DNA from: a virus | Taxonomy: Duplodnaviria; Heunggongvirae; Uroviricota; Caudoviricetes | Reading direction: 5' to 3' (one strand) | Virus record (IMG/VR): IMGVR_UViG_2541047842_000004 | Length of the DNA: 35,960 bases | Shown: in pieces, positions 1 through 35,960 of the stretch | How positions within the stretch are numbered: position 1 is the first letter of the stretch | How the letters are laid out: each line of letters starts with the position of its first letter | Notes under the pieces: generated by a model | Seen by the model: the letters and a program-made list of their open reading frames with translations, nothing else | What the model was told of the DNA's origin: nothing | Database searches by the model: none | Position numbers and translations under genes: made by a program

Positions 1-1143
1 CTATGCTGTTTTGATATCTACGATAACCCAGTCTTTACCACGATCATCATTGTATCGGTCGGTCATTTTTCTGGATTTATGGCCTAACAACTTTTGCGTA
101 TCCAGACCCTGTTCCCGATATAACCGTTCTGACAGAGATCGCTGCTCATGAAATGTGGGCGCAGTTCCTTGCTCCCATTTTATGCCACATTTTTCCCTGG
201 CCTTTTTAAAAGCCGTTGTCAGAGTATTTGCAGAAACCTGGTCTCCTCTGTTTGCTTGAGAGGTAGTGTGACGGTAATGGACCAGATATTTACTAACAAC
301 AGCATCCCTGCACTGAGATATAACTTCACGAAGGGTAATATTCAGAGCATCGCATTTCAGGTTAAGCGGAATAGCAAGTTTTGAACCGGTTTTTTCCTGA
401 GTAATGTGCAACATGTCGTCCCAGATATCAGAGAATTTCAAATTGCAGATATCACCTAAACGTTGTCCAGTAACAAGAGCAAGTAGCATGCCGCATTTTA
501 AATAGGGCTGCCGTCTGCTTACGCTTTCAAATATTGCCTGCCATTCGGGCAGTGACAATCTTTGGCGGTTTACTCGATTTCGCGGTTGTTTTGTTGCCTG
601 CGCTGGGTTAAATCCTGGCGGAACATGTCCTGCGTGTTGTGCTTCTTTGAAGACGTCGATCAACACCATTCTCACGACTTGCGCCATCCTGTTATGACCT
701 TCAGCCTTTACAGCATCAATTATTTCGGCAATATCAAGTGCGGTAATATCCTTGAGGTGTTGCATTCCACAATGCTCACGGAAAAGACGAATGGGTTTGC
801 CTTTTTGCCGATAGGAGTTGGGTCTTAGTTCATTATGTTGCAGCCTGTCCTCCTGGATAGAAATATATTTATCAAGCCATTCTGTCACCGTAATTTCTGA
901 GCGCCTGCCTTTCATTCTTTCCAGACGCTCATTGACGCTTAATATTTGTCGGGTACGTTGTTCAGCAATAATGGTATTTGCTTCAGTAGCAACTTGTTTT
1001 GCTTCATTCTCATCAGTTCCTAAGCTATGAAAACGACCGGATAGTGGATGTTTGTATTGCCAATATACCTTTCCGGTTCGCTTATCTAATTTGCAATATA
1101 AATTGGGTATAGAGATTTTGTGAGATCGGGGTCTAGCAGCCAT
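1..1143 (-). CDS. int: Phage tyrosine integrase (lambdoid Int family, not lambda Int itself)
   Basis: 380-aa ORF whose stop codon is at positions 1-3; C-terminal catalytic region shows tyrosine-recombinase-like motifs (TFHEQRSLSERLY, LLGHKSRKMTDRY); start overlaps the adjacent excisionase-like ORF. Confidence 0.9.
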   Translation of the reverse strand: MAARPRSHKISIPNLYCKLDKRTGKVYWQYKHPLSGRFHSLGTDENEAKQVATEANTIIAEQRTRQILSVNERLERMKGRRSEITVTEWLDKYISIQEDRLQHNELRPNSYRQKGKPIRLFREHCGMQHLKDITALDIAEIIDAVKAEGHNRMAQVVRMVLIDVFKEAQHAGHVPPGFNPAQATKQPRNRVNRQRLSLPEWQAIFESVSRRQPYLKCGMLLALVTGQRLGDICNLKFSDIWDDMLHITQEKTGSKLAIPLNLKCDALNITLREVISQCRDAVVSKYLVHYRHTTSQANRGDQVSANTLTTAFKKAREKCGIKWEQGTAPTFHEQRSLSERLYREQGLDTQKLLGHKSRKMTDRYNDDRGKDWVIVDIKTA

Positions 1144-1369
1144 CAGCGATTATCCGTTGGAGTTTTGGGTTTGCGTTTATTGGGAGTTGCGGTTCTGCAA
1201 GCGTTCCTACAAAACGGGAATTTCGGTCAATCATCCAGTAGCGACCAACTTTTATAGCGGGTGGGGCCATCATTTTCCCTTGCGCGTATTTTTTCAGAAC
1301 TCGCTCACTTGGTGCTAAGTCCCCAAATTCTTCTTTAGCCCAGTCCTGTAAAGTGATTAGTCGAGACAT
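1133..1369 (-). CDS. xis: Excisionase-like protein
   Basis: 78-aa ORF immediately upstream of int with an 11-nt overlap, the typical xis-int arrangement; N-terminal LxLQDW and KVGRYWM segments resemble small phage excisionases. Family assignment is by recollection. Confidence 0.65.
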   Translation of the reverse strand: MSRLITLQDWAKEEFGDLAPSERVLKKYAQGKMMAPPAIKVGRYWMIDRNSRFVGTLAEPQLPINANPKLQRIIADGC

Positions 1370-1508
1370 TTGTCCTCCTCTTAGCTGCTGAGGGAGTTTG
1401 TGACCGATATATCTGACATGATATTAAGCTCATGGCAGGTACATCTCTTGACTGGTCATAGAGATAAATTTAATGCTGAGAAATGCAGTATTGAATTTAT
1501 CAATTTTT

Positions 1509-1748
1509 CTATTTCCTGCGTATGGCACGTAACTTCTTAATGTGTTCTGCCGTTTCGATCTCTTCTGCTATCCGATCTGCATCAGCTTTATTCACAGGTT
1601 CAAAGTCATGATTAAAGCGGAACATGCTGGCGATACATGTTCTGCCTTTTCGGATGTAGTGAACTTTGTTGTAGGTAGAACGCAGGATTTTGCAGGGAGT
1701 GCCGTGGTGGTCGACGTACCAGGTGTTAGGAAAAATGATTCTGAGCAT
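1509..1748 (-). CDS. Hypothetical protein (early-left accessory region)
   Basis: 79-aa ORF on the same strand as the pL operon; no family recognised. Confidence 0.45.
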   Translation of the reverse strand: MLRIIFPNTWYVDHHGTPCKILRSTYNKVHYIRKGRTCIASMFRFNHDFEPVNKADADRIAEEIETAEHIKKLRAIRRK

Positions 1749-1795
1749 TTTTACACCTCAGTTGGACGATGTTGAAATTTGCTGCTTTGAGGCCA

Positions 1796-2014
1796 TCACA
1801 ATCCCCATTGTTTGTTCTTAAGTTCGATCTCCTCCTGGCAACTTGCACAAGTCCGACAACCCTGAACGACCAGGCGTCTTCGCTCATCTATCGGATCGCC
1901 ACACTCACAACAATGAGTGGCAGATACAGTCTGGTAGTTCAGACGACGCATTTTTATTGCTGTATTGCGCTGTAATTCTTCGATTTCTGATGCTGAATCA
2001 ATGATGTCTGCCAT
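1796..2014 (-). CDS. TraR/DksA-family C4 zinc-finger protein
   Basis: 72-aa ORF with CxxC...CxxC spacing (CCECGDPI ... CRTCASC), characteristic of the phage/plasmid TraR-DksA zinc-finger family. Confidence 0.7.
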   Translation of the reverse strand: MADIIDSASEIEELQRNTAIKMRRLNYQTVSATHCCECGDPIDERRRLVVQGCRTCASCQEEIELKNKQWGL

Positions 2015-2065
2015 CTTCCATTAATCCCTGAATTGTTGGTTAATACGCTTGAGGGTGAATGCGAA

Positions 2066-2091
2066 TAATAAAAAAGGAGCCTGTAGCTCCC
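2066..2091 (-). terminator. Putative rho-independent terminator (minus strand) between early-left genes
   Basis: Minus-strand reading gives hairpin GGAGC-tacag-GCTCC followed by a TTTTTTT run. Confidence 0.35.
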
Positions 2092-2112
2092 TGATGATTT
2101 TGCTTTTCATGT

Positions 2113-2412
2113 TCATCGCTCCTTAAAGACGCCGTTTAACATGCCGATCGCCAGGCTTAAATGAGTCGGTGTGAATCCCATCAGCGTTACCGTTTCGCGG
2201 TGCTTCTTCAGTACGCTACGGCAAATGTCATCGACGTTTTTATCCGGAAACTGCTGTCTGGCTTTTTTGATTTCAGAGTTAGCTTGACGGGCAATGCTGC
2301 GAAGGGCGTTTTTCTGCTGAGGTGTCACTGAACAAGCCCCATGCCGGAAAGCATAAGCACACAGAATATGAAGCCCGCCGCCAGAAAAATGCATTCTGTT
2401 GTTGTCATGCAA
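2113..2412 (-). CDS. Hypothetical protein (non-lambda, occupies the lambda orf61 position)
   Basis: 99-aa ORF whose start overlaps the stop of the upstream orf63-like gene by 8 nt (translational coupling); no family recognised. Confidence 0.5.
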   Translation of the reverse strand: MHDNNRMHFSGGGLHILCAYAFRHGACSVTPQQKNALRSIARQANSEIKKARQQFPDKNVDDICRSVLKKHRETVTLMGFTPTHLSLAIGMLNGVFKER

Positions 2413-2596
2413 GCTCTCTCTCGTTTGCCTCTGCTTTCGCCGCCATCATTTCCAGCTTTTGTGAAAGGGATGCGGCTAACGTATGAAATTCTTCGTCTGT
2501 TTCTGCTGGTATTGGCACAAACCTGACTCCAATTTGAGCAAGGCTATGTGCCATCTCAATGCTCGTTCTTAACTCAACAGGAGATGCTTTGTGCAT
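2405..2596 (-). CDS. Lambda orf63-like small protein
   Basis: 63-aa ORF at the position collinear with lambda orf63 relative to exo; sequence matches my recollection of lambda orf63. Confidence 0.6.
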   Translation of the reverse strand: MHKASPVELRTSIEMAHSLAQIGVRFVPIPAETDEEFHTLAASLSQKLEMMAAKAEANERELA

Positions 2597-2751
2597 ACAG
2601 CCCCTCGTTTATTATTTATCTCCTCAGCCAGCCGCTGGGCTTTCAGTGGATTTTGGATAACAGAAAGGCCGGGAAATACCCAGCCTCGCTTTGTAACGGA
2701 GTAGACGAAAGTGATCGCGCCTACCCGGATATTATCGTGAGGATGCGTCAT
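2569..2751 (-). CDS. Lambda orf60a-like small protein
   Basis: ORF immediately upstream of exo, collinear with lambda orf60a; start taken at the internal Met (MTHPHD...). Confidence 0.55.
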
Positions 2752-3428
2752 CGCCATTGCTCCCCAAATACAAAACCAATTTCAGCCAGTGCCTCGTCCA
2801 TTTTTTCGATGAACTCCGGCACCATCTCGTCAAAACTCGCCATGTACTTTTCATCCCGCTCAACCACGACATAATGCAGTCCTTCACGCTTCATACGCGG
2901 GTCATAGTTGGCAAAGTACCAGGCATCTTTTCGTGTCACCCACATGCTGTACTGCACCTGGGCCATGTAAGCCGACTTTATGGCCTCGAAACCACCGAGC
3001 CGGAACTTCATGAAATCCCGGGAGGTAAACGGGCATTTCAGCTCAAGGCCATTGCCGTCACTGCATAAACCATCGGGAGAGCAGGCGGTGCGCATACTTT
3101 CGTCGCGATAGATGATCGGGGATTCAGTAACATTCACGCCGGAAGTGAATTCAAACAGAGTTCTGGCGTCGTTCTCGTACTGTTTTCCCCAGGCCAGCGC
3201 CTTAGCATTAACTTCCGGAGCCACACCGGTGCAAACCTCAGCCAGCAGGGTGTGGAAGTAGGACATTTTCATGTCAGGCCACTTCTTTCCTGAGCGGGGC
3301 TTTGCTATCACGTTGTGAACTTGTGAAGCGGTGATGACGCCGAGCCGTAATTTGTGCCACGCATCATCTCCCTGCTCGATAGCTCTCACGTCGATCCCGG
3401 TACGCTGCAGGATAATGTCCGGTGTCAT
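2748..3428 (-). CDS. exo: Lambda exonuclease (Red alpha)
   Basis: 226-aa product [30 protein letters not shown]... is near-identical to lambda Exo as I recall it; 4-nt overlap with bet. Confidence 0.97.
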
Positions 3429-4210
3429 GCTGCCACCTTCTGTTCAGTGGCTTTTTGTTTCAGGAATCCAAGAGCTTTCACTGCTTCGTCCTGTGTCAGT
3501 TCTGACGATGCACGAATGTCGCGGCGAAATATCTGGGAACAGAGCGGCAATAAGTCGTCATCCCATGTTTTATCCAGGGCGATCAGCAGAGTGTTAATCT
3601 CCTGCATGGTTTCATCGTTAACCGGAGTGATGTCGCGTTCCGGCTGACGTTCTGCAGTGTATGCGGTATTTTCGACAATGCGCTCGGCTTCATCCTTGTC
3701 ATAGATACCAGCAAATCCGAAGGCGAGACGGGCACACTGAATCATGGCTTTATGCCGTAACATCCGTTTGGGATGCGACTGCCACGGCCCCGTGATTTCT
3801 CTGCCTTCGCGAGTTTTGAATGGTTCGCGGCGGCATTCATCCATCCATTCGGTAACGCAGATCGGATGATTACGGTCCTTGCGGTAAATCCGGCATGTAC
3901 AGGATTCATTGTCCTGCTCAAAGTCCATGCCATCAAACTGCTGGTTTTCATTGATGATGCGGGACCAGCCATCAACGCCCACCACCGGAACGATGCCGTT
4001 CTGCTTATCAGGGAAGGCGTAAATTTCTTTCGTCCACGGATTAAGGCCGTACTGGTTGGCGACGATCAACAATGCGATGAACTGCGCATCGCTGGCATCA
4101 CCTTTAAATGCCGTCTGGCGAAGAGTGGTGATCAGTTCCTGTGGGTCGACAGAATCCATGCCGACACGTTCAGCCAGCTTCCCTGCCAGCGTTGCGAGTG
4201 CTGTACTCAT
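3425..4210 (-). CDS. bet: Single-strand annealing protein Bet (Red beta)
   Basis: 261-aa product [37 protein letters not shown]... matches lambda Bet. Confidence 0.97.
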
Positions 4211-4215
4211 CCGTT

Positions 4216-4632
4216 TTATACCTCTGAATCAATATCAACCTGGTGGTGAGCAATGGTTTCAACCATGTACCGGATGTGTTCTGCCATGCGCTCCTGAAAC
4301 TCAACATCGTCATCAAACGCACGGGTAATGGCTTTTTTGCTGGCCCCGTGGCGTTGCAAATGATCGATGCATAGCGATTCAAACAGGTGCTGGGGCAGGC
4401 CTTTTTCCATGTCGTCTGCCAGTTCTGCCTCTTTCTCTTCACGGGCGATCTGCTGGTAGTGACGCGCCCAGCTCTGAGCCTCAAGACGATCCTGAATGTA
4501 ATAAGCGTTCATGGCTGAACTCCTGAAATAGCTGTGAAAATATCGCCCGCGAAATGCCGGGCTGATTAGGAAAACAGGAAAGGGGGTTAGTGAATGCTTT
4601 TGCTTGATCTCAGTTTCAGTATTAATATCCAT
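4216..4632 (-). CDS. gam: Gam, RecBCD inhibitor
   Basis: 138-aa product [61 protein letters not shown]... matches lambda GamL. Confidence 0.95.
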
Positions 4633-4730
4633 TTTTTATAAGCGTCGACGGCCTCACGAAACATCTTTTCATCGCCAATAAAAGTGGCGATAGTGAATTT
4701 AGTCTGGATAGCCATAAGTGTTTGATCCAT
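4587..4730 (-). CDS. kil: Kil (FtsZ-inhibiting host-killing protein)
   Basis: C-terminal 47 aa of the 89-aa track ORF ([47 protein letters not shown]) matches lambda Kil; overlaps the gam start and the cIII end as in lambda. Confidence 0.85.
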
Positions 4731-4863
4731 TTTTTGGGACTCCTGGCTGATTAAGTATGTCGATAAGGCGTTTCCATCCGTCACGTAATTTACGGGTGAT
4801 TCGTTCAAGTAAAGATTCGGAAGGGCAGCCAGCAACAGGCCACCCTGCAATGGCATATTGCAT
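4699..4863 (-). CDS. cIII: CIII (FtsH protease inhibitor, stabilises CII)
   Basis: Hand translation of the minus strand from ATG at 4863 gives [54 protein letters not shown] (54 aa), which is lambda cIII; below the 60-aa cutoff of the ORF track. Confidence 0.85.
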   Translation of the reverse strand: MQYAIAGWPVAGCPSESLLERITRKLRDGWKRLIDILNQPGVPKNGSNTYGYPD

Positions 4864-4935
4864 GGTGTGCTCCTTATTTATACATAACGAAAAACGCCTC
4901 GAGTGAAGCGTTATTGGTATGCGGTAACGCCGCGC

Positions 4936-5304
4936 TCAGGCGGCTTTGATAGTCATATCATCTGAATCAAATATTCCTGATGTATCGATATCGGTAATTC
5001 TTATTCCTTCGCTACCATCCATTGGAGGCCATCCTTCCTGACCATTTCCATCATTCCAGTCGAACTCACACACAACACCATATGCATTTAAGTCGCTTGA
5101 AATTGCTATAAGCAGAGCATGTTGCGCCAGCATGATTAATACAGCATTTAATACAGAGCCGTGTTTATTGAGTCGGTATTCAGAGTCTGACCAGAAATTA
5201 TTAATCTGGTGAAGTTTTTCCTCTGTCATTACGTCATGGTCGATTTCAATTTCTATTGATGCTTTCCAGTCGTAATCAATGATGTATTTTTTGATGTTTG
5301 ACAT
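4936..5304 (-). CDS. ea10: Ea10 (lambda early protein)
   Basis: 122-aa product MSNIKKYIIDYDWKASIEIEIDHDVMTEEKLHQINNFWSD... matches lambda Ea10; same spacing to cIII as in lambda. Confidence 0.8.
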   Translation of the reverse strand: MSNIKKYIIDYDWKASIEIEIDHDVMTEEKLHQINNFWSDSEYRLNKHGSVLNAVLIMLAQHALLIAISSDLNAYGVVCEFDWNDGNGQEGWPPMDGSEGIRITDIDTSGIFDSDDMTIKAA

Positions 5305-5321
5305 CTATTCATATCCTCACA

Positions 5322-5350
5322 GATAAAAAATCGCCCTCACATTGGAGGGC
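5322..5350 (-). terminator. Putative rho-independent terminator in the leftward operon (tL2-like position)
   Basis: Minus-strand hairpin GCCCTC-caatgt-GAGGGC followed by a TTTTTT run, just upstream of ea10. Confidence 0.4.
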
Positions 5351-5500
5351 AAAGAAGATTTCCAATAATCAGAACAAGTCGGCTCCTGTTTAGTTACGAG
5401 CGACATTGCTCAGTGTATTCACTCGTTGGAATGAATACACAGTGCAGTGTTTATTAGTATGCCTGTCTTTTAACCACATCAGGCTCGGTGGTTCTCGTGT

Positions 5501-5548
5501 ACCCCTACAGCGAGAAATCGGATAAACTCTATTCACCCCTACAGAGAG
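5501..5548. repeat. Two direct copies of ACCCCTACAG(C/A)GAG, 34 bp apart, directly upstream of sieB
   Basis: acccctacagcgag at 5501-5514 and acccctacagagag at 5535-5548, read directly from the sequence. Confidence 0.5.
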
Positions 5549-5564
5549 CAAAAGAGAAACGCCG

Positions 5565-7271
<1,707 letters not shown>

Positions 7272-7275
7272 TTAG

Positions 7276-7345
7276 GTTTGCTGGGAAGAAAGACAGTCTT
7301 ATGGATGAACTTATCGCTCAGGATAAGCATGGCAAAAACAAGTAA
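7276..7345 (+). pseudogene. sieB: Displaced 3' remnant of sieB downstream of IS5
   Basis: Removing the IS and one TTAG copy restores a continuous sieB frame ending ...YIRFAGKKDSLMDELIAQDKHGKNK with stop at 7343-7345. Confidence 0.6.
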
Positions 7346-7361
7346 TTAGCAAATGAATTTA

Positions 7362-7670
7362 TCATCTCGCCGTCAGTTGTTTTGATTTCCGGTAGCCTGC
7401 CGCGTAAATAGCTACGTTTGGCAGGCAAACACTTCCACTGCATTCATCTACTTTCTTGCAGCGAAGGCTTCCGAGTGATATTGCTTTTTCAGAAAGGCTT
7501 AACCGCTTTCTCGGGTCTTCCTGAACAGGTTCCTCACTGTCTGTGCCGAAGATCGAATCGATGATGTTGCAGATGGAATCACGCTCGATGGCCAGCTTTC
7601 TGCGCCGCTCATGACGGCGAGTTTTGGCATTTCCTGCAAATGTTGATTTTCCGTACACGATTACCGTCAT
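7362..7670 (-). CDS. N: Antitermination protein N homologue (P22 gp24-type)
   Basis: 102-aa product from ATG at 7670: MTVIVYGKSTFAGNAKTRRHERRRKLAIERD..., with an arginine-rich N-terminal motif; resembles P22 gene 24 protein as I recall it, not lambda N; sits just downstream of nutL. Confidence 0.8.
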   Translation of the reverse strand: MTVIVYGKSTFAGNAKTRRHERRRKLAIERDSICNIIDSIFGTDSEEPVQEDPRKRLSLSEKAISLGSLRCKKVDECSGSVCLPNVAIYAAGYRKSKQLTAR

Positions 7671-7788
7671 GATGTTTTCCTCATGTGAAATGGCTTTGGT
7701 GGTGATGCGCCAGATGCTGATCTTCTGGTTGCTGTCGTTACTGCTGCAATTCACATCACCCCAAACCCATCTCGTTTGGTATCTGTTC

Positions 7789-7823
7789 GCGCTTTGTCAG
7801 CGCATCATCGAAGTTAAAGAGCC
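7789..7823 (-). promoter_or_regulatory. nutL (boxA-like plus boxB hairpin)
   Basis: Minus strand reads ggctctttaa cttcgatgat GCGCTGACAAAGCGC: a boxA-like element followed by a GCGC/tgacaaa/GCGC hairpin, the P22-type boxB as I recall it. Confidence 0.6.
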
Positions 7824-7870
7824 TGCCAATCTGTTCCGTTTGGCTGCCAGCGTCCTGCTGATGGCGATTA

Positions 7871-7931
7871 TAATGAACCAATAGTTCGATATTATCAAGA
7901 ACTATAAGTACGAATTGTTTGTGGTTCATTA
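7871..7931. promoter_or_regulatory. Nested inverted repeats in the presumed pL/OL region
   Basis: taatgaacca (7871-7880) pairs perfectly with tggttcatta (7922-7931); inside, atagttc (7881-7887) pairs with gaactat (7899-7905); an AGTACGA heptamer at 7907-7913 is shared with the OR region. Confidence 0.3.
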
Positions 7932-8080
7932 ACTTAATGAGATATGTTTTTGATATGTAAAGGAATTTATTTTTGTAAAGATTGAAGATTGGTCAGTAGG
8001 AGAGAAAGAATTGTTTGCTGGCGTGTTAGTTCGTGGGTTAGCACATGTGCGGATGTTAAATAAGGTAGACGATCGTGAGG

Positions 8081-8106
8081 AAAAGAAAAACCGGCGCTGA
8101 GGCCGG
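8081..8106 (-). terminator. Putative rho-independent terminator ending the cI-orf299 transcription unit
   Basis: Minus strand: hairpin CCGGC-ctcagc-GCCGG followed by TTTTTCTTTT, 7 nt downstream of the orf299 stop. Confidence 0.45.
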
Positions 8107-8112
8107 GTATAA

Positions 8113-9012
8113 TTATTTGATTATTTCTTTTATAAAGACTTCTTTCGGTTGGTATTTTTTATCTGATGATTTGAGCTGGTACGTTATTGTTATATCAGCA
8201 CGTACAGAAAATTTACCTGCAAAATCTGATGGGTTTACGTTGGGGCCAAGAACCATATTTACTCTTCGATCTATTAATCCAGGGATAACAGCAGCCCAAC
8301 CTTTCTCTGGATTGTCGAGGTCTAATGCACGGATTTCAACATCAACATCAAAATGATCCTGAGTATATGACTCTGGTGTGAAGACAACTTCAGTTGGGGC
8401 TTTTTTAATGGTTTCAGCGGGAATGGTCACTGTACCACCCCCTGTACCTATGACCATCGTAGATCCTTCGTCTGCCCTAGCTGGGGCAAGCGTCTTAATG
8501 GAACTTTTGGCAAGAGTCTTCTTATTGGTTACCGTGCTTTCTATGATTGCTTGAAGACGGTCAGGTGAAATATTAGCCTCACCGGCACCAATATTGATGA
8601 TTGTATTGTTATTTGCTTCAAAGTGGGAGGTGTTGCTTGGAGCCATAGCCTTAGTTGCTAGAACTAAGCCATATCCAACCAGACCAATAACAACAGCACC
8701 AACGAGAGCGTTTCTCATTTTCCCATTTCCGATCTTTGCATGAGCGCCAGCAAGAAACTTGTCCATTTCTTCTTGGCTACCAAAGAGGAGTTTAATAACA
8801 ATATCTTCATAAAGGCTTCCTGCTTCTAATCGCGCAACATGCACCGATATATCAAGGATATTAGCCCCTGTCAGTTCCTGCAAAACACCTTCTGATTGTT
8901 TTGCGATGGCCTCCCACCCTTGAAGGGAGGTAATCACATCTTTGATGCTTACAGGTTCTTTAGTTGAATAATATATGTTTTCGGTAAAGGTTAAAGATAA
9001 TTCTTGGGACAT
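8113..9012 (-). CDS. Uncharacterised 299-aa predicted single-pass membrane protein in the rexAB slot downstream of cI (candidate exclusion/defence gene)
   Basis: Long ORF with GAGG Shine-Dalgarno about 6 nt upstream of ATG 9012; one strongly hydrophobic segment near residues 100-124 (ALVGAVVIGLVGYGLVLATKAMA); coding region visibly AT-rich compared with flanking cI and structural genes; followed by a terminator; no match to any protein I can recall. Confidence 0.75.
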   Translation of the reverse strand: MSQELSLTFTENIYYSTKEPVSIKDVITSLQGWEAIAKQSEGVLQELTGANILDISVHVARLEAGSLYEDIVIKLLFGSQEEMDKFLAGAHAKIGNGKMRNALVGAVVIGLVGYGLVLATKAMAPSNTSHFEANNNTIINIGAGEANISPDRLQAIIESTVTNKKTLAKSSIKTLAPARADEGSTMVIGTGGGTVTIPAETIKKAPTEVVFTPESYTQDHFDVDVEIRALDLDNPEKGWAAVIPGLIDRRVNMVLGPNVNPSDFAGKFSVRADITITYQLKSSDKKYQPKEVFIKEIIK

Positions 9013-9141
9013 CCGAGCCCTCGCTGTTTCTTTCGATTTGCTGTGTTAAGCTAATATTTTAATATCCATGTTTCTGTTTGCTTGCAGTGTGTTTCTCACC
9101 ACCATCCAAACGTACTGGTTACTAGCTATGTGATGATGAAG

Positions 9142-9849
9142 TCATGAACTTTTCAGCCATTCCCTGGCCTCGATGTCATCTAGGTGGCGAGATTGCTTCA
9201 GAATACCAGCTACATACTCCACCTTTGCTACTTGATGATAAGGCAACGTTATTGGCCTGTGGTCTTGGTTGATGCTTGTAAATTGGTATTCTCCGTCTCT
9301 GTCATAGCCAAGAACCTTGATCATGTTGTGCCCTTCAATGGTTCTGACAAACACCTCATCACCTGGGAATACTTTGGTGTTAGGCTCAATGAGTACATAT
9401 TCTCCTGATTTTATTCTGGGCCACATGCTGTCTCCTTTTACACGAAGACCAAAGGCATCTGGATCATCGCTATAAATCTTGAGCCACCCATCGCGCTCTT
9501 CGGTCATCTCGATGGCACCATCAACACCAAGAATTGCCTCACCAACCACGCGCACTAACCCTTTTTTTAATTTGCCAACAATTGAAAAAGTATCTTCATC
9601 ATTCGCTCCATTTAACGAAGTGCCGTGCTGAAGCCAAACAACATCAACGTTTAGAAATTTCGCAAGCGCATTCATTTTTTCCTGGCGTGGTAAAGACTCA
9701 GCATTAAACCATTTGCTAACGCCTTTGGACGAAAGAGAAAGGGCACGGGCTATGGCCATTCCCCTACCATGTTCATCAAGACCAGCTTCTTTACAGGCTT
9801 GCGCTAGCCGCTGGGCGAATTCTTTGCGCACTTTTTCATTCTGAACCAT
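9142..9849 (-). CDS. cI: CI-type prophage repressor (N-terminal HTH plus C-terminal S24 LexA-like autopeptidase domain)
   Basis: 235-aa protein; C-terminal domain contains the GDSM serine motif and a downstream lysine (MIKVL) typical of LexA/CI autocleavage domains; divergently oriented to cro; sequence differs from lambda CI. Confidence 0.9.
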   Translation of the reverse strand: MVQNEKVRKEFAQRLAQACKEAGLDEHGRGMAIARALSLSSKGVSKWFNAESLPRQEKMNALAKFLNVDVVWLQHGTSLNGANDEDTFSIVGKLKKGLVRVVGEAILGVDGAIEMTEERDGWLKIYSDDPDAFGLRVKGDSMWPRIKSGEYVLIEPNTKVFPGDEVFVRTIEGHNMIKVLGYDRDGEYQFTSINQDHRPITLPYHQVAKVEYVAGILKQSRHLDDIEAREWLKSS

Positions 9850-9927
9850 GAGTACGATACTAAAGCACTTGCAAAAACTTTCAGTTCAACCATAATGCGT
9901 ACTGAAAGTACGAAAAAGGACATTCCT
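9850..9927. promoter_or_regulatory. OR operator / pRM-pR divergent promoter region between cI and cro
   Basis: 78-bp cI-cro spacer containing AGTACGA heptamers (9851-9857, 9907-9913) and an inverted repeat actttcagt (9877-9885) / actgaaagt (9901-9909). Confidence 0.5.
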
Positions 9928-10155
9928 ATGCAAAATCTTGATGAGCCGATTAAAGGTGTCGGCATCCCTGAAGTTGCGAAGGCTTGTGGAGTTAGCGAAA
10001 GGGCTGTCTATAAGTGGCTCAAAAACGGCTTCCTCCCTAAGACTGAGTTTTTTGGGAAAACGAAATACGCATCAAAAATCGAAGAGATTTCTGGTGGCAA
10101 ATATCAAGCAAGCGAAATGCTTGAAATAAGCAAAAAGAACCTTCTGGCAGCATAA
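9928..10155 (+). CDS. cro: Cro-like repressor (HTH)
   Basis: 75-aa product from ATG 9928 with AAGGA Shine-Dalgarno 7 nt upstream; HTH-like segment GIPEVAKACGVSERAVYKWLKNG. The longer track ORF from 9895 would start inside the operator region, so the shorter start is preferred. Confidence 0.8.
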   Translation: MQNLDEPIKGVGIPEVAKACGVSERAVYKWLKNGFLPKTEFFGKTKYASKIEEISGGKYQASEMLEISKKNLLAA

Positions 10156-10162
10156 GTAACAC

Positions 10163-10197
10163 CGCTCTTTATCAATCTGCACCGCCGACAACGCGGT
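10163..10197 (+). promoter_or_regulatory. nutR (boxA plus boxB hairpin)
   Basis: cgctcttta (10163-10171) followed by hairpin ACCGC-cgacaa-CGCGGT (10181-10197), just downstream of cro. Confidence 0.6.
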
Positions 10198-10261
10198 AAC
10201 TAATTAAGAACTCATCGAAAGATGCGTATTAGTGATTATTTACCTATGGAAATAGTAAGAA

Positions 10262-10561
10262 ATGGAACAAACAAATTACAGCAAACTATCACAGCGCGAC
10301 GTTGATCGCGCAGAAACAGATTTACTTATCAACCTGTCAACGCTTACTCAGCGCGGTCTGGCAAAGATGATTGGCTGTCATGAATCGAAGATAAGCAGAA
10401 CAGACTGGAGGTTTATAGCTTCGGTCTTGTGTGCTTTTGGCATGGCATCAGACATCAGTCCGATTAGCAGAGCTTTTAAGTATGCGCTTGATGAAATCAC
10501 CAATAAAAAACGCCCGGTGTGCAAGACCGAGCGTTCTGAACAAATCCAGATGGAGTTCTGA
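10262..10561 (+). CDS. cII: CII-like transcriptional activator (chimeric: divergent N-terminus, lambda-identical C-terminus)
   Basis: 99-aa protein ending ...TNKKRPVCKTERSEQIQMEF, matching the lambda CII C-terminus (…TNKKRPAATERSEQIQMEF); same 33-bp spacing to O as in lambda. Confidence 0.85.
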   Translation: MEQTNYSKLSQRDVDRAETDLLINLSTLTQRGLAKMIGCHESKISRTDWRFIASVLCAFGMASDISPISRAFKYALDEITNKKRPVCKTERSEQIQMEF

Positions 10562-10593
10562 GGTCATTACTGGATCTATCAACAGGAGTCATT

Positions 10594-11493
10594 ATGACAA
10601 ATACAGCAAAAATACTCAACTTCGGCAGAGGTAACTTTGCCGGACAGGAGCGTAATGTGGCAGATCTCGATGATGGTTACGCCAGACTATCAAATATGCT
10701 GCTTGAGGCTTATTCGGGCGCAGATCTGACCAAGCGACAGTTTAAAGTGCTGCTTGCCATTCTGCGTAAAACCTATGGGTGGAATAAACCAATGGACAGA
10801 ATCACCGATTCTCAACTTAGCGAGATTACAAAGTTACCTGTCAAACGGTGCAATGAAGCCAAGTTAGAACTCGTCAGAATGAATATTATCAAGCAGCAAG
10901 GCGGCATGTTTGGACCAAACAAAAACATCTCAGAATGGTGCATCCCTCAAAACGAGGGAAAATCCCCTAAAACGAGGGATAAAACATCCCTCAAATTGGG
11001 GGATTGCTATCCCTCAAAACAGGGGGACACAAAAGACACTATTACAAAAGAAAAAAGAAAAGATTATTCGTCCGAGAATTCTGGCGAATCCTCTGACCAG
11101 CCAGAAAACGATCTTTCTGTGGTTAAACCGGATGCTGCAATTCAGAGCGGCAGTAAGTGGGGAACAGCAGAAGACCTGACCGCCGCAGAGTGGATGTTTG
11201 ACATGGTGAAGACCATCGCGCCATCAGCCAGAAAACCGAATTTTGCTGGGTGGGCTAACGATATCCGCCTGATGCGTGAACGTGACGGACGTAACCACCG
11301 CGATATGTGTGTGCTTTTCCGCTGGGCCTGCCAGGACAACTTCTGGTCCGGTAACGTGCTGAGTCCGGCCAAACTCCGCGACAAGTGGACCCAGCTCGAA
11401 ATCAACCGTAACAAGCAACAGGCTGGCGTGACAGCCGGAAAACCAAAACTCGACCTGACAAACACTGACTGGATTTACGGGGTGGATCTATGA
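10594..11493 (+). CDS. O: Replication initiator protein O
   Basis: 299-aa product MTNTAKILNFGRGNFAGQERNVADLDDGYARLSNMLLEAY... matches lambda O; contains the ori iterons internally. Confidence 0.97.
   Translation: MTNTAKILNFGRGNFAGQERNVADLDDGYARLSNMLLEAYSGADLTKRQFKVLLAILRKTYGWNKPMDRITDSQLSEITKLPVKRCNEAKLELVRMNIIKQQGGMFGPNKNISEWCIPQNEGKSPKTRDKTSLKLGDCYPSKQGDTKDTITKEKRKDYSSENSGESSDQPENDLSVVKPDAAIQSGSKWGTAEDLTAAEWMFDMVKTIAPSARKPNFAGWANDIRLMRERDGRNHRDMCVLFRWACQDNFWSGNVLSPAKLRDKWTQLEINRNKQQAGVTAGKPKLDLTNTDWIYGVDL
10941..11065 (+). repeat. ori-lambda: four ~19-bp iterons followed by an AT-rich unwinding region, inside gene O
   Basis: Iterons atccctcaaaacgaggga (10942), atcccctaaaacgagggat (10962), atccctcaaattgggggat (10986), atccctcaaaacaggggga (11009), then an A-rich tract (…caaaagaaaaaagaaaagattatt). 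Confidence 0.85.
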
Positions 11494-12191
11494 AAAACAT
11501 CGCCGCACAGATGGTTAACTTTGACCGTGAGCAGATGCGTCGGATCGCCAACAACATGCCGGAACAGTACGACGAAAAGCCACAGGTACAGCAGGTAGCG
11601 CAGATCATCAACGGTGTGTTCAGCCAGTTACTGGCAACTTTCCCGGCGAGCCTGGCTAACCGTGACCAGAACGAACTGAACGAAATCCGCCGCCAGTGGG
11701 TTCTGGCTTTCCGGGAAAACGGGATCACCACAATGGAACAGGTTAACGCAGGAATGCGCGTAGCCCGTCGGCAGAATCGACCATTTCTGCCATCACCCGG
11801 GCAGTTTGTTGCATGGTGCCGGGAAGAAGCATCCGTTATCGCCGGACTGCCAAACGTCAGCGAGCTGGTTGATATGGTTTACGAGTATTGCCGGAAGCGA
11901 GGCCTGTATCCGGATGCGGAGTCTTATCCGTGGAAATCAAATGCGCACTACTGGCTGGTTACCAACCTGTATCAGAACATGCGGGCCAATGCGCTTACTG
12001 ATGCGGAATTACGCCGTAAGGCCGCAGATGAGCTTGTCCATATGACTGCGAGAATTAACCGTGGTGAGGCGATCCCTGAACCAGTAAAACAACTTCCTGT
12101 CATGGGCGGTAGACCTCTAAATCGTGCACAGGCTCTGGCGAAGATCGCAGAAATCAAAGCTAAGTTCGGACTGAAAGGAGCAAGTGTATGA
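11490..12191 (+). CDS. P: Replication protein P (DnaB helicase loader)
   Basis: 233-aa product MKNIAAQMVNFDREQMRRIANNMPEQYDEKPQVQQVAQIINGVFSQLLATFP... matches lambda P; 4-nt overlap with O. Confidence 0.97.
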   Translation: MKNIAAQMVNFDREQMRRIANNMPEQYDEKPQVQQVAQIINGVFSQLLATFPASLANRDQNELNEIRRQWVLAFRENGITTMEQVNAGMRVARRQNRPFLPSPGQFVAWCREEASVIAGLPNVSELVDMVYEYCRKRGLYPDAESYPWKSNAHYWLVTNLYQNMRANALTDAELRRKAADELVHMTARINRGEAIPEPVKQLPVMGGRPLNRAQALAKIAEIKAKFGLKGASV

Positions 12192-12478
12192 CGGGCAAAG
12201 AGGCAATTATTCATTACCTGGGGACGCATAATAGCTTCTGTGCGCCGGACGTTGCCGCGCTAACAGGCGCAACAGTAACCAGCATAAATCAGGCCGCGGC
12301 TAAAATGGCACGGGCAGGTCTTCTGGTTATCGAAGGTAAGGTCTGGCGAACGGTGTATTACCGGTTTGCTACCAGGGAAGAACGGGAAGGAAAGATGAGC
12401 ACGAACCTGATTTTCAAGGAGTGTCGCCAGAGTGCCGCGATGAAACGGGTATTGGCGGTATATGGAGTTAAAAGATGA
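12188..12478 (+). CDS. ren: Ren (Rex exclusion escape protein)
   Basis: 96-aa product MTGKEAIIHYLGTHNSFCAPDVAALTGATVTSINQAAAKMARAGLLV... matches lambda Ren. Confidence 0.9.
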   Translation: MTGKEAIIHYLGTHNSFCAPDVAALTGATVTSINQAAAKMARAGLLVIEGKVWRTVYYRFATREEREGKMSTNLIFKECRQSAAMKRVLAVYGVKR

Positions 12479-12551
12479 CCATCTACATTACTGAGCTAAT
12501 AACAGGCCTGCTGGTAATCGCAGGCCTTTTTATTTGGGGGAGAGGGAAGTC

Positions 12552-12992
12552 ATGAAAAAACTAACCTTTGAAATTCGATCTCCAGCACATCAGCAAAACG
12601 CTATTCACGCAGTACAGCAAATCCTTCCAGACCCAACCAAACCAATCGTAGTAACCATTCAGGAACGCAACCGCAGCTTAGACCAAAACAGGAAGCTATG
12701 GGCCTGCTTAGGTGACGTCTCTCGTCAGGTTGAATGGCATGGTCGCTGGCTGGATGCAGAAAGCTGGAAGTGTGTGTTTACCGCAGCATTAAAGCAGCAG
12801 GATGTTGTTCCTAACCTTGCCGGGAATGGCTTTGTGGTAATAGGCCAGTCAACCAGCAGGATGCGTGTAGGCGAATTTGCGGAGCTATTAGAGCTTATAC
12901 AGGCATTCGGTACAGAGCGTGGCGTTAAGTGGTCAGACGAAGCGAGACTGGCTCTGGAGTGGAAAGCGAGATGGGGAGATCGGGCTGCATGA
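12552..12992 (+). CDS. ninB: NinB (Orf recombination protein)
   Basis: 146-aa product from MKKLTFEIRSPAHQQNAIHAVQQILPDPTKP..., matching lambda NinB; the longer track ORF starts upstream. Confidence 0.9.
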   Translation: MKKLTFEIRSPAHQQNAIHAVQQILPDPTKPIVVTIQERNRSLDQNRKLWACLGDVSRQVEWHGRWLDAESWKCVFTAALKQQDVVPNLAGNGFVVIGQSTSRMRVGEFAELLELIQAFGTERGVKWSDEARLALEWKARWGDRAA

Positions 12993-13516
12993 CTATCAAA
13001 TCAAATACGCCAGCACACGACAAGGACTGCTGGCAAACGCCGCTTTGGCTTTTTGATGCACTGGATATTGAGTTTGGATTCTGGCTGGATTCGGCAGCGA
13101 GCGACAAAAATGCTCTGTGTGCTCACTGGCTAACTGAGGCCGACGACGCGCTCAATTCTGAGTGGGTAAGCCACGGTGCAATCTGGAATAACCCACCGTA
13201 CAGCAATATCAGGCCGTGGGTGGAAAAAGCCGCTGAGCAGTGCATACAACAGCGACAGACGGTAGTTATGCTTGTGCCAGAGGATATGTCAGTCGGATGG
13301 TTCAGCAAGGCTCTGGAGAGTGTCGACGAAGTTCGCATTATCACTGATGGACGGATTAATTTTATCGAACCATCGACAGGGCTGGAGAAGAAGGGAAACA
13401 GCAAAGGCTCCATGCTGCTGATTTGGCGACCGTTCATCAGTCCTCGACGGATGTTTACTACCGTATCCAAAGCGGCATTGATGGCGATCGGGCAGGGCGT
13501 CAGGAGGGCGGCATGA
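12989..13516 (+). CDS. Phage DNA N6-adenine methyltransferase (Dam-like orphan MTase)
   Basis: 175-aa product from [30 protein letters not shown]... with a catalytic (D/N)PPY-type motif (WNNPPYSN); occupies the lambda ninC position. Confidence 0.8.
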
Positions 13517-13689
13517 GGCGACAGCGACGAAGTTTCACCGACATCATCTGCGAAAACTGCAAATACCTTCCAACGAAACGCTCCAGAAATAAACGCAAGC
13601 CAATCCCAAAAGAATCTGACGTAAAAACCTTCAATTACACAGCTCACCTGTGGGATATCCGGTGGCTAAGATATCGTGCGAGGAAATGA
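13513..13689 (+). CDS. ninE: NinE-like protein
   Basis: 58-aa product [58 protein letters not shown] resembles lambda NinE; ATGA overlap with the preceding gene. Confidence 0.7.
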
Positions 13690-14033
13690 CAATGGATTAT
13701 TCACAGTTAAGTGATTTTGAAATTAACAGAATGGTAGGAGACATAATTTTTAAAGGCCTTTGGGCAAGTAAACCGGAAACATCAGGGAATAACACCAACA
13801 AATGGTATTACGGAAATGCTGATACAACTTTTGAGCCATTAAATCATTTGCCTGACTACTGCAATGATCCGAGCGCTTCATGGCCGATTATTGAGAAATA
13901 CAGGATTTCTATCTTAGACCAGTTAACTGAATGGTGTGTGGATGCAAAAGGCGTAAGCCCAATATTTGATACCAGACCTCTCCGCGCCGCCATTATTGTC
14001 TTTCTCCTGATGCAGGAGGCCAATAATGCTTAG
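13686..14033 (+). CDS. Hypothetical nin-region protein (possibly NinX-like)
   Basis: About 116 aa from [26 protein letters not shown]...; ATGA-type overlap with ninE; family not recognised with confidence. Confidence 0.55.
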
Positions 14034-14243
14034 CCCATCTCAATCCCTTCAATACCTGAAAGGAAGCATAGAGCGGGCTTCAATGTGCACAGAGTGGATT
14101 CTATCTAGGTTTAGCGCATACAGAAGATTGCCGGTAAAGGGCATGCCAAGCAAGTCGATGCTGCATATGCAAAAGAATGCGCGCGGGAAGGTATGGCGAG
14201 AACGCAGGTTATCTGGCTGAAAGAGGGGGTAATTAAGGCGTGA
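14026..14243 (+). pseudogene. Probable recombination scar: NinF-like 5' fragment joined out of frame to a ybcO-like (DUF1364) 3' fragment
   Basis: Frame from 14026 begins [19 protein letters not shown] (NinF-like N-terminus as recalled) then diverges; a different frame ends ...[31 protein letters not shown], resembling the YbcO C-terminus, with stop at 14241-14243 overlapping the rusA start. Confidence 0.4.
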
Positions 14244-14602
14244 ATACTTACCACATCACACTACCCTGGCCTCCGAGCAATAATCGCTATTATCGCCATA
14301 ATCGCGGGCGCACGCACGTCAGCGCAGAGGGGCAGGCATACCGCGATAACGTCGCCCGAATCATTAAAAACGCAATGCTGGATATCGGCCTGGCGATGCC
14401 TGTGAAAATCCGCATTGAGTGCCACATGCCGGATCGCCGTCGCCGTGACCTGGATAATCTGCAAAAAGCCGCTTTTGACGCACTCACCAAAGCAGGTTTC
14501 TGGCTGGATGATGCTCAGGTCGTTGATTACCGCGTTGTGAAGATGCCTGTTACCAAAGGTGGGAGGCTGGAATTGACCATCACCGAAATGGGGAATGAAT
14601 GA
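14240..14602 (+). CDS. rusA: Holliday junction resolvase RusA
   Basis: 120-aa product (GTG start) [47 protein letters not shown]... matches E. coli DLP12 RusA. Confidence 0.9.
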
Positions 14603-14739
14603 TGTTTGAGTTTTATATGGCAGAACGTCTTCGCCACCGCTGGGTGCGTCTGCGCTTATATCGTTTCCCCGGTTCTGTTTTGACCGATTACCGAATACTG
14701 AAGAATTACGCCAAAACACTGACAGGAGCAGGAGTATGA
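14599..14739 (+). CDS. ylcG: YlcG-like small protein
   Basis: Hand-translated 46-aa [49 protein letters not shown], overlapping the rusA stop; resembles DLP12 YlcG as recalled. Confidence 0.6.
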
Positions 14740-14824
14740 AGTCAGAGATAACAATCAACTAATACTGTTTTGCTGATTTTTGCTTGTAATTGGCGTTCTG
14801 GTCTGATTTTTGTGGAGTAAGTTG

Positions 14825-15202
14825 ATGCGTGATATTCAGATGGTTCTTGAGCGTTGGGGAGCGTGGGCGGCTAATAATCATGAAGATGTGACCTGGTCGT
14901 CCATTGCCGCCGGTTTTAAGGGATTAATTCCTTCAAAAGTAAAATCTCGCCCGCAATGTTGTGACGATGACGCGATGATCATTTGCGGGTGCATGGCCCG
15001 TCTGAAAAATAACAACAGCGATTTGCATGATTTGTTAGTGGACTATTATGTCGGCGGCATGACTTTTATGGCGCTTGCGCGTAAGCATGGTAGATCTGAT
15101 TGTTGGATTGGCAGGATGCTCCAAAAAGCTGAGGGCGTAGTGGAGGGCATGCTGATGGTGTTGGATCTCAGATTGGAGATGGATGCTGATTGTTTGAGAT
15201 AA
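14825..15202 (+). CDS. Q: Late-gene antiterminator Q (phage 82 / DLP12 QuuD type)
   Basis: 125-aa product from ATG 14825: [60 protein letters not shown]...; resembles QuuD/Q82 as recalled; followed by a terminator. Confidence 0.85.
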
Positions 15203-15300
15203 TTAAAGGAAAAGTTGCTGTCTGGTTATCATTAGACTAATGTTTCAAATGTTAGAATCGCAACGTAGTTATGATCATATAACAGCTTGTTCCCTGATTT

Positions 15301-15330
15301 AGCCAGCCTCCCCAAAGGCTGGTTTTTTTT
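15301..15330 (+). terminator. tR'-like rho-independent terminator downstream of Q
   Basis: Hairpin AGCCAGCC-tccccaaa-GGCTGG followed by an 8-T run; in the position of lambdoid tR', where Q acts. Confidence 0.6.
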
Positions 15331-15358
15331 CTAATAAGTATCAATCCGGTTAGGTATT

Positions 15359-15883
15359 TTATTGTTTGACCCATAATAGTTCATTGACATTGAATCCCAA
15401 TTTTTGAGCAGTACGCACATAGTCTGCTTTTACATTATCTGGAATAGTTGGAGTCCGTGCCAGAATCCATAGGTATTCTCTGTTCGGACCACTGACAAGA
15501 GCATACTTATACTCATCATCCAGTTTGATTACATTATAGCCACCATAGAAGGGGCCAAAAAACGAAACCTTCAACGCTGCAGTTGTATTATCTCCTGTAA
15601 AGTATGCTTTACCTTCGCTCTCGCTCCATTTGTTTTTCGTTGGGTCATATCCACGATTAAGTACACTAATCCCTCCGTCGTTCCGTTTCCCATAAGTGGC
15701 GCTGACCTGTTCCAGACCACGTTCAAATCGGTTCTCAAGCCGAGCTATTTCATACCATTTTCCGAGGTAGCGGTTGGTGTCAAAATTTGTAATCGGCTGC
15801 ACACCTTTAGGTGGTGTCGGGGCCTTACATGCTATCAGAGTGAAAGAGAGTGCAATGCCAGTCAACACAGGCCATAACTTCAT
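15359..15883 (-). CDS. blc: Bacterial lipocalin (Blc-like outer-membrane lipoprotein)
   Basis: 174-aa product with a lipoprotein signal peptide and lipobox (LIAC) and lipocalin motifs (GKWYEIARLENRFERG, YFTGDNTTAALKVSFFGPFYGGYNVI); resembles E. coli Blc. Confidence 0.85.
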   Translation of the reverse strand: MKLWPVLTGIALSFTLIACKAPTPPKGVQPITNFDTNRYLGKWYEIARLENRFERGLEQVSATYGKRNDGGISVLNRGYDPTKNKWSESEGKAYFTGDNTTAALKVSFFGPFYGGYNVIKLDDEYKYALVSGPNREYLWILARTPTIPDNVKADYVRTAQKLGFNVNELLWVKQ

Positions 15884-16075
15884 AATATATCCTGTACTTT
15901 TGATAGTTGAGAGTAAGTATTAAAGATAGATGATTACTACCGATCACCTAAAGAACTTTCCTACTATATTAGGAATAGTCCATAACAAAAAAATTGTCAG
16001 TGATGACGGCAGAAAGGCAGTTTAGGTCGTGTACTACACTGTTAACCTGTTAATGAATTAGTCAAGGGGTAGGCA

Positions 16076-17035
16076 ATGATAAAAAAACCTGTCGTTGGGA
16101 TCAGTGGTTGTTTGGCCGGTTCTTCTGTCCGTTTTGATGGTGGTCACAAAAGAGCTAGCTTTTTAATGGACAAATTACTGGAATGGGTAACATTCAAACC
16201 AGTATGTCCGGAAATGGCTATAGGGCTTCCAGTTCCGCGTCCTGCTCTACGTCTTGTTCGCTCGGCGCAAGGAAATATACGGATGTGTTTCAGCCACGAC
16301 CAGAATGAGGATGTTACAGAGAAAATGACAGAGTTTAGTCGTTCTTATCTTGACAAATTAAAGGATGTATCGGGATTTGTGGTTTGTGCAAAATCTCCTA
16401 GCTGTGGTATGGAACGCGTGCGTGTATATGATGAAAATGGTAATCGTGGTCGTAAAGATGGAGTGGGACTATTTACGAGCACGTTGATGGAAAGGTTTTC
16501 CTGGCTACCGGTTGAAGAGGATGGGCGACTACATGATCCAGTGCTTCGTGAAAACTTTGTTGAAAGAGTATTTGCTTTACATGAGCTCAATCATCTTTAT
16601 AAAGCGAAATTATCAAGAAGGGAATTATTAGCTTTTCATAGCCGTTATAAGCTTCAGTTGTTGGCGCATAGCCAGGCCGGTTATAAAGAGATGGGGCCAT
16701 TTGTGGCTGCAATACATGAGTGGGCAGACCTTGAATCATACTTTGAGGTGTATCGTGAGAAGCTGATGGCGATTCTCAGAAAACCTGCATCACGTAAAAA
16801 TCACACGAATGTGCTGATGCATATACAGGGATATTTTAGTAACTGCTTAAATACACGTCAGCGTAAAGAGTTGAGCGATGTTATACTTAACTATCGAGCT
16901 GGCACGCTACCTCTTCTTGCGCCATTAACTTTGCTGAAGCATTACTTGGCAGAGTATCCTGATGATTATTTGCTTATACAGAATTACTTCCACCCCTATC
17001 CTGATGAACTGGCTCTAAGACTCTTGGTGAACTAG
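16076..17035 (+). CDS. DUF523 (TudS-like Cys-rich domain) fused to DUF1722 (YbgA-like) protein
   Basis: 319-aa product; N-terminal conserved cysteines (GISGCLAG..., PVCPEMAIGLP..., CAKSPSCGMERV) and a C-terminal YbgA-like region (…FHSRYKLQLLAHSQ…HTNVLMHIQGYF…). Domain assignment is by recollection. Confidence 0.75.
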   Translation: MIKKPVVGISGCLAGSSVRFDGGHKRASFLMDKLLEWVTFKPVCPEMAIGLPVPRPALRLVRSAQGNIRMCFSHDQNEDVTEKMTEFSRSYLDKLKDVSGFVVCAKSPSCGMERVRVYDENGNRGRKDGVGLFTSTLMERFSWLPVEEDGRLHDPVLRENFVERVFALHELNHLYKAKLSRRELLAFHSRYKLQLLAHSQAGYKEMGPFVAAIHEWADLESYFEVYREKLMAILRKPASRKNHTNVLMHIQGYFSNCLNTRQRKELSDVILNYRAGTLPLLAPLTLLKHYLAEYPDDYLLIQNYFHPYPDELALRLLVN

Positions 17036-17344
17036 GCGTTTGGAATGCACCAACAAGATGATTTTCTCCTTAGAGAATGTTTACAATCGTAAAAACTTCA
17101 CTATGATATCTATAGTTGTACAGTTTGTAAAAAAATTCGGTTCATGCTTAAGGTAATGTTAATATGTTAATTAATGATTAATAATCAAGCAAGCCAAAAA
17201 TAGTTCTGTTTAATCTAGTATTACATAAATATTTTAAAGAAAATATCAAAGTTCATGATGATATAATGAGATTTTTCTCATTGAAAATATGGCAATTTTA
17301 ATATTTCCACCTATACTTACTTAACTCAAATCTAATTATGTCAG

Positions 17345-18085
17345 GTGGATGGTATGCCATGCATATGTTCTATCATTTTGGTTTTGAACTCGTTTGATAT
17401 CCGGCTTGGTAAAGAAAAAATCTCTCTAAAAAAAGGAAGTGTTGTTGCTATAGAATACAATTTAAAAGTTTTCTTTTCTTCAAATAAAGATAATATAATG
17501 ATCGTGGATATTGAAGAGAAAACAGTTAATGACTTCTTTAAAAACAATACACTCTCACCTTTTTCTGTAAGAAGATTTTATTCAGCATACTTGATAGTAA
17601 ACTGTACAGACTATTCATTGTTAAAGAACTTGATAGGTTGCTTGAATTGTGATGGTGAAACTACGGCTGTAGTTAAAAATTCAATATTATTTGCATGTCT
17701 TGCTATTTTATCCTCGGAAAAAATGTTTCAGAGTTTTTTGTTTGGGTGTCTTAATAGTTTAGGAAGCAAAGTTAAGGCTATTATTCACTCGGACATATCT
17801 GCAGCATGGAGACTTTGTGATATTTCTTCAAGACTATGTCTGAGTGAAAGTTTGTTAAAAAGAAAACTAAAACACGAAGGCTTATCATTTAGCAAATTAA
17901 TTCTTGAAGAACGAATGGTGATGGCTGAAAGGTTATTAAGCTACAATTTCTATCCTGTTGGGAAAGTTGCTAAAATATGTGGTTATGAAAGCGCGTCATA
18001 TTTTATAAGTGTTTTCAGAAGATATTTTGGTGTTCCCCCCCATGAATATTCATCAAGATTTTTTTTAGAAAAAGGCAAGATGTAA
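17345..18085 (+). CDS. AraC/XylS-family transcriptional regulator (AppY/EnvY/Rns-like), start uncertain
   Basis: C-terminal AraC-type double HTH (…LCLSESLLKRKLKHEGLSFSKLILEERMVMAERLL… KVAKICGYESASYFISVFRRYFGVPPHEY); very AT-rich gene preceded by ~300 bp of AT-rich non-coding DNA. Confidence 0.75.
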   Translation: MDGMPCICSIILVLNSFDIRLGKEKISLKKGSVVAIEYNLKVFFSSNKDNIMIVDIEEKTVNDFFKNNTLSPFSVRRFYSAYLIVNCTDYSLLKNLIGCLNCDGETTAVVKNSILFACLAILSSEKMFQSFLFGCLNSLGSKVKAIIHSDISAAWRLCDISSRLCLSESLLKRKLKHEGLSFSKLILEERMVMAERLLSYNFYPVGKVAKICGYESASYFISVFRRYFGVPPHEYSSRFFLEKGKM

Positions 18086-18252
18086 CGTGATGCGTTTTGA
18101 TGATTTTGTAATTTTCATATTTGATGATTATATGATGCTTTCAGCTACGCCAGAATAATCGCTGGCGTTTTTCTTTTCTAATGTAACTTCTGTATCTTTC
18201 CCTCTTTCATTCCAAACCGTGTACACCATCCGTTATTCGCGGAGGTGAGGCT

Positions 18253-18468
18253 ATGAAATCCATGGACAAGTTAACAACGGGCATTGCCTACGGCACCTCT
18301 GCAGGCAGTGCTGGCTACTGGTTTTTACAGTGGCTTGATCAGGTCAGTCCGTCACAGTGGGCGGCGATTGGAGTGCTTGGAAGCCTTGTGTTGGGTTTTC
18401 TCACTTATCTGACAAACCTTTATTTCAAGATTAAAGAAGATAAGCGTAAGGCTGCGAGAGGTGAATAA
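18253..18468 (+). CDS. S: Holin, phage-21-type pinholin (class II) with dual-start motif
   Basis: 71-aa product [71 protein letters not shown] with Met1 and Met4 starts and two TM segments; resembles S21. Confidence 0.9.
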
Positions 18469-18965
18469 TGTCGCCATCATTACGCAAGGCTGTAGCAGCT
18501 GCTATTGGTGGTGGGGCTGTTGCCATAGCGTCTGTGCTCATCACTGGTCCGAGTGGTGACGATGGTCTGGAAGGTGTCAGCTACATACCATATAAAGATA
18601 TTGTTGGTGTATGGACTGTATGTCACGGGCATACAGGAAAAGACATCATGCTCGGTAAAACGTATACCAAAGCAGAATGCAAAGCACTCTTGAATAAAGA
18701 CCTTGCCACTGTCGCCAGACAAATTAACCCGTACATCAAAGTCGATATACCGGAAACAACGCGCGGCGCTCTTTACTCATTCGTTTACAACGTGGGTGCT
18801 GGCAATTTCAGAACATCGACGCTTCTTCGCAAAATAAACCAGGGCGATATCAAAGGCGCATGTGATCAGTTACGTCGCTGGACATATGCTGGCGGTAAGC
18901 AATGGAAAGGTCTCATGACTCGTCGTGAGATTGAGCGTGAAATCTGTTTGTGGGGTCAGCAATGA
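18468..18965 (+). CDS. R: SAR endolysin (lysozyme with N-terminal signal-anchor-release domain)
   Basis: 165-aa protein with a Gly/Ala-rich weakly hydrophobic N-terminus ([20 protein letters not shown]) followed by a lysozyme-like domain; resembles R21; start overlaps the holin stop. Confidence 0.9.
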
Positions 18966-19423
18966 ACAGAGTAACCGCGATTATCTCCGCTCTGGTTATC
19001 TGCATCATCGTCTGCCTGTCATGGGCTGTTAATCATTACCGTGATAACGCCATTACCTACAAAGCCCAGCGCGACAAAAATGCCAGAGAACTGAAGCTGG
19101 CGAACGCGGCAATTACTGACATGCAGATGCGTCAGCGTGATGTTGCTGCGCTCGATGCAAAATACACGAAGGAGTTAGCTGATGCGAAAGCTGAAAATGA
19201 TGCTCTGCGTGATGATGTTGCCGCTGGTCGTCGTCGGTTGCACATCAAAGCAGTCTGTCAGTCAGTGCGTGAAGCCACCACCGCCTCCGGCGTGGATAAT
19301 GCAGCCTCCCCCCGACTGGCAGACACCGCTGAACGGGATTATTTCACCCTCAGAGAGAGGCTGATCACGATGCAAAAACAACTGGAAGGAACCCAGAAGT
19401 ATATTAATGAGCAGTGCAGATAG
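18962..19423 (+). CDS. Rz: Rz i-spanin
   Basis: Product from [23 protein letters not shown]... with an N-terminal TM segment and coiled-coil-like remainder; ATGA overlap with R. Confidence 0.85.
19182..19364 (+). CDS. Rz1: Rz1 o-spanin lipoprotein, embedded in Rz in the +1 frame
   Basis: 60-aa product [47 protein letters not shown]... with lipobox (VVGC) and a proline-rich segment; lies entirely inside Rz. Confidence 0.8.
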
Positions 19424-19454
19424 AGCTGCCCATATCGATGGGCAACTCATGCAA

Positions 19455-19748
19455 TTATTGTGAGCAATAGACACGCGCTTCCAGCGGAGTATAAATGCCT
19501 AAAGTAATAAAACCGAGCAATCCATTTACGAATGTTTGCTGGGTTTCTGTTTTAACAACATTTTCTGCGCCGCCACAAATTTTGGCTGCATCAACAGTTT
19601 TCTCCTGTCCAATTCCCGAAACGAAGAAGTGATGGGTGATGGTTTCCTTTGGTGTTACTGCTGTCGGTTTGTTTCCAACAGTAAACGTCTGTTGAGCACA
19701 TCCTGTAATAAGCATTGCCAGAGCGGCAGAAAACAACATTTTTTTCAT
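19455..19748 (-). CDS. bor: Bor lipoprotein (lysogenic-conversion serum-resistance factor)
   Basis: 97-aa product from MKKMLFSAALAMLITGCAQQTFTVGNKPTAVTPKETITHHFFVSGIGQEKTVDAAKICGG...; matches lambda Bor; lipobox ITGC. Confidence 0.9.
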   Translation of the reverse strand: MKKMLFSAALAMLITGCAQQTFTVGNKPTAVTPKETITHHFFVSGIGQEKTVDAAKICGGAENVVKTETQQTFVNGLLGFITLGIYTPLEARVYCSQ

Positions 19749-20107
19749 CTTATTATCCTGCATTGTTAAAAACGGCAGAATCCTATGTGACAACAATTAA
19801 ACGATAGTTAAATGGATTGATGAAAATTAAAACTATATAGGTGGATGCTCAGCCTATTGGAGGAGGGGGGCACTCAGAATCCTGTGGAATGAAATAAACC
19901 GCTCTTTCTGTCCATTACCCTTTTAGCTGCGCTGTATCGTCGCCGTATTCCCGCATTAACCATGACCGTAGCCCGACGGGGAATTCCTTCTGCGTGAGTG
20001 TGCGGGAATAATCAAAAACGATGCACACCGGGTTTTACTGTGCTGACAGACGCAGGGTTACCCTCATAGTCGCTTTTCCGGTGCGATGGTGGAAGAAACC
20101 GGGATGT

Positions 20108-20302
20108 TTATTCATCATCACTTTGGATTGATGTACATGCTCTCTTTTCTGACGTTAGTCTCCGACGGCAGGCTTCAATGACCCAGGCTGAGAAATTCCC
20201 AGACCCTTTTTGCTCAAGAGCGATGTTAATTTGTTCAATCATTTGGTTAGGAAAGCGGATGTTGCGGGTTGTTGTTCTGCGGGTTCTGTTCTTAGTTGAC
20301 AT
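20108..20302 (-). CDS. ylcI: YlcI-like small protein (DUF3950, probable ribbon-helix-helix)
   Basis: 64-aa product MSTKNRTRRTTTRNIRFPNQMIEQINIALEQKGSGNFSAWVIEACRRRL... resembles DLP12 YlcI as recalled. Confidence 0.6.
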   Translation of the reverse strand: MSTKNRTRRTTTRNIRFPNQMIEQINIALEQKGSGNFSAWVIEACRRRLTSEKRACTSIQSDDE

Positions 20303-20489
20303 GAGGTTGCCCCGTATTCAGTGTCGCTGATTTGTATTGTCTGAAGTTGTTTTTACGTTAAGTTGATGCAGATCAATTAATACGATACCTGCGTCATAAT
20401 TGATTATTTGACGTGGTTTGATGGCGTAGATGCACGTTGTGACATGTAGATGATAATTATTATCATTTTGTGGGTCCTTTCCGGCGATC

Positions 20490-20690
20490 CGACAGGTTAC
20501 GGGGCGGCGACCTCGCGGGTTTTCGCTATTTATGAAAATTTTCCGGTTTAAGGTGTTTCCGTTCTTCTTCGTCGTAACTTAATGTATTTATTTAAAATAC
20601 CCCCTGAAAAGAAAGGAAACGACAGGTGCTGAAAGCGAGCTTTTTGGCCTCTGTCGTTTCCTTTCTCTGTTTTTGTCCGTGGAATGAGCA
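20490..20690 (+). other. cos region (cosQ-cosN-cosB); cosN 12-nt cohesive-end sequence GGGCGGCGACCT at 20512-20523
   Basis: Sequence …gacaggttacg GGGCGGCGACCT cgcgggttttcgctatttatgaaaattttccggtttaagg… matches the lambda cohesive-end region; nu1 follows directly. Confidence 0.9.
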
Positions 20691-21210
20691 ATGGAAGTCA
20701 ACAAAAAGCAGCTGGCTGACATTTTCGGTGCGAGTATCCGTACCATTCAGAACTGGCAGGAACAGGGAATGCCCGTTCTGCGAGGCGGTGGCAAGGGTAA
20801 TGAGGTGCTTTATGACTCTGCCGCCGTCATAAAATGGTATGCCGAAAGGGATTCTGAAATTGAGAACGAAAAGCTGCGCCGGGAGGTTGAAGAACTGCGG
20901 CAGGCCAGCGAGGCAGATCTCCAGCCAGGAACTATTGAGTACGAACGCCATCGACTTACGCGTGCGCAGGCCGACGCACAGGAACTGAAGAATGCCAGAG
21001 ACTCCGCTGAAGTGGTGGAAACCGCATTCTGTACTTTCGTGTTGTCGCGGATCGCAGGTGAAATTGCCAGTATTCTCGACGGGCTCCCCCTGTCGGTGCA
21101 GCGGCGTTTTCCGGAACTGGAAAACCGACATGTTGATTTCCTGAAACGGGATATCATCAAAGCCATGAACAAAGCAGCCGCGCTGGATGAACTGATACCG
21201 GGGTTGCTGA

Positions 21211-21236
<26 letters not shown>
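20691..21236 (+). CDS. nu1: Terminase small subunit Nu1
   Basis: 181-aa product MEVNKKQLADIFGASIRTIQNWQEQGMPVLRGGGKGNEVLYDSAAVIKWYAERD... matches lambda Nu1. Confidence 0.97.
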
Positions 21237-24917
<3,681 letters not shown>

Positions 24918-24937
<20 letters not shown>

Positions 24938-26237
24938 TCTCCCGCATATTGCCAGTATGGCCTTTAATGAGCCGCTGATGCTTGAACCCGCCTATGCGCG
25001 GGTTTTCTTTTGTGCGCTTGCAGGCCAGCTTGGGATCAGCCGCCTGACGGATGCGGTATCCGGCGACAGCCTGACTGCCGGAGAGGCACCCGCGGCGCTG
25101 GCGTTATCCGTTGATGATGACGGACCACGACAGGCCCGCAGTTATCAGGTCATGAACGGCATCGCCGTGCTGCCGGTGTCCGGCACGCTGGTCAGTCGGA
25201 CGCGAGCGCTGCAGCCGTATTCGGGGATGACCGGTTACAACGGCATTATCGCCCGTCTGCAACAGGCTGCCAGCGACCCGATGGTGGACGGCATTCTGCT
25301 CGATATGGATACGCCAGGCGGGATGGTGGCAGGGGCATTTGACTGCGCTGACATCATCGCCCGTGTGCGTGACATAAAGCCGGTATGGGCGCTGGCCAAC
25401 GACATGAACTGCAGTGCAGGTCAGTTGCTTGCCAGTGCCGCCTCCCGGCGTCTGGTCACGCAGACCGCCCGGACAGGCTCCATCGGCGTCATGATGGCTC
25501 ACAGTAATTACGGTGCTGCGCTGGAGAAACAGGGTGTGGAAATCACGCTGATTTACAGCGGCAGCCATAAGGTGGATGGCAACCCCTACAGCCATCTTCC
25601 GGATGACGTCCGGGAGACACTGCAGTCCCGGATGGACGCAACCCGCCGGATGTTTGCACAGAAGGTGTCGGCATATACCGGCCTGTCCGTGCAGGCTGTG
25701 CTGGATACCGAGGCTGCAGTGTACAGCGGTCAGGAGGCCATTGATGCCGGACTGGCTGATGAACTTGTTAACAGTACCGATGCGATCACCGTCATGCGTG
25801 ATGCACTGGATGCACGTAAATCCCGTCTCTCAGGAGGGCGAATGACCAAAGAGACTCAATCAACAACTGTTTCAGCCACTGCTTCGCAGGCTGACGTTAC
25901 TGAGGTGGTGCAAGCGACGGAGGGCGAGAACGCCAGCGCGGCGCAGCCGGACGTGAACGCGCAGATCACCGCAGCGGTTGCGGCAGAAAACAGTCGCATT
26001 ATGGGGATCCTCAACTGTGAGGAGGCTCACGGACGCGAAGAACAGGCACGCGTGCTGGCCGAAACCCCCGGTATGACCGTGGAAACGGCCCGCCGCATTC
26101 TGGCAGCTGCACCACAGAGTGCACAGGCGCGCAGTGACACTGCGCTGGATCGTCTGATGCAGGGGGCACCGGCACCGCTGGCTGCAGGTAACCCGGCATC
26201 TGATGCCGTTAACGATTTGCTGAACACACCAGTGTAA
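24918..26237 (+). CDS. C: Head maturation protease / minor capsid protein C
   Basis: 439-aa product from GTG 24918 (VTAELRNLPHIASMAFNEPLMLEPAYARVFF...) matching lambda gpC; 20-nt overlap with B as in lambda. Confidence 0.9.
25632..26237 (+). CDS. nu3: Scaffolding protein Nu3 (in-frame internal start within C)
   Basis: By lambda architecture Nu3 is the C-terminal 201 codons of the C frame; the corresponding Met (…QSRMDATRRMF…) is present at 25632. Confidence 0.6.
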   Translation: MDATRRMFAQKVSAYTGLSVQAVLDTEAAVYSGQEAIDAGLADELVNSTDAITVMRDALDARKSRLSGGRMTKETQSTTVSATASQADVTEVVQATEGENASAAQPDVNAQITAAVAAENSRIMGILNCEEAHGREEQARVLAETPGMTVETARRILAAAPQSAQARSDTALDRLMQGAPAPLAAGNPASDAVNDLLNTPV

Positions 26238-26246
26238 GGGATGTTT

Positions 26247-26579
26247 ATGACGAGCAAAGAAACCTTTACCCATTACCAGCCGCTGGGCAACAGTGACCCG
26301 GCACATACGGCAACCGCGCCCGGCGGATTGAGTGCGAAAGCGCCTGCAATGACCCCGCTGATGCTGGACACCTCCACCCGTAAGCTGGTTGTGTGGGATG
26401 GCACCACCGACGGTGCTGCCGTTGGCATTCTGGCGGTTGCTGCTGACCAGACCAGCACCACGCTGACGTTCTACAAGTCCGGCACGTTCCGTTATGAGGA
26501 TGTGCTCTGGCCGGAGGCTGCCAGCGACGAGACGAAAAAACGGACCGCGTTTGCCGGAACGGCAATCAGCATCGTTTAA
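26247..26579 (+). CDS. D: Capsid decoration protein D
   Basis: 110-aa product [52 protein letters not shown]... matches lambda gpD. Confidence 0.95.
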
Positions 26580-26634
26580 CCTTACCCTTCATCACTAAAG
26601 GCCGCCTGTGCGGCTTTTTTTACGGGATTTTTTT

Positions 26635-27660
26635 ATGTCGATGTACACAACCGCCCAGCTGCTGGCGGCAAATGAGAAGAAATTTAAGTTTGATCCGCTG
26701 TTTCTGCGTCTCTTTTTCCGTGAGAGCTATCCCTTCACCACGGAGAAAGTCTATCTCTCACAAATTCCGGGACTGGTAAACATGGCGCTGTACGTTTCGC
26801 CGATTGTTTCCGGTGAGGTTATCCGCTCCCGTGGCGGCTCCACCTCTGAATTTACACCGGGATATGTCAAGCCGAAGCATGAGGTGAATCCGCAGATGAC
26901 CCTGCGTCGCCTGCCGGATGAAGATCCACAGAATCTGGCGGACCCGGCTTACCGCCGCCGTCGCATCATTCTGCAGAACATGCGAGACGAAGAGCTGGCC
27001 ATTGCTCAGGTCGAAGAGATGCAGGCCGTTTCTGCCGTGCTTAAGGGCAAATATACCATGACCGGTGAAGCCTTCGATCCGGTTGAAGTGGATATGGGCC
27101 GCAGTGTGGCGAACAACATCACGCAGTCCGGCGGTACGGAGTGGAGCAAGCGTGACAAGTCCACGTATGACCCGACCGACGATATCGAAGCCTACGCGCT
27201 GAACGCCAGCGGTGTGGTGAATATCATCGTGTTTGATCCGAAAGGCTGGGCGCTGTTCCGTTCCTTCAAAGCCGTCAAGGAGAAGCTGGATACCCGTCGC
27301 GGCTCTCATTCCGAGCTGGAGACAGCGGTAAAAGATCTGGGCGAAGCGGTGTCCTATAAGGGGATGTATGGCGATACGGCGATCGTCGTGTATTCCGGAC
27401 AGTACGTGGAAAACGACGTCAAAAAGAACTTCCTGCCGGACAACACGATGGTGCTGGGGAACACTCAGGCACGCGGTCTGCGCACCTATGGCTGCATTCA
27501 GGATGCGGACGCACAGCGCGAAGGTATTAACGCCTCTGCCCGCTACCCGAAAAACTGGGTGACCACCGGCGATCCGGCGCGTGAGTTCACCATGATTCAG
27601 TCAGCACCGCTGATGCTGCTGGCTGACCCTGATGCGTTCGTGTCCGTACAACTGGCGTAA
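26635..27660 (+). CDS. E: Major capsid protein E
   Basis: 341-aa product MSMYTTAQLLAANEKKFKFDPLFLRLFFRESYPFTTEKVYLSQIPGLVNMALY... matches lambda gpE. Confidence 0.97.
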   Translation: MSMYTTAQLLAANEKKFKFDPLFLRLFFRESYPFTTEKVYLSQIPGLVNMALYVSPIVSGEVIRSRGGSTSEFTPGYVKPKHEVNPQMTLRRLPDEDPQNLADPAYRRRRIILQNMRDEELAIAQVEEMQAVSAVLKGKYTMTGEAFDPVEVDMGRSVANNITQSGGTEWSKRDKSTYDPTDDIEAYALNASGVVNIIVFDPKGWALFRSFKAVKEKLDTRRGSHSELETAVKDLGEAVSYKGMYGDTAIVVYSGQYVENDVKKNFLPDNTMVLGNTQARGLRTYGCIQDADAQREGINASARYPKNWVTTGDPAREFTMIQSAPLMLLADPDAFVSVQLA

Positions 27661-27701
27661 TCATGGCCCTTCGGGGCCATTTTCTCTCTGTGGAGGAGTC
27701 C

Positions 27702-28097
27702 ATGACGAAAGATGAACTGATTGCCCGTCTTCAGGTGCTGGGTGAGCAACTGAACCGTGATGTCAGCCTGACGGGGACGAAAGAAGAACTGGCACTCCGT
27801 GTGGCAGAGCTGGAAGAGGAGCTTGATGACACGGATGACGCTGCTGGTCAGGACACATCTGTCAGCCCGGAAAATGCGCTGACCGGACATGAAAATGAGG
27901 TGGTATCAGCGCAGCCGGATACCGTGACTGATACGGCTGATCTGGTCACGGTTGTGGCACTGGTGACGCTGCATACTGATGCACTTCACGCCACGCGGGA
28001 TGAGGCTGTGGCATTTGTGCTGCCGGGAACGGCGTTCCGTGTCTCTGCCGGTGTGGCAGCTGAAATGACAGAGCGCGGCCTGGCCAGAATGCAATAA
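27702..28097 (+). CDS. FI: DNA packaging protein FI
   Basis: Product from MTKDELIARLQVLGEQLNRDVSLTGTKEELALRVAELEEELDD... matches lambda gpFI with a few substitutions. Confidence 0.9.
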   Translation: MTKDELIARLQVLGEQLNRDVSLTGTKEELALRVAELEEELDDTDDAAGQDTSVSPENALTGHENEVVSAQPDTVTDTADLVTVVALVTLHTDALHATRDEAVAFVLPGTAFRVSAGVAAEMTERGLARMQ

Positions 28098-28108
28098 CGG
28101 GAGGCGCT

Positions 28109-28462
28109 GTGGCTGATTTCGATAACCTGTTCGATGCTGCCATTGCCCGCGCCGATGAAACGATACGCGGGTACATGGGAACGTCAGCCACCATGACATC
28201 CGGTGAGCAGTCCGGTGCTGTGATACGTGGTGTTTTTGATGATCCTGAAAATATCAGCTATGCCGGACAGGGCGTGCGCGTTGAAGGCTCCAGCCCGTTC
28301 CTGTTTGTCCGGACTGATGATGTGCGGCAGCTGCGGCGCGGCGACACGCTGACCATCGGTGAGGAAAACTTCTGGATAGACCGGATTTCGCCGGATGATG
28401 GCGGAAGCTGTCATCTCTGGCTTGGGCGGGGCGTACCGCCTGCCGTTAACCGTCGCCGCTGA
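28109..28462 (+). CDS. FII: Head-tail connector protein FII
   Basis: 117-aa product MADFDNLFDAAIARADETIRGYMGTSATMTSGEQSGAVIRGVFDDPENISYAGQG... matches lambda gpFII. Confidence 0.95.
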   Translation: MADFDNLFDAAIARADETIRGYMGTSATMTSGEQSGAVIRGVFDDPENISYAGQGVRVEGSSPFLFVRTDDVRQLRRGDTLTIGEENFWIDRISPDDGGSCHLWLGRGVPPAVNRRR

Positions 28463-28473
28463 AAGGGGGATGT

Positions 28474-29052
28474 ATGGCCATAAAAGGTCTTGAGCAGGCC
28501 GTTGAAAACCTCAGCCGTATCAGCAGAACGGCGGTGCCCGGTGCCGCCGCAATGGCCATTAACCGCGTTGCTTCATCCGCGATATCGCAGTCGGCGTCAC
28601 AGGTTGCCCGTGAGACAAAGGTACGCCGGAAACTGGTAAAGGAAAGGGCCAGGCTGAAAAGGGCCACGGTCAAAAATCCGCAGGCCAGAATCAGGGTTAA
28701 CCGGGGGGATTTGCCCGTAATAAAGCTGGGTAACGCGCGGATTGTCCTGTCCCGACGCAGGCGTCGTAAAAAGGGGCAGCGTTCAGCCCTGAAAGGTGGC
28801 GGCAGCGTGCTTGTGGTGGGAAACCGTCGTATTCCCGGCGCGTTTATTCAGCAACTGAAAAATGGCCGCTGGCATGTTATGCAGCGTGTGGCCGGGAAAA
28901 ATCGTTACCCCATTGATGTGGTGAAAATTCCGATGGCGGTGCCGCTGACCACGGCGTTTAAACAGAATATTGAGCGGATACGGCGTGAGCGTCTTCCGAA
29001 AGAGCTGGGCTATGCGCTGCAGCATCAACTGAGGATGGTAATAAAGCGATGA
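28474..29052 (+). CDS. Z: Tail completion protein Z
   Basis: 192-aa product MAIKGLEQAVENLSRISRTAVPGAAAMAINRVASSAISQSASQVARETKV... matches lambda gpZ. Confidence 0.95.
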   Translation: MAIKGLEQAVENLSRISRTAVPGAAAMAINRVASSAISQSASQVARETKVRRKLVKERARLKRATVKNPQARIRVNRGDLPVIKLGNARIVLSRRRRRKKGQRSALKGGGSVLVVGNRRIPGAFIQQLKNGRWHVMQRVAGKNRYPIDVVKIPMAVPLTTAFKQNIERIRRERLPKELGYALQHQLRMVIKR

Positions 29053-29444
29053 AACATACTGAACTCCGTGCAGCCGTACTGGATGCACTGGAGAAGCATG
29101 ACACCGGGGCGACGTTTTTTGATGGTCGCCCCGCTGTTTTTGATGAGGCGGATTTTCCGGCAGTTGCCGTTTATCTCACCGGCGCTGAATACACGGGCGA
29201 AGAGCTGGACAGCGATACCTGGCAGGCGGAGCTGCATATTGAAGTTTTCCTGCCTGCTCAGGTGCCGGATTCAGAGCTGGATTCGTGGATGGAGTCCCGG
29301 ATTTATCCGGTGATGAGCGATATCCCGGCACTGTCAGATTTGATCACCAGTATGGTGGCCAGTGGCTATGACTACCGGCGCGACGATGATGCGGGCCTGT
29401 GGAGTTCAGCCGATCTGACTTATGTCATTACCTATGAAATGTGA
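29049..29444 (+). CDS. U: Tail terminator protein U
   Basis: 131-aa product [52 protein letters not shown]... matches lambda gpU. Confidence 0.95.
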
Positions 29445-29451
29445 GGACGAT

Positions 29452-30192
29452 ATGCCAACACCAAATCCTCTGGCACCGGTGAAAGGGGCCGGGACCACAC
29501 TGTGGGTTTATAAGGGGAACGGTGACCCTTATGCGAACCCGCTTTCAGACGTTGACTGGTCGCGTCTGGCTAAAGTTAAAGACCTGACGCCCGGCGAACT
29601 GACCGCTGAGTCCTATGACGACAGTTATCTCGATGATGAAGATGCGGACTGGACCGCGACCGGACAGGGGCAGAAATCTGCCGGAGATACCAGCTTCACG
29701 CTGGCGTGGATGCCCGGAGAGCAGGGGCAGCAGGCGCTGCTGGCGTGGTTTAATGAAGGGGATACCCGAGCCTATAAAATCCGCTTCCCGAACGGCACGG
29801 TCGATGTGTTCCGCGGCTGGGTCAGCAGTATCGGTAAGGCGGTGACGGCGAAGGAAGTGATCACCCGCACGGTGAAGGTCACCAATGTGGGCCGTCCGTC
29901 GATGGCAGAAGATCGCAGCACGGTGACGGCGACAACCGGCATGACGGTGACACCCGCCAGTGCTTCCGTAGTGAAAGGGCAGAGCACCACGCTGACCGTG
30001 GCATTCCAGCCGGAGGGCGCAACCGACAAGAGCTTCCGTGCGGTGTCTGCGGATAAAACAAAAGCCACCGTGTCGGTCAGTGGTATGACCATCACCGTGA
30101 AAGGTGTTGCTGCAGGCAAGGTCAACATTCCGGTCGTATCCGGTAATGGTGAGTTTGCTGCGGTTGCAGAAATCAACGTCACCGCCAGTTAA
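29452..30192 (+). CDS. V: Major tail tube protein V
   Basis: 246-aa product from [45 protein letters not shown]... matches lambda gpV, including the C-terminal Ig-like region. Confidence 0.95.
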
Positions 30193-30207
30193 TCCGGAGA
30201 GTCAGCG

Positions 30208-30630
30208 ATGTTCCTGAAAACCGAATCATTTGAACATAACGGTGTGACCGTCACGCTTTCTGAACTGTCAGCCCTGCAGCGTATTGAGCATCTCGCCCTG
30301 ATGAAACGGCAGGCAGAACAGGCGGAGTCAGACAGCAACCGGAAGTTTACTGTGGAAGACGCCATCAGAACCGGCGCGTTTCTGGTGGCGATGTCCCTGT
30401 GGCATAACCATCCGAAGAAGACAAAGCTGCCTTCCATGAATGAAGCCGTTAAACAGATTGAGCAGGAAGTGCTTACCACCTGGCCCACAGAGGCAATTTC
30501 TCATGCTGAAAACGTGGTGTACCGGCTGTCCGGTATGTATGAGTTTGTGGTGAATGATGCCCCTGAACAGGCAGAGGACGCCGGGTCTGCAGAGCCTGTT
30601 TCTGCGGGAAAGTGTTCGACGGTGAGCTGA
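30208..30630 (+). CDS. G: Tail assembly chaperone G
   Basis: 140-aa product MFLKTESFEHNGVTVTLSELSALQRIEHLALMKRQAEQAESDSNRKFTVEDAI... matches lambda gpG. Confidence 0.95.
   Translation: MFLKTESFEHNGVTVTLSELSALQRIEHLALMKRQAEQAESDSNRKFTVEDAIRTGAFLVAMSLWHNHPKKTKLPSMNEAVKQIEQEVLTTWPTEAISHAENVVYRLSGMYEFVVNDAPEQAEDAGSAEPVSAGKCSTVS
30606..30612 (+). promoter_or_regulatory. Programmed -1 ribosomal frameshift slippery heptamer G GGA AAG (G to G-T fusion)
   Basis: gggaaag sits in the X XXY YYZ register of the G frame, 6 codons before the G stop; the T frame is the -1 frame and stays open to 31046. Confidence 0.8.
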
Positions 30631-31046
30631 GTTTTGCCCTGAAACTGGCGCGTGAGATGGGGCGACCTGACTGGCGCGCCATGCTTGCCGGGATGTCATC
30701 CACAGAGTATGCCGACTGGCACCGCTTTTACAGTACCCATTATTTTCATGATGTTCTGCTGGATATGCACTTTTCCGGGCTGACGTACACCGTGCTCAGC
30801 CTGTTTTTCAGCGATCCGGATATGCATCCGCTGGATTTCAGTCTGCTGAACCGGCGTGAGGCTGACGAAGAGCCTGAAGATGATGTGCTGATGCAGAAAG
30901 CGGCAGGGCTTGCCGGAGGCGTCCGCTTTGCCCCGGACGGAAATGAAGTTATCCCCGCTTCCCCGGATATGGCGGGCATGACGGAGGATGACGTAATGCT
31001 GATGACAGTATCAGAAGGGATCGCAGGAGGAGTCCGGTATGGCTGA
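30612..31046 (+). CDS. T: T portion of the tail assembly chaperone G-T frameshift fusion
   Basis: Open -1 frame following the slippery site (…FDGELSFALKLAREMGRPDWRAMLAGMSSTEYADWHRFYSTHYFHDVLLDM…), matching lambda gpT; no independent initiation expected. Confidence 0.8.
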   Translation: MFDGELSFALKLAREMGRPDWRAMLAGMSSTEYADWHRFYSTHYFHDVLLDMHFSGLTYTVLSLFFSDPDMHPLDFSLLNRREADEEPEDDVLMQKAAGLAGGVRFAPDGNEVIPASPDMAGMTEDDVMLMTVSEGIAGGVRYG

Positions 31047-33618
31047 ACCGGTAGGCGATCTGGTCGTTGATTTAAGTCTGGATGCGGCCAGATTTGACGA
31101 GCAGATGGCCAGAGTCAGGCGTCATTTTTCCGGTACGGAAAGTGATGCGAAAAAAACAGCGGCAGTCGTTGAACAGTCGCTGAGCCGACAGGCGCTGGCT
31201 GCACAGAAAGCGGGGATTTCCGTCGGGCAGTATAAAGCTGCCATGCGTATGCTGCCTGCGCAGTTCACTGACGTGGCCACGCAGCTTGCAGGCGGGCAAA
31301 GTCCGTGGCTGATCCTGCTGCAACAGGGTGGTCAGGTGAAGGACTCCTTCGGCGGGATGATCCCCATGTTCAGGGGGCTTGCCGGTGCGATCACCCTGCC
31401 GATGGTCGGGGCCACCTCGCTGGCGGTGGCGACCGGTGCGCTGGCGTATGCCTGGTATCAGGGCAACTCAACCCTGTCCGATTTCAATAAAACGCTGGTC
31501 CTTTCCGGTAATCAGGCGGGACTGACGGCAGATCGTATGCTGGCCCTGTCCAGATCCGGGCAGGCGGCAGGGCTGACGTTTAACCAGACCAGCGAGTCAC
31601 TGACGGCGCTGGTGAATGCCGGTGTGCGTGGTGGTGAGCAGTTTGAGGCAATCAGCCAGAGTGTGGCGCGTTTCTCCTCTGCATCCGGCGTGGAGGTGGA
31701 CAAGGTCGCTGAAGCCTTCGGGAAGCTGACCACTGACCCGACGTCTGGGTTGACGGCGATGGCGCGCCAGTTCCATAACGTGACGGCGGAACAGATTGCG
31801 TATGTTGCTCAGTTGCAGCGTTCCGGCGATGGGGCCGGGGCATTGCAGGCGGCGAACGAGGCCGCAACGAAAGGGTTTGATGACCAGACCCGTAAACTGA
31901 AAGATAACATGGGTACGCTGGAGACCTGGGCAGACAAGACTGCACAGGCATTCAAATCCATGTGGGATGCGGTGCTGGATATTGGTCGCCCGGACTCCTC
32001 TGCAGATATGCTCGCCAAAGCTGAAAAGGCTTTTGATGAAGCGGATAAAAAATGGCAGTGGTATCAGAGCCGAAGCCACCGGCGCGGTAAAACGTCAGCA
32101 TTTCTTGCCAATCTCCGGGGGGCATGGGAGAAGAGAGAGAATGCGCGACTTGGGCTTTCAGCCGCCACGTTGCAGGCAGATCTTGAAAAGGCCAGTGAGA
32201 TGGCAGCAAAAGATCGGGCCGAGTCTGAGGCATCACGGCTGAAATATACCGAAGAGGCGCAGAAGGCTTACGAACGCCTGCAGACACCGCTGGAGAAATA
32301 TACCGCCCGCCAGGAGGAACTGAATAAGGCACTGAAAGACGGAAAAATCCTGCAGGCAGATTACAACACGCTGATGGCGGCGGCGAAAAAGGACTATGAA
32401 GCGACGCTGAAAAAGCCGAAGCAGTCCGGCGTGAAAGTGTCTGCGGGCGATCGTCAGGAAGACAGTGCTCATGCTGCCCTGCTGACGCTTCAGGCAGAAC
32501 TCCGGACACTGGAGAAGCATGCCGGAGCGAATGAGAAAATCAGCCAGCAGCGCCGGGATTTGTGGAAGGCGGAAAGTCAGTTCGCGGTACTGGAGGAGGC
32601 GGCGCAACGTCGCCAGCTGTCCGCACAGGAGAAATCCCTGCTGGCGCATAAAGATGAGACGCTGGAGTACAAACGCCAGCTGGCTGCACTTGGCGATAAG
32701 GTCACGTATCAGGAGCACCTGAACGCGCTGGCGCAGCAGGCGGATAAATTCGCACAGCAGCAACGGGCAAAACGGGCAGCCATTGAGGCGAAAAACCGGG
32801 GGCTGACTGACCGGCAGGCAGCGCGGGACGCCACGGAACAGCGCCTGAAGGAACAGTATGGCGATAATCCGCTGGCGCTGAATAGCGTCATGTCAGAGCA
32901 GAAAAAGACCTGGGCGGCTGAAGACCAGCTTCGCGGGAGCTGGATGGCAGGCCTCAGGTCAGGCTGGAGTGAGTGGGAAGAGAGCGCCACGGACAGTATG
33001 TCGCAGGTTAAAAGTGCAGCCACGCAGACCTTTGATGGTATTGCACAGAATATGGCGGCGATGCTGACCGGCAGTGAACAGAACTGGCGCAGCTTCACCC
33101 GTTCCGTGCTGTCCATGATGACAGAAATTCTGCTTAAGCAGGCAATGGTGGGGATTGTCGGGAGTATCGGCAGCGCCATTGGAGGTGCTACCGGTGGCGG
33201 CTCATCAGCGTCAGGTGGTGCAGCCATTCAGGCCGCTGCGGCGAAACTCCATTTTGCGACCGGAGGATTTACGGGAACCGGCGGCAAATATGAGCCAGCA
33301 GGGATTGTTCACCGTGGTGAATTTGTCTTCACGAAGGAGGCAACCAGCCGGATTGGCGTGGGGAATCTTTACCGGCTGATGCGCGGCTATGCCACCGGCG
33401 GTTATGTCGGTACACCGGGCAGCATGGCGGACAGTCGGTCGCAGGCGTCCGGGAAGTTTGAGCAGAATAACCATGTGGTGATTAACAACGACGGCACGAA
33501 CGGTCAGATAGGGCCACAGGCGCTGAAGGCGGTTTATGACGTAGCCCGTAAGGCGGCAATGGATGTTGTGACCGGGCAGATGCGTGATGGTGGTCTGTTC
33601 TCCGGAGGTGGACGATGA
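31039..33618 (+). CDS. H: Tail tape measure protein H
   Basis: 859-aa product MAEPVGDLVVDLSLDAARFDEQMARVRRHFSGTESDAKKTAAVVEQSLSRQALAAQKAG... matches lambda gpH; Ala/Gln-rich coiled-coil and C-terminal Gly-rich region. Confidence 0.97.
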   Translation: MAEPVGDLVVDLSLDAARFDEQMARVRRHFSGTESDAKKTAAVVEQSLSRQALAAQKAGISVGQYKAAMRMLPAQFTDVATQLAGGQSPWLILLQQGGQVKDSFGGMIPMFRGLAGAITLPMVGATSLAVATGALAYAWYQGNSTLSDFNKTLVLSGNQAGLTADRMLALSRSGQAAGLTFNQTSESLTALVNAGVRGGEQFEAISQSVARFSSASGVEVDKVAEAFGKLTTDPTSGLTAMARQFHNVTAEQIAYVAQLQRSGDGAGALQAANEAATKGFDDQTRKLKDNMGTLETWADKTAQAFKSMWDAVLDIGRPDSSADMLAKAEKAFDEADKKWQWYQSRSHRRGKTSAFLANLRGAWEKRENARLGLSAATLQADLEKASEMAAKDRAESEASRLKYTEEAQKAYERLQTPLEKYTARQEELNKALKDGKILQADYNTLMAAAKKDYEATLKKPKQSGVKVSAGDRQEDSAHAALLTLQAELRTLEKHAGANEKISQQRRDLWKAESQFAVLEEAAQRRQLSAQEKSLLAHKDETLEYKRQLAALGDKVTYQEHLNALAQQADKFAQQQRAKRAAIEAKNRGLTDRQAARDATEQRLKEQYGDNPLALNSVMSEQKKTWAAEDQLRGSWMAGLRSGWSEWEESATDSMSQVKSAATQTFDGIAQNMAAMLTGSEQNWRSFTRSVLSMMTEILLKQAMVGIVGSIGSAIGGATGGGSSASGGAAIQAAAAKLHFATGGFTGTGGKYEPAGIVHRGEFVFTKEATSRIGVGNLYRLMRGYATGGYVGTPGSMADSRSQASGKFEQNNHVVINNDGTNGQIGPQALKAVYDVARKAAMDVVTGQMRDGGLFSGGGR

Positions 33619-33944
33619 AAACCTTCCGCTGGAAAGTGAAACCGGGTATGGATGTGGCTTCGACTCCTTCCGTCAGGGAGGTGCGCTTTGGTGATGGCTA
33701 TTCCCAGCGAGCGCCTGCCGGGCTGAATGCCAACCTGAAAACGTACAGCGTGACGATTTCTGTCCCCCGTTGGGAGGCCACGGCGCTGGAATCGTTTCTG
33801 GCAGAGCACGGAGGCTGGAAAGCCTTTCTGTGGACGCCGCCTTATGACTGGCGGCAGATAAAGGTGACCTGCGCAAAATGGACGTCGCGGGTCAGTATGC
33901 TGCGTGTTGAGTTCAGCGCAGAGTTTAAACAGGTGGTGAACTGA
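33615..33944 (+). CDS. M: Tail tip protein M
   Basis: 109-aa product MKTFRWKVKPGMDVASTPSVREVRFGDGYSQRAPAGLNANLKTYSVTISVPRWEAT... matches lambda gpM. Confidence 0.95.
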   Translation: MKTFRWKVKPGMDVASTPSVREVRFGDGYSQRAPAGLNANLKTYSVTISVPRWEATALESFLAEHGGWKAFLWTPPYDWRQIKVTCAKWTSRVSMLRVEFSAEFKQVVN

Positions 33945-34642
33945 TGCAGGATATCCGGCAGGAAACACTGAATGAATGCACCCGTGCGGAGCAGTCGGCC
34001 AGCGTGGTGCTCTGGGAAATCGATCTGACAGAGGTCGGTGGTGAACGTTATTTTTTCTGTAATGAGCAGAACGAAAAAGGTGAGCCTGTCACCTGGCAGG
34101 GGCGGCAGTATCTGGCGTATCCCATTCAGGGGAGTGGTTTTGAACTGAATGGCAAAGGCACCAGTACGCGCCCCACGCTGGCAGTCTCTAACCTGTACGG
34201 CATGGTCACCGGGATGGCGGAAGACCTGCAGAGTCTGGTCGGCGGAACGGTGGTCAGGCGTAAGGTTTACGCCCGTTTTCTGGATGCGGTGAACTTCGTC
34301 AACGGAAACAGCGATGCCGATCCGGAGCAGGAGGTGATCAGCCGCTGGCGCATCGAGCAGTGCAGCGAACTGAGCGCGGTAAGTGCCTCCTTTGTACTGT
34401 CCACGCCGACGGAAACGGATGGTGCTGTTTTTCCGGGGCGCATCATGCTGGCCAACACCTGTACCTGGACCTATCGCGGTGATGAGTGCGGTTATAGCGG
34501 TCCGGCGGTCGCGGATGAATATGACCAGCCGACGTCCGATATCACGAAGGATAAATGCAGCAAATGCCTGAGTGGCTGTAAGTTTCGCAATAATGTCGGC
34601 AACTTTGGCGGCTTCCTTTCCATTAACAAACTTTCGCAGTAA
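33944..34642 (+). CDS. L: Tail tip protein L
   Basis: 232-aa product MQDIRQETLNECTRAEQSASVVLWEIDLTEVGGERYFFCNEQNEKGEPVTWQG... matches lambda gpL, including the C-terminal Cys cluster. Confidence 0.95.
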   Translation: MQDIRQETLNECTRAEQSASVVLWEIDLTEVGGERYFFCNEQNEKGEPVTWQGRQYLAYPIQGSGFELNGKGTSTRPTLAVSNLYGMVTGMAEDLQSLVGGTVVRRKVYARFLDAVNFVNGNSDADPEQEVISRWRIEQCSELSAVSASFVLSTPTETDGAVFPGRIMLANTCTWTYRGDECGYSGPAVADEYDQPTSDITKDKCSKCLSGCKFRNNVGNFGGFLSINKLSQ

Positions 34643-34647
34643 ATCCC

Positions 34648-35391
34648 ATGACAGAGACAGAATCAGCGATTCTGGCGCACGCCCGGCGATGTGCGCCAGC
34701 GGAGTCGTGCGGCTTCGTGGTGAGAACGCCGGAGGGGGAAAGATATTTTCCCTGCGTGAATATCTCCGGTGAGCCGGAGGATTATTTCCGGATGTCGCCG
34801 GAGGACTGGCTGCAGGCAGAGATGCAGGGTGAGATTGTGGCGCTGGTCCACAGTCATCCCGGTGGTCTGCCCTGGCTGAGTGAGGCCGACCGGCGGCTGC
34901 AGGTGCAGAGTGATTTGCCGTGGTGGCTGGTCTGCCGGGGGGCGATTCACAAGTTCCGCTGTGTGCCGCATCTCACCGGGCGGCGCTTTGAGCACGGGGT
35001 GACGGACTGTTACACGCTGTTCCGGGACGCTTACCATCTGGCGGGGATTGAGATGCCGGATTTTACGCGGGAGGATGACTGGTGGCGTCACGGTCAGAAT
35101 CTCTATCTGGATAATCTGGAGGCAACGGGGCTGTATCAGGTGCCGTTGTCAGCGGCGCAGCCGGGCGATGTGCTGCTGTGCTGCTTTGGTTCATCGGTGC
35201 CGAATCATGCCGCTATTTACTGTGGTGACGGCGAGCTGCTGCACCATATTCCTGAACAACTGAGCAAACGAGAGAGGTATACCGACAAATGGCAGCGACG
35301 CACACACTCCCTCTGGCGTCACCGGGCATGGCACGCATCTGCCTTTACGGGGATTTGCAACGATTTGGCCGCCGCATCGATCTTCGTGTGA
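34648..35391 (+). CDS. K: Tail tip assembly protein K (JAB/MPN plus NlpC/P60-like domains); a shorter product could start at the internal Met at 34792
   Basis: 247-aa ORF MTETESAILAHARRCAPAESCGFVVRTPEGERYFPCVNISGEPEDYFRMSPEDWLQAEMQGEIVALVHSHPGG... matching lambda gpK; HSHPGG-type JAB motif present. Confidence 0.9.
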   Translation: MTETESAILAHARRCAPAESCGFVVRTPEGERYFPCVNISGEPEDYFRMSPEDWLQAEMQGEIVALVHSHPGGLPWLSEADRRLQVQSDLPWWLVCRGAIHKFRCVPHLTGRRFEHGVTDCYTLFRDAYHLAGIEMPDFTREDDWWRHGQNLYLDNLEATGLYQVPLSAAQPGDVLLCCFGSSVPNHAAIYCGDGELLHHIPEQLSKRERYTDKWQRRTHSLWRHRAWHASAFTGICNDLAAASIFV

Positions 35392-35960
35392 AAACGGGGG
35401 CTGAAGCTATCCGGGCGCTGGCCACACAGCTCCCGGCGTTTCGTCAGAAACTGAGCGACGGCTGGTATCAGGTACGGATTGCCGGGCGGGACGTCAGCAC
35501 GTCCGGGTTAACGGCGCAGTTACATGAGACTCTGCCTGATGGCGCTGTGATTCATATTGTTCCCAGAGTCGCCGGGGCCAAGTCAGGTGGCGTATTCCAG
35601 GTTGTCCTGGGGGCTGCCGCCATTGCCGGATCATTCTTTACCGCCGGAGCCACCCTTGCAGCATGGGGGGCAGCCATTGGGGCCGGTGGTATGACCGGCA
35701 TCCTGTTTTCTCTCGGTGCCAGTATGGTGCTCGGTGGTGTGGCGCAGATGCTGGCACCGAAAGCCAGAACTCCCCGTACACAGACAACGGATAACGGCAA
35801 ACAGAACACCTATTTCTCCTCACTGGATAACATGGTTGCCCAGGGCAATGTTCTGCCGGTTCTGTACGGTGAAATGCGCGTGGGGTCACGCGTGGTTTCT
35901 CAGGAGATCAGCACGGCAGACGAAGGGGATGGTGGTCAGGTTGTGGTGATTGGTCGCTGA
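35289..35960 (+). CDS. I: Tail tip assembly protein I
   Basis: 223-aa ORF MAATHTLPLASPGMARICLYGDLQRFGRRIDLRVKTGAEAIRALATQLPAFRQKLSDGWYQ... matching lambda gpI; overlaps the K 3' end by 103 nt as in lambda; stop codon is the last three bases of the window. Confidence 0.9.
   Translation: MAATHTLPLASPGMARICLYGDLQRFGRRIDLRVKTGAEAIRALATQLPAFRQKLSDGWYQVRIAGRDVSTSGLTAQLHETLPDGAVIHIVPRVAGAKSGGVFQVVLGAAAIAGSFFTAGATLAAWGAAIGAGGMTGILFSLGASMVLGGVAQMLAPKARTPRTQTTDNGKQNTYFSSLDNMVAQGNVLPVLYGEMRVGSRVVSQEISTADEGDGGQVVVIGR

What the first reader, a model, noticed from the sequence alone, without database searches (positions are those of the whole stretch)
1509..2412. Non-lambda early-left accessory genes between xis and the lambda-like orf63
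Seen in sequence: in the segment where lambda carries ea8.5 and ea22, this prophage has a 79-aa unknown protein (1509..1748), a TraR/DksA-type C4 zinc-finger protein (1796..2014), a possible terminator (2066-2091) and a 99-aa unknown protein (2113..2412) translationally coupled to orf63. Established knowledge: the early-left region downstream of the recombination genes is a frequent home for host-takeover and anti-defence genes, and TraR-like proteins can act on RNA polymerase. Inference: these are candidates for host-modulation or counter-defence functions.
Basis: partly seen in the sequence, partly recalled or inferred. Interest (0 to 1): 0.4.

Follow-up and report, generated by a model that had tools for sequence, protein, structure and literature searches.

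The report
Known lambdoid exo-xis accessory genes
This stretch is the well-studied "exo-xis" accessory region of lambda-like phages: two of the three supposedly non-lambda genes are lambda's own orf73 (a TraR-type RNA polymerase regulator) and an intact orf61, and only the small DUF4222 gene next to xis is truly non-lambda and still of unknown function.

Summary
Window 1835-2757 is 95.7% identical in DNA to phage lambda 30434-31357.

- **72-aa zinc-finger protein:** this is lambda Orf73 (63/72 identical). Orf73 is an experimentally characterised TraR homologue that binds RNA polymerase, shuts down rRNA and ribosomal-protein promoters, slows host growth and raises burst size.
- **"99-aa unknown":** this is the intact form of lambda orf61, most likely 93 aa from the ATG at 2394 and 87/93 identical to Phi24B Orf61. 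Reference lambda carries one extra base in the A-run at 2263-2268, which truncates the gene.
- **Hairpin:** it matches the published predicted terminator t2. It lies inside a conserved 29/31-aa ORF that bridges orf61 and orf73.
- **79-aa DUF4222 protein (1509-1748):** only this gene replaces lambda ea22/ea8.5. It is widespread in enterobacterial prophages (phage 21, SfI; about 35% identical to Phi24B vb_24B_1c). It models as a small SH3/Tudor-like barrel plus a helix. It is only distantly related (25%) to RgdR, the one studied family member.

I found no defence or counter-defence signal. Verdict: an ordinary, already described module with low interest.

The parts
1509..1748 (-). DUF4222 gene, 79 aa. 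It is the last gene before xis and the only truly non-lambda element; it replaces lambda ea22, ea8.5 and lambdap35. A GAGGTG Shine-Dalgarno sits 5 nt upstream of the ATG.
   Evidence: - ORF. PF13973 E 1.5e-18; phrog_285 E 2e-35.
- No lambda counterpart in the alignment.
- RefSeq annotates the same ORF as 'DUF4222 domain-containing protein'.
- Homologues lie beside xis/int in phage 21, SfI, Phi24B (vb_24B_1c, 35% identical), JLK-2012, and in Klebsiella and Salmonella phages.
- AF2 model pLDDT 91.8: five strands plus a helix at 54-78.
1796..2014 (-). orf73 orthologue: a 72-aa TraR/DksA-family C4 zinc-finger protein that regulates transcription by binding RNA polymerase directly.
   Evidence: - PF01258 36.2 bits (cut-off 24.9); phrog_54 E 1e-25.
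- 63/72 identical to lambda Orf73.
- Matches TraR in PDB 5W1S at E 2e-5, with the DxxDxA motif, CxxC-17-CxxC and the RR pair aligned.
- Function of lambda Orf73: PMC9239242.
1820..1835 (.). Mosaic junction. To the right of this point the window is lambda-like (95.7% nt identity). To the left, covering the last ~12 codons of orf73 and everything as far as xis, it is not.
   Evidence: DNA alignment with lambda; identity count; the C-terminal residues of Orf73 differ.
2021..2116 (-). Small ORF of 31 aa, with a conserved 29-aa core starting at the ATG at 2110. Its start overlaps the orf61 stop (ATGA), and its TAA lies 6 nt before the orf73 ATG. It probably corresponds to the 31-aa lambda peptide orf2313 seen by ribosome profiling.
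   Evidence: - ORF. Identical peptide encoded in lambda.
- Sequence read directly.
- The 29-aa core is open in 106 of 109 IMG/VR loci analysed, and the junction TAATG[GA]AAGATG is constant in 106 of 109.
- PMC8614690 reports a 31-aa peptide in this block.
- Phage 21 annotates it as a 29-aa CDS.
2065..2092 (-). Terminator-like hairpin: AGGGAGC-TAC-A-GGCTCCTT followed by a T-run. It is identical to the published predicted terminator t2 of lambda and Phi24B, and lies inside the small ORF.
   Evidence: - Scan result; fold.
- Identical to t2 in PMC4195576 Table 4. In lambda, mRNA levels for genes downstream of t2 were reported to be lower.
- Stem invariant across IMG/VR loci.
- Lambda coordinates 30673-30691.
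2113..2394 (-). Intact orf61, 93 aa from the ATG at 2394.
   Evidence: - phrog_303 E 3e-41, matching residues 7-99.
- 87/93 identical to Phi24B vb_24B_7c.
- Start-codon analysis.
- Codon-position bias of variable sites in the C-terminal 71 codons is 8/8/25.
- AF2 model is helical, pLDDT 76.
2263..2268 (.). T6 run (A6 on the coding strand). Reference lambda has T7 here, which shifts the frame and yields the truncated 61-aa lambda Orf61 plus an orphan 60-aa C-terminal ORF.
   Evidence: - Alignment; translations.
- In IMG/VR, at least 120 loci carry T6 and 13 carry T7.
- Six loci with the full lambda gene order carry the intact T6 allele.
2405..2757 (-). Context: orf63 (DUF1382, 2405..2596) and orf60a (DUF1317, 2569..2757). 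These are the lambda-type proximal part of the exo-xis block, upstream of exo (2748..3428).
   Evidence: Pfam E 9e-31 and 7e-40; near-identity to the lambda proteins.

Best explanation
The interval is the distal half of the lambdoid 'exo-xis' accessory region. It is transcribed leftward from pL, after N, cIII, kil, gam, bet, exo, orf60a and orf63.

**Gene order in transcription direction**
1. Intact orf61 (93 aa).
2. A conserved 29/31-aa bridging ORF that contains the predicted intrinsic terminator t2.
3. orf73 (72 aa).
4. A DUF4222 gene (79 aa).
5. xis and int of the phage-21 type (icd-integrating).

**Shown by close homology to tested proteins.** Orf73 is a TraR-type factor. Its N-terminal helix (DxxDxA) reaches into the RNA polymerase secondary channel without binding DNA. 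It inhibits rRNA and ribosomal-protein promoters independently of ppGpp. This diverts host resources, slows growth and increases burst size.

**Known only at the phenotype level.** Orf61 is a small helical protein. Deleting it shifts the lysis-lysogeny decision and prophage induction in lambda and Phi24B.

**Inferred.**
- Hairpin t2 attenuates transcription into orf73 and DUF4222 when RNA polymerase is not N-modified.
- Translation of the bridging ORF across the hairpin opposes termination and hands ribosomes to the weakly signalled orf73 start 6 nt downstream.
- The DUF4222 protein is a small beta-barrel-plus-basic-helix adaptor. It modulates host gene expression through protein or nucleic-acid contacts, by analogy with its distant relative RgdR.

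The module is a common mosaic cassette, not a new system.
For: - **Lambda identity:** 884/924 nt over window 1835-2757.
- **Protein identities:** 63/72 to lambda Orf73 and 87/93 to Phi24B Orf61.
- **Family matches:**
- **TraR motifs:** conserved in the alignment to PDB 5W1S.
- **Published function of lambda Orf73:** PMC9239242.
- **Published exo-xis literature:** this names orf60a-orf63-orf61-orf73 as a conserved block followed by variable genes, and notes that lambda Orf61 is truncated (PMC8614690). It gives orf61 deletion phenotypes (PMC6213356). It predicts t2 with the identical sequence and reports lower downstream mRNA in lambda (PMC4195576).
- **Prevalence:** part of the module is present in 3412 of 5426 complete E. 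coli genomes, and at least 80% of it in 1539. It occurs in 184 phage records, including phage 21 and Stx phages.
- **Block architecture:** across 133 IMG/VR loci, orf73, the small ORF and the orf61 region (intact in the T6 loci, frameshifted in the T7 loci) are present in nearly all loci with enough flank, usually with orf63. The left flank varies among DUF4222, ea22, ea8.5, lambdap35 and an ASCH gene.
- **Bridging ORF and hairpin:** their geometry is conserved.
Against: - Nothing here measures expression in this particular prophage. An IS5-family element at about 6077-7271 lies between N and the downstream early-left genes and could be polar.
- The last ~12 residues of Orf73 differ from lambda. 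That region forms the helix said to contact the beta Si1 insertion, so activity could differ in degree.
- The role proposed for the bridging ORF is inference only. Variable sites in it show no codon-position bias (7/6/7), so the peptide itself may not matter. The hairpin segment folds only modestly better than shuffled sequence (z -1.56).
Confidence: 0.85

Rival explanations
1. One reading: three novel, non-lambda early-left genes that are candidates for counter-defence or new host-takeover functions.
For: - The early-left region of lambdoid phages does carry anti-defence genes such as gam and ral (established knowledge).
- The DUF4222 gene is absent from lambda and has no assigned function.
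Against: - Two of the three genes and the hairpin are lambda sequence at 95.7% identity. Both genes are already named and studied.
- PADLOC gives no significant hit for any of them.
- No paper read here links them to defence or counter-defence.
Confidence: 0.05
2. The DUF4222 protein is a lysogenic-conversion-type regulator like RgdR. It would be expressed from the prophage, not only during lytic growth, and would tune host virulence, motility or surface genes, rather than serving phage development.
For: - RgdR, the only studied DUF4222 protein, is encoded on a prophage-like PICI. It activates LEE1 and type III secretion, represses motility and binds DNA weakly and non-specifically (PMC3378721, PMC6092414).
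- It shares the Pfam domain with the window protein. Pairwise E is 3e-5.
Against: - Identity is only 25%, and the RGD motif important for RgdR activity aligns to P-N-T here.
- The window gene lies inside the pL operon, with no promoter-like site found upstream on its strand. It should therefore be silent in a repressed lysogen.
- RgdR sits in a different context, directly upstream of the PICI primase.
Confidence: 0.2
3. In this particular genome the genes are silent passengers of a crippled prophage. The IS5 insertion between N and the early-left genes blocks or reduces pL transcription, so the region has no current function.
For: - An IS5-family element with a DDE transposase and 19-nt terminal inverted repeats lies at about 6077-7271.
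- It is absent from free phages that are otherwise 100% identical.
Against: - All ORFs in 1509-2757 are intact and 100% identical to those of plaque-forming phages such as 1H12 and Lambda_2E9.
- nutL lies upstream of the IS, so N-modified polymerase is expected to read through (inference from established lambda biology).
- The insertion looks recent.
Confidence: 0.1

Closest known systems
Phage lambda Orf73 (TraR family; F-plasmid TraR, PDB 5W1S/6N57)
   Same: - 63/72 identical residues.
- Same position, downstream of orf61 and t2.
- DxxDxA motif (D3, D6, A8); CxxC-17-CxxC (C35/C38, C56/C59); the two extra cysteines typical of lambda Orf73 (C36, C53); the R46-R47 pair equivalent to TraR R48-R49 (PMC9239242).
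   Different: - One residue shorter, with a divergent C-terminal tail (QEEIELKNKQWGL against QEDLELISKQRGSK), because the mosaic junction falls inside the 3' end of the gene.
- In lambda the stop overlaps the ea22 start. Here a 47-nt spacer precedes the DUF4222 gene.
Orf61 of Stx phages Phi24B (vb_24B_7c) and 933W, and lambda orf61
   Same: 87/93 identical to Phi24B Orf61 and the same length from the conserved ATG. Same DNA as lambda orf61, at about 96% identity.
   Different: Reference lambda has one extra A in the A6 run and so encodes only the first ~54 homologous residues (61 aa in total). The window allele is intact. RefSeq annotates the window allele as 71 aa from a GTG, which is probably too short.
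RgdR (ECs1581 / C1493), the DUF4222 regulator of E. coli PICIs
   Same: Shares the DUF4222 domain. Both are small and basic and are encoded on mobile elements.
   Different: 25% identity; 79 aa against 99 aa; no RGD motif; sits beside xis at the end of the pL operon rather than upstream of a PICI primase.
vb_24B_1c of Phi24B and the DUF4222 genes of phage 21, SfI, JLK-2012, and Klebsiella and Salmonella lambdoid or P22-like phages
   Same: Same family and the same slot, as the last or second-last gene before xis/int. Often directly downstream of a TraR/DksA gene.
   Different: Identity ranges from 87% (phage 21) to 35% (Phi24B). None has been studied individually, as far as the searched literature shows.
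Predicted terminator t2 and the 31-aa ribosome-profiling peptide (orf2313) of lambda
   Same: Identical hairpin sequence and identical 31-aa peptide.
   Different: None in sequence. The link proposed here between translation of the small ORF, t2 and orf73 initiation was not stated in the papers I read.

Membership tests
TraR/DksA family (TraR-like subgroup) | Pfam zf-dskA_traR domain above the gathering score | tested here: met
   PF01258: 36.2 bits against a cut-off of 24.9, E 5.9e-9.
TraR/DksA family (TraR-like subgroup) | N-terminal DxxDxA motif that contacts the RNA polymerase active-site region | tested here: met
   M-A-D3-I-I-D6-S-A8 aligned to TraR. The motif is defined in PMC9239242.
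TraR/DksA family (TraR-like subgroup) | C4 zinc finger CxxC-17-CxxC, plus an arginine pair equivalent to TraR R48/R49 | tested here: met
   C35-x2-C38, 17 residues, C56-x2-C59; R46-R47 aligned to TraR R48-R49.
TraR/DksA family (TraR-like subgroup) | NCBIfam subfamily model TIGR02419 (C4_traR_proteo) above its curated cut-off | tested here: not met
   52.9 bits against a cut-off of 59.7. It falls just short of the trusted cut-off. Whether lambda Orf73 passes this model was not tested.
TraR/DksA family (TraR-like subgroup) | Binds RNA polymerase and inhibits rRNA promoters without ppGpp | not testable with these tools
   Shown for lambda Orf73, which is 88% identical, in PMC9239242. Inferred here.
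Lambdoid exo-xis block (orf60a-orf63-orf61-orf73) | Gene order and orientation between exo and xis, with sequence similarity to lambda and Phi24B | tested here: met
   - Order is exo, DUF1317, DUF1382, orf61, orf73 on the - strand.
- 95.7% nt identity to lambda.
- Same order in Phi24B.
Orf61 family (phrog_303) | Full-length match to the ~93-101-aa family profile | tested here: met
   phrog_303 E 3e-41, residues 7-99 to profile positions 1-93.
Orf61 family (phrog_303) | Homeodomain-like three-helix DNA-binding fold, as proposed in PMC8614690 | tested here: inconclusive
ZapA (the name NCBI gives some Orf61 homologues) | Pfam ZapA domain above the gathering score | tested here: not met
   PF05164: 13.6 bits against a cut-off of 23.8, E 0.088. 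The name appears on several database entries but is not supported.
DUF4222 (PF13973) | Pfam domain above the gathering score | tested here: met
   66.5 bits against a cut-off of 27, covering profile positions 1-53.
RgdR-type regulators (functional subgroup of DUF4222) | RGD motif at residues 20-22, important for T3SS activation | tested here: not met
   RgdR M19-R-G-D22 aligns to window F6-P-N-T9. The importance of the motif is described in PMC3378721.
RgdR-type regulators (functional subgroup of DUF4222) | PICI context directly upstream of the primase, with a length of ~99 aa | tested here: not met
   C1493 lies at L004 4182-4481, overlapping the primase start. The window gene is 79 aa and lies between orf73 and xis.
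Intrinsic (Rho-independent) terminator | GC-rich stem-loop followed by a U-run on the transcribed strand | tested here: met
   8-pair stem, 3-nt loop, then TTTTATTATT on the - strand; fold.
Intrinsic (Rho-independent) terminator | Measured termination of transcription | not testable with these tools
   Indirect only: lower mRNA for genes downstream of t2 in lambda (PMC4195576).
Known anti-phage defence or counter-defence proteins | Match to a PADLOC model | tested here: not met
   No hit for the DUF4222 protein, Orf61 or the small ORF. The TraR-like protein gave only an insignificant E 0.011.

The most novel reading that the evidence does not exclude
Two readings remain open.

1. The conserved 29/31-aa ORF may act as a translational bridge and anti-attenuator. 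Its start overlaps the orf61 stop, it contains the t2 hairpin, and it ends 6 nt before the orf73 ATG. Ribosomes arriving from orf61 would melt t2 and re-initiate at orf73. Production of the RNA-polymerase regulator Orf73, and of DUF4222 downstream, would then be gated by ongoing translation of the upstream genes.

2. The DUF4222 protein, often found directly after a TraR gene, may be a Tudor/SH3-like partner acting on RNA polymerase or the nucleoid together with Orf73.
Probability: 0.15. Interest if true: 0.45.

Novelty: already known. Interest (0 to 1): 0.15.

Why it matters
It matters mainly as a correction. Anyone scanning prophages should recognise this cassette as the lambda/Stx-phage exo-xis region, not as a new accessory locus.

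The useful residue is modest:
- **Lambda orf61 truncation.** It comes down to one extra base in an A6 run. Most wild relatives, including some with the full lambda gene order, carry the intact 93-aa gene. Experiments on lambda orf61 have therefore probably used a crippled allele.
- **Public annotation.** Entries for this gene are inconsistent: 71 aa, 93 aa, 99-100 aa, or mislabelled 'ZapA'.
- **DUF4222.** This gene beside xis is one of the commonest uncharacterised genes in E. coli prophages and would be a cheap target for a first functional study.
- **Orf73 control.** The fixed arrangement of orf61 stop, small ORF, hairpin and orf73 start suggests a testable control point for Orf73 expression. 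Orf73 is relevant to Stx-phage induction biology.

Tried and rejected
- **PDB sequence search.** Nothing meaningful for the DUF4222 protein or the 99-aa ORF; best E values were 0.97 and 0.18 (DARPins).
- **PADLOC scan.** Nothing.
- **Rfam, window 1-8200 at E up to 1.** Only the cIII thermoregulator, outside the finding.
- **AFDB50 library.** Not available.
- **Fold search of the Orf61 model.** It did not recover the homeodomain proposed in the literature.
- **tL3.** I considered whether the 2074-2092 hairpin is the classical lambda terminator tL3. From memory, tL3 lies closer to exo, and the stronger hairpin at 2665-2687 inside orf60a (t1 of PMC4195576) is the better candidate. I could not confirm this from the papers available.
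- **Published promoter p1.** This predicted promoter overlaps t2, but my consensus scan did not find it on the - strand.
- **Selection on DUF4222.** Codon-position and synonymous/non-synonymous counts among close alleles were uninformative: 21 variable sites with no bias.
- **Variability count.** A first count across orf63 and the orf61 N-terminus was inflated by mosaic alleles. I replaced it with the per-allele ORF analysis.
- **RgdR from EDL933.** Fetching by accession failed. I used the CFT073 orthologue C1493 instead.
Full report
**What is in the sequence**

The window begins with the left end of a lambdoid prophage. All early-left genes are on the minus strand:

| Coordinates | Feature | Size |
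|---|---|---|
| 1..1143 | int | |
| 1133..1369 | xis | |
| 1509..1748 | ORF | 79 aa |
| 1796..2014 | ORF | 72 aa |
| 2021..2116 | ORF | 31 aa |
| 2113..2412 | ORF (TTG start) | 99 codons |
| 2405..2596 | orf63 (DUF1382) | |
| 2569..2757 | orf60a (DUF1317) | |
| 2748..3428 | exo | |

Further to the right come bet, gam, kil and cIII. The int/xis pair is the phage-21 type. In a 100%-identical E. coli chromosome copy the prophage lies next to icd.

The hairpin is real too: on the minus strand, 2092-2074 forms an 8-pair stem with a 3-nt loop, followed by TTTTATTATT. When the 61-nt segment around it is folded, this stem is the dominant element; the whole segment folds at -10.8 kcal/mol, z -1.56 against shuffles.

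**The 'non-lambda' claim fails for most of the interval**

I aligned window 1370-2800 with lambda (NC_001416). From about 1830 rightwards the two are nearly the same DNA. Window 1835-2757 against lambda 30434-31357 gives 884 identical positions of 924, with a single 1-nt gap.

- **The 72-aa protein.** It is 63/72 identical to an ORF at lambda 30392-30613. RefSeq does not annotate that ORF, but the literature calls it orf73.
- **The hairpin and the 31-aa ORF.** Both are present in lambda. The hairpin is identical and the ORF encodes the same peptide.
- **The 99-codon ORF.** It corresponds to lambda orf61 plus the unannotated 60-aa ORF that follows it. Lambda has T7 where the window has T6 (2263-2268; A-run on the coding strand). 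Lambda's frame therefore shifts after '...SEIKK' and ends at 61 aa.
- **The 79-aa gene and the spacer to xis.** Only these have no lambda counterpart. They replace ea22, ea8.5 and lambdap35. The mosaic junction falls within the last dozen codons of orf73.

**How common it is**

- The 1231-bp stretch from 1370 to 2600 is matched at least in part in 3412 of 5426 complete E. coli genomes. At least 80% of it is matched in 1539 genomes.
- It occurs in 184 phage records, including phage 21 and many Stx phages. Plaque-forming phages such as 1H12 and Lambda_2E9 match at 100%.
- Across 133 IMG/VR loci recovered with the A-run pattern, orf73, the small ORF and the orf61 region (intact in T6 loci, frameshifted in T7 loci) are present in nearly all loci with enough flank, usually with orf63. 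The left side varies among DUF4222, ea22, ea8.5, lambdap35 and an ASCH gene.
- This matches the published description of the exo-xis region: a conserved block followed by variable genes (PMC8614690).

**The TraR-like protein is lambda Orf73**

It passes the Pfam zf-dskA_traR threshold. It falls just short of the NCBIfam TIGR02419 cut-off, at 52.9 against 59.7 bits. It aligns to F-plasmid TraR from the RNA polymerase co-crystal structure 5W1S at E 2e-5. Four features are conserved:

- the DxxDxA motif (D3, D6, A8);
- the CxxC-17-CxxC finger (C35/C38, C56/C59);
- the R46-R47 pair;
- the two extra cysteines typical of lambda Orf73.

Gopalkrishnan et al. (PMC9239242) characterised lambda Orf73 experimentally:

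- It binds RNA polymerase and complements a dksA null.
- It inhibits rRNA and r-protein promoters in vitro and in vivo and slows host growth.
- It raises phage yield 3- to 4-fold, an effect lost in the D3A/D6A mutant.

At 88% identity with every key residue kept, the same mechanism is by far the most likely here. The one caveat is the divergent C-terminal tail.

**The '99-aa unknown' is intact orf61**

- It matches phrog_303 over residues 7-99.
- From its ATG it is 87/93 identical to Phi24B vb_24B_7c, the Orf61 of that phage.
- Of 117 IMG/VR loci in which this block could be extracted, 59 have a stop codon directly upstream of that ATG. The frame from MHFSG... onward stays open in all but a rare mosaic allele.
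- The real product is therefore most likely 93 aa, starting at 2394, 10 nt after the orf63 stop.
- Variable sites in the C-terminal 71 codons are biased to third positions (8/8/25), as expected for a coding region under constraint.
- The intact T6 allele was found in at least 120 IMG/VR loci and the lambda-type T7 in 13. Six loci with the complete lambda gene order carry the intact allele.
- That lambda Orf61 'appears truncated' is already in print (PMC8614690). Deletion phenotypes are also published, covering the lysis-lysogeny decision, induction and Phi24B adsorption (PMC6213356).
- The 'ZapA' label on some database entries rests on a sub-threshold Pfam hit.

**The hairpin and the small ORF**

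The hairpin is identical to 't2', predicted for lambda and Phi24B by Bloch et al. They also reported lower mRNA for lambda genes downstream of it (PMC4195576).

The hairpin lies inside the 31-aa ORF. Reading the minus strand:

- The orf61 stop overlaps the first ATG of the small ORF (cgATGA).
- An AAGGAG lies 9 nt upstream of its second ATG.
- Its TAA lies 6 nt before the orf73 ATG, which has only a weak Shine-Dalgarno of its own.

Across 109 IMG/VR loci, the 29-aa core is open in 106 and the TAA-N6-ATG junction is constant in 106. The stem is invariant. The first ATG is replaced by GTG in 51 of the 109 loci.

A 31-aa peptide in this block was detected by ribosome profiling in lambda (reported in PMC8614690). 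I infer, without a test, that translation of this ORF both counteracts t2 and feeds ribosomes to orf73. The lack of codon-position bias in its few variable sites suggests that the act of translation matters rather than the peptide.

**The DUF4222 protein**

This is the only part that is both non-lambda and uncharacterised.

- **Family.** It is a clear member of PF13973 and phrog_285.
- **Breadth.** The subfamily is narrow. A profile search of 1.84 billion representative proteins found 48. Named close relatives come from Escherichia, Citrobacter, Enterobacter and Salmonella. Phage hits add Shigella and Klebsiella.
- **Position.** Homologues occupy the same slot beside xis/int in phage 21, SfI, JLK-2012, Phi24B (vb_24B_1c, 35% identity), a Klebsiella phage and a P22-like Salmonella phage. 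They are often directly downstream of a TraR/DksA gene.
- **Studied relative.** The single studied family member is RgdR, encoded on E. coli PICIs. It activates LEE1 and type III secretion, represses motility and binds DNA weakly (PMC3378721, PMC6092414, PMC10877973).
- **Distance from RgdR.** Against the CFT073 orthologue the window protein is 25% identical, E 3e-5. The RGD motif aligns to P-N-T and the genomic context differs. I therefore file it under DUF4222 but not as an RgdR-type regulator.
- **Working hypothesis.** It may be a small adaptor that modulates host gene expression, held with low confidence.

No evidence points to defence or counter-defence.

**Expression caveat specific to this copy**

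An IS5-family element lies at about 6077-7271. It has a DDE transposase and 19-nt inverted ends, and is absent from the identical free phages. It sits at the 3' end of sieB, between N and the rest of the pL operon. Because nutL is upstream of it, N-modified polymerase may read through, but polarity cannot be excluded.

**Verdict**

The module is the known exo-xis region of lambdoid phages, and its novelty is low.

Four items are worth keeping:
- the single-base explanation of lambda's truncated orf61;
- the probable 93-aa start;
- the conserved geometry of orf61, small ORF, t2 and orf73;
- the very common, unstudied DUF4222 gene beside xis.

Noticed in passing
window 6077-7271 (transposase ORF 6109..7125 +; inverted repeats 6074-6092 / 7256-7274): An IS5-family insertion sequence sits at the 3' end of sieB, between N and the early-left genes. 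Free phages that are otherwise 100% identical (1H12, Lambda_2E9) lack it. It lies in the path of the pL transcript and could be polar on the genes of this finding.
   Followed up: partly
window 2263-2268 (lambda 30,8xx region; L001 about 3167-3173): Reference lambda has T7 where the window and at least 120 IMG/VR loci have T6. This single-base slippage explains the truncated 61-aa lambda Orf61. Six loci with the full lambda gene order (xis, lambdap35, ea8.5, ea22, orf73) carry the intact allele.
   Followed up: yes
window 2021-2116 (-) with hairpin 2065-2092: A conserved 29/31-aa ORF whose start overlaps the orf61 stop, which contains the predicted terminator t2 and which ends 6 nt before the orf73 ATG. 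The geometry is constant in 106 of 109 related loci. This suggests translational bridging or anti-attenuation controlling orf73.
   Followed up: partly
window 2113-2412 (-) and public annotations: Public annotation of this gene is inconsistent: 71 aa from a GTG (PGAP), 93 aa, 99-100 aa, many frameshifted fragments, and the unsupported name 'cell division protein ZapA' (PF05164 at only 13.6 bits against a cut-off of 23.8).
   Followed up: yes
window 1463-1501 (+), intergenic between the DUF4222 stop and xis: An AT-rich imperfect inverted repeat (16 pairs, 7-nt loop) lies immediately downstream of the DUF4222 stop codon, within the 139-nt spacer before xis. No T-run follows it on the transcribed strand, and its role is unknown.
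   Followed up: no
window 2665-2687 (-), inside orf60a: A stronger terminator-like hairpin (9 pairs, 6 of them GC), identical to predicted t1 of PMC4195576. From memory this is probably the classical lambda tL3, but I could not confirm that from the papers available.
   Followed up: partly
window 8113-9012 (-): A 299-aa ORF between N and the cI-like repressor (9142..9849), in the position where lambda carries rexA/rexB. It has no Pfam or PADLOC match.
   Followed up: no
L139 2283-2740; L141 2235-2779; L140 2056-2728: The adjacent gene pair TraR/DksA then DUF4222, just before int, recurs in Klebsiella phage ST101-KPC2phi6.1 (where the TraR end abuts the DUF4222 start), in Shigella phage SfI and in Salmonella phage S9-5. 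In S9-5 the DUF4222 ORF is unannotated and a CDS is called on the opposite strand.
   Followed up: partly
window 4818-4876 (-): Rfam Lambda_thermo, the cIII thermoregulator element, at 88.5 bits. As expected for a lambda-type cIII leader.
   Followed up: no

What the first reader, a model, noticed from the sequence alone, without database searches (positions are those of the whole stretch)
7362..10561. Hybrid immunity region: P22-type N and nut sites grafted between lambda-identical Red and replication modules
Seen in sequence: N resembles P22 gp24 rather than lambda N, and both nut sites carry the hairpins I associate with P22 (nutL boxB GCGCTGACAAAGCGC; nutR boxB ACCGCCGACAACGCGGT); cI and cro are not lambda's. 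Yet sieB immediately left of N and the 3' end of cII plus O, P and ren immediately right appear lambda-identical. The cII product is chimeric, with a divergent N-terminus and a lambda C-terminus (…TNKKRP..TERSEQIQMEF), placing a recombination junction inside the gene. Inference: this is a natural analogue of imm-hybrid phages and marks precise mosaic breakpoints.
Basis: partly seen in the sequence, partly recalled or inferred. Interest (0 to 1): 0.45.

Follow-up and report, generated by a model that had tools for sequence, protein, structure and literature searches.

The report
Mosaic lambdoid prophage immunity region
This is the early control region of a common, already sequenced E. coli lambda-like prophage (phage 1H12 type), assembled from 933W-type repressor genes, a P22-type antiterminator N with matching nut sites, and lambda-type replication genes: an ordinary example of phage mosaicism.

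Summary
The core observation holds. N (7362-7670, minus strand) is P22-gp24-like (70.6% aa). Both boxB hairpins match P22's annotated nut sites exactly. cI and cro are not lambda's. cII is chimeric, and lambda-type sequence (98.7% nt) begins at 10497, at the oop terminator.

- cI (98.7% aa), Cro (100%), the three OR operators (exact) and the first 80 residues of CII are 933W-type, not unknown and not P22.
- sieB is P22-type (84% aa; 20% to lambda SieB) and is split by an IS5 element (6077-7271).
- The P22-like block runs from the pL transcript start to the sieB promoter (7865 to 5460), so the left lambda junction is near 5455-5545, not 7350.
- The Red module (97.5%) and replication module (98.7%) are lambda-like, not identical. 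Red matches 933W equally well.

Apart from the IS5, the whole window is 99.97-100% identical to Escherichia phage 1H12. The 3.2-kb region is 100% identical in 11 phage records and at least 99% identical in 146 E. coli genome records.

Among 69 scorable loci with a 933W-identical Cro, N type, nutL type and nutR type always match. The P22-type set is the commoner partner.

A 299-aa cargo gene in the rex position has no known function.

Verdict: real, ordinary, already known.

The parts
1819..5455 (-). Early-left (Red: exo, bet, gam; kil, cIII, ea10) module, context only. It is lambda-like and equally 933W-like.
   Evidence: blastn gives 97.5% to lambda over 1819-5455 and 97.6% to 933W over 1920-5445. 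Relative to lambda, ral and orf28 are missing: lambda 34056-34395 has no counterpart between window 5455 and 5460.
5460..5544 (+). sieB promoter stretch, conserved in both lambda and P22. This is where lambda similarity ends on the left.
   Evidence: 94% identical to lambda 34396-34480, and also the start of the P22-colinear block.
5565..6076 (+). sieB, 5' part (P22-type), cut by IS5.
   Evidence: Pfam PF14163 SieB. The reconstructed 193-aa SieB is 83.9% identical to P22 SieB and 20.2% to lambda SieB.
6077..7271 (+). IS5 insertion (1195 bp) with TTAG target duplication at 6073-6076 and 7272-7275.
   Evidence: Absent from phage 1H12, whose sequence is otherwise continuous across the site. Both terminal inverted repeats were located. 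The exact junction is not present in any of 5,426 complete E. coli genomes.
7276..7345 (+). sieB, 3' part.
   Evidence: Restores the 193-aa reading frame when the IS5 is removed.
7362..7670 (-). Antiterminator gene N (102 aa), itself mosaic. Residues 1-73 are the P22-type ARM and NusA-binding part; residues 80-102 match the 933W/HK97/P22-type C-terminus.
   Evidence: 70.6% aa to P22 gp24, with residues 1-31 identical except V5T. PF25694 at 139.7 bits. 7453-7979 is 93% nt to Stx2_EH1965 and 7362-7432 is 93% nt to 933W. The EH1965 N carries a different, lambda/21-like C-terminus.
7789..7822 (-). nutL: boxA GCTCTTTAA (7814-7822), 10-nt spacer, boxB GCGCTGACAAAGCGC (7789-7803).
   Evidence: 49 of 51 nt identical to P22 nutL. 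boxB is identical to P22's and also to 933W's nutL boxB. The hairpin is predicted.
7870..7912 (-). pL (-35 at 7893-7898, -10 at 7870-7875) with two 933W-type OL operator-like sites (7874-7888 and 7898-7912).
   Evidence: Promoter scan. 7850-7899 is 92% identical to 933W (alignment). Operator-like sites differ from 933W OR sites at 3-4 positions. P22 similarity stops at 7865, about the transcript start.
8086..8106 (-). Terminator closing the cI-cargo (pRM) transcript; equivalent to lambda tImm and 933W tM.
   Evidence: Terminator scan and fold. 8070-8108 is 95% identical to lambda 35787-35825, just downstream of rexB. It aligns with the annotated 933W tM.
8113..9012 (-). orf299: cargo gene in the rexAB position. 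Predicted membrane-spanning protein of unknown function.
9142..9849 (-). cI repressor, 933W-type (HTH plus S24 peptidase domains).
   Evidence: 232 of 235 aa identical to 933W cI. Pfam HTH_3 and Peptidase_S24.
9842..9912 (+). OR3 (9842-9856), OR2 (9874-9888), OR1 (9898-9912) and pR (9869-9896).
   Evidence: Exact matches to the three OR operators annotated in 933W. Promoter scan.
9928..10155 (+). cro, 933W-type.
   Evidence: 75 of 75 aa identical to 933W Cro.
10163..10258 (+). nutR patch: boxA CGCTCTTTA (10163-10171), boxB ACCGCCGACAACGCGGT (10181-10197), and the rest of the ~92-nt segment (10167-10258) that differs from 933W.
   Evidence: The three-way alignment shows 933W diverging only across this patch, while Stx2_EH1965 differs from the window at a single base there. 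35 of 37 nt are identical to P22 nutR.
10262..10561 (+). cII, chimeric: residues 1-80 are 933W-type (77 of 80), the last 19 residues are lambda-type.
   Evidence: alignments; Pfam Phage_CII.
10497..10537 (-). Right mosaic junction (about 10497-10510) at the oop terminator (stem 10507-10537, T-run to about 10500).
   Evidence: Lambda identity begins at 10497, which is lambda 38592. 933W identity ends at about 10500. Terminator scan and fold, z = -2.5. The oop promoter lies at 10591-10619 (-).
10594..12478 (+). Lambda-type replication module: O (10594-11493, with lambda-pattern ori iterons), P (11490-12191), ren (12188-12478).
   Evidence: O 99.7%, P 99.1% and Ren 99.0% aa identical to lambda. 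Iteron pattern and spacing follow lambda, not the longer 933W array.

Best explanation
The region is the early regulatory (immunity) region of a lambdoid prophage of the Escherichia phage 1H12 type. It is a multi-parent mosaic, not a lambda x P22 graft.

Composition:
1. A 933W-type immunity core: the OL/pL operators, cI, OR1-3, cro, and CII residues 1-80.
2. A P22-class antitermination set that is physically split around that core. On the left is nutL plus the specificity-determining N-terminal ~75 residues of N, continuing into a P22-type sieB. On the right is a ~92-nt nutR patch between cro and cII.
3. A lambda-type oop-O-P-ren replication module, joined inside the 3' end of cII at the oop terminator.
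4. A cargo gene of unknown function (orf299) in the slot that holds rexAB in lambda and stk in 933W. It sits between the 3' flank of cI and a conserved tImm/tM terminator.
5. A secondary IS5 insertion in sieB.

How it works (inferred from the lambda, P22 and 933W paradigms, not tested here):
- The 933W-type repressor holds pL and pR shut and expresses orf299 with cI from pRM.
- After RecA-stimulated self-cleavage of cI through its S24 domain, pL transcribes nutL and N.
- The arginine-rich motif of N binds the GACAA-loop boxB hairpins of the nutL and nutR RNAs. Together with boxA and the Nus factors, it makes RNA polymerase termination-resistant.
- This allows expression of the Red, xis and int genes leftward and cII-O-P-Q rightward.
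- oop RNA, antisense to the lambda-type 3' end of cII, down-regulates cII.
For: - The window is colinear with phage 1H12 and 99.97-100% identical to it, apart from the IS5.
- 1H12-type phages were isolated as plaque-forming temperate coliphages (PMC6969025), so this gene combination is viable.
- 933W-type core: cI 98.7% aa, Cro 100%, OR1-3 exact, and OL/pL (7850-7899) 92% nt identical.
- P22-class set: the N ARM is identical, both boxB hairpins are exact, and boxA has the same spacing. With the IS5 removed, 5460-7865 aligns colinearly to P22 29652-30888, from the sieB promoter to the pL transcript start.
- The lambda junction lies at 10497, at the oop terminator.
- Lambda has 52 nt of oop overlapping cII (PMC5869508). 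The lambda imm21 hybrid changes sequence in the same overlap (PMC3349717).
- N domain swapping at about residue 75, with function retained, is documented for phages L and P22 (PMC8022706).
- Among IMG/VR loci with a 933W-identical Cro, N type, nutL type and nutR type match in 69 of 69 scorable cases. These are spread over many of the 34 cI-cro haplotypes found.
Against: - No functional test was possible.
- The IS5 lies in the pL operon between N and the Red/xis/int genes. It could be polar, so this particular copy may be impaired even though its IS-free twins are viable.
- The direction and order of the recombination events cannot be read from the sequences: either the P22-type or the 933W-type N/nut set could have been the incoming one.
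- The OL operators were identified only by similarity.
Confidence: 0.9

Rival explanations
1. One reading: a two-parent hybrid in which a P22 immunity segment (N, nut sites, repressor genes) was grafted between lambda Red and lambda replication modules, with breakpoints near 7350 and inside cII.
For: N, nutL and nutR are of P22 class. The right breakpoint inside cII is real. The flanks are lambda-like.
Against: - cI, Cro and CII are only 19.8, 29.5 and 20.6% identical to P22 C2, Cro and C1, but 98.7, 100 and 86.9% identical to 933W's.
- sieB is P22-type, and lambda similarity ends at 5455-5544.
- The P22-like DNA is only 72-91% identical to P22.
- Red is as close to 933W as to lambda.
Confidence: 0.04
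2. The mosaic is an assembly chimera or another artefact of the source sequence.
For: None beyond the abrupt identity changes themselves.
Against: The 3.2-kb region is 100% identical in 11 independently deposited phage genomes. It is at least 99% identical in 146 complete E. coli genome records, and 150 of 5,426 genomes cover at least 80% of it. The same junctions recur in IMG/VR contigs.
Confidence: 0.01
3. This copy is a crippled prophage. The IS5 in sieB is polar on the pL operon, so the region is no longer a working regulatory unit, only a remnant that still confers immunity and expresses its cargo gene.
For: The IS5 (6077-7271) lies between N and the ea10-cIII-kil-gam-bet-exo-xis-int genes on the pL transcript. 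The junction is not seen in any of 5,426 complete genomes, so it is a private, probably recent event.
Against: The rest of the prophage in the window has only 6 differences (5 substitutions, 1 indel) from a viable phage over about 34.7 kb. From my own knowledge, not tested here: N-modified polymerase classically reads through polar IS insertions. sieB is dispensable for growth.
Confidence: 0.2
4. The perfect association of N type with nutR type among imm933W phages reflects shared descent and linkage only, not selection for cognate N-nut pairs.
For: The IMG/VR loci are not independent samples; many come from related E. coli lineages. nutL and N are adjacent, so their association is expected from linkage alone.
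Against: - nutR is separated from N by 2.3 kb or more of cI-cro DNA, about 1 kb of which is at least 97% identical between the two classes. That is ample for homologous exchange.
- The cI-cro haplotypes are intermingled between classes. L064 and L077 carry a 933W-like cI haplotype, and L064 also carries the stk cargo, yet both have the full P22-type N/nutL/nutR set.
- Two additional N types each come with their own nutR boxB.
Confidence: 0.25

Closest known systems
Escherichia phage 1H12 (NC_049947, Jouyvirus jv1H12) and its sibling 'Lambda_ev/2E9/4B5/2G7a' isolates
   Same: The whole window from int through tail gene I is colinear and 99.97-100% identical. The 3.2-kb region of the finding is 100% identical.
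   Different: The window carries an IS5 in sieB (6077-7271) that these phages lack. The 1H12 annotation does not label the nut sites, the operators or the mosaic origin of the parts.
Immunity region of Shiga-toxin phage 933W (NC_000924)
   Same: cI 98.7% aa, Cro 100%, OR1-3 exact, OL/pL (7850-7899) 92% nt identical, CII residues 1-80 at 77 of 80. The nutL boxB hairpin and the C-terminal 22 residues of N are the same.
   Different: - The 933W N has a different N-terminal part (30.8% overall).
- Its nutL context differs.
- Its nutR has boxB TCGCTGACAAAGCGA and an extra hairpin between boxA and boxB.
- Its cargo is stk plus three other genes instead of orf299.
- It has no sieB.
- Its cII 3' end and O iteron array differ.
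P22 gene 24 / nutL / nutR antitermination system, and the phage L variant
   Same: The ARM is identical, both boxB hairpins are exact, boxA has the same spacing, and the order sieB-24-nutL-pL is colinear. As in phage L against P22, the C-terminal quarter of N is exchangeable (PMC8022706).
   Different: Only 70.6% aa and about 75% nt identity in N. P22's own immunity genes (c2, cro, c1) and replication genes (18, 12) are absent.
Laboratory imm hybrids of lambda (lambda imm21, lambda immP22, lambda imm933W)
   Same: A lambda-type replication and recombination backbone carries a foreign immunity region. The right crossover lies in the conserved cII/oop overlap, as in lambda imm21 (PMC3349717). 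Lambda hybrids carrying the 933W, 21, 434 or P22 immunity region are in laboratory use (PMC6989128).
   Different: Here the foreign segment is itself composite (a 933W core with a P22-class N/nut set and sieB). The phage is natural and widespread, and its late genes are not lambda's throughout.
Stx2a-converting phages of the Stx2_EH1965 type (LC616032)
   Same: The same pairing of a 933W-type cI/cro/cII with a P22-type N N-terminus, nutL and nutR. 9114-10557 is 97.3% identical and 7453-7979 is 93% identical.
   Different: Their N has a lambda/21-type C-terminus. The cargo and the replication module differ, with divergence starting at the end of cII.

Membership tests
P22-type N / nut antitermination system | N protein of the P22 gp24 family (Pfam PF25694 N_peptide) matched over its full length | tested here: met
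   139.7 bits against a gathering score of 27.9, residues 1-102 on profile positions 1-100. 70.6% aa identical to P22 gp24.
P22-type N / nut antitermination system | Arginine-rich motif GNAKTRRHERRRKLAIERD, the RNA-binding determinant | tested here: met
   Residues 13-31 are identical to P22 gp24 (alignment).
P22-type N / nut antitermination system | boxB hairpins with a GACAA loop downstream of pL (nutL) and downstream of cro (nutR), each preceded by boxA | tested here: met
   Exact matches to the boxB sequences inside P22's annotated nut sites. boxA lies 9-10 nt upstream. Both hairpins are predicted in the minimum-free-energy folds.
P22-type N / nut antitermination system | N-dependent, Nus-dependent read-through of terminators | not testable with these tools
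   Needs a reporter or an in vitro transcription assay.
933W immunity type (imm933W) | Repressor and Cro of 933W specificity | tested here: met
   cI 232 of 235 aa and Cro 75 of 75 aa identical.
933W immunity type (imm933W) | 933W OR1, OR2 and OR3 operator sequences between cI and cro | tested here: met
   All three annotated 15-mers are found exactly, at 9898-9912, 9874-9888 and 9842-9856.
933W immunity type (imm933W) | 933W-type OL operators at pL | tested here: inconclusive
   7850-7899 is 92% identical to 933W, and the alignment stays close up to about 7980. There are two operator-like sites with 3-4 differences from the OR sites. The 933W record does not annotate OL.
933W immunity type (imm933W) | Homoimmunity with 933W in vivo | not testable with these tools
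   Needs plating of lambda imm933W or 933W on a lysogen.
Lambda-type replication module (oop, O/ori-lambda, P, ren) | O, P and Ren proteins of lambda type, and lambda's iteron arrangement inside O | tested here: met
   99.7, 99.1 and 99.0% aa identity. The iteron-like sites match lambda's pattern and spacing. 933W is annotated with six iterons and lambda with four.
Lambda-type replication module (oop, O/ori-lambda, P, ren) | oop promoter and terminator antisense to the 3' end of cII | tested here: met
   Promoter-like site at 10591-10619 (-) and a 12-bp-stem terminator at 10507-10537 (-) followed by a T-run. Fold z-score -2.5.
Escherichia phage 1H12 species (Jouyvirus jv1H12) | Colinear genome with at least 95% nucleotide identity | tested here: met
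   1-6077 is 100% identical, 7272-19561 is 99.97% and 20501-35960 is 99.98%. The part of the phage genome outside the window (tail fibre, sitABCD, att) could not be compared.
   19.8, 29.5 and 20.6% aa identity to P22 C2, Cro and C1.

The most novel reading that the evidence does not exclude
Phages sharing one immunity type (Cro 100% identical to 933W's) carry at least four alternative N/nut sets. Each set is split into a left patch (N N-terminus plus nutL) and a right patch (about 90 nt at nutR), and the patches were never found mixed (0 of 69 loci). This holds even though the P22-type and 933W-type nutL boxB hairpins are the same sequence. If selection rather than descent causes this, N specificity in these phages is set by something other than the boxB hairpin alone. 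Candidates are the nutR stem, the boxA-boxB spacer (which carries an extra hairpin in 933W), or N residues beyond the ARM. Separately, orf299 in the rex slot could be an undescribed exclusion or defence protein.
Probability: 0.3. Interest if true: 0.4.

Novelty: already known. Interest (0 to 1): 0.17.

Why it matters
It matters little as a discovery. The sequence is already in public phage and E. coli genomes, and it illustrates textbook modular evolution of lambdoid phages.

It is useful for annotation:
- It shows that 1H12-type, sitABCD-carrying prophages of commensal and extra-intestinal E. coli have 933W immunity. Whether that makes them immune to superinfecting Stx2 phages of the 933W immunity type was not tested.
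- It places the nut sites, operators and junctions that the deposited records leave unlabelled.
- It gives a clean natural example of a split N/nut specificity set being kept matched across an exchangeable immunity core.
- It flags an uncharacterised cargo gene in a slot that holds exclusion genes in lambda (rexAB) and a kinase gene (stk) in 933W.

Tried and rejected
- Literature: searches for 'Jouyvirus', '1H12', and 933W+P22+nutR+boxB found no analysis of this immunity region. The paper describing these phages does not use the words 'immunity' or 'mosaic'.
- Rfam found only the lambda cIII thermoregulator, outside the region. There are no tRNA genes.
- I considered that cII might not be chimeric because 933W aligns continuously across it. 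I rejected this after the base-level alignment showed 933W diverging over 10500-10556, where lambda matches.
- I considered P22 as the direct donor. I rejected this because identity is only 72-91%, and E. coli phages are much closer.
- The search for the sieB::IS5 junction in complete E. coli genomes found none, so the source strain was not identified.
- My first nutR classification of the IMG/VR loci failed because a synonymous base at the 3' end of cro broke the exact-match anchor. It was redone from tblastn coordinates.

Full report
WHAT THE WINDOW IS

The whole 35,960-bp window is a lambdoid prophage read from the 3' end of int through the early, lysis, head and tail-assembly genes. It is colinear with Escherichia phage 1H12 (NC_049947, genus Jouyvirus) and nearly identical to it:
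- 1-6077 is 100% identical.
- 7272-19561 is 99.97% identical.
- 20501-35960 is 99.98% identical.

The only structural difference is an IS5 element at 6077-7271, with a TTAG target duplication.

The 3.2-kb stretch named in the finding is 100% identical in 11 deposited phage genomes, namely 1H12 and the 'Lambda_ev/2E9/4B5/2G7a' isolates. It is at least 99% identical in 146 complete E. coli genome records, and 150 of 5,426 genomes cover at least 80% of it. These phages were isolated as plaque-forming temperate coliphages from infant faeces (PMC6969025). The gene combination is therefore viable and common.

CHECKING THE OBSERVATION

N is 7362-7670 on the minus strand (102 aa).
- It is 70.6% identical to P22 gp24, 30.8% to 933W N and 17.6% to lambda N.
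- It matches Pfam PF25694 (N_peptide) end to end.
- Its arginine-rich motif GNAKTRRHERRRKLAIERD is identical to P22's.

- nutL boxB is at 7789-7803 (-) and nutR boxB is at 10181-10197 (+). Both are identical to the sequences inside P22's annotated nutL and nutR.
- boxA lies 9-10 nt upstream of each.
- Over the whole nut sites the match to P22 is 49 of 51 nt (nutL) and 35 of 37 nt (nutR). The surrounding DNA is only 72-75% identical.

cI and Cro are indeed unrelated to lambda's (21% and 20% aa). O, P and Ren are 99.0-99.7% identical to lambda's, and lambda similarity runs from 10497 to 12992 at 98.7% nt.

CII is chimeric. Its first 80 residues are of one type and its last 19 are lambda's.

sieB:
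- It is not lambda-like. The reconstructed 193-aa SieB is 83.9% identical to P22 SieB and 20.2% to lambda SieB.
- It is also not intact. The IS5 splits it into 5565-6076 and 7276-7345.
- With the IS5 removed in silico, the window aligns colinearly to P22 from 5460 to 7865 (P22 29652-30888). That span runs from the sieB promoter through sieB, gene 24 and nutL, up to about the pL transcript start.

Left junction:
- Lambda similarity ends at 5455, with a short conserved promoter stretch at 5460-5544.
- The left junction is therefore near 5455-5545, not 7350.
- ral and orf28 of lambda are absent there.

The lambda-like flanks:
- The Red module is 97.5% identical to lambda, and equally 97.6% identical to 933W.
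- 'Lambda-identical' overstates both flanks.

THE IMMUNITY CORE IS 933W'S

- cI is 232 of 235 aa identical to 933W cI, and Cro is 75 of 75.
- The three OR operators annotated in 933W are present exactly.
- The first 50 nt of the pL/OL region (7850-7899) are 92% identical to 933W, and the alignment stays close up to about 7980.
- CII residues 1-80 are 77 of 80 identical.

A base-level three-way alignment shows the window and 933W differing by scattered substitutions from 9114 to about 10500, with one exception. A ~92-nt patch at 10167-10258, between the cro stop and the cII ribosome-binding site, holds nutR. There 933W has a different boxB (TCGCTGACAAAGCGA), a longer spacer and an extra hairpin.

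On the left the same thing happens. 933W matches the last 71 nt of N (7362-7432, 93%) and the pL/OL region, but not the segment from the N N-terminus to nutL.

So, relative to 933W, two separate patches differ, and both are the parts that set N/nut specificity. Stx2a phages of the Stx2_EH1965 type carry the same two patches with the same 933W-type core. In them N has a lambda/21-type C-terminus and the replication module is different.

N is therefore itself mosaic at about residue 73-80. This is the same position at which phage L and P22 gp24 switch from 96% identical to unrelated while remaining functionally interchangeable (PMC8022706).

THE RIGHT JUNCTION

- Lambda-type sequence starts at 10497 (lambda 38592), and 933W-type identity ends at about 10500.
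- On the minus strand this is the distal edge of a strong terminator (stem 10507-10537, T-run to about 10500), fed by a promoter-like site at 10591-10619. Together these are the oop gene.
- In lambda, 52 nt of oop overlap the 3' end of cII (PMC5869508).
- The classical lambda imm21 hybrid changes sequence in this same overlap (PMC3349717).

The 'lambda C-terminus' of CII is thus simply the antisense of oop. It belongs to the replication module. The junction is a recurrent lambdoid linker, not a peculiarity of this phage.

THE CARGO SLOT

Between the 3' flank of cI (933W-like from 9114) and a terminator at 8086-8106 lies orf299 (8113-9012, minus strand). The stretch 8070-8108 around that terminator is 95% identical to lambda's tImm region and aligns with 933W tM. 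This is the slot that holds rexAB in lambda and stk plus three other genes in 933W.

- orf299 has a hydrophobic central helix and no Pfam, NCBIfam or PADLOC family.
- It has 56 unnamed homologue clusters, in Enterobacterales and beyond.
- It also occurs in a primase-bearing island and in a Mu-like prophage.
- A confident AF2 model (mean pLDDT 83) has no informative structural neighbour.
- Its function is unknown. Its position and mobility are those of a lysogen-expressed moron.

DO N AND THE NUT SITES TRAVEL AS A MATCHED SET?

I fetched 80 IMG/VR loci that encode a Cro 100% identical to 933W's. I then classified the N N-terminus, the nutL context and the nutR boxB in each.
- Every scorable locus was concordant.
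- 38 loci, including the window, have the P22-type set, and 31 have the 933W-type set.
- None of the 69 is mixed.
- Two rarer N types each come with their own nutR boxB (TCGCTGAAAAGCGA and CCCGCCGAAATGCGGG).

The roughly 1-kb cI-cro segment has 34 haplotypes. N types are intermingled among them. L064 and L077, for example, have a 933W-like cI haplotype, and L064 also has the stk cargo, yet both carry a complete P22-type set.

The loci are not phylogenetically independent, so this is suggestive rather than a formal test. It is what the textbook requirement for cognate N-nut pairs predicts.

One detail is not obviously explained. The nutL boxB of 933W is the same 15-mer as P22's. If mixed sets are selected against, the discriminating feature must lie elsewhere, in the nutR stem, the spacer architecture or N itself.

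MECHANISM (INFERRED FROM LAMBDA, P22 AND 933W; NOT TESTED)

- The 933W-type repressor shuts pL and pR, and co-expresses orf299 from pRM up to the tImm-like terminator.
- After induction, pL RNA carries nutL and encodes N.
- N binds the GACAA-loop boxB hairpins through its ARM. With boxA and the Nus factors it converts RNA polymerase to a termination-resistant form at both nutL and nutR.
- oop RNA opposes cII.
- The IS5 sits in the pL operon downstream of N. Whether it is polar in this copy is open.

VERDICT

The feature is real. The hairpins, the P22-class N and the chimeric cII are confirmed. The interpretation needs correcting: it is a multi-parent mosaic with a 933W immunity core, the left junction is elsewhere, and sieB is P22-type and disrupted.

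It is an already sequenced, widespread phage type that illustrates known principles, so interest is low. The two loose ends worth a note are the never-mixed N/nut sets despite identical nutL boxB hairpins, and the uncharacterised orf299.

Noticed in passing
window 6077-7271 (TSD 6073-6076 and 7272-7275): IS5 is inserted in sieB, inside the pL operon between N and the Red genes. It is absent from phage 1H12, and this exact junction is not found in any of 5,426 complete E. coli genomes.
   Followed up: yes
window 8113-9012 (-): orf299 is a 299-aa predicted membrane protein in the rexAB/stk cargo slot. It has no family in Pfam, NCBIfam or PADLOC and no informative structural neighbour. Homologues also sit in a primase island (L006) and in a Mu-like prophage (L007, L008).
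   Followed up: partly
window 8070-8108 (-): This 39-nt terminator segment is 95% identical to lambda's tImm region downstream of rexB and aligns with 933W tM. Together with the 3' flank of cI it appears to be a conserved landing pad that brackets exchangeable cargo.
   Followed up: partly
L004 (933W) 4615-4629; window 7789-7803: The 933W nutL boxB is the same 15-mer as the P22 nutL boxB (GCGCTGACAAAGCGC), although the two N proteins are only about 31% identical overall. Their ARMs share the pattern G-N-x-(K/R)-x-R-R-x-E-R.
   Followed up: partly
L021; L041, L052, L061 (IMG/VR loci): Two further N/nutR sets occur behind a 933W-identical Cro. One has N ARM 'GTAASRRRARRANLQ' with nutR boxB TCGCTGAAAAGCGA; the other has N ARM 'DDNARNRRRARRQAQREQ' with nutR boxB CCCGCCGAAATGCGGG.
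   Followed up: partly
L064 (IMG/VR locus): This locus combines the stk cargo typical of 933W with a complete P22-type N/nutL/nutR set on a 933W-like cI haplotype. It looks like a recombinant that kept N and nut matched.
   Followed up: partly
window 5455-5460: Relative to lambda, about 340 bp holding ral and orf28 (lambda 34056-34395) are absent between ea10 and the sieB promoter.
   Followed up: no
window 4818-4876 (-): Rfam RF01804, the lambda cIII thermoregulator element, at 88.5 bits.
   Followed up: no
window 7624-7884 (+): This ORF is annotated in 1H12-type records as a hypothetical protein (FIG00644188). It lies antisense over nutL and the N start and is probably not a gene.
   Followed up: no
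window 12929-13516 (+); L009 21757-25206: A DNA methyltransferase gene follows ninB where lambda has ninC. Phage 1H12 also carries the sitABCD manganese/iron transporter as cargo, outside the window. sitABCD is reported on 70% of such phages (PMC6969025).
   Followed up: no

Follow-up and report, generated by a model that had tools for sequence, protein, structure and literature searches.

What occupies, in this lambdoid prophage, the slot behind the cI repressor gene that in lambda carries rexA and rexB, and does its product protect the lysogen from other phages? The interval between cI and N is a recognised mosaic hotspot, with BstA among its contents (PMC8585504), and the genes that share the pRM transcript with cI are, as a rule, exclusion genes (PMC3564112; PMC8585504); examples are Rex in lambda, Stk in 933W and Hex in 434 (PMC3564112). 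In the stretch of viral DNA analysed here (35,960 nucleotides; hereafter, the window), the slot is filled by a single ORF (8113..9012, minus strand, stop codon included) that starts with ATG and encodes a protein of 299 amino acids, which the initial annotation described as an unrecognised membrane protein and a candidate exclusion or abortive-infection factor. This is a real gene rather than a chance ORF, as attested by full-length homologues and by an AlphaFold2 model with a pLDDT of 93.3. The best reading of the gene is a self-contained accessory cassette ("moron") of the lambdoid prophage immunity region, and its product is a good candidate for a new family of phage-exclusion proteins.

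The cassette and its place in the immunity region

The position behind cI is borne out, and the case for a rex-type slot is strengthened by the operators, by a cassette swap relative to phage 933W and by the recurrent linkage of homologous genes to repressors. The cI gene (9142..9849, minus strand) encodes a 235-aa repressor that matches HTH_3 and Peptidase_S24. The pRM/pR region between cI and cro (9842..9912) contains the operators oR3 (9842-9856), oR2 (9874-9888) and oR1 (9898-9912), which exactly match the operators annotated in 933W. On the other side, two OL-like operators (7874-7888 and 7898-7912) and a pL-like promoter match (7898..7870, minus strand), which jointly cover 7870..7912, are located downstream of the terminator that follows the ORF and upstream of N. 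The ORF is situated inside the immunity region, between the OL-like sites (7874-7912) and cI/OR, and shows the placement typical of Rex, that is, between OL/pL and cI, on the cI strand and with a terminator after the gene.

The hairpin and T-run reported right after the ORF stop codon are present (8081..8106, minus strand). The intrinsic-terminator-like hairpin (8091-8106) precedes a T-run (8081-8090); read on the minus strand (8106..8091), the site consists of an all-G/C 5-bp stem with a 6-nt loop, followed by TTTTTCTTTT, with a folding energy of -9.1 kcal/mol (z = -1.7). It is the counterpart of tM, the pRM-transcript terminator of 933W: positions 7850-8107 of the window align at 73% with the segment of 933W that runs up to tM as annotated, and in the 933W record the homologous hairpin is labelled as terminating the pM transcript.

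A leader of 129 nt (9013..9141, minus strand) separates the ORF from the cI stop codon, and the homology with 933W ends within this leader, at 9113/9114. The ORF itself and its own GAGG Shine-Dalgarno sequence were found as initially claimed; by our reading of the sequence, the latter extends to GAGGG (9018..9022, minus strand), 5 nt before the ATG at 9012. The leader was also suggested to hold an internal promoter, and this part of the claim is weakened, with no sigma-70-like match in 9013..9141 at the scan threshold, although a weak or activator-dependent promoter may still exist. Neither significant RNA structure (z = 0.26) nor an Rfam match was detected in the leader. Given that the terminator scan revealed no terminator-like site in the interval from cI to the ORF, read-through from the cI transcript is the simplest reading. 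The gene would then be transcribed from pRM through cI to the hairpin at 8091-8106, so that the protein would be made in the lysogen rather than expressed from pL.

Comparison with 933W by blastn delineates a cassette of 1006 bp (8108..9113) that is missing from 933W-type phages sharing cI and the OL region. This is a clean swap, bounded by the 3' end of cI on one side and by the pRM terminator on the other, with common flanks; in 933W, the same slot contains a cluster of DUF3024, RuvC-like, stk and 54-aa genes. Among the Stx phages, the match to the window begins only at 9114 and extends rightwards. The cI gene of the window is 94-97% identical to the 933W-type cI at the DNA level. In E. coli, the cassette was found at 99% identity or higher in 150 of the 5426 complete genomes (about 3%), including the EPEC reference strain E2348/69, and the protein is annotated as "hypothetical" in all 150. 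E. coli NC101, whose prophage NC-SV at the icd site is protective (PMC12803456), does not appear among the 60 records listed. The cI allele is represented at the same identity threshold in 151 E. coli records, approximately the number of cassette carriers, whereas only 150 of the 615 E. coli genomes with this type of cI carry the cassette. Such presence or absence with sharp boundaries between otherwise homologous phages agrees with the initial view of the gene as a moron. The gene also has its own terminator (the hairpin and T-run at 8081-8106), as expected of a moron, but the flank that bears this terminator is shared with 933W, so it could be a feature of the slot and not of the cassette. 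The low GC content that was invoked in the same context stands as an observation: the ORF has a GC content of 41.2%, compared with 45.3% for cI and 50.5% for the window, and GC3 of 32.7% compared with 41.5% for cI. The difference is modest, however, and the entire immunity region is AT-rich, neighbouring cI and cro included.

Protein family and searches for relatives

The protein is a member of PHROG 4506, with a full-length match (E = 1e-170; residues 1-299 aligned to profile positions 1-300 of 300). The initial description as "unrecognised" holds in the sense that this family is labelled "unknown function", but not in the sense of novelty, because the protein is catalogued and common in public genomes. 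The family comprises 662 clusters at 50% identity, all with a single architecture of about 300 aa, and the full-length homologues show 20 to 98% identity. Its range covers Gammaproteobacteria and Betaproteobacteria and beyond, from Enterobacterales to Nitrosomonas and Desulfuromonadales. No domain fusions were found in the 662 clusters or in a search of 5.8 billion proteins.

Related loci were sought across genomes on the basis of alignment A1. In at least 16 of the 34 sampled lineages, a repressor gene is located upstream on the same strand, an affirmative answer to the question of recurrence raised by the initial annotation; these repressors are divergent and mutually unrelated. Among the 52 distinct upstream neighbours, 17 match HTH_3, 15 Peptidase_S24 and 7 Phage_CI_repr, and PHROG repressor families predominate among the neighbours. 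The Pectobacterium homologue follows an HTH repressor of 128-130 aa, and in a Pseudomonas phage the order is cI, one gene and then a homologue with 24% identity (hhalign probability 100%). The family also populates other accessory slots, namely, the Q-to-lysis interval, the head region of Mu-like elements and a primase island. Apart from repressors, no conserved partner gene was detected across the 34 lineages, and no defence genes were found within two genes of the family members in these lineages; the PADLOC matches among the neighbours are HTH regulators and methyltransferases only.

Searches for characterised relatives of the 299-aa protein in Pfam, NCBIfam and PADLOC yielded nothing above noise. 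When the 136 family members were compared with the same profile libraries, the only recurring match was to PDC-S42, in 2 of the 136. One of these, P0182, aligns colinearly with the profile along some 200 residues (residues 31-247, profile positions 23-227; E = 5.9e-6), which is a weak link to a candidate defence system. PDC-S42 resembles the family in being a single-gene candidate with a profile of 302 positions; the window protein itself does not match this profile in PADLOC. To our knowledge, PDC-S42 is a computational candidate only. The few matches to PycTM and 2TM involve single members, with E-values near 0.003-0.01. Among solved structures, hmmsearch with two family profiles gave nothing below E = 0.3, and a Foldseek comparison of the first structural model (pLDDT 83) with the PDB gave nothing at E <= 0.001, only weak M16-peptidase-like matches with TM-scores below 0.2. 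In the BFVD, the fold search with the same model retrieved two uncharacterised phage proteins, one of them with DUF6575.

In agreement with the initial annotation, no sequence or fold similarity to RexA or RexB was found, and the ORF has no match to PF14163, so that it is not SieB. A separate SieB homologue is present in the window (5565..6104, plus strand; E = 2.6e-25). More generally, no homology to validated defence or exclusion proteins was found, nor any match to virion or lysis families. The UniProt name "Baseplate J-like" given to the Kluyvera homologue P0014 is not borne out by Pfam: this protein and nine others have no Pfam match at E <= 10, and the window protein likewise has no Pfam match to the Baseplate_J profile. 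The literature search turned up no mention of WP_000076840, YP_009909541, phrog_4506 or PDC-S42, and the family was not found in the DefensePredictor supplements.

Architecture and membrane topology

The AlphaFold2 model, which was built from 136 sequences (pTM 0.86), and the family alignment delineate four elements. The N-terminal alpha/beta domain (residues 1-95; 8728..9012, minus strand) has a beta-alpha-beta-beta-alpha secondary structure in the model and no signal peptide, and contains the conserved residues Y15, S29-L30, G65-S66-L67 and F77. The single, strongly hydrophobic helix of the initial annotation is confirmed by the Kyte-Doolittle profile at residues 101-121 or thereabouts (8650..8712, minus strand), with a mean hydropathy of up to 2.24 over 19 residues; this helix is Gly-rich, with G115 conserved in 89% of the members, and its C-terminal end is rich in Tyr and Trp. 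Next to the C-terminal end of the helix is the most conserved element of the family, the motif A-N-N-N-T-I-I-N-I-G-A-G-E (residues 133-145; 8578..8616, minus strand), which is invariant or nearly so in alignment A1 and consists of the majority residue at most positions among the 136 diverse members. The C-terminal beta-rich domain (residues 186-299; 8116..8457, minus strand) includes the conserved residues P206, R228-A-x-D231-x-D233, G238-W239, R250 and D273. The N-terminal domain is conserved to the same degree as the C-terminal part. Overall, the protein contains 9.4% Ile, 7.4% Thr and 7.7% Gly.

Sequence statistics favour a single-pass N-in/C-out topology in the inner membrane. One hydrophobic span is present in 116 of the 136 family members, with a median of 19 residues in the uncharged stretch at the helix. 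The flank on the N-terminal side of the helix contains 3.1 Lys and Arg residues, against 1.2 on the C-terminal side, and is the more positive one in 110 of the 136 members. Past the helix, cysteine occurs about 3.7-fold less often than ahead of it. The combination of one span, a more positive N-terminal flank and no signal peptide is the pattern expected of N-in/C-out proteins. The pTM of 0.86 makes this topology less certain: the model treats the whole chain as a single rigid body, and domains on opposite sides of the membrane would not readily agree with that. If both domains were cytoplasmic, a periplasmic block of infection would be excluded.

Short variants consisting of the membrane helix and the C-terminal domain were considered as proof of a signal anchor and rejected. 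These are 5'-truncated genes, located at a prophage edge or a contig end, that retain in-frame remnants of the preceding helix.

Candidate functions and comparison with known systems

The gene probably serves, in one mode or another, as an anti-phage gene expressed in the lysogen; the argument for a defence role is purely one of genomic position. With regard to the mode of action, superinfection exclusion at the envelope stage by the periplasmic part of the protein is the reading that we tentatively rank ahead of a Rex-like abortive infection, even as its own probability falls short of even. Under this scheme, the product would be an inner-membrane protein, in partial accord with the sequence statistics, with the 95-residue alpha/beta N-domain kept in the cytoplasm and the helix at 101-121 crossing the membrane. 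The remaining 175 or so residues, comprising the ANNNxIINIGAG motif and the beta-domain with its conserved RAxDxD, GW and Arg250, would be periplasmic and might hinder the tail tip or the ejection proteins of an incoming phage, or else the host inner-membrane channel that these use. Hindrance at any of these points would keep the phage genome out of the cytoplasm. The lysogen would be protected from other phages by a single protein acting without a partner gene, and the resident prophage would be unaffected because its own DNA is already inside the cell.

Precedents for such activity exist. HK97 gp15, T4 Imm and lactococcal Sie2009 are lone membrane proteins that block genome entry, and several inner-membrane exclusion proteins are expressed from the prophage beside the repressor. 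No sequence relationship between the 299-aa protein and these proteins or P22 SieA was detected, and most of them are smaller and narrowly distributed, whereas members of the present family are about 300 aa long, have two globular domains that are both well conserved and occur in several classes of Proteobacteria. SieA, too, is a prophage-encoded membrane protein that acts alone against genome entry (PMC10883804).

Several observations run counter to an envelope block. The N-terminal, presumably cytoplasmic domain is conserved as well as the rest of the protein, which a simple periplasmic blocker would not need. The family is conserved across a broad range that includes Enterobacterales, Nitrosomonas and Desulfuromonadales; the proteins known to block injection are mostly small, evolve fast and have narrow distributions. 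Finally, the copies in Mu-like elements lie among head genes, where expression in the lysogen is not obvious.

Breadth of this kind would be natural for an effector with a universal target, for example, the membrane, and would fit a Rex-like abortive infection carried out by one polypeptide. In this case, the globular domains would sense infection, and the hydrophobic helix together with the Asn-rich helix would oligomerise or insert, causing the inner membrane to leak, so that phage growth would no longer be supported. The slot is the same as that of rexAB and of the 933W abortive-infection kinase Stk; a pTM of 0.86 is compatible with both domains being on one side of the membrane; and the Gly-rich helix with its conserved G115, followed by a polar ANNNxIINIGAG segment that shows the highest conservation in the protein, is what could be expected of a pore-lining or gating region. 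However, residues 126-146 include Glu, His and several Asn and are much too polar to span a membrane unaided, and the positive-inside and cysteine statistics favour a plain single-pass protein. There is, moreover, no recognisable sensor-type domain and no similarity to RexB or other known membrane effectors; the PycTM and 2TM matches are confined to single members. We consider abortive infection of this type rather unlikely. The slot and orientation between OL/pL and cI, the closing terminator and the dispensable, accessory nature of the DNA are shared with RexA/RexB, and RexB, too, is a membrane protein. Unlike the two-gene sensor and channel of lambda, the cassette contains a single ORF with no conserved partner. 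RexB is a four-pass membrane protein, in contrast to the single hydrophobic span found here.

The repeated, tight linkage to repressor genes rather than to defence genes raises the alternative of an accessory protein, expressed in the lysogen, that primarily serves some purpose other than defence. Such a protein could tune prophage maintenance or induction, signal the condition of the envelope to the lysis-lysogeny switch or alter an envelope property to the benefit of the host. A cytoplasmic domain, a membrane helix and a periplasmic domain, with conservation on both sides, make an architecture suitable for transmembrane signalling, and 434 Hex, which is cotranscribed with cI, reduces spontaneous induction (PMC3564112). 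The accessory protein Hex is small, comes from the same pRM transcript as the repressor and has an exclusion phenotype (PMC3564112); the 299-aa protein resembles it in the inferred tie to the pRM transcript but differs in that Hex is small and soluble, hinders RecA-stimulated repressor cleavage, has no membrane segment and is not homologous to it. The family, however, also occupies slots unlinked to any repressor, and the repressors that it does follow are mutually unrelated, of both the S24 and the short HTH types, a poor fit to a protein tied to a particular repressor. An inner-membrane anchor also speaks against a surface-exposed virulence factor. On balance, we regard a primarily non-defence role as unlikely. 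A lytic-cycle function, such as that of a membrane-anchored lysis-timing or morphogenesis helper, appears highly improbable. It is suggested by the position of the gene next to the head protease gene in Mu-like elements of Accumulibacter and Pseudomonas and between Q and the lysis genes in Edwardsiella-type prophages. But in the window, as in about half of the lineages, the gene is located upstream of pL/OL and behind cI, with its own terminator, and transcription is expected in the lysogen rather than from lytic promoters; the protein matches no virion or lysis family, and closely related phages with the same cI lack the gene entirely, so it is dispensable for lytic growth.

Two further positional parallels are the 933W cluster and BstA. 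Stk of 933W is cotranscribed with cI and aborts infection by HK97 (PMC3564112). The cI genes (94-97% identical) and the tM/OL flanks of the two phages are homologous, and the cassette boundaries coincide, whereas the content is wholly different, with a single 299-aa membrane protein, devoid of kinase or nuclease motifs, in the window. BstA, from the Salmonella prophage BTP1 and its relatives, is the product of a single gene that immediately follows a variety of prophage repressor genes, shows high expression in lysogens and ends in a Rho-independent terminator of its own (PMC8585504). The present family shares with it the position of a single gene directly after diverse repressors and, in the window, the terminator behind the gene. 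BstA is cytoplasmic and localises to sites of phage DNA replication (PMC8585504), unlike the 299-aa membrane protein, which shows neither homology nor a PADLOC match to it.

A broader proposal, which we consider to be speculative and unlikely to hold, is that the family constitutes a new, widespread transmembrane immune module made of a single protein, with a fold absent from solved structures. The periplasmic part would sense penetration by tail or ejection proteins and signal through the juxtamembrane Asn-rich motif to the N-domain or the membrane, whereupon genome entry would be blocked or the cell shut down; the gene would be a portable cassette of lambdoid, Rac-like and Mu-like phages and of satellites across Proteobacteria.

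The interval behind the prophage repressor is among the most productive sources of anti-phage genes, including Rex, Stk, Hex and BstA. The family described here, with several hundred clusters and a presence in about 3% of complete E. coli genomes, has nevertheless had no name, domain assignment or structural relative. Should signalling to the lysis-lysogeny switch prove to be its role, this would be a different but likewise interesting result. If phage exclusion is the true function, the single-gene defences would gain a new protein family and probably a new fold, some of the presently unexplained phage resistance of lysogens would be accounted for, and the finding would be relevant to phage therapy against E. 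coli and its relatives.

A gene cassette between cI and N

The 299-aa protein downstream of the cI repressor is encoded on the minus strand by an ORF with an ATG start (8113..9012) that is preceded, at a distance of 5 nt, by a Shine-Dalgarno sequence, GAGGG (9022..9018, minus strand). Between the cI stop codon and this ORF lies a minus-strand leader of 129 nt (9013..9141); the cI gene itself (9142..9849, minus strand) matches HTH_3 and Peptidase_S24. Directly 3' of the ORF stop, on the same strand, there is a terminator-like hairpin (8106..8081) that consists of a 5-bp all-G/C stem and a 6-nt loop followed by TTTTTCTTTT. Thus, the ORF, the GAGG site, the leader and the hairpin with its T-run, all of which were proposed in the initial annotation, are present at the positions assigned to them. 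A search of the interval between cI and the ORF found no terminator-like site; for the leader, the promoter scan gave no sigma-70-like match, folding indicated no significant RNA structure, and the Rfam search produced no match. We infer that the ORF is cotranscribed with cI and expressed in the lysogen. The ORF had also been described as AT-rich, which is true insofar as its GC content is 41.2% compared with 50.5% for the window; given the values for cI (45.3%; GC3 of 41.5% vs 32.7% in the ORF), the AT-richness is only modest, and the trend, with N at 48.6%, is common to the whole immunity region.

The three OR operators annotated in phage 933W are unchanged in the window (9842-9856, 9874-9888 and 9898-9912), and two operator-like sites (7874-7888 and 7898-7912) adjoin a pL-like promoter match (7898..7870, minus strand) next to the N gene (7362..7754; PF25694). 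The resulting minus-strand order is OR/pRM, cI, ORF, terminator, OL/pL, N, the same arrangement as that of lambda rexAB between cI and OL/pL, so that the assignment to a 'rex slot' holds. A plus-strand ORF for a hypothetical protein of 71 aa (7669-7884), which is antisense to pL/nutL and overlaps the 5' end of N, is consistently annotated by RefSeq but is probably not a real gene.

In a blastn comparison, the window and 933W share the sequence from 9114 rightwards (94%) and the block 7850-8107 (73%), which ends at the hairpin labelled 'tM, terminator for the pM transcript' in the 933W record. No 933W counterpart was detected by blastn for the intervening segment (8108-9113); the matching interval of 933W holds four genes, coding for a DUF3024 protein, a RuvC-like protein, the Stk kinase and a 54-aa ORF. 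Given the shared flanks, this is a clean swap of a 1006-bp cassette, and the ORF occupies a defined slot.

Eleven sequenced lambdoid coliphage records, Jouyvirus 1H12 and the Lambda_ev series among them, contain the stretch with the cassette (8000-9900) at 100% identity; among 5426 complete E. coli genomes, 150 have it at an identity of at least 99%. The cI type of the window is present in 615 genomes, and the cI allele is at least 99% identical in 151 records, nearly the same count as for the cassette; Stx phages have this cI gene too but lack the cassette. All annotations retrieved for the cassette gene read 'hypothetical protein'. In the EPEC reference strain E2348/69 (locus L002, 6033-6803), the copy is 99.5% identical, with an N-terminally shortened annotated product of 257 aa; in strain EECO1006 (H46/H86), the gene is interrupted by an IS1 element; and the protein cluster contains several fragments of 79-141 aa. 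Thus, the gene is occasionally inactivated.

The window is essentially phage 1H12, and its 5' end (1-1143) is the integrase end of a lambdoid prophage. The same prophage in WP8-S17-ESBL-12 is integrated beside icd (locus L011, 756-3262), where e14 and phage 21 also integrate. In the window, an inserted segment of about 1.2 kb (6078-7271), absent from the otherwise 100% identical WP8-S17-ESBL-12 prophage and from phage 1H12, carries a 338-aa ORF (6109-7125) that looks like a candidate IS5-type transposase. The insertion removes the 3' end of a sieB-like gene (179 aa here vs 193 aa). This plus-strand gene (5565-6104) belongs to the SieB family of superinfection-exclusion genes (PF14163, E = 2.6e-25; PHROG 1301), so that the prophage has a second, recognised exclusion gene near the immunity region, here in truncated form. 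Since it separates N from the other genes of the leftward operon, the insertion may have polar effects on cIII, kil, gam, bet, exo, xis and int.

A conserved family of temperate-phage proteins

The 299-aa protein had been considered unrecognised, and indeed, it matched no Pfam, NCBIfam or PADLOC (2023 version) family and, in a sequence search, no PDB entry; it is, however, already catalogued, uncharacterised, as a full-length match to PHROG 4506 ('unknown function'; E = 1e-170). When 1.84 billion representative proteins were searched with a profile, 662 clusters matched at E <= 0.001 and, of these, 286 at E <= 1e-30; among the matches listed, the clusters are about 300 aa long and align end to end. 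Word-indexed searches of 5.8 billion proteins revealed no fused domains, Pfam domains or informative names. Family members were found in Enterobacterales (Escherichia, Salmonella, Klebsiella, Citrobacter, Kluyvera, Leclercia, Edwardsiella, Pectobacterium, Serratia, Yersinia and Lonsdalea), Pseudomonas, Betaproteobacteria (Accumulibacter, Zoogloea, Cupriavidus, Nitrosomonas, Dechloromonas and Pandoraea), Methylocaldum, Sedimenticola, Motiliproteus and one Desulfuromonadales genome. A Kluyvera intermedia member (A0ABX3UIR1) is called 'Baseplate protein J-like domain-containing protein' in UniProt; since Pfam detects no such domain in this protein or its relatives, the name seems to be an annotation artefact. 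PHROG 3243 (293 positions) gives a weak colinear match to the 299-aa protein (E = 0.004).

A weak link to the PADLOC candidate single-gene system PDC-S42 (PDLC05015) comes from 2 of 136 diverse members; one family member, P0182, is colinear with its 302-position profile over about 200 residues (E = 5.9e-6). We treat this resemblance as a lead rather than membership, and the matches suggest a wider superfamily that would include a computational defence candidate.

Genomic context was analysed for 76 gene-bearing loci, which represent 34 lineages at 80% protein identity, with neighbour genes called by a simple ORF caller. A repressor is encoded upstream on the same strand in at least 16 of the 34 lineages (cI-type S24 repressors in 13, short HTH repressors in 3 more), so the position beside a repressor does recur. 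The 52 distinct immediate upstream neighbours include matches to HTH_3 (17), Peptidase_S24 (15) and Phage_CI_repr (7). With the window cI, these repressors share just 20-30% identity; thus, the gene is linked to a neighbour with this function rather than to any one gene lineage. This linkage extends to a Pseudomonas phage homologue with 24% identity, which belongs to the family over its full length (hhalign probability, 100%). Elsewhere, the homologue lies between Q and the lysis genes (Edwardsiella-type prophages), adjoins the head protease (Mu-like elements), or is found 3' of the primase in a P4-like or primase island (Serratia). Across the 34 lineages, no recurrent neighbour other than repressors was identified; the PHROG matches of neighbours are mostly repressors and regulators, and their PADLOC matches are limited to HTH regulators and methyltransferases. 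Such a pattern characterises a portable, stand-alone accessory gene of temperate phages that strongly prefers repressor operons.

Two loci have additional content. In Pseudomonas phage vB_PaeS-D14C (locus L009, 3597-7310), the slot behind cI holds an accessory cluster of several genes, all on one strand: a 157-aa ORF, the homologue, a 180-aa ORF and a YafO-type toxin. In the Serratia fonticola primase island (locus L008, 8194-12909), with AlpA, AntA and a DUF927 primase, three large ORFs (847, 598 and >824 aa) without a recorded Pfam family come after the homologue and could be another cargo system.

Predicted structure and possible function

AlphaFold2 modelling reached a pLDDT of 83 with 34 sequences and, with 136 sequences, a pLDDT of 93.3 and a pTM of 0.86. 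The model consists of a beta-alpha-beta-beta-alpha domain (residues 1-95), a hydrophobic helix (100-123), further helices (125-179) and a beta-rich domain (186-297). The conserved residues are G65-S66-L67, G115, A-N-N-N-x-I-I-N-I-G-A-G (133-144), P177, P206, R228-A-x-D-x-D233, G238-W239 and R250; the degree of conservation is about the same in the two globular parts.

The protein has a membrane segment and no signal peptide, and the hydrophobic span is single in 116 of the 136 members, with a median uncharged stretch of 19 residues. Lysine and arginine together number 3.1 on the N-terminal side of the span vs 1.2 on the C-terminal side, with the excess in the N flank seen in 110 of 136 members, and cysteine is depleted about 3.7-fold behind the span relative to the part in front of it. 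These sequence features moderately favour an N-in/C-out topology. The pTM value argues against it: the whole chain is modelled as one rigid body, which is unexpected for domains separated by a membrane. On balance, N-in/C-out is somewhat the more probable topology. Apparent natural variants consisting of the helix and the C-domain turned out to be truncation artefacts.

Accessory genes of the pRM transcript are typically exclusion genes, such as Rex, 933W Stk and 434 Hex (PMC3564112), and BstA is likewise encoded in the cI-N interval, a hotspot of mosaicism (PMC8585504). On these precedents, an anti-phage role of the 299-aa protein appears reasonably probable. How it would act is a more tentative matter: possibly, the protein blocks phage genome entry at the envelope, a proposal based on the larger, motif-rich part being probably periplasmic and on the absence of both a partner and an enzymatic motif. 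Rex-like membrane permeabilisation leading to abortive infection is not very likely; in its favour are the high pTM value, the strong conservation of the polar motif beside the hydrophobic helix and the wide taxonomic range of the family.

A function other than defence, either modulation of induction, as with Hex, or an envelope-related benefit, seems unlikely, and a role in the lytic cycle would be highly improbable given the position of the ORF upstream of pL and the existence of sister phages without the gene. The ORF is similar to rexAB, stk and bstA in position and presumed expression; homology to each of these was assessed and none was found, in agreement with the original claim that the protein is not Rex.

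That a gene in the rex slot is probably a defence gene is a well-established idea, and the surprise is limited, as a specialist would expect a defence gene in this locus. We rate the 299-aa protein, a member of PHROG 4506, as belonging to an apparently new protein family within a type of locus that is already known. NC-SV, a lambdoid prophage at the icd site of E. coli NC101, is protective and reportedly limits virulent phages via an sRNA at the cI 3' end (PMC12803456); if NC-SV carries the gene for the 299-aa protein downstream of cI, this protein might contribute to the protective phenotype. The value of the finding lies in a common, conserved and probably structurally novel family and in a precise 1.06-kb construct.

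What the first reader, a model, noticed from the sequence alone, without database searches (positions are those of the whole stretch)
9850..9927. OR region: recurring AGTACGA heptamer and a 9-bp inverted repeat as candidate operator elements
Seen in sequence: the 78-bp cI-cro spacer contains AGTACGA twice (9851-9857 and 9907-9913) and an inverted repeat actttcagt / actgaaagt (9877-9885 / 9901-9909). The same AGTACGA heptamer occurs once in the presumed OL region (7907-7913). Inference: these are candidate repressor half-sites for this non-lambda CI/Cro pair, which would define its immunity specificity. The longest annotated cro ORF (from 9895) would begin inside these elements, supporting the shorter start at 9928.
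Basis: inference. Interest (0 to 1): 0.4.

Follow-up and report, generated by a model that had tools for sequence, protein, structure and literature searches.

The report
Phage 933W-type repressor operators

Summary
The elements should be read differently, though, and they are already known. The cI-cro region is the immunity region of Shiga-toxin phage 933W: CI is 99% identical with an identical DNA-binding domain, and Cro is 100% identical. Here it sits in a lambda-like prophage.

GenBank annotations of 933W, and the published description of its five operators, map onto the window as 15-bp dyads of form N-G-W-A-C-Y-NNN-R-G-T-W-C-N:
- OR3 at 9842-9856
- OR2 at 9874-9888
- OR1 at 9898-9912
- OL1 at 7874-7888
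- OL2 at 7898-7912

AGTACGA is the right half-site, plus one flanking A, of OR3, OR1 and OL2. The 9-bp inverted repeat is the shared central 9 bp of OR2 and OR1, which are two separate sites and not one element. The dyad pattern occurs four times in 36 kb, all in OL/OR, against 0.3 expected.

In 83 related loci and a Salmonella phage at 81% identity, positions 2, 4 and 5 of each half-site never change. Position 3 changes only A<->T, in Salmonella phage SF6, so the literal heptamer is not conserved.

The ATG at 9895 comes from a polymorphism beside the pR -10 hexamer. It is absent from 933W and out of frame in some relatives, so cro starts at 9928.

Verdict: already known, low interest.

The parts
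9842..9856 (.). OR3, TGAACCATGAGTACG. It overlaps the cI start codon (9847-9849) and the expected pRM start.
   Evidence: Identical in sequence and position to 'operator oR3' of AF125520 and 'OR3 repressor binding site' of GQ499361. Matches the dyad pattern. PWM rank 4 of about 36,000 positions.
9874..9888 (.). OR2, AAAACTTTCAGTTCA. It overlaps the last base of the pR -35 hexamer and the pR spacer, and contains the left arm of the 9-bp inverted repeat (9877-9885). This is the site with A instead of G at position 2, inside an A4 tract.
   Evidence: Identical to the annotated oR2 of 933W. The A-tract and non-G position 2 match the description of OR2 in PMC3317979. PWM rank 5. Invariant in 83 related loci and in Salmonella phage SF6.
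9898..9912 (.). OR1, CGTACTGAAAGTACG, the highest-affinity site in 933W. It starts 2 bp after the pR -10 hexamer and covers the expected pR start. It contains the right arm of the inverted repeat (9901-9909) and most of the second AGTACGA (9907-9913).
   Evidence: Identical to the annotated oR1 of 933W. It differs from the published consensus at positions 3, 7' and 3', as PMC3317979 states for OR1.
7874..7888 (.). OL1, TGAACCAATAGTTCG. It lies between the pL -35 hexamer and the -10 hexamer and overlaps the -10 by 2 bp.
   Evidence: Identical to the 'OL1 repressor binding site' of GQ499361. Top PWM score in the window.
7898..7912 (.). OL2, AGAACTATAAGTACG. It touches the pL -35 hexamer, and the third AGTACGA (7907-7913) is its right half-site plus one flanking base. 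It differs from 933W OL2 (AGAACTATTGGTACG) at positions 7' and 6'.
   Evidence: Homologous to the 'OL2 repressor binding site' of GQ499361. This AAGTACG allele occurs in 17 of the 54 related loci in which OL was captured. No third OL site was found; the next best PWM score nearby is 5.75.
9869..9896 (+). pR promoter: -35 TTGCAA (9869-9874), 16-bp spacer, -10 CATAAT (9891-9896). The expected start is about 9903, inside OR1.
   Evidence: Consensus scan. Same position as the putative pR of AF125520. The start site is inferred, not mapped here.
9857..9884 (-). Putative pRM: -35 CTGAAA (9884-9879), -10 TAGTAT (9862-9857). This gives a leaderless or nearly leaderless cI message.
   Evidence: Position transferred from the 'pM; putative maintenance promoter' annotation of AF125520. 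The sequence is identical. The consensus scan did not pick it up, as expected for a weak, activated promoter.
7870..7898 (-). pL promoter: -35 TTGATA (7898-7893), 17-bp spacer, -10 CATTAT (7875-7870). It drives the N gene at 7362-7754(-).
   Evidence: Consensus scan. N was identified by Pfam N_peptide, E 1e-40.
9142..9849 (-). cI repressor, 235 aa, with an HTH_3 domain and a Peptidase_S24 domain.
   Evidence: 99% identical to 933W CI. The three differences are at residues 88, 90 and 171, all outside residues 1-75. The specificity residues S41, K42, K46 and E51 are present.
9928..10155 (+). cro, 75 aa, with Shine-Dalgarno AAGGA at 9916-9920.
   Evidence: 100% identical to 933W Cro, which is annotated from the equivalent ATG.

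Best explanation
The region is the right operator/promoter (OR) of a lambdoid prophage with phage 933W immunity. Three 15-bp, rotationally symmetric binding sites for the CI repressor dimer (and presumably also for Cro) lie between the divergent cI and cro genes: OR3 at 9842-9856, OR2 at 9874-9888 and OR1 at 9898-9912. Two more, OL1 at 7874-7888 and OL2 at 7898-7912, cover pL.

Each half-site is N-G-(A/T)-A-C-(T/C)-N around a central A/T pair. AGTACGA is the right half-site of OR3, OR1 and OL2. The 9-bp inverted repeat is the common core of OR2 and OR1.

Mechanism, taken from the published work on 933W, whose CI DNA-binding domain, Cro and OR sites are identical:
- CI bound at OR1 and OR2 blocks pR, whose -35, spacer and start they overlap.
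- CI at OR2 activates pRM.
- CI at OR3 sits on the cI start and shuts pRM.
- CI at OL1 and OL2 blocks pL.
- Unlike lambda, binding is non-cooperative, so occupancy follows intrinsic affinity (OR1 > OR2 > OR3, about 1 : 14 : 26).
- OR3 is partly filled in a lysogen. This keeps repressor low and the prophage easy to induce.

Shown here: the identity of proteins and sites, their statistics and their conservation pattern. Transferred from the literature: binding, affinities and regulatory effects. Inferred: the transcription start points.
For: The cI-cro segment is 97.5% identical to phage 933W (AF125520) and is labelled '933W Cro' in many records. CI is 99% identical with residues 1-87 identical, and Cro is 100% identical.

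The oR1/oR2/oR3 annotations of AF125520 and the OR/OL annotations of GQ499361 fall on identical sequence in the window.

The register reproduces every textual property of the five sites given in PMC3317979:
- 15 bp and symmetric
- G at position 2, except one OR2 half-site inside a 4-bp A-tract
- A and C invariant at positions 4 and 5
- position 6 is T in 7 and C in 3 of the 10 half-sites (searches list them)
- central A/T pair
- OR1 deviates from the consensus at positions 3, 7' and 3'

The dyad pattern gives 4 hits, all in OL/OR, against 0.30 expected. A PWM built from the 933W sites ranks the five window sites 1-5 of about 36,000 positions.

Phylogenetic footprint: in 83 loci with the same CI N-terminal domain, OR3, OR2 and positions 2-5/2'-5' of every site are invariant. 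Changes fall at position 1, in the central positions 6-8-6', and in the flanks and cro leader. In Salmonella phage SF6 (81% identity) the operators change only at positions 1/1' and by A<->T at 3/3', while the spacers between sites accumulate substitutions.

Promoter hexamers for pR and pL sit against the sites as in other lambdoid phages. Relative affinities, lack of cooperativity, absence of OL3 and OR3-mediated pRM repression come from PMC3317979, PMC5977221 and PMC4848623.
Against: No binding experiment exists for this exact allele. It differs from 933W at 9897 (A->G, one base outside OR1), at 9921 in the cro leader, at OL2 positions 7' and 6', and at three CI residues outside the DNA-binding domain.

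The primary mapping papers (Koudelka 2004, Tyler 2004, Bullwinkle 2011) are not held. Site coordinates therefore rest on GenBank annotations plus the text of a later paper from the same laboratory.

OR2 alone (PWM score 12.83) is no better than the best chance hit in shuffled sequence, where the mean maximum is 12.98. Its assignment relies on homology and position.

With the putative pRM hexamers, OR2 lies on the -35 hexamer rather than upstream of it, an odd position for an activator site. I could not resolve this.
Confidence: 0.95

Rival explanations
1. The 9-bp inverted repeat (9877-9885 / 9901-9909) works as one unit: an RNA hairpin or DNA cruciform that attenuates or regulates cro expression, or a single long palindromic operator.
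For: The arms pair perfectly. Folded as RNA, 9868-9918 gives -9.4 kcal/mol with z = -2.24, and 8 of 200 shuffles fold as well.
Against: The left arm lies between the pR -35 and -10 hexamers, upstream of the expected pR start at about 9903, so it is not in the cro message. Neither arm is in the pRM message. Each arm is the centre of its own 15-bp dyad, identical to an annotated and published 933W operator. Six of the nine bases (ACT...AGT) are consensus operator positions, so only the central triplet adds to the match. A 15-nt loop and a modest z-score are weak.
Confidence: 0.02
2. The heptamer recurrence is chance and has no function.
For: Six copies in the window is only modestly above the expectation of 1.98, and 3 of 100 shuffles reach 6. 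Three copies lie in coding DNA with no role.
Against: Three of the six copies fall in 0.4% of the window (P about 1.4e-6). Each is the right half of a 15-bp dyad identical or homologous to a known 933W operator.
Confidence: 0.01
3. The sites are real, but in this allele the switch is tuned differently from 933W. OL2 has a right half-site identical to that of OR1. G replaces A one base from OR1, next to the pR -10. The CI linker is altered at residues 88 and 90. Affinities, pR/pL strength or inducibility may therefore differ, so published 933W numbers may not transfer.
For: Sequence differences are shown. PMC3317979 reports that positions 6 and 7' measurably change affinity: C versus T at position 6 by more than 2.5-fold, and A at 7' is favourable. 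Both alleles are common, with G at 9897 in about 50 and A in 33 of 83 loci.
Against: All specificity positions, the CI DNA-binding domain and all three OR sites are identical. The expected effects are a few-fold at one OL site. This refines the main explanation and does not replace it.
Confidence: 0.2

Closest known systems
Phage 933W OR/OL operators and CI repressor (GenBank AF125520; Koudelka et al. 2004; Tyler et al. 2004; Bullwinkle et al. 2012, PMC3317979)
   Same: OR1, OR2, OR3 and OL1 are identical base for base and in spacing. The CI DNA-binding domain and Cro are identical in amino-acid sequence. OL has two sites and OR three. The pR, pRM and pL hexamers are the same.
   Different: OL2 is AGAACTATAAGTACG instead of AGAACTATTGGTACG. 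There is an A->G change at 9897 next to OR1 and a T->C change at 9921. CI carries L88F, F90I and V171I. The genes between cI and OL are replaced, with one 299-aa ORF of unknown function in place of stk, L0083 and L0084. The rest of the phage is lambda-like, not Stx-converting.
Phage lambda OR (OR1-OR2-OR3 with CI and Cro)
   Same: Divergent cI and cro with three dyad operators overlapping pR and pRM. The repressor has HTH and S24 autopeptidase domains. The predicted cI message is leaderless. OL operators cover pL upstream of N.
   Different: Sites are 15 bp, not 17 bp, with an unrelated sequence. There are two OL sites, not three. Published work reports no cooperative binding and no OL-OR loop effect on pRM (PMC3317979, PMC5977221). 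The OR2-OR3 centre distance is 32 bp, against 23 bp in lambda (from my own knowledge).
Salmonella Lederbergvirus phages SF6 and SI5 (MK972689, MK972695)
   Same: Homologous cI-cro region at about 81% nucleotide identity, with the same five operators in the same places.
   Different: Operators differ at positions 1/1' and by A<->T at 3/3'. None of their five operators contains the literal AGTACGA heptamer.

Membership tests
933W immunity type (imm933W) operator-repressor system | CI repressor with the 933W DNA-binding domain, including the specificity residues S41, K42, K46 and E51 | tested here: met
   CI residues 1-87 are identical to 933W CI and all four residues are present. The residues are named in PMC3317979.
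933W immunity type (imm933W) operator-repressor system | 15-bp rotationally symmetric operators with G2, A/T3, A4, C5, T/C6 and a central A/T pair | tested here: met
   All five window sites fit, with OR2 carrying the published exception at position 2. The description is in PMC3317979.
933W immunity type (imm933W) operator-repressor system | Three sites in OR between divergent cI and cro, at the positions annotated in 933W | tested here: met
   OR3, OR2 and OR1 are identical in sequence and spacing to AF125520 and GQ499361.
933W immunity type (imm933W) operator-repressor system | Only two sites in OL (no OL3) | tested here: met
   The PWM scan of 7800-8110 finds OL1 and OL2 (18.4 and 17.2) and nothing else above 5.75. 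The absence of OL3 in 933W is stated in PMC5977221.
933W immunity type (imm933W) operator-repressor system | Cognate Cro of the 933W type | tested here: met
   Cro is 100% identical over 75 aa.
933W immunity type (imm933W) operator-repressor system | Repressor actually binds these sites, non-cooperatively, and confers immunity to 933W-immunity phages | not testable with these tools
   Needs EMSA or footprinting and superinfection tests. Published for 933W itself (PMC3317979, PMC5977221).
LexA/CI-type S24 autocleaving repressors | N-terminal HTH domain plus C-terminal Peptidase_S24 domain | tested here: met
   Pfam HTH_3 (E 1.2e-5, above cutoff) and Peptidase_S24 (E 3.5e-16).
Lambda immunity (imm-lambda) | 17-bp operators of the lambda consensus, bound by lambda CI | tested here: not met
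   Sites are 15 bp with an unrelated sequence, and the CI is the 933W type. The lambda-like part of this prophage lies outside the immunity region, for example the lambda-type Nu1 at 20691-21236.

The most novel reading that the evidence does not exclude
The window's allele might give a measurably different lysis-lysogeny set point from 933W. Its distinguishing features are an OL2 whose right half-site is converted to the OR1 type, G at 9897 between the pR -10 and OR1, and CI linker changes L88F and F90I. The variable central operator positions (6-8-6') seen across 83 loci could then be the knobs by which natural imm933W prophages tune spontaneous induction.
Probability: 0.15. Interest if true: 0.25.

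Novelty: already known. Interest (0 to 1): 0.07.

Why it matters
The result fixes the annotation. This prophage has 933W immunity, so it should be immune to, and excluded by, other imm933W phages, including many Stx-converting phages. Its operators, promoters and the cro start can be annotated to the base.

It also shows that 933W-type immunity circulates widely outside Stx phages. The exact allele is in 150 of 5,426 complete E. coli genomes. Nothing here changes what is known about the switch.

Tried and rejected
1. I first tried to parse the region by eye with CGTACT...AGTACG as the only half-site type. That failed to place OR3 and put OR1 two bases off. The tool coordinates and the GenBank annotations corrected this.

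2. RNA hairpin reading of the 9-bp inverted repeat. It folds at -9.4 kcal/mol with z = -2.24, but the left arm is upstream of the expected pR start, so I rejected it.

3. The terminator-like hit at 9912-9898(-) is just the OR1 palindrome. It has no T-run of note, so I rejected it.

4. I checked the three AGTACGA copies outside OL/OR as possible extra operators.
- 3175(-) and 11566 have no left half-site.
- 20938 is part of GAACTATTGAGTAC inside Nu1. It has 6 instead of 5 bases between GAAC and GTAC and lies in conserved coding sequence, so I rejected it as chance.

5. A search for an OL3 site found none.

6. I tried to read the primary mapping papers (PMC524892, PMC524894, PMC3133280). They are not held.

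7. A PADLOC search of the 299-aa neighbour gave no hit.

Full report
**Observation.**
- AGTACGA is at 9851-9857 and 9907-9913 in the cI-cro spacer, and at 7907-7913 upstream of N.
- ACTTTCAGT (9877-9885) and ACTGAAAGT (9901-9909) form a perfect 9-bp inverted repeat.
- cI (9142-9849, minus strand) and cro (ATG at 9928) are 78 bp apart.

Frequency alone is therefore unremarkable. Three of the six copies, however, lie in 149 bp of control DNA, with binomial P about 1.4e-6.

**Identity of the region.** A megablast of 7700-10300 finds eleven lambda-like coliphages at 100% identity, for example Lambda_2E9 and 1H12. The cI-cro part is also in about 130 Stx-converting and related phages at 95-99% identity, with Cro annotated as that of 'bacteriophage BP-933W'.
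- Against phage 933W itself (AF125520), the cI-cro segment is 97.5% identical.
- CI is 99% identical. The only differences are at residues 88, 90 and 171, so residues 1-87, which include the DNA-binding domain, are identical.
- Cro is 100% identical.
- Pfam gives HTH_3 plus Peptidase_S24 for CI, an HTH for Cro, N_peptide for the ORF at 7362-7754(-), and Phage_CII for 10262-10561.
- The exact allele is in 150 of 5,426 complete E. coli genomes.

**The operators.** GenBank AF125520 annotates oR3, oR2 and oR1, and GQ499361 annotates OR1-3 and OL1-2 as repressor binding sites. Transferred through the alignments, these become:

| Site | Window coordinates | Sequence |
|---|---|---|
| OR3 | 9842-9856 | TGAACCATGAGTACG |
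| OR2 | 9874-9888 | AAAACTTTCAGTTCA |
| OR1 | 9898-9912 | CGTACTGAAAGTACG |
| OL1 | 7874-7888 | TGAACCAATAGTTCG |
| OL2 | 7898-7912 | AGAACTATAAGTACG |

The three OR sites and OL1 are identical to those of 933W. OL2 differs at two central positions, since 933W has AGAACTATTGGTACG.

I could not read the papers that first mapped the sites. PMC3317979, from the same laboratory, describes the five natural sites in words:
- 15 bp, rotationally symmetric about a central pair
- position 1 poorly conserved
- position 2 is G everywhere except one OR2 half-site, where it is part of a 4-bp A-tract
- consensus A at position 3, with T in OR1
- positions 4 and 5 invariant A and C
- position 6 is T in 7 of 10 half-sites and C in 3
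- position 8 is an A/T pair
- OR1 differs from the consensus at positions 3, 7' and 3'

The ten half-sites in my register are CGTACTG, CGTACTT, AAAACTT, TGAACTG, TGAACCA, CGTACTC, TGAACCA, CGAACTA, AGAACTA and CGTACCA. They meet every one of these statements, so the register is right.

AGTACGA is positions 6' to 1' of the right half-site, plus one flanking A, in OR3, OR1 and OL2. The 9-bp inverted repeat is positions 4 to 4' of OR2 and of OR1. Six of its nine bases (ACT...AGT) are consensus operator bases. The central triplets, TTC and GAA, happen to be reverse complements, so the two operators share a core in opposite orientation.

Its left half-site lies in the first codons of cI.

**Statistics on the functional pattern.**
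- GWACYNNNRGTWC occurs 4 times in 35,960 bp, at OL1, OL2, OR3 and OR1. The expectation is 0.30, and 0 of 100 shuffles reach 4.
- A PWM built from the 933W sites ranks the five window sites first to fifth (18.4, 17.2, 16.6, 15.9 and 12.8).
- OR2's score on its own is no higher than the best hit in shuffled sequence.
- There is no third OL site; the next best score nearby is 5.75.

**Comparative evidence.** In 83 loci carrying the same CI N-terminal domain, most of them from IMG/VR, OR3, OR2 and the OR3-OR2 spacer are invariant.

Variation falls at the following places:
- 9890, just before the pR -10
- 9897, which is A in 33 loci and G in about 50
- position 1 or position 7 of OR1 in a few loci
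- the cro leader, which includes 1-nt indels
- central positions 6-8-6' of OL1 and OL2

Positions 2-5 and 2'-5' never change in these loci. The AAGTACG form of OL2 is present in 17 of the 54 loci where OL was captured, and the rest have GGTACG.

In Salmonella phage SF6 (81% identity) the sites read as follows:

| Site | SF6 sequence |
|---|---|
| OR3 | TGAACCATGAGTTCG |
| OR2 | unchanged |
| OR1 | TGTACTGAAAGTACA |
| OL1 | TGAACCAATAGTACG |
| OL2 | AGAACTATTGGTACA |

These changes fall only at position 1/1' and as A<->T at 3/3', the positions the repressor is reported to tolerate. The inter-operator spacers meanwhile pick up substitutions. The literal heptamer is thus an accident of this allele. 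The 15-bp dyad is what is conserved.

**Promoters and the cro start.** The consensus scan finds two promoters, at the positions annotated in 933W:
- pR: TTGCAA at 9869-9874, a 16-bp spacer, then CATAAT at 9891-9896.
- pL: TTGATA at 7898-7893, a 17-bp spacer, then CATTAT at 7875-7870.

OR1 begins 2 bp after the pR -10 and covers the expected start near 9903. OR2 covers the pR spacer and the edge of the -35. OL1 and OL2 bracket the pL -35 to -10 region.

The ATG at 9895-9897 overlaps the last two bases of the pR -10 hexamer. Three lines of evidence argue against it as the cro start:
- It is created by the A/G polymorphism at 9897; 933W has ATA.
- It lies upstream of the expected pR start.
- It is shifted out of frame with cro by 1-nt indels in SF6 and in several IMG/VR loci.

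The ATG at 9928 has AAGGA 7 nt upstream and is the annotated 933W start.

**Mechanism.** The regulatory behaviour is taken from the 933W literature.
- CI dimers bind OR1, OR2 and OR3 without cooperativity. Relative dissociation constants in intact OR are 1 : 13.6 : 26.4.
- There is no OL3, and no role for an OL-OR loop in pRM control.
- OR1 and OR2 occupancy represses pR, OR2 occupancy activates pRM, and OR3 occupancy represses pRM.
- Because OR2 and OR3 fill at similar concentrations, lysogens hold few repressor molecules (34 per cell is reported) and induce readily (PMC3317979, PMC5977221, PMC4848623).

These properties should carry over, because the DNA-binding domain, Cro and all OR sites are identical. 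I have not shown binding for this allele.

**An unresolved point.** With the putative pRM hexamers of AF125520 (-35 CTGAAA at 9884-9879, -10 TAGTAT at 9862-9857, start at the cI AUG), OR2 sits on the -35 hexamer, centred at about -32. It does not sit just upstream of it as in lambda. The OR2-OR3 centre distance is 32 bp, against 24 bp for OR1-OR2 and OL1-OL2. The primary mapping data would settle whether the annotated hexamers are the ones used.

**Rivals.**
- An RNA hairpin from the inverted repeat folds at -9.4 kcal/mol (z = -2.24). Its left arm is upstream of the pR start and is part of an established operator, so I rejected it.
- Pure chance is excluded by the clustering and by homology to the known sites.

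**Verdict.** The feature is the already characterised 933W operator set, carried in a lambda-like prophage. Interest is low.

Noticed in passing
window 8113-9012 (-), with terminator-like hairpin at 8106-8091 (-): A 299-aa ORF lies directly downstream of cI on the same strand, in the slot held by rexAB in lambda and by stk, L0083 and L0084 in 933W. It matches phrog_4506 (unknown function, E 1e-170). It has no significant Pfam hit and no PADLOC hit, and contains a hydrophobic stretch around residues 100-125. It may be a lysogen-expressed moron or exclusion gene. Salmonella phage SF6 has a hypothetical gene of similar size in the same slot.
   Followed up: partly
window 6077-7271: A complete IS5 element (1195 bp, terminal inverted repeats at 6077-6092 and 7256-7271, transposase ORF at 6109-7125) is inserted about 90 bp downstream of the N gene in the pL operon. 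It probably makes this prophage defective for, or polar on, the leftward early genes. The 100%-identical free phages (1H12, Lambda_2E9) were matched only over 7700-10300.
   Followed up: partly
window 9857-9888: With the putative pRM annotated in 933W, OR2 lies on the pRM -35 hexamer (centre about -32) instead of upstream of it. OR2 and OR3 are 32 bp apart centre to centre, against 24 bp for OR1-OR2. This is an odd geometry for an activating site. I could not check it because the mapping papers are not held.
   Followed up: partly
window 20930-20943: There is an operator look-alike, GAACTATTGAGTAC, inside the lambda-type Nu1 (small terminase) gene. It resembles 933W OL2 with one extra base between the half-sites. 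It is probably chance, because the spacing is wrong for a 15-bp site.
   Followed up: partly
window 23782-23796: TGAACTGTTCGTTCA scores 12.4 with the 933W operator PWM, almost as high as OR2, and lies far from OL/OR. That score is within the range of shuffled sequence, and I did not examine it further.
   Followed up: no
window 9142-9569 (C-terminal part of cI): The 3' 428 nt of cI, encoding its C-terminal domain, is 96% identical to the cI of phages with other immunities (H-19B, mEp506, Stx1a phages), while the 5' part is not. This shows a recombination joint inside cI between the DNA-binding and oligomerisation/cleavage domains.
   Followed up: no
window 7362-7754 (-): The N antiterminator carries the arginine-rich motif GNAKTRRHERRRKLAIERD. 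I recognise this as P22-type from my own knowledge and did not test it here. The 933W-type immunity region is therefore flanked by an N/nut module of another phage type, a further sign of mosaicism.
   Followed up: no

Follow-up and report, generated by a model that had tools for sequence, protein, structure and literature searches.

A small Dam methyltransferase gene with a product identical to M.EcoVT2Dam in the nin region of a lambda-like prophage

The closest described relative of the gene analysed here encodes M.EcoVT2Dam, the dam product (BAA94133.1) of the Shiga-toxin phage VT2-Sakai, the cloning of which is credited to Radlinska & Bujnicki 2001 (PMID 11720311) in a passage of PMC7556043. 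M.EcoVT2Dam has been termed an orphan MTase, a classification based on REBASE, with GATC as its known target, and no attributable motif besides GATC was detected for its copies (PMC6602927). HP1 Dam (Haemophilus phage HP1 orf13, 173 aa) and T1 Dam (coliphage T1 ST20) are likewise encoded by orphan genes, located among early or replication functions. Phage T1 is virulent, and its DNA is reportedly adenine-methylated at GATC sites (PMC11447400). Two other groups of enzymes have been associated with GATC. E. coli Dam, T4 Dam and DpnM are alpha-class enzymes of the PF02086 family with a DPPY motif. E. coli Dam is a protein of 278 aa, and it contains an inserted target-recognition domain. M.EcoGV and M.EcoPA8orf6770P, MT-A70-like 'Dam homologues' of Stx prophages, are prophage-borne orphans also listed as GATC enzymes; they carry a DPPW motif, have METTL3 and METTL14 as closest structural homologues and are encoded at the left end of the prophage (PMC10810198). 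The Stx-prophage 'Dam homologue' was reported in the same work to be a 16S rRNA methyltransferase needing a partner. According to the EcoSal review, packaging (in P1) and protection are known roles of other phage Dam enzymes.

The gene described here is carried by the virus record IMGVR_UViG_2541047842_000004, a stretch of 35,960 nucleotides referred to as the window. Its position is familiar from phage lambda, in which ninC (41081-41953) begins four bases before the end of ninB (40644-41084), start and stop overlapping as ATGA, and encodes a phosphoadenosine phosphosulfate reductase-like protein of 290 aa. In the window, this slot is taken by dam, a plus-strand ORF coding for a 175-aa protein that is unrelated to lambda NinC in sequence and predicted function and has no PAPS-reductase match in Pfam. 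The start codon of dam (ATG, 12989-12991) shares bases with the ninB stop codon (TGA, 12990-12992), again forming ATGA, and its own stop codon (TGA, 13514-13516) shares bases with the ninE start (ATG at 13513) in a second ATGA. The original prediction of a 175-aa ORF overlapping the ninB stop at the ninC start position agrees with these coordinates and with those of lambda, where ninC starts at 41081 and ninB ends at 41084. The features of the locus are the following:

12504-12535, plus strand: terminator-like hairpin with a T-run, upstream of ninB (terminator scan).
12552-12992, plus strand: ninB (orf), recombination mediator gene (PF05772, E 2.3e-54; collinear with lambda ninB 40644-41084).
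12989-13516, plus strand: dam coding sequence (ORF, PF05869, TIGR01712, PHROG 111, identity to BAA94133.1).
12993-13519, no strand: mosaic cassette of 527 bp (blastn against lambda).
13031-13042, plus strand: W15-Q-T-P18, N-terminal W/x-T-P element of dam, T17 and P18 invariant (window protein, HP1 Dam, T1 Dam, enterobacterial homologues).
13085-13102, plus strand: L33-D-S-A-A-S38, motif I-like LDxAA of dam, with L33, D34 and A37 invariant (sequence and alignments).
13187-13201, plus strand: N67-N-P-P-Y71, catalytic motif IV (NPPY) of dam (sequence, alignments).
13349-13408, plus strand: dam codons 121-140, a loop between model strands E114-119 and E141-146 (invariant columns, AlphaFold2 model).
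13513-13689, plus strand: ninE (PF05322, E 3.4e-42; sequence).

Profile searches assigned the dam product to a curated family. The PF05869 profile, DNA N-6-adenine-methyltransferase (Dam), matched residues 4-169 over profile positions 1-167 of 169 with 218 bits against a cut-off of 28.1 (E 6.4e-65), and the NCBIfam equivalog TIGR01712, phage N-6-adenine-methyltransferase, was matched from end to end (positions 1-165 of 165) with 266 bits against a cut-off of 97.05 (E 9.7e-80). A match to PHROG 111 was also obtained. With E-values of this order the ORF is judged not to be due to chance, and its product belongs, by profile matches covering its full length, to the small phage Dam family (HP1/T1/VT-2). 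Searches for the profiles of the other two groups gave no match: neither PF02086, the family of E. coli and T4 Dam, nor MT-A70 was found in Pfam at E<=0.01 for the 175-aa protein or at E<=1 for a 195-aa form. The DPPY motif and the inserted helical target-recognition domain of PF02086 enzymes are both absent from the dam protein, which carries NPPY. The description 'Dam-like' consequently stands for the predicted function and falls for the family, which is PF05869 and not PF02086.

The 195-aa form, which would start at an in-frame GTG (12929), was rejected: its PF05869 match begins at residue 24, equivalent to residue 4 of the ATG form, and both the homologues and the public annotations of dam begin at the ATG. 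An antisense ORF of 174 aa (13123-13647) had a match to Tat as its sole hit (E 0.023, below the cut-off) and was treated as a shadow ORF. Several entries in public collections (hits P0002, P0005, P0011, P0013, P0022 and P0087; 200-240 aa) show Dam as an apparent fusion with NinE, NinB, RusA, Q or further domains from the neighbourhood. These fusions are probably frameshift or gene-calling artefacts, because the gene overlaps its neighbours by ATGA at both ends.

The catalytic-type motif NNPPY announced by the original prediction is read at codons 67-71 of dam (aat aac cca ccg tac). In alignments with 31 homologues and with HP1 and T1 Dam, residues N68, P69, P70, Y71 and S72 are invariant. A narrower alignment of the window protein, HP1 Dam, T1 Dam and four enterobacterial homologues adds T17-P18, L33-D34, A37 and W66 to N68-P-P-Y-S72, as well as R122, F125, T130-G131, N137 and K139. 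The proteins of HP1 and T1 are 38% and 33% identical to that of the window, respectively, and share with it the NPPY, LDxAA and T-P elements along with R122 and F125; HP1 Dam is of similar size, whereas T1 Dam is extended at its N-terminus by about 45 residues and contains an insertion of 14. Homologues with 60-87% identity occur in Pectobacterium, Serratia, Edwardsiella, Yersinia, Providencia, Photorhabdus and others. The comparison with family profiles that had been suggested, together with a check for missing catalytic or SAM-binding residues, found every family-invariant residue in place. By analogy with gamma-class MTases such as M.TaqI and HsdM, LDxAA may represent an AdoMet-binding, motif I-like element; the N-terminal W/x-T-P element, which we take to be motif X of gamma-type MTases, is tentatively assigned to AdoMet binding as well. 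N6-adenine chemistry would follow from family membership and the NPPY motif.

Direct alignment of the window protein with M.EcoVT2Dam showed 175 of 175 residues to be identical, and in tblastn both VT2-Sakai records gave 100% identity over all 175 residues. The two genes also share the slot between ninB and ninE and the same four-base overlaps. The backbones differ: in the window, dam belongs to a lambda-like, non-Stx prophage of the Lambda_ev110 / 1H12 type (Jouyvirus), in which O, P and ren are of the lambda type, while the region ahead of ninB in VT2-Sakai holds other genes, with a P that is HK022-like. The target specificity, given as unknown in the original prediction, can be taken from the identical enzyme, which is stated to target GATC (PMC6602927). 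By this secondary citation for an identical protein, the window enzyme would methylate the adenine of GATC. Cloned and overexpressed phage enzymes can overstate GATC specificity, a caution raised for a different enzyme (PMC10810198).

GATC itself is under-represented in the window as a whole, with 107 sites where dinucleotide-preserving shuffles predict 148 +/- 9. All 100 shuffles contained at least 107 sites; the observation is of note as the phage carries its own GATC methylase.

The small size of the protein raises the question of how its target is recognised. Compared with E. coli Dam, which spans 243 residues in chain 2ore_D, it lacks about 100 residues, and with 175 aa it leaves no room for a separate target-recognition domain. 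An AlphaFold2 model of the dam protein built from 31 homologues (mean pLDDT 74, pTM 0.76) is of low confidence over residues 30-70, which correspond to motifs I to IV and include residues 34-36. The dam protein is predicted to adopt a class I AdoMet-dependent methyltransferase fold, and the structural neighbours of the model are gamma-type enzymes (M.TaqI, HsdM, CamA), not Dam. The window enzyme appears to be a convergent GATC methylase. The loop of residues 121-140 holds the invariant R122, F125, T130, G131, N137 and K139 and could be a DNA-contact element, the protein being too short to accommodate a separate recognition domain. It is conceivable, at long odds, that the enzyme does not read GATC alone but needs a partner, such as the translationally coupled NinE or a second copy of itself in a homodimer, or that it has a second, non-DNA substrate, like the unrelated Stx-prophage 'Dam homologue'. 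Searching the PDB with the single sequence and with the family profile returned no solved PF05869 member, all matches being chance ones with E >= 0.2; the family is widespread in phages, yet has no structure detectable there by either route.

Comparison with lambda by blastn delimited the replaced segment precisely. Window positions 10497-12992 correspond to lambda 38592-41084 with 98.7% identity, a block that ends exactly at the ninB stop; similarity resumes inside ninE, where 13520-13686 corresponds to lambda 42097-42263 (95.2%), and no similarity to lambda was found by blastn between 12992 and 13520. A cassette of 527 bp thus stands for 1012 bp of lambda (41085-42096), comprising ninC, ninD and the ninE reading frame up to its seventh base. 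That dam replaces ninC was correct as to position, the replacement in fact covering ninC and ninD together. As read from these alignments, such an exchange with breakpoints at gene boundaries is ordinary lambdoid mosaicism. Upstream of ninB lie the gene for replication protein P and a ren-sized ORF, and downstream of ninE follow NinX, RusA and the Q antiterminator. A small ORF (14026-14220, 64 aa) is also among the neighbours of dam and, like NinE and NinX, has no known function. According to Pfam the neighbours are NinB, NinE, NinX, RusA and Q, which bears out the statement that no restriction endonuclease gene is adjacent; with the PF05869/TIGR01712 membership and NPPY, the proposal of an orphan N6-adenine methyltransferase is upheld.

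Judged by database matches, the gene is already known and very common, its annotation recurring in hundreds of phage entries. Of 50,697 phage records searched by tblastn, 1908 contained a relative, and in 244 of these the identity was at least 95%. Many sequenced lambdoid coliphages carry the same DNA with 100% identity, and the ninB-dam-ninE-ninX stretch is 98-100% identical in dozens of phages. Among complete E. coli genomes, 1566 of 5426 contain dam, with up to 5 copies per genome, under the PGAP name "phage N-6-adenine-methyltransferase".

One insertion aside, positions 1-20505 of the window match isolated coliphages of the Lambda_ev110 / 1H12 type (Jouyvirus) with 100% identity. The gene order runs through int/xis, recombination genes, N, cI, cro, O, P, the nin region, Q and the lysis genes to about 20505, where the matching phage records end, and the large plus-strand ORFs beyond this point are taken to be head and tail (morphogenesis) genes. 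Because this is the order of an integrated prophage, a bacterial chromosome is a more probable source of the window than a virion assembly.

Several other features of this prophage deserve mention. The insertion, which is the sole difference from Lambda_ev110 over positions 1-20505, is an IS5 element of 1195 bp (6077-7271) flanked by a TTAG target duplication (6073-6076 and 7272-7275) and containing an ORF (6109-7125) for a DDE transposase of 338 aa. It truncates a sieB-like superinfection-exclusion gene, which spans 5565-6104 here against 5565-6146 in Lambda_ev110. An apparent cargo block (15359-18085) between Q and the lysis genes, with the same genes in the identical isolated phages, encodes a Blc-type lipocalin lipoprotein (15359-15883, minus strand), a YbgA-like protein containing 2-thiouracil desulfurase and DUF1722 domains (16076-17035) and a regulator of the AraC family (17345-18085). 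A minus-strand ORF of 299 aa (8113-9012), annotated as 'hypothetical protein' in Lambda_ev110 and lying between N and cI, where lambda has rexA/rexB, had no Pfam match at E<=0.001; it could be an exclusion or defence gene expressed in the lysogen.

The position of dam also suggests when it would be expressed. The hairpin at 12504-12535 lies within the 98.7% block common with lambda, at the position of lambda tR2. We take it to be tR2 and assume its dependence on N from what is established for lambda. Since dam lies downstream of this tR2-like terminator, it would fall in the antitermination-dependent part of the rightward operon. The window encodes N, cI, O and P. No promoter-like site was found between the hairpin and the dam start, and the count of such sites in the region did not exceed the shuffled expectation.

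These elements can be assembled into a proposed mechanism. The enzyme would be an orphan AdoMet-dependent DNA N6-adenine methyltransferase acting on the adenine of GATC, encoded by a gene that is presumably translationally coupled in a ninB-dam-ninE run. By analogy with lambda, dam would be silent in the lysogen and, after induction or infection, would be expressed as a delayed-early gene through N antitermination. Methylation of lambda DNA obtained from dam+ cells is incomplete. The most likely role of the phage Dam would be to top up limited host Dam during fast phage replication, in such a way that packaged genomes would be fully GATC-methylated. Full methylation could protect them from DpnII/MboI-type nucleases, which cut unmethylated GATC, and could keep MutH from nicking them, be it in the next host or in the course of recombination; where the host has little Dam or none, the phage's own enzyme would keep its DNA methylated. 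Taken as a whole, an orphan, delayed-early GATC methylase supplementing host Dam is the best explanation, to which we give a probability of roughly 0.8. The anti-restriction or epigenetic function put forward originally is plausible. The benefit of a second GATC methylase in E. coli, which already has Dam, is not obvious, and our literature search found no report on the phenotype of a lambdoid or Stx phage dam gene, the papers retrieved dealing with host Dam or other methyltransferases.

Other explanations of the gene were weighed against this one. Orphan prophage methyltransferases can alter host methylomes and expression according to reviews, and dam is very common in E. coli chromosomes, so that the gene might be expressed from the prophage and serve chiefly to regulate the host or lysogeny epigenetically, instead of modifying progeny DNA in the lytic cycle. 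A second GATC methylase would create no new motif in a dam+ host, however, and the copies of M.EcoVT2Dam gave none besides GATC (PMC6602927); moreover, no promoter-like site immediately precedes dam, which lies behind a terminator-like hairpin in a repressed rightward operon. A mainly regulatory role is therefore considered unlikely. Distinctly unlikely is the view that the real substrate is not GATC DNA but RNA, or a different or looser motif, perhaps read with a partner, GATC methylation being an overexpression artefact. A precedent exists in the Stx-prophage 'Dam homologue' reported as a 16S rRNA methyltransferase (PMC10810198), but from a different family (DPPW, METTL3-like). Identity of that gene with the one in the window was itself considered and ruled out: it encodes a METTL3-like DPPW protein at the left prophage end, whereas the window protein carries NPPY and matches PF05869 only.

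The possibility that dam is an inactive remnant, with motifs kept and function lost, draws on the frequent decay of prophage genes and on the IS5 insertion elsewhere in this prophage. It is very improbable in view of a full-length product identical to the cloned VT2-Sakai enzyme, with all family-invariant residues present, and of the same sequence being found in viable, isolated phages. Finally, NinE, NinX and the 64-aa ORF could in principle conceal a nuclease with which dam, as the modification half, would form a restriction-modification system. The chance of this is close to nil: the neighbours are standard nin-region families found with or without dam (lambda has ninE and no dam), RusA is a Holliday-junction resolvase family protein, cutting unmethylated GATC would be pointless in dam+ hosts, and M.EcoVT2Dam has been called an orphan MTase (PMC6602927).

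An orphan GATC methylase supplementing host Dam thus remains the preferred reading of this locus. For annotation, its value lies in a clean cassette exchange, dam for ninC and ninD, with ATGA at both junctions. For the family, it presents a structural puzzle, namely how four-base specificity is obtained from so small a methyltransferase. For the biology of the phages, it asks why many coliphages of Dam-positive hosts keep a GATC methylase in the nin region, to which topping up of host methylation, protection from nucleases or MutH, and growth in Dam-poor hosts may be possible answers.

Follow-up and report, generated by a model that had tools for sequence, protein, structure and literature searches.

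In lambdoid phages, the slot between the late antiterminator gene Q and the holin gene S is occupied by stx in the Stx phages and by nmpC in DLP12. A blc gene, encoding a lipocalin, has previously been listed among the frequent lambda morons. RudS, in turn, is one of the very few tRNA 'eraser' enzymes of bacteria. Its tested viral representative, gp66 of Escherichia phage 1H12 ('RudS_vir'), gave the shortest lag on 4-thiouracil, and its overexpression in E. coli BL21(DE3) reduced tRNA 4-thiouridine (s4U); the protein was present at good levels and yet desulfidated tRNA less than other RudS proteins (Jamontas 2024, PMC11417400). The same paper describes a lessened UVA growth delay upon overexpression of RudS. 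E. coli itself is stated there to be without RudS, and reviews up to 2026 say likewise. The literature presents RudS loci with a MerR/LitR-type regulator as responding to light.

The DNA analysed here, hereafter the window, is a stretch of 35,960 nucleotides from a virus of the Caudoviricetes (IMG/VR record IMGVR_UViG_2541047842_000004). Its Q-to-S slot shares with the stx and nmpC morons the boundaries (Q/tR' on one side, the holin gene on the other), an atypical base composition and a terminator of its own. The cargo, on the contrary, is neither a toxin nor a porin: the island encodes a tRNA-modification eraser, a lipocalin and a regulator, and one of the three genes lies antisense to late transcription (Table 1). 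The ORFs, Pfam and RefSeq agree with the first-pass annotation on the position of the three genes, of the 192-bp intergenic region, of the AT-rich spacers and of the flanking Q gene with its terminator and the holin gene. The GC content is 50.5% for the whole window and falls to 35% in the lipocalin/rudS spacer and 27% in the one before the AraC gene. The island is a real and common cargo block, largely known, whose central enzyme has already been characterised, and it is an ordinary moron in kind. The reading to which we lean is that of a composite module, in which a divergent Blc-like lipocalin/rudS cassette and a separate AraC regulator together form lysogenic-conversion cargo that would lower tRNA s4U and UVA sensitivity.

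Table 1. Position and basis of the features in and around the Q-to-S slot of the window.
Feature	Position	Strand	Basis or remark
Late antiterminator Q, QuuD-like	14825..15202 (ORF from 14810)	+	PF06530, E 2.5e-51 (Pfam); left flank of the island
Q-to-terminator leader	15203..15300	+	Expected place of pR' and the Q-utilisation site (putative)
tR'-like intrinsic terminator	15301..15334	+ only	GC-rich stem of 9 bp, loop of 6 nt (15301-15324), U8 tail
Blc-type lipocalin lipoprotein, 174 aa	15359..15883	-	Pfam Lipocalin_2, E 2e-43
Lipocalin/rudS divergent intergenic region, 192 bp	15884..16075	.	Presumed site of both promoters
rudS, TudS-DUF1722 fusion, 319 aa	16076..17035	+	Pfam PF04463 and PF08349
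AT-rich spacer, 27% GC	17036..17353	.	Upstream of the AraC gene
AraC-family regulator, 243 aa, 31% GC	17354..18085 (ORF 17345-18085)	+	Pfam HTH_18/HTH_AraC (PF12833, PF00165)
Second intrinsic terminator	18147..18178 (narrower limits: 18147-18168)	+	Stem of 7 bp (5 GC), loop of 8 nt, T-rich tail
Class II holin, phage 21 S type	18253..18468	+	Pfam Phage_holin_2_1, E 3e-35, and RefSeq; right flank of the island

Both edges of the island are visible as breaks in homology, which confirms the earlier description of the genes as cargo in the Q-to-S slot. The Q gene, named 'antiterminator Q family protein' in RefSeq, is 87% identical at the DNA level to quuD of K-12 DLP12, and this homology stops at ~15184. 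From ~18222 onwards, the DNA is again homologous to S of phage 21 and of many other phages. The recombination module spans ~15185 to 18221 and thus takes in the 3' end of Q and the tR' region. Within the databases searched, this Q allele, its tR' segment and the island always co-occur, and the leader is present only alongside the lipocalin. A candidate extended -10 element (TGtTAGAAT, 15250-15258) was recognised in the leader by eye. The tR'-like terminator, located 99 bp 3' of Q, has a folding energy of -21.3 kcal/mol (z -4.2; none of 200 shuffled sequences folds equally well), and its hairpin is kept in 79 of 80 IMG/VR loci. The second terminator ends the island 75 bp ahead of the holin start and is kept in 59 of these 80 loci; it consists of island-specific DNA, as homology to other phages begins only at ~18222. 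No strong plus-strand terminator was found between tR' and position 18147. A scan for consensus promoters gave 12 matches, against 11.0 ± 3.3 in shuffled sequence, which is the chance level. Promoter-like hexamers are present in the spacer on the AraC side (17080-17107 and 17289-17317), and such matches occur at chance frequency. The Q-to-S slot contains no tRNA gene, its only Rfam match in the ncRNA search is far under threshold and lies on a terminator, and a PADLOC search for known anti-phage defence proteins gave no match.

The three genes travel together, a point that the first-pass annotation had proposed to check. The order Q-lipocalin-rudS-AraC-holin was found in ~74 of the 80 IMG/VR prophage contigs, and three lineages of prophages share it: the first is intact and lambda-like and, in a near-identical strain, adjoins icd; the second is defective and lies next to bio/ybhB; the third is of Qin type. 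The AraC alleles of the three lineages have 100%, 83% and 77% identity. The lipocalin is intact in 79 of the 80 IMG/VR loci, and lipocalin and RudS are full-length in 79-80 of them, defective prophages included. The block is also present in phages deposited as complete genomes, namely 11 of an infant-gut coliphage collection and phage IdasGreatGrand. Among 5,426 complete E. coli genomes, full-length rudS DNA was detected in 1,064 (~20%) and the lipocalin in 1,042. For the central gene, a common and already characterised cassette, the outcome that the first-pass annotation had set against its own reading, is largely what was found, RudS being known and carried by ~20% of the complete genomes. 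A class of E. coli genomes with apparently only the lipocalin and rudS (query coverage 1-1950) was rejected as AraC-less: some of its members are IS1 truncations, and others are Qin-type prophages in which the 77%-identical AraC allele is invisible to megablast.

RudS of the island is identical to 1H12 gp66 over its whole length (319/319 aa, 100%). No difference from RudS_vir exists at the protein level, and the TudS + DUF1722 architecture is the same. The protein is a [4Fe-4S] desulfidase that converts s4U8/9 in tRNA to uridine, an activity that is experimental for the identical protein. The first-pass annotation had described it as a DUF523-DUF1722 fusion and had not recognised RudS, although this exact protein had been tested experimentally. 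PF04463 (DUF523, renamed '2-thiouracil desulfurase') covers residues 7-149 (E 3.6e-40, Pfam) and PF08349 (DUF1722) covers residues 192-309 (E 1.3e-40, Pfam). The TudS part is the [4Fe-4S] domain, and DUF1722 is the tRNA-binding domain. The Fe-S residues Cys12, Cys44 and Cys110, which Table 1 of PMC11417400 lists for RudS_vir, are invariant among 14 orthologues. Glu46, Ser107 and Ser109 are invariant in the same set, and a catalytic role is predicted for these three by alignment only. Between alleles, rudS has a dN/dS of 0.11. The published study (PMC11417400) dealt with rudS alone and did not describe where the gene lies in the phage late region, the lipocalin with which it is paired, the missing MerR or how frequent the gene is in E. 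coli.

The lipocalin scores 315.5 bits against the NCBIfam model for Blc (NF007786), above the cutoff of 267, and 235 bits against E. coli Blc (PDB 3MBT). In fold family and length it matches the E. coli protein (PDB 1QWD, 2ACO, 3MBT), and it likewise has a lipoprotein signal peptide with a lipobox. It is ~60% identical to the Blc proteins encoded in the E. coli and Salmonella chromosomes and is a paralogue of these. Compared with the Blc encoded at the chromosomal blc locus, it is phage-borne and partnered with rudS. The N-terminus reads MKLWPVLTGIALSFTLIAC-K, with the lipobox LIAC at residues 16-19 and a Lys at +2. A residue other than Asp at this position of a lipoprotein leads to sorting to the outer membrane. 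As judged by homology alone, the protein may bind lysophospholipids or fatty acids. Its dN/dS between alleles is 0.07-0.11, with dS for the lipocalin and RudS reaching 0.3.

The divergent lipocalin/rudS pair is also found in chromosomes, in Enterobacter, Leclercia, Serratia, Kluyvera and Huaxiibacter. These loci and the phage island have the same two genes in the same divergent orientation, with 72-82% amino acid identity. As the pair recurs in Enterobacteriaceae chromosomes, the earlier guess of a functional unit made up of the lipocalin and DUF523 proteins is supported. The nearest lipocalins (75-82% identity) are divergent from merR-(ttr)-rudS, an arrangement found in nine Enterobacter/Leclercia loci, in Serratia rubidaea and in one JGI contig; their MerR proteins are MlrA-like (PF13411 + MlrA_helical + MlrA_C). 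In the Kluyvera cryocrescens chromosome, the lipocalin gene is directly divergent from rudS, with no MerR gene between them. The nearest chromosomal RudS proteins (72-76% identity) are encoded by the last gene of a SnoaL-SDR-amine oxidase-DUF1365-CFA synthase-DUF2878-DUF3833 operon, which is carried by Citrobacter, Klebsiella and Cedecea. A 175-aa unannotated gene of this operon in Citrobacter/Klebsiella was considered as a lipocalin and rejected; it gave a weak chalcone-isomerase-like match and no tblastn match. Comparison of the proteins establishes the identity of the genes and the shared ancestry of the pair, and its MerR-linked chromosomal context is a new observation.

In comparison with these chromosomal MerR-linked RudS loci, the phage copy is without the MlrA-like MerR gene and the transthyretin-like gene. 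It lies instead inside a Q-dependent late operon and has an AraC gene as neighbour. No MerR ORF was found in or near the island, which is thus related to the MerR-regulated RudS loci without being one itself. In the phage intergenic region, the two main alleles share 90.5% identity. When this region was compared by blastn with the chromosomal lipocalin-merR and ttr-rudS spacers, the coding regions alone matched, and local alignments with six of the spacers had z values of -0.2 to 3.0, no better than shuffled sequence with one exception. This was a 29-nt stretch (TTCnTAnTATATT...) that matched a chromosomal spacer, at equal offset from the lipocalin ATG. Because the spacers are not alignable, a deletion removing merR could not be reconstructed.

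For the regulator, the best NCBIfam matches are YdeO (112.7 bits, cutoff 348) and GadX (98.9 bits, cutoff 500), both far below their cutoffs. It is 53% identical to ECs_0287 of the Sakai prophage Sp1, which we take to be probably PatE (Z0321), from its place in Sp1 and the correspondence of Sp1 to CP-933H. The structure model has a fold of the Rns/CsvR/ToxT class, and its DNA-binding domain can be superposed on GadX (3MKL), at 1.3-1.6 Å and with 42% identity. The two-HTH C-terminal domain of AraC and the Rns/ToxT-like overall fold are common to the PatE/YdeO/GadX group and the island regulator. The AT-rich composition, prophage-borne location and length of ~245 aa recall the E. coli prophage regulators PatE, PsrA/PsrB and AppY, together with host YdeO and GadX. 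The protein is an AraC/XylS-family member of the YdeO/GadX/PatE prophage group, as a paralogue rather than as the orthologue of a named protein. Its family is narrow, with 24 clusters, and confined to E. coli prophages. The gene is present as first annotated, and its start is more likely the ATG at 17354 (RefSeq) than the first position of the ORF (17345). An identity with orf10 of the APEC prophage phiv142-3, a regulator of serum resistance and capsule (PMC7724020), was considered and rejected, the published deletion-primer arms being absent from the window.

We infer how the island is expressed, and its benefit to cell physiology, as follows. In the lysogen, the genes would be read from their own promoters, and the terminator at 18147 would halt the transcripts, so that the lysis genes stay silent. 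RudS would cut the s4U of host tRNA, leading to fewer UVA-induced s4U-C13 cross-links, less uncharged tRNA and a shorter growth delay. The lipocalin, for its part, would handle damaged lipids or lyso-lipids of the outer membrane. Upon induction, Q-modified RNA polymerase would pass tR', and the late transcript would include rudS and araC in sense and the lipocalin gene in antisense. The Q-dependent late read-through proposed in the first-pass annotation is therefore retained for rudS and araC and not for the lipocalin. Acid and envelope phenotypes, as suggested at the time, fit the island less well than effects on tRNA 4-thiouridine and on near-UV stress. The primary habitat of E. coli is dark, so a benefit under UVA would be confined to secondary habitats. 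Furthermore, some tRNAs can become less stable when s4U is lost, and constitutive expression of rudS could for this reason be costly.

RudS could instead be an auxiliary gene of the lytic cycle, transcribed late, that erases s4U and lets the synthesis of late proteins escape the UVA/stringent 'growth delay' (or re-tunes the tRNA pool otherwise), with the lipocalin as a mere passenger from the donor locus. Such a role seems unlikely to us, even if rudS and araC, placed between tR' and S, have the orientation of the late operon, with no strong plus-strand terminator before 18147, and even if the Q allele, the tR' segment and the island always stay together and are carried by complete phage genomes. 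Escape from a checkpoint would also be relevant, as the sunlight that induces prophages contains UVA, and the lessened UVA growth delay under RudS overexpression (PMC11417400) points the same way. However, rudS and the lipocalin gene are intact in degraded, non-lytic prophages (the bio remnant and Qin-type remnants, in hundreds of genomes), with a dN/dS of ~0.1, and the lipocalin gene is preserved in 79 of 80 loci although it is antisense to late transcription. The lytic role also presupposes that RudS is quick enough for one latent period. A wider version of the idea, which we regard as equally doubtful, is that the phage has put a tRNA-modification eraser under Q-dependent late control and made late translation blind to the near-UV/stringent 'growth delay' checkpoint; uninduced lysogens (about one in five strains) would then have low RudS free of MerR, less s4U and an altered UVA response. 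On this wider version, differences between E. coli strains in tRNA s4U and in survival under sunlight would be a prophage trait.

The AraC gene is unrelated to the lipocalin/rudS pair and was probably acquired on a separate occasion. Its status as a regulator apart from the pair, quicker to evolve and frequently disrupted, is a second new observation. That its product is a dedicated regulator of the pair, standing in for the missing MerR and making one regulatory unit of the three genes, would agree with their linkage across the three lineages, where the AraC alleles range down to 77% identity through 83% and 100%, and with the chromosomal relatives of the pair, which always have an adjacent regulator. 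This is nevertheless quite improbable. Paralogues with 52-62% identity stand alone in other phages, 3' of lambda-type Q or of tail-fibre genes, in prophages without lipocalin or rudS. The gene differs in composition (31% GC vs. 43% for the pair) and evolves faster (dN/dS 0.25), and the spacer before it (17036..17353) is just 74-78% identical between alleles. It is frameshifted or truncated in ~15 of the 80 IMG/VR loci, where the pair is intact, and is absent from one. Moreover, its characterised relatives PatE and PsrB act on host acid-resistance genes, and a search for repeats common to both intergenic regions gave only short ones at chance level and no repeated motif. The decay of the AraC gene in a sizeable minority of loci would also suit a neutral hitch-hiker, kept solely because the island lies inside the Q-pR'-tR'...S recombination module, as would the movement of the whole block with one Q allele and the island's being without a known phenotype. 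Tight linkage in a 3-kb recombination module could indeed explain co-inheritance without shared function. A neutral island is, however, very improbable in view of the low dN/dS of the lipocalin (0.07-0.11) and RudS (0.11) at dS of up to 0.3, which shows purifying selection, the full-length state of both genes in 79-80 of 80 loci, even in defective prophages, and the activity of the RudS enzyme (PMC11417400).

The 'viral' RudS of the published experiments is carried as cargo by a prophage module that is very common in E. coli and has a conserved lipocalin partner and no MerR. Questions that become meaningful are the s4U content of lysogen tRNA, the UVA growth delay, survival under sunlight in water and the gain for the phage from s4U erasure during lytic growth. 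The literature denies this enzyme to E. coli, and about one strain in five has it. BL21(DE3), the usual expression host, has the lipocalin gene and a truncated rudS.

The island between Q and the holin belongs to a familiar type of moron module and occupies a familiar slot. The window is a lambda-like prophage, in which the genes around the island have the order rusA, ylcG, Q, island, class II holin, endolysin, Rz and Bor/Iss lipoprotein. The first-pass annotation had described three cargo genes at this position, and its layout was confirmed in every particular. The GC content of the lipocalin gene and rudS is ~43% and that of the AraC gene is 31%; it is 35% in the 192-bp spacer and 27% in the 318-bp spacer, compared to 50.5% for the window. 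The two terminators bracketing the island have a 13-nt string in common in their tails (15323-15335, TTTTTTTTCTAAT; 18170-18182, TTTCTTTTCTAAT), which could be due to chance in T-rich DNA or be a trace of block insertion. In recombination terms, the block extends from ~15185 to ~18221; the homology of the K-12 DLP12 quuD to the window stops at ~15184, and the homology with phage 21 and many other phages begins ~30 bp 5' of the holin ATG. No tR' segment without the lipocalin was found in the databases searched.

Features of the island and its flanks
Feature	Position	Strand	Remarks
Q	14825-15202		left of island
Intrinsic terminator after Q	15301-15324 (stem)		99 bp 3' of Q; 9-bp stem, then eight T; -21.3 kcal/mol, z -4.2
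Lipocalin	15359-15883	minus	174 aa
TudS-DUF1722 fusion (rudS)	16076-17035	plus	319 aa
AraC-family regulator	17354-18085	plus	RefSeq start; longer ORF from GTG at 17345
Second terminator	18147-18168		75 bp 5' of holin start
Class II holin	18253-18468		right of island

The former DUF523 (PF04463) now bears the name 2-thiouracil desulfurase (TudS). Its fusion with DUF1722 is the defining feature of RudS, a [4Fe-4S] enzyme by which tRNA 4-thiouridine (s4U) is turned into uridine (PMC11417400). Six RudS proteins were tested in that study, including RudS_vir (H3V29_gp66 of Escherichia phage 1H12, NC_049947). The central enzyme of the block is RudS_vir itself, with 319/319 residues identical; hence, the biochemical function of this gene has already been assigned and tested. 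The cluster ligands given for RudS_vir, Cys12, Cys44 and Cys110 (PMC11417400), are present in the window protein; like Glu46, Ser107 and Ser109, they do not vary among orthologues. Overexpressed RudS_vir reduced tRNA s4U and gave the shortest lag on 4-thiouracil; the reduction was smaller than with other RudS enzymes, even though the protein was present at a good level (PMC11417400). The desulfidase activity is thus established from literature on the identical protein. The assay host, E. coli BL21(DE3) (PMC11417400), itself carries a Qin-like prophage (NZ_CP053602.1; database locus L004, 6156-7019) with an intact phage lipocalin and a rudS cut by IS3 after codon 49.

Orthologues of the phage RudS occur on chromosomes across Enterobacterales (72-76% identity), and relatives of the phage lipocalin were found at 74-82% identity. 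Gene neighbourhoods were compared in individual contigs and in 80 genome loci, and the RudS clade nearest the phage protein showed two main contexts. In context I (Citrobacter, Klebsiella, some Serratia, Pseudescherichia), a long operon ends in rudS; its genes are, in order, SnoaL, SDR, amine oxidase, DUF1365, cyclopropane-fatty-acid synthase, DUF2878, a chalcone-isomerase-like gene, DUF3833 and rudS. In Cedecea lapagei, this operon is headed by a MerR gene, from which a lipocalin gene diverges. Context II, in which the lipocalin diverges from merR-(transthyretin-like)-rudS, was seen in nine Enterobacter/Leclercia species, Serratia rubidaea and one JGI contig. Reduced variants also exist: Huaxiibacter has the lipocalin divergent from ttr-rudS, and in Kluyvera cryocrescens, it faces rudS directly, with 115 bp between them, in an ordinary chromosomal setting (pseudouridine synthase, helicase, nucleoid-associated protein and sulfatase-family gene). 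The MerR proteins of the chromosomal loci have MlrA-like helical and C-terminal domains; MerR/LitR-linked RudS loci of this kind have been called light-responsive (PMC11417400).

Both genes and their divergent arrangement are shared between the phage cassette and the MerR-linked chromosomal loci, whereas the regulator is present only in the latter. The earlier suggestion that the lipocalin and the DUF523 protein form a unit is therefore supported by a gene arrangement that is conserved well beyond phages. In the literature searched, this partnership and the common ancestry with MerR-linked chromosomal loci appear to be unreported, as does the absence of MerR from the phage copy; the main text of the RudS paper (PMC11417400) does not mention a lipocalin. 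The donor of the phage pair was not among the chromosomal loci sampled. At the DNA level, only the coding regions are similar, and the phage intergenic region gave no significant alignment with the chromosomal ones.

Some of the loci deserve a separate mention. A conserved 175-aa gene of the rudS operon in Citrobacter, Klebsiella and Serratia (L006, L008, L020-L026; ~4930-5460) matched no Pfam family above threshold and gave a weak chalcone-isomerase-like match. In Salmonella enterica serovar Derby and a metagenome contig (L010 and L011), a 74%-identical rudS (6001-6960 and 3704-4663) has ttcA on one side and a DUF1367/uspF segment on the other, next to a fragment of an integrase gene; no lipocalin accompanies it. 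This context, apparently also mobile, differs from that of the SPI-2 copy of the literature (ORF319/STM1389). Two contigs filed under unrelated taxa, L043 (JARKOR010000151.1, 'Candidatus Nanosynbacter' MAG) and L021 (URSI01000001.1, 'uncultured Clostridiales' MAG), look like mis-binned enterobacterial DNA: one holds an E. coli-prophage rudS and AraC gene (88% and 82% identity), the other a Klebsiella/Citrobacter-type SDR...rudS operon.

Among 5,426 complete E. coli genomes (megablast, coverage of at least 80%), rudS was found in 1,064, the lipocalin in 1,042, the window's AraC allele or its 83-87% relatives in 676 and the whole block in 683. E. coli has been stated to lack RudS (PMC11417400). 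That roughly one in five of its complete genomes carries the block, which appears unreported in the literature searched, contradicts this statement; it amounts to a useful correction and a testable lead, and to no new kind of system. An apparent class with only lipocalin and rudS was rejected as truly AraC-less. One part consists of defective prophages adjoining bio/ybhB, cut by IS1 just past rudS, and the other of Qin-type prophages with an AraC allele of 77% protein identity, beyond the reach of megablast.

The block is also present in twelve deposited phage genomes, and its lipocalin was previously recorded as a frequent lambda moron: blc occurs in more than half of the lambda-like phages of an infant-gut coliphage collection (PMC6969025). 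The first-pass annotation had proposed checking whether the three genes travel together. Among 80 IMG/VR viral contigs chosen by RudS similarity, ~74 keep the order Q, lipocalin (minus), rudS, AraC, holin, endolysin. The lipocalin is full-length in 79 of the 80; frameshifts, stops or truncations affect the AraC gene in ~15, and it is missing from one locus whose flanks are intact. When the two main alleles are compared (dS 0.2-0.37), the lipocalin has a dN/dS of 0.07-0.11, RudS of 0.11 and AraC of 0.25. The conserved order, the full-length counts and these ratios indicate that the genes move as a block, in which the lipocalin/rudS pair is well preserved and the AraC regulator labile.

This regulator has paralogues among the AraC-like regulators already known from prophages. 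Its family comprised 24 clusters in a search of 5.8 billion proteins, all source names shown being E. coli. The best profile scores, to YdeO and GadX, were both far under the cutoffs. The predicted structure (mean pLDDT 74.5) matches full-length members of the Rns, CsvR and ToxT class, and its DNA-binding domain matches that of GadX at 42% identity. It is 53% identical to ECs_0287 of the Sakai prophage Sp1, probably PatE, a prophage AraC-like activator of acid-resistance genes. Paralogues also occur alone: one, 62% identical, directly 3' of a lambda-type Q in another prophage, and one past the tail-fibre genes of phage mEp332. These lone copies, the base composition and the frequent decay point to a separately acquired moron, and the protein is more likely to control host genes than to serve as a dedicated regulator of the pair.

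The modified nucleoside s4U8 is the near-UV chromophore of tRNA, and its cross-link to C13 leads to accumulation of uncharged tRNA, ppGpp production and growth delay. The island would be transcribed from its own promoters in the lysogen, with the terminator at 18147 insulating the lysis genes from this transcription. RudS would keep s4U lower, and the lipocalin, a lipoprotein by its LIAC lipobox and Lys at +2, may handle damaged outer-membrane lipids. The near-UV growth delay is diminished by RudS overexpression (PMC11417400). Terminators are ignored by Q-modified polymerase. Upon induction, the late transcript would carry rudS and araC and read the lipocalin in antisense. The chief rival explanation is that RudS would act mainly in the lytic phase. 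Intact rudS and lipocalin genes are retained in non-inducible prophage remnants, which argues for a putative host-side benefit.

The prophage adjoining icd in E. coli 2017C-4173W12 is 99.996-100% identical to the window, an IS5 element in the window being the sole difference. From 9203 on, the window also shares 99.97% identity with the right arm of Escherichia phage 1H12 (Jouyvirus), whose genome is complete. The IS5 (6078-7271, with a 338-aa InsH-type transposase at 6109-7125) lies at the 3' end of sieB, a gene for superinfection exclusion, whose ORF has 179 aa in the window vs. 193 aa in 2017C-4173W12. A truncated DUF1364 (ybcO-like) pseudogene (14154-14243; RefSeq annotation of database locus L001) just upstream of rusA indicates a small deletion in the nin region relative to DLP12-type prophages. 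Directly 3' of the Rz/Rz1 genes, the Bor/Iss serum-resistance lipoprotein gene (19455-19796, minus strand) is a second, well-known moron of the late region.

Follow-up and report, generated by a model that had tools for sequence, protein, structure and literature searches.

Background

What are an outer-membrane lipocalin and an Fe-S enzyme of the thiouracil desulfidase type doing among the late genes of a lambdoid prophage, and where did they come from? The two genes lie within a 35,960-nt stretch of Caudoviricetes DNA (IMG/VR record IMGVR_UViG_2541047842_000004), hereafter the window. A sequence-only reading of this DNA had recognized a Blc-type lipocalin beside a two-domain, cysteine-rich protein, regarded both as phage cargo, found such an enzyme unusual for a prophage and considered its function in a phage context unknown. 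The enzyme itself is already known, as the identical protein was characterized as RudS_vir in 2024. The 319-aa protein of the window is identical (319/319 residues) to gp66 of Escherichia phage 1H12 (H3V29_gp66), the surrounding 3050 bp are 99.9% identical to phage 1H12 at the DNA level, and 1H12 gp66 is the RudS_vir tested by Jamontas et al. (2024, NAR 52:10543; PMC11417400).

Overexpressed RudS_vir lowers 4-thiouridine (s4U) in tRNA of E. coli BL21(DE3), and all six RudS proteins tested decreased s4U, by 4.7- to 26-fold (PMC11417400). RudS_vir, which was measured only when overexpressed, was less active than RudS_ST, the Salmonella LT2 homologue, at similar protein levels. Activity was mostly lost in Cys mutants of RudS homologues, and Cys12, Cys44 and Cys110 of RudS_vir are given in Table 1 of that paper. 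Stand-alone TudS left tRNA s4U unchanged while all RudS fusions changed it, and YbgA had no effect on s4U (PMC11417400). Free thiouracils were only a residual substrate: no RudS matched TudS in sustaining growth, 2-thiouracil was used by none of them, and RudS_vir showed the shortest lag of the six on 4-thiouracil in a uracil auxotroph (PMC11417400). UVA growth delay was reduced by RudS_KT, the Pseudomonas putida KT2440 homologue, a phenotype demonstrated with RudS_KT rather than with RudS_vir (PMC11417400), and a bound [4Fe-4S] cluster is established in the literature for TudS and RudS_KT. The same paper states that E. coli lacks RudS, an absence that has been invoked, there and in a 2026 review (PMC13602947), for differences between E. 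coli and Enterobacter in the near-UV response. It is silent on the genomic slot of the viral gene, its linked lipocalin and AraC-like genes, its chromosomal source and its prevalence in E. coli.

Results

The rudS product is a TudS-DUF1722 fusion with an intact active site

Both open reading frames lie exactly where the sequence-only reading had placed them, the lipocalin at 15359..15883 (minus strand, 174 aa) and rudS at 16076..17035 (plus strand, 319 aa). The N-terminal domain of the rudS product matches Pfam 2-thiour_desulf (DUF523/TudS, PF04463) over residues 7-149 (3.6e-40; profile positions 1-141 of 141), and the same polypeptide carries a C-terminal DUF1722 tRNA-binding domain (PF08349) over residues 192-309 (1.3e-40; profile positions 1-117 of 117). 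This second domain is retained and highly conserved among homologues, and its proposed YbgA-like character was borne out by 50% identity to K-12 YbgA.

The motifs that had been pointed out, CLAG (C12), CPE (C44, E46) and CAKSPSCG (C104, S107, S109, C110), are all present, with a refinement to the last: the cluster ligand is its second Cys, C110, and C104 has no TudS counterpart. An alignment check of the ligands, which had been suggested, placed C12, C44 and C110 on the TudS ligands C10, C43 and C104 (TudS 6Z92), and E46, S107 and S109 on the catalytic E45, S101 and S103, in agreement with the proposal of a TudS-type desulfidase N-terminal half. These ligand and catalytic residues are invariant in 14 homologues and in 80/80 viral alleles. 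Phage RudS is predicted from its ligands to hold a [4Fe-4S] cluster.

The single-sequence match of TudS to the N-terminal domain was found with phmmer (8.9e-05), and the profile of the 14-sequence alignment, searched against the PDB, brought no gain over it. The AlphaFold2 model from the same alignment was of low quality (mean pLDDT 53, pTM 0.47), so that fold matches from it would be meaningless. TudS (PDB 6Z92-6ZW9) is a single-domain protein of 166 aa that acts on free bases and nucleotides, whereas phage RudS is a DUF1722 fusion that acts on tRNA. E. coli YbgA (b0707, in the ybgA-phr operon) has no TudS domain; it aligns with residues 145-317 of photolyase-linked clade-2 RudS and is a member of this paralogous, phr-linked clade.

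The lipocalin is of the Blc subfamily

The gene at 15359..15883, transcribed against the phage late direction, encodes a blc-like outer-membrane lipoprotein lipocalin (Lipocalin_2, PF08212, 2.2e-43) that passes the NCBIfam Blc subfamily cutoff (NF007786; 315.5 bits, cutoff 267). The protein begins with a signal peptide, MKLWPVLTGIALSFTLIAC|K, whose lipobox is L16-I17-A18-C19 (LIAC) and whose +2 residue is not Asp, so the earlier assignment as a Blc-type lipocalin with signal peptide and lipobox stands. The phage protein shares fold family, length, lipobox Cys19 at the same position and NCBIfam Blc subfamily with E. coli K-12 Blc (b4149). Because it is 60% identical to K-12 Blc but 75-82% identical to the lipocalins beside chromosomal rudS in Serratia, Enterobacter, Leclercia and Kluyvera, it is a paralogue, not an orthologue, of the chromosomal ampC-adjacent blc.

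The blc-rudS pair derives from an enterobacterial chromosomal cluster

Chromosomes of Enterobacter, Leclercia, Serratia and Kluyvera carry a minus-strand lipocalin gene divergent from rudS, with or without a MerR-family gene in between, at 71-82% protein identity to the phage pair. Among the 20 closest chromosomal rudS loci, an opposite-strand lipocalin lies upstream of rudS in 11; the MerR gene stands between the two in 9 of these 11, and in Kluyvera they are directly adjacent. A MerR-family gene is present in 15/20 loci overall, and the regulator of the enterobacterial loci is MlrA-like rather than a B12-binding LitR. The chromosomal cluster is headed by this gene and contains a CFA-synthase-like gene and DUF1365; its longer versions comprise SnoaL, SDR, amine-oxidase, DUF1365, CFA-synthase-like, DUF2878 and DUF3833 genes. 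A putative light-stress role for the cluster comes from literature on other species (PMC11417400 discussion; PMC5241685).

In our tree, phage RudS forms a clade of its own, which is neighbour to the chromosomal lipocalin-linked clade and distant from the photolyase-linked one. Chromosomal clade-1 RudS of Enterobacteriaceae is 71-76% identical to the phage protein, and RudS_ST (Salmonella LT2 STM1389, ORF319) likewise has 319 aa and Cys at 12, 44 and 110. The clade-1 genes have a MerR-family regulator nearby and, in many genera, a divergent lipocalin, whereas the phage copy has the divergent lipocalin and no MerR; compared with RudS_ST and clade 1 it also lacks the 8-gene operon and occupies the Q-S slot of a phage late region. 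The MerR gene was sought with tblastn and found in 0/80 viral contigs and nowhere in the window. Within the viral contigs the spacing of blc and rudS is fixed (80/80). We conclude that blc and rudS are an inherited pair, the two-gene remnant of an enterobacterial MerR-headed cluster, with MerR lost in the phage. Both the chromosomal pairing of blc with rudS and its capture from a MerR-headed cluster are new here.

The divergent intergenic region of the pair (15884..16075, 192 bp), from which the chromosomal-type MerR gene is absent, is about 90% conserved among phage alleles and holds one weak sigma70-like site (15907-15934). A sensitive blastn search with the four intergenic regions of the cassette found no DNA homology to chromosomal rudS loci, and the donor and the deletion junctions are therefore untraceable at the DNA level.

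The pair occupies the Q-S cargo slot of lambdoid prophages

The proposal that both genes are phage cargo was confirmed by their context. Upstream lies the late antiterminator gene Q (14825..15202, plus strand; Pfam Phage_antitermQ, 2.5e-51; gp64 in the 1H12 annotation), whose product is 88% identical to QuuD of K-12 DLP12, and the downstream bound is holin S (18253-18468). An assignment of Q to the phage-82 type was considered and ruled out, as PF06530 belongs to the Q21 family (PMC9388147). The order of the cassette is Q, blc (minus strand), rudS, a YdeO-like AraC gene and the holin, and Q adjoins rudS in 79/80 IMG/VR contigs. The same Q-to-holin cassette was found in Jouyvirus and in DLP12-like and Qin-like prophages, at least three lambdoid backbones.

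Homology to K-12 DLP12 breaks off at 15184 and returns at 18242, and this interval is filled by nmpC in K-12. The insertion slot is therefore the one used by nmpC, with different cargo content; the nmpC/lc porin of DLP12 and PA-2 and stx of 933W are other lambdoid Q-S cargo. With a GC content of 0.41-0.43, blc and rudS lie below the flanks (about 0.49), and the AraC-like gene lies lower still (0.31). Position between Q and the lysis genes, replaceability by other cargo and atypical GC mark the region as lambdoid prophage cargo, a "moron" module that occupies the Q-S slot and has rudS as its core.

Terminator-like hairpins flank the module on both sides, and promoter matches are no commoner than in shuffled sequence. 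The upstream element, at 15203..15334 (plus strand), is a putative Q-dependent late promoter region with PR'-like hexamers and a strong intrinsic terminator, presumed to be tR'. A promoter-like site (15174-15203) is followed by a 9-bp terminator stem (15301-15324; 5 GC) and then T8, the U-tract, which extends to 15334. The hairpin has a predicted folding energy of -14.2 kcal/mol (z = -3.8); it is directional, the minus strand having no U-tract, and this region is conserved in three prophage backbones. Since its layout matches the canonical order of Q gene, PR', pause element and terminator (PMC9388147), the element was taken as PR'/tR', a putative function suggested by the arrangement; the hexamer matches behind the PR' assignment are weak.

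Past the AraC-like gene and before holin S, a hairpin that resembles a terminator and has a U-tract (18147..18178, plus strand; -11.3 kcal/mol, z = -2.9) marks where the cargo module ends downstream; it is kept in the three cassette-bearing backbones. Its stem-loop (18147-18168) was also considered as an alternative tR' and rejected, as it has no preceding promoter-like site and lies only about 60 nt past the AraC-like stop codon. No LexA box was found in the window with up to 3 mismatches, and there is thus no evidence for direct SOS control. Rfam gave no match in the cassette, and the only match in the window was the lambda cIII thermoregulator.

The AraC-like gene is a frequent but separable third member

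The gene at 17354..18085 (plus strand, 243 aa; GC 0.305) encodes a YdeO/GadX-like AraC-family regulator with HTH_18 and HTH_AraC domains. It matches the NCBIfam YdeO profile over its full length (2.1e-32) at a score below the equivalog cutoff, and by description it resembles the prophage regulators PatE, PsrA, PsrB and AppY, which are likewise low-GC and of the YdeO-like AraC type. The gene is present in 73/80 viral contigs and absent from 7, with a dN/dS of 0.28, and relatives of 52% identity stand at the same position in phages without rudS. It is a frequent but separable third cassette gene. It is a possible replacement for the lost MerR regulator, although 7/80 contigs lack it and its 52% relatives occupy the slot without rudS.

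rudS is widespread in E. coli and both genes are under purifying selection

The view that such an enzyme is unusual for a prophage did not hold: rudS is present at a coverage of at least 80% in 1064/5426 complete E. coli genomes (about 20%), in several prophage types. It also occurs in 12 sequenced phages and 121 IMG/VR contigs, always in the Q-S slot. Neither of the two objections raised in advance applies. At an identity of 90% or more, the protein belongs to a cluster of 2556 members; all those named among the 40 members listed are Escherichia, and the next relatives are at most 76% identical.

The viral contigs have an intact rudS in 80/80 cases and an intact blc in 79/80. The dN/dS values are 0.10-0.13 for rudS and 0.07-0.08 for blc at a dS of about 0.2-0.3 across alleles, and both genes are under purifying selection. 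Some genomes carry IS insertions or truncations, including BL21(DE3), the host of the published RudS study, where the lipocalin is kept and rudS is a 147-nt stub. The published claim that the species lacks RudS is true of K-12 and B-type strains only.

Discussion

The sequence-only reading is partly supported. Its identifications of the two genes and of their cargo context hold, whereas its enzyme of unknown function is a tRNA 4-thiouridine desulfidase whose biological role in the phage is still a matter of inference. We consider it probable that the cassette is a chromosomally derived lysogenic-conversion cargo module that provides an s4U eraser, RudS, together with a lipocalin. E. coli has no chromosomal RudS, only ybgA, whose counterpart in the photolyase-linked RudS paralogue is the C-terminal half, and the prophage would thus supply the eraser. 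In the mechanism that we propose, the chemistry follows what has been published elsewhere: RudS would hold a [4Fe-4S] cluster on Cys12, Cys44 and Cys110, whose free fourth iron would bind the sulfur of 4-thiouridine at tRNA position 8/9, and Glu46, Ser107 and Ser109 would catalyse its conversion to uridine while the DUF1722 half holds the tRNA. Erasure of s4U should then mean less cross-linking of tRNA by near-UV, less growth delay and a weaker stringent response, and the lipocalin may support the envelope. Being opposed to the late transcript, blc should be expressed only in the lysogen; rudS is co-directional with the Q-dependent late transcript and should therefore also be expressed on induction. 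Since E. coli lives mainly in the gut, where it is dark, any UV-related benefit would be limited to life outside the host.

An alternative is that RudS serves lytic growth, erasing s4U from host tRNA by Q-dependent late transcription after induction, which would keep translation running or blunt ppGpp while sunlight both induces the prophage (UVB, SOS) and cross-links tRNA (UVA). We regard it as possible but doubtful. It accords with the co-orientation of rudS with the late genes between Q and S, downstream of the PR'/terminator-like element, with the linkage of Q and rudS in 79/80 contigs, with the reduction of UVA growth delay by RudS_KT and with the translation arrest and ppGpp accumulation that follow s4U cross-linking. 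The opposed blc, however, is consistent with lysogen expression, prophages like the cryptic DLP12 and Qin of K-12 also keep the cassette intact, a late phase of 20-30 minutes is short for an Fe-S enzyme to act on the whole tRNA pool, and the search of the window for a LexA box was negative. Its most pointed form is a host takeover, in which RudS made from the late transcript, once sunlight or the SOS response has induced the prophage, would erase the near-UV sensor s4U8 so that neither a translation stall nor a stringent response occurs during virion production; this we think rather unlikely.

It is improbable that the substrate is free thiouracil or thio-nucleotides, handled in salvage or detoxification, and not tRNA. 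The conserved TudS domain and ligands would suit such a substrate, as would the 4-thiouracil lag of RudS_vir, the shortest of the six, but no RudS supported TudS-like growth or used 2-thiouracil, tRNA s4U was changed by every RudS fusion and not by stand-alone TudS, and DUF1722 is retained and highly conserved. A stand-alone TudS is also not what the locus encodes: the product is a 319-aa two-domain fusion that gave only delayed growth on 4-thiouracil in the published assays. Still less credible, and already disfavoured by the data, is that the genes are neutral hitch-hikers which entered by illegitimate recombination and persist through linkage to Q and the lysis genes. The Q-S slot does accept unrelated cargo such as nmpC in K-12 DLP12, and IS insertions and truncations do occur in some genomes, including BL21(DE3); against this stand dN/dS values of 0.07-0.13 at a dS of about 0.2-0.3, rudS intact in 80/80 contigs with all catalytic residues (blc in 79/80), and the presence of rudS in about 20% of complete genomes and three prophage backbones. 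An anti-phage defence or superinfection-exclusion module is hardly to be expected here. Prophage cargo slots often house defence genes and altered tRNA modification could in principle affect an incoming phage, yet 0/3 cassette proteins matched PADLOC models, and each is a member of a housekeeping or stress family that has chromosomal homologues in settings unrelated to defence.

Conclusions

About 20% of the complete genomes of E. coli carry an intact prophage rudS, so the choice of strain matters in near-UV experiments. The joint capture of a lipocalin and rudS suggests a functional link, open to testing, of an outer-membrane lipocalin with a tRNA eraser, and the location behind Q allows an easy test of whether the phage uses a tRNA-modification eraser on induction. 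If the takeover of the host were true, RudS would be the first virus-encoded tRNA-modification eraser to act in a lytic programme. In the weaker form, the cassette would be a portable kit for near-UV and photo-oxidative tolerance, shaping how well about one fifth of E. coli strains survive outside the gut.

Gene content and enzyme identity

The window holds a lambdoid prophage, integrase through tail genes, in which a Dam methyltransferase gene, NinX, RusA and the antiterminator gene Q (14825-15202, +; Q21 family, PF06530) lie, in that order, upstream of a cargo cassette. A spacer of 156 bp separates Q from a 174-aa lipocalin ORF (blc; 15359-15883, -), and a divergent spacer of 192 bp separates blc from a 319-aa ORF (rudS; 16076-17035, +). 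A YdeO/GadX-like AraC-family ORF of 243 aa (17354-18085, +) follows, and then holin S (starting at 18253), endolysin and Rz/Rz1. Directly past the lysis genes is a Bor/Iss-type lipoprotein gene (19455-19796, -; Lambda_Bor, 1e-30), a second lysogenic-conversion gene adjoining the cassette, whose homologue in compared locus L004 is annotated iss (increased serum survival).

The pairing of a lipocalin with a DUF523-DUF1722 fusion, proposed in the sequence-only reading, was borne out by ORFs, domain matches and signal peptide, and the finding is real. The 174-aa protein matches Lipocalin_2 (2.2e-43), scores 315.5 bits against an NCBIfam Blc subfamily cutoff of 267, and begins with a lipoprotein signal peptide ending L-I-A-C19. 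The 319-aa protein carries both proposed domains at full length, 2-thiour_desulf (DUF523/TudS; 3.6e-40) and DUF1722 (1.3e-40). In the alignment to TudS (structure 6Z92), C12, C44 and C110 match the cluster ligand positions C10, C43 and C104, while E46, S107 and S109 pair with E45, S101 and S103; TudS has no residue equivalent to C104 of the phage protein, the first Cys in "CAKSPSCG". Across 14 enterobacterial homologues and 80/80 viral alleles, none of the six paired residues varies.

The same reading had called the function in a phage context unknown, but the protein is already in the literature. Across the 3 kb from Q to S, the window shares 99.9-100% identity with the records of 11 sequenced temperate coliphages, namely Lambda_ev phages and phage 1H12 (Jouyvirus), and 90% with a twelfth record, and the 319-aa protein is identical (319/319) to gp66 of phage 1H12. 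Exactly this gene was synthesised as RudS_vir by Jamontas et al. 2024 (PMC11417400), whose Table 1 lists H3V29_gp66 with Cys12, Cys44 and Cys110. Overexpression of six RudS proteins, RudS_vir among them, lowered tRNA 4-thiouridine (s4U) 4.7- to 26-fold; stand-alone TudS and YbgA left it unaffected (PMC11417400). RudS_vir was well expressed, yet less active than Salmonella RudS_ST. On 4-thiouracil its lag was shorter than that of any other RudS; no RudS behaved like TudS or used 2-thiouracil (PMC11417400). Mutating the Cys residues of RudS homologues mostly abolished activity, and RudS_KT, the Pseudomonas putida enzyme, lessened UVA-induced growth delay (PMC11417400). We are therefore close to certain that the 319-aa protein is a RudS of the RudS_vir type.

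Prevalence and maintenance in E. coli prophages

Of 5426 complete E. coli genomes, 1082 have a rudS match, and in 1064 it covers at least 80% of the gene, so that the cassette, whose enzyme gene was earlier described as unusual for a prophage, is an ordinary one in E. coli prophages. The window allele (at least 99% identity) occurs in 110 complete genomes and a 90-95% allele in 971. The entire cassette lies between Q and holin in three backbones: the Jouyvirus type of the window, DLP12-like and Qin-like prophages. Close RudS relatives are encoded on 121 IMG/VR contigs; of the 80 that were fetched, every one has the lipocalin at a fixed offset from rudS (80/80), 79 have Q adjoining rudS, 76 have the holin and 73 the AraC-like gene, and none contains a MerR gene (0/80). 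At 90% identity or more, the protein falls in a cluster of 2556, in which all named members among the 40 read are Escherichia; at least 1000 contigs carry the exact sequence, and identity of the next relatives falls to 76% or less. Among 50,697 deposited phage records, full-length RudS was confined to the 12 coliphages noted above. Thus, rudS is rare in isolated phages and common in E. coli prophages.

E. coli has been stated to have no RudS or TudS homologue (PMC11417400); as to RudS, this applies to K-12 and B strains and not to the whole species. The Qin remnant of BL21(DE3) (NZ_CP053602.1 1589487-1590350) retains an intact phage-type lipocalin, and its rudS is truncated by IS3 after the initial 147 nt; BL21(DE3) was the expression host of the RudS study (PMC11417400). 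A 3.2-kb contig from a MAG labelled Candidatus Nanosynbacter (JARKOR010000151.1) carries a rudS-araC-holin segment with 82-92% protein identity to E. coli prophage, and is almost certainly a binning contaminant.

When the window allele was compared with DLP12-like and Qin-like alleles, dN/dS was 0.10-0.13 for rudS (dS ~0.29-0.30), 0.07-0.08 for blc (dS ~0.19) and 0.28 for the AraC-like gene (dS ~0.35). The cassette genes are maintained and are not decaying passengers.

Chromosomal relatives and origin

When one genome was scanned for each species, 80 chromosomal loci came out, which were searched by tblastn with neighbour proteins and fall into two paralogous RudS clades. Clade 2 shares 51-64% identity with the phage protein, and photolyase (phr) comes directly after it; in Photobacterium a MerR-family gene stands between the two. 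The E. coli ybgA-phr locus is the same locus. YbgA (K-12 739001-739510) aligns with residues 145-317 of photolyase-linked clade-2 RudS (L164, L122) at 58-60% identity, homology begins 24 nt ahead of the annotated start codon, and an H-repeat transposase gene (ybfD) is just upstream; K-12 ybgA thus resembles a rudS that has lost its 5' part. No TudS-domain remnant was found upstream of it.

The phage gene is related to clade 1, at 68-76% identity. In one arrangement (e.g. Citrobacter, Klebsiella) rudS ends a long operon (SnoaL, SDR, amine oxidase, DUF1365, CFA-synthase-like, DUF2878, chalcone-isomerase-like, DUF3833, then rudS), mostly with a MerR-family (MlrA-like) regulator upstream. Enterobacter, Leclercia and Serratia rubidaea have a short lipocalin(-)<>MerR-rudS arrangement; in Kluyvera cryocrescens lipocalin(-) and rudS diverge directly in an ordinary chromosomal context. 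Pseudescherichia vulneris combines the lipocalin and MerR with the complete operon and rudS, and Proteus has a lipocalin just downstream of rudS. The lipocalin is present in 11/20 clade-1 loci. RudS genes and MerR-family regulators are tied to light responses in other species, e.g. V. cholerae MerR-phr (PMC11417400; PMC5241685), from which a light link of the enterobacterial MerR-rudS loci would be carried over by analogy.

With rudS-linked chromosomal lipocalins the phage lipocalin shares 75-82% identity, versus 60% with K-12 Blc, and a neighbour-joining tree places the prophage rudS alleles in one clade beside clade-1 chromosomal genes. No near-identical donor was found among the chromosomal rudS loci, nor any homology between them and the cassette's intergenic DNA. 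The simplest reading of these comparisons is that the lipocalin-rudS pair was captured once, long ago, without the MerR regulator, and that recombination at the Q-S slot probably then spread it from one lambdoid phage to another.

Cargo slot, expression and role

Homology to K-12 DLP12 ends at 15184 and restarts at 18242, and K-12 has the nmpC porin gene in that place; the whole interval is thus an exchangeable cargo module. The AraC-family gene (~30% GC) is a separable moron, since phages mEp332, PhiR70_1 and ev099, which are without rudS, have relatives of it (52% identity) in that slot. Its product matches the YdeO profile at full length (2.1e-32, under the equivalog cutoff), with GadX next. 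By description it resembles the prophage AraC-like acid-resistance regulators PatE, PsrA, PsrB and AppY, and may belong with PatE, PsrA and PsrB.

Elsewhere in the prophage, an IS5-family transposase ORF (6109-7125, +; DDE_Tnp_1, 5e-35, plus DUF772) sits between sieB (5565-6104) and N (7362-7754). In phage 1H12 sieB directly adjoins N, so an IS element has inserted into the pL operon of the window prophage, past N in the downstream direction, which may hamper excision or early gene expression. A 299-aa ORF (8113-9012, -) lies between N and the cI-like repressor, where lambda has rexAB; it had no match in Pfam or PADLOC, is annotated hypothetical in phage 1H12, and may be an exclusion or defence gene expressed in the lysogen. 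The sole Rfam match across the window is a lambda cIII thermoregulator element (4818-4876, -; RF01804, 88.5 bits). Phage 1H12 also has sitABCD, a manganese/iron ABC transporter, close to its attachment site (353-3802 of its compared locus, outside the window); with the cassette, this phage type holds several host-fitness cargo modules.

Directly past Q are promoter-like hexamers, of which a scan finds no more than in shuffled sequence, and then an intrinsic terminator that is strong and directional (9-bp stem, U8, -14.2 kcal/mol, z = -3.8); the element is kept in all three backbones. Judged from sequence, this layout matches the canonical order of Q gene, PR', pause element, terminator and late genes (PMC9388147). 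The window has no LexA box. Plus-strand terminator-like hairpins with a U-tract, unrelated to each other, lie ~85-190 nt before the holin gene in the cassette-bearing prophages (18147-18178 in the window) and in K-12 DLP12 (~4760-4800 of its compared locus); such a hairpin could mark the cargo end or be a second Q-read-through terminator.

The central gene encodes a published enzyme; its role in the phage or lysogen is less certain. Lysogenic conversion, in which the prophage gives E. coli an s4U eraser and a partner lipocalin, is our best estimate, a tentative one that we hold at slightly less than even weight. Its main rival is that RudS acts in the lytic phase. If the candidate PR' is right, Q-modified RNA polymerase would read blc antisense, read rudS and the AraC-like gene in sense, pass the 18147-18178 hairpin and reach S. 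On this view, blc would be expressed in the lysogen only, and rudS both in the lysogen and on induction.
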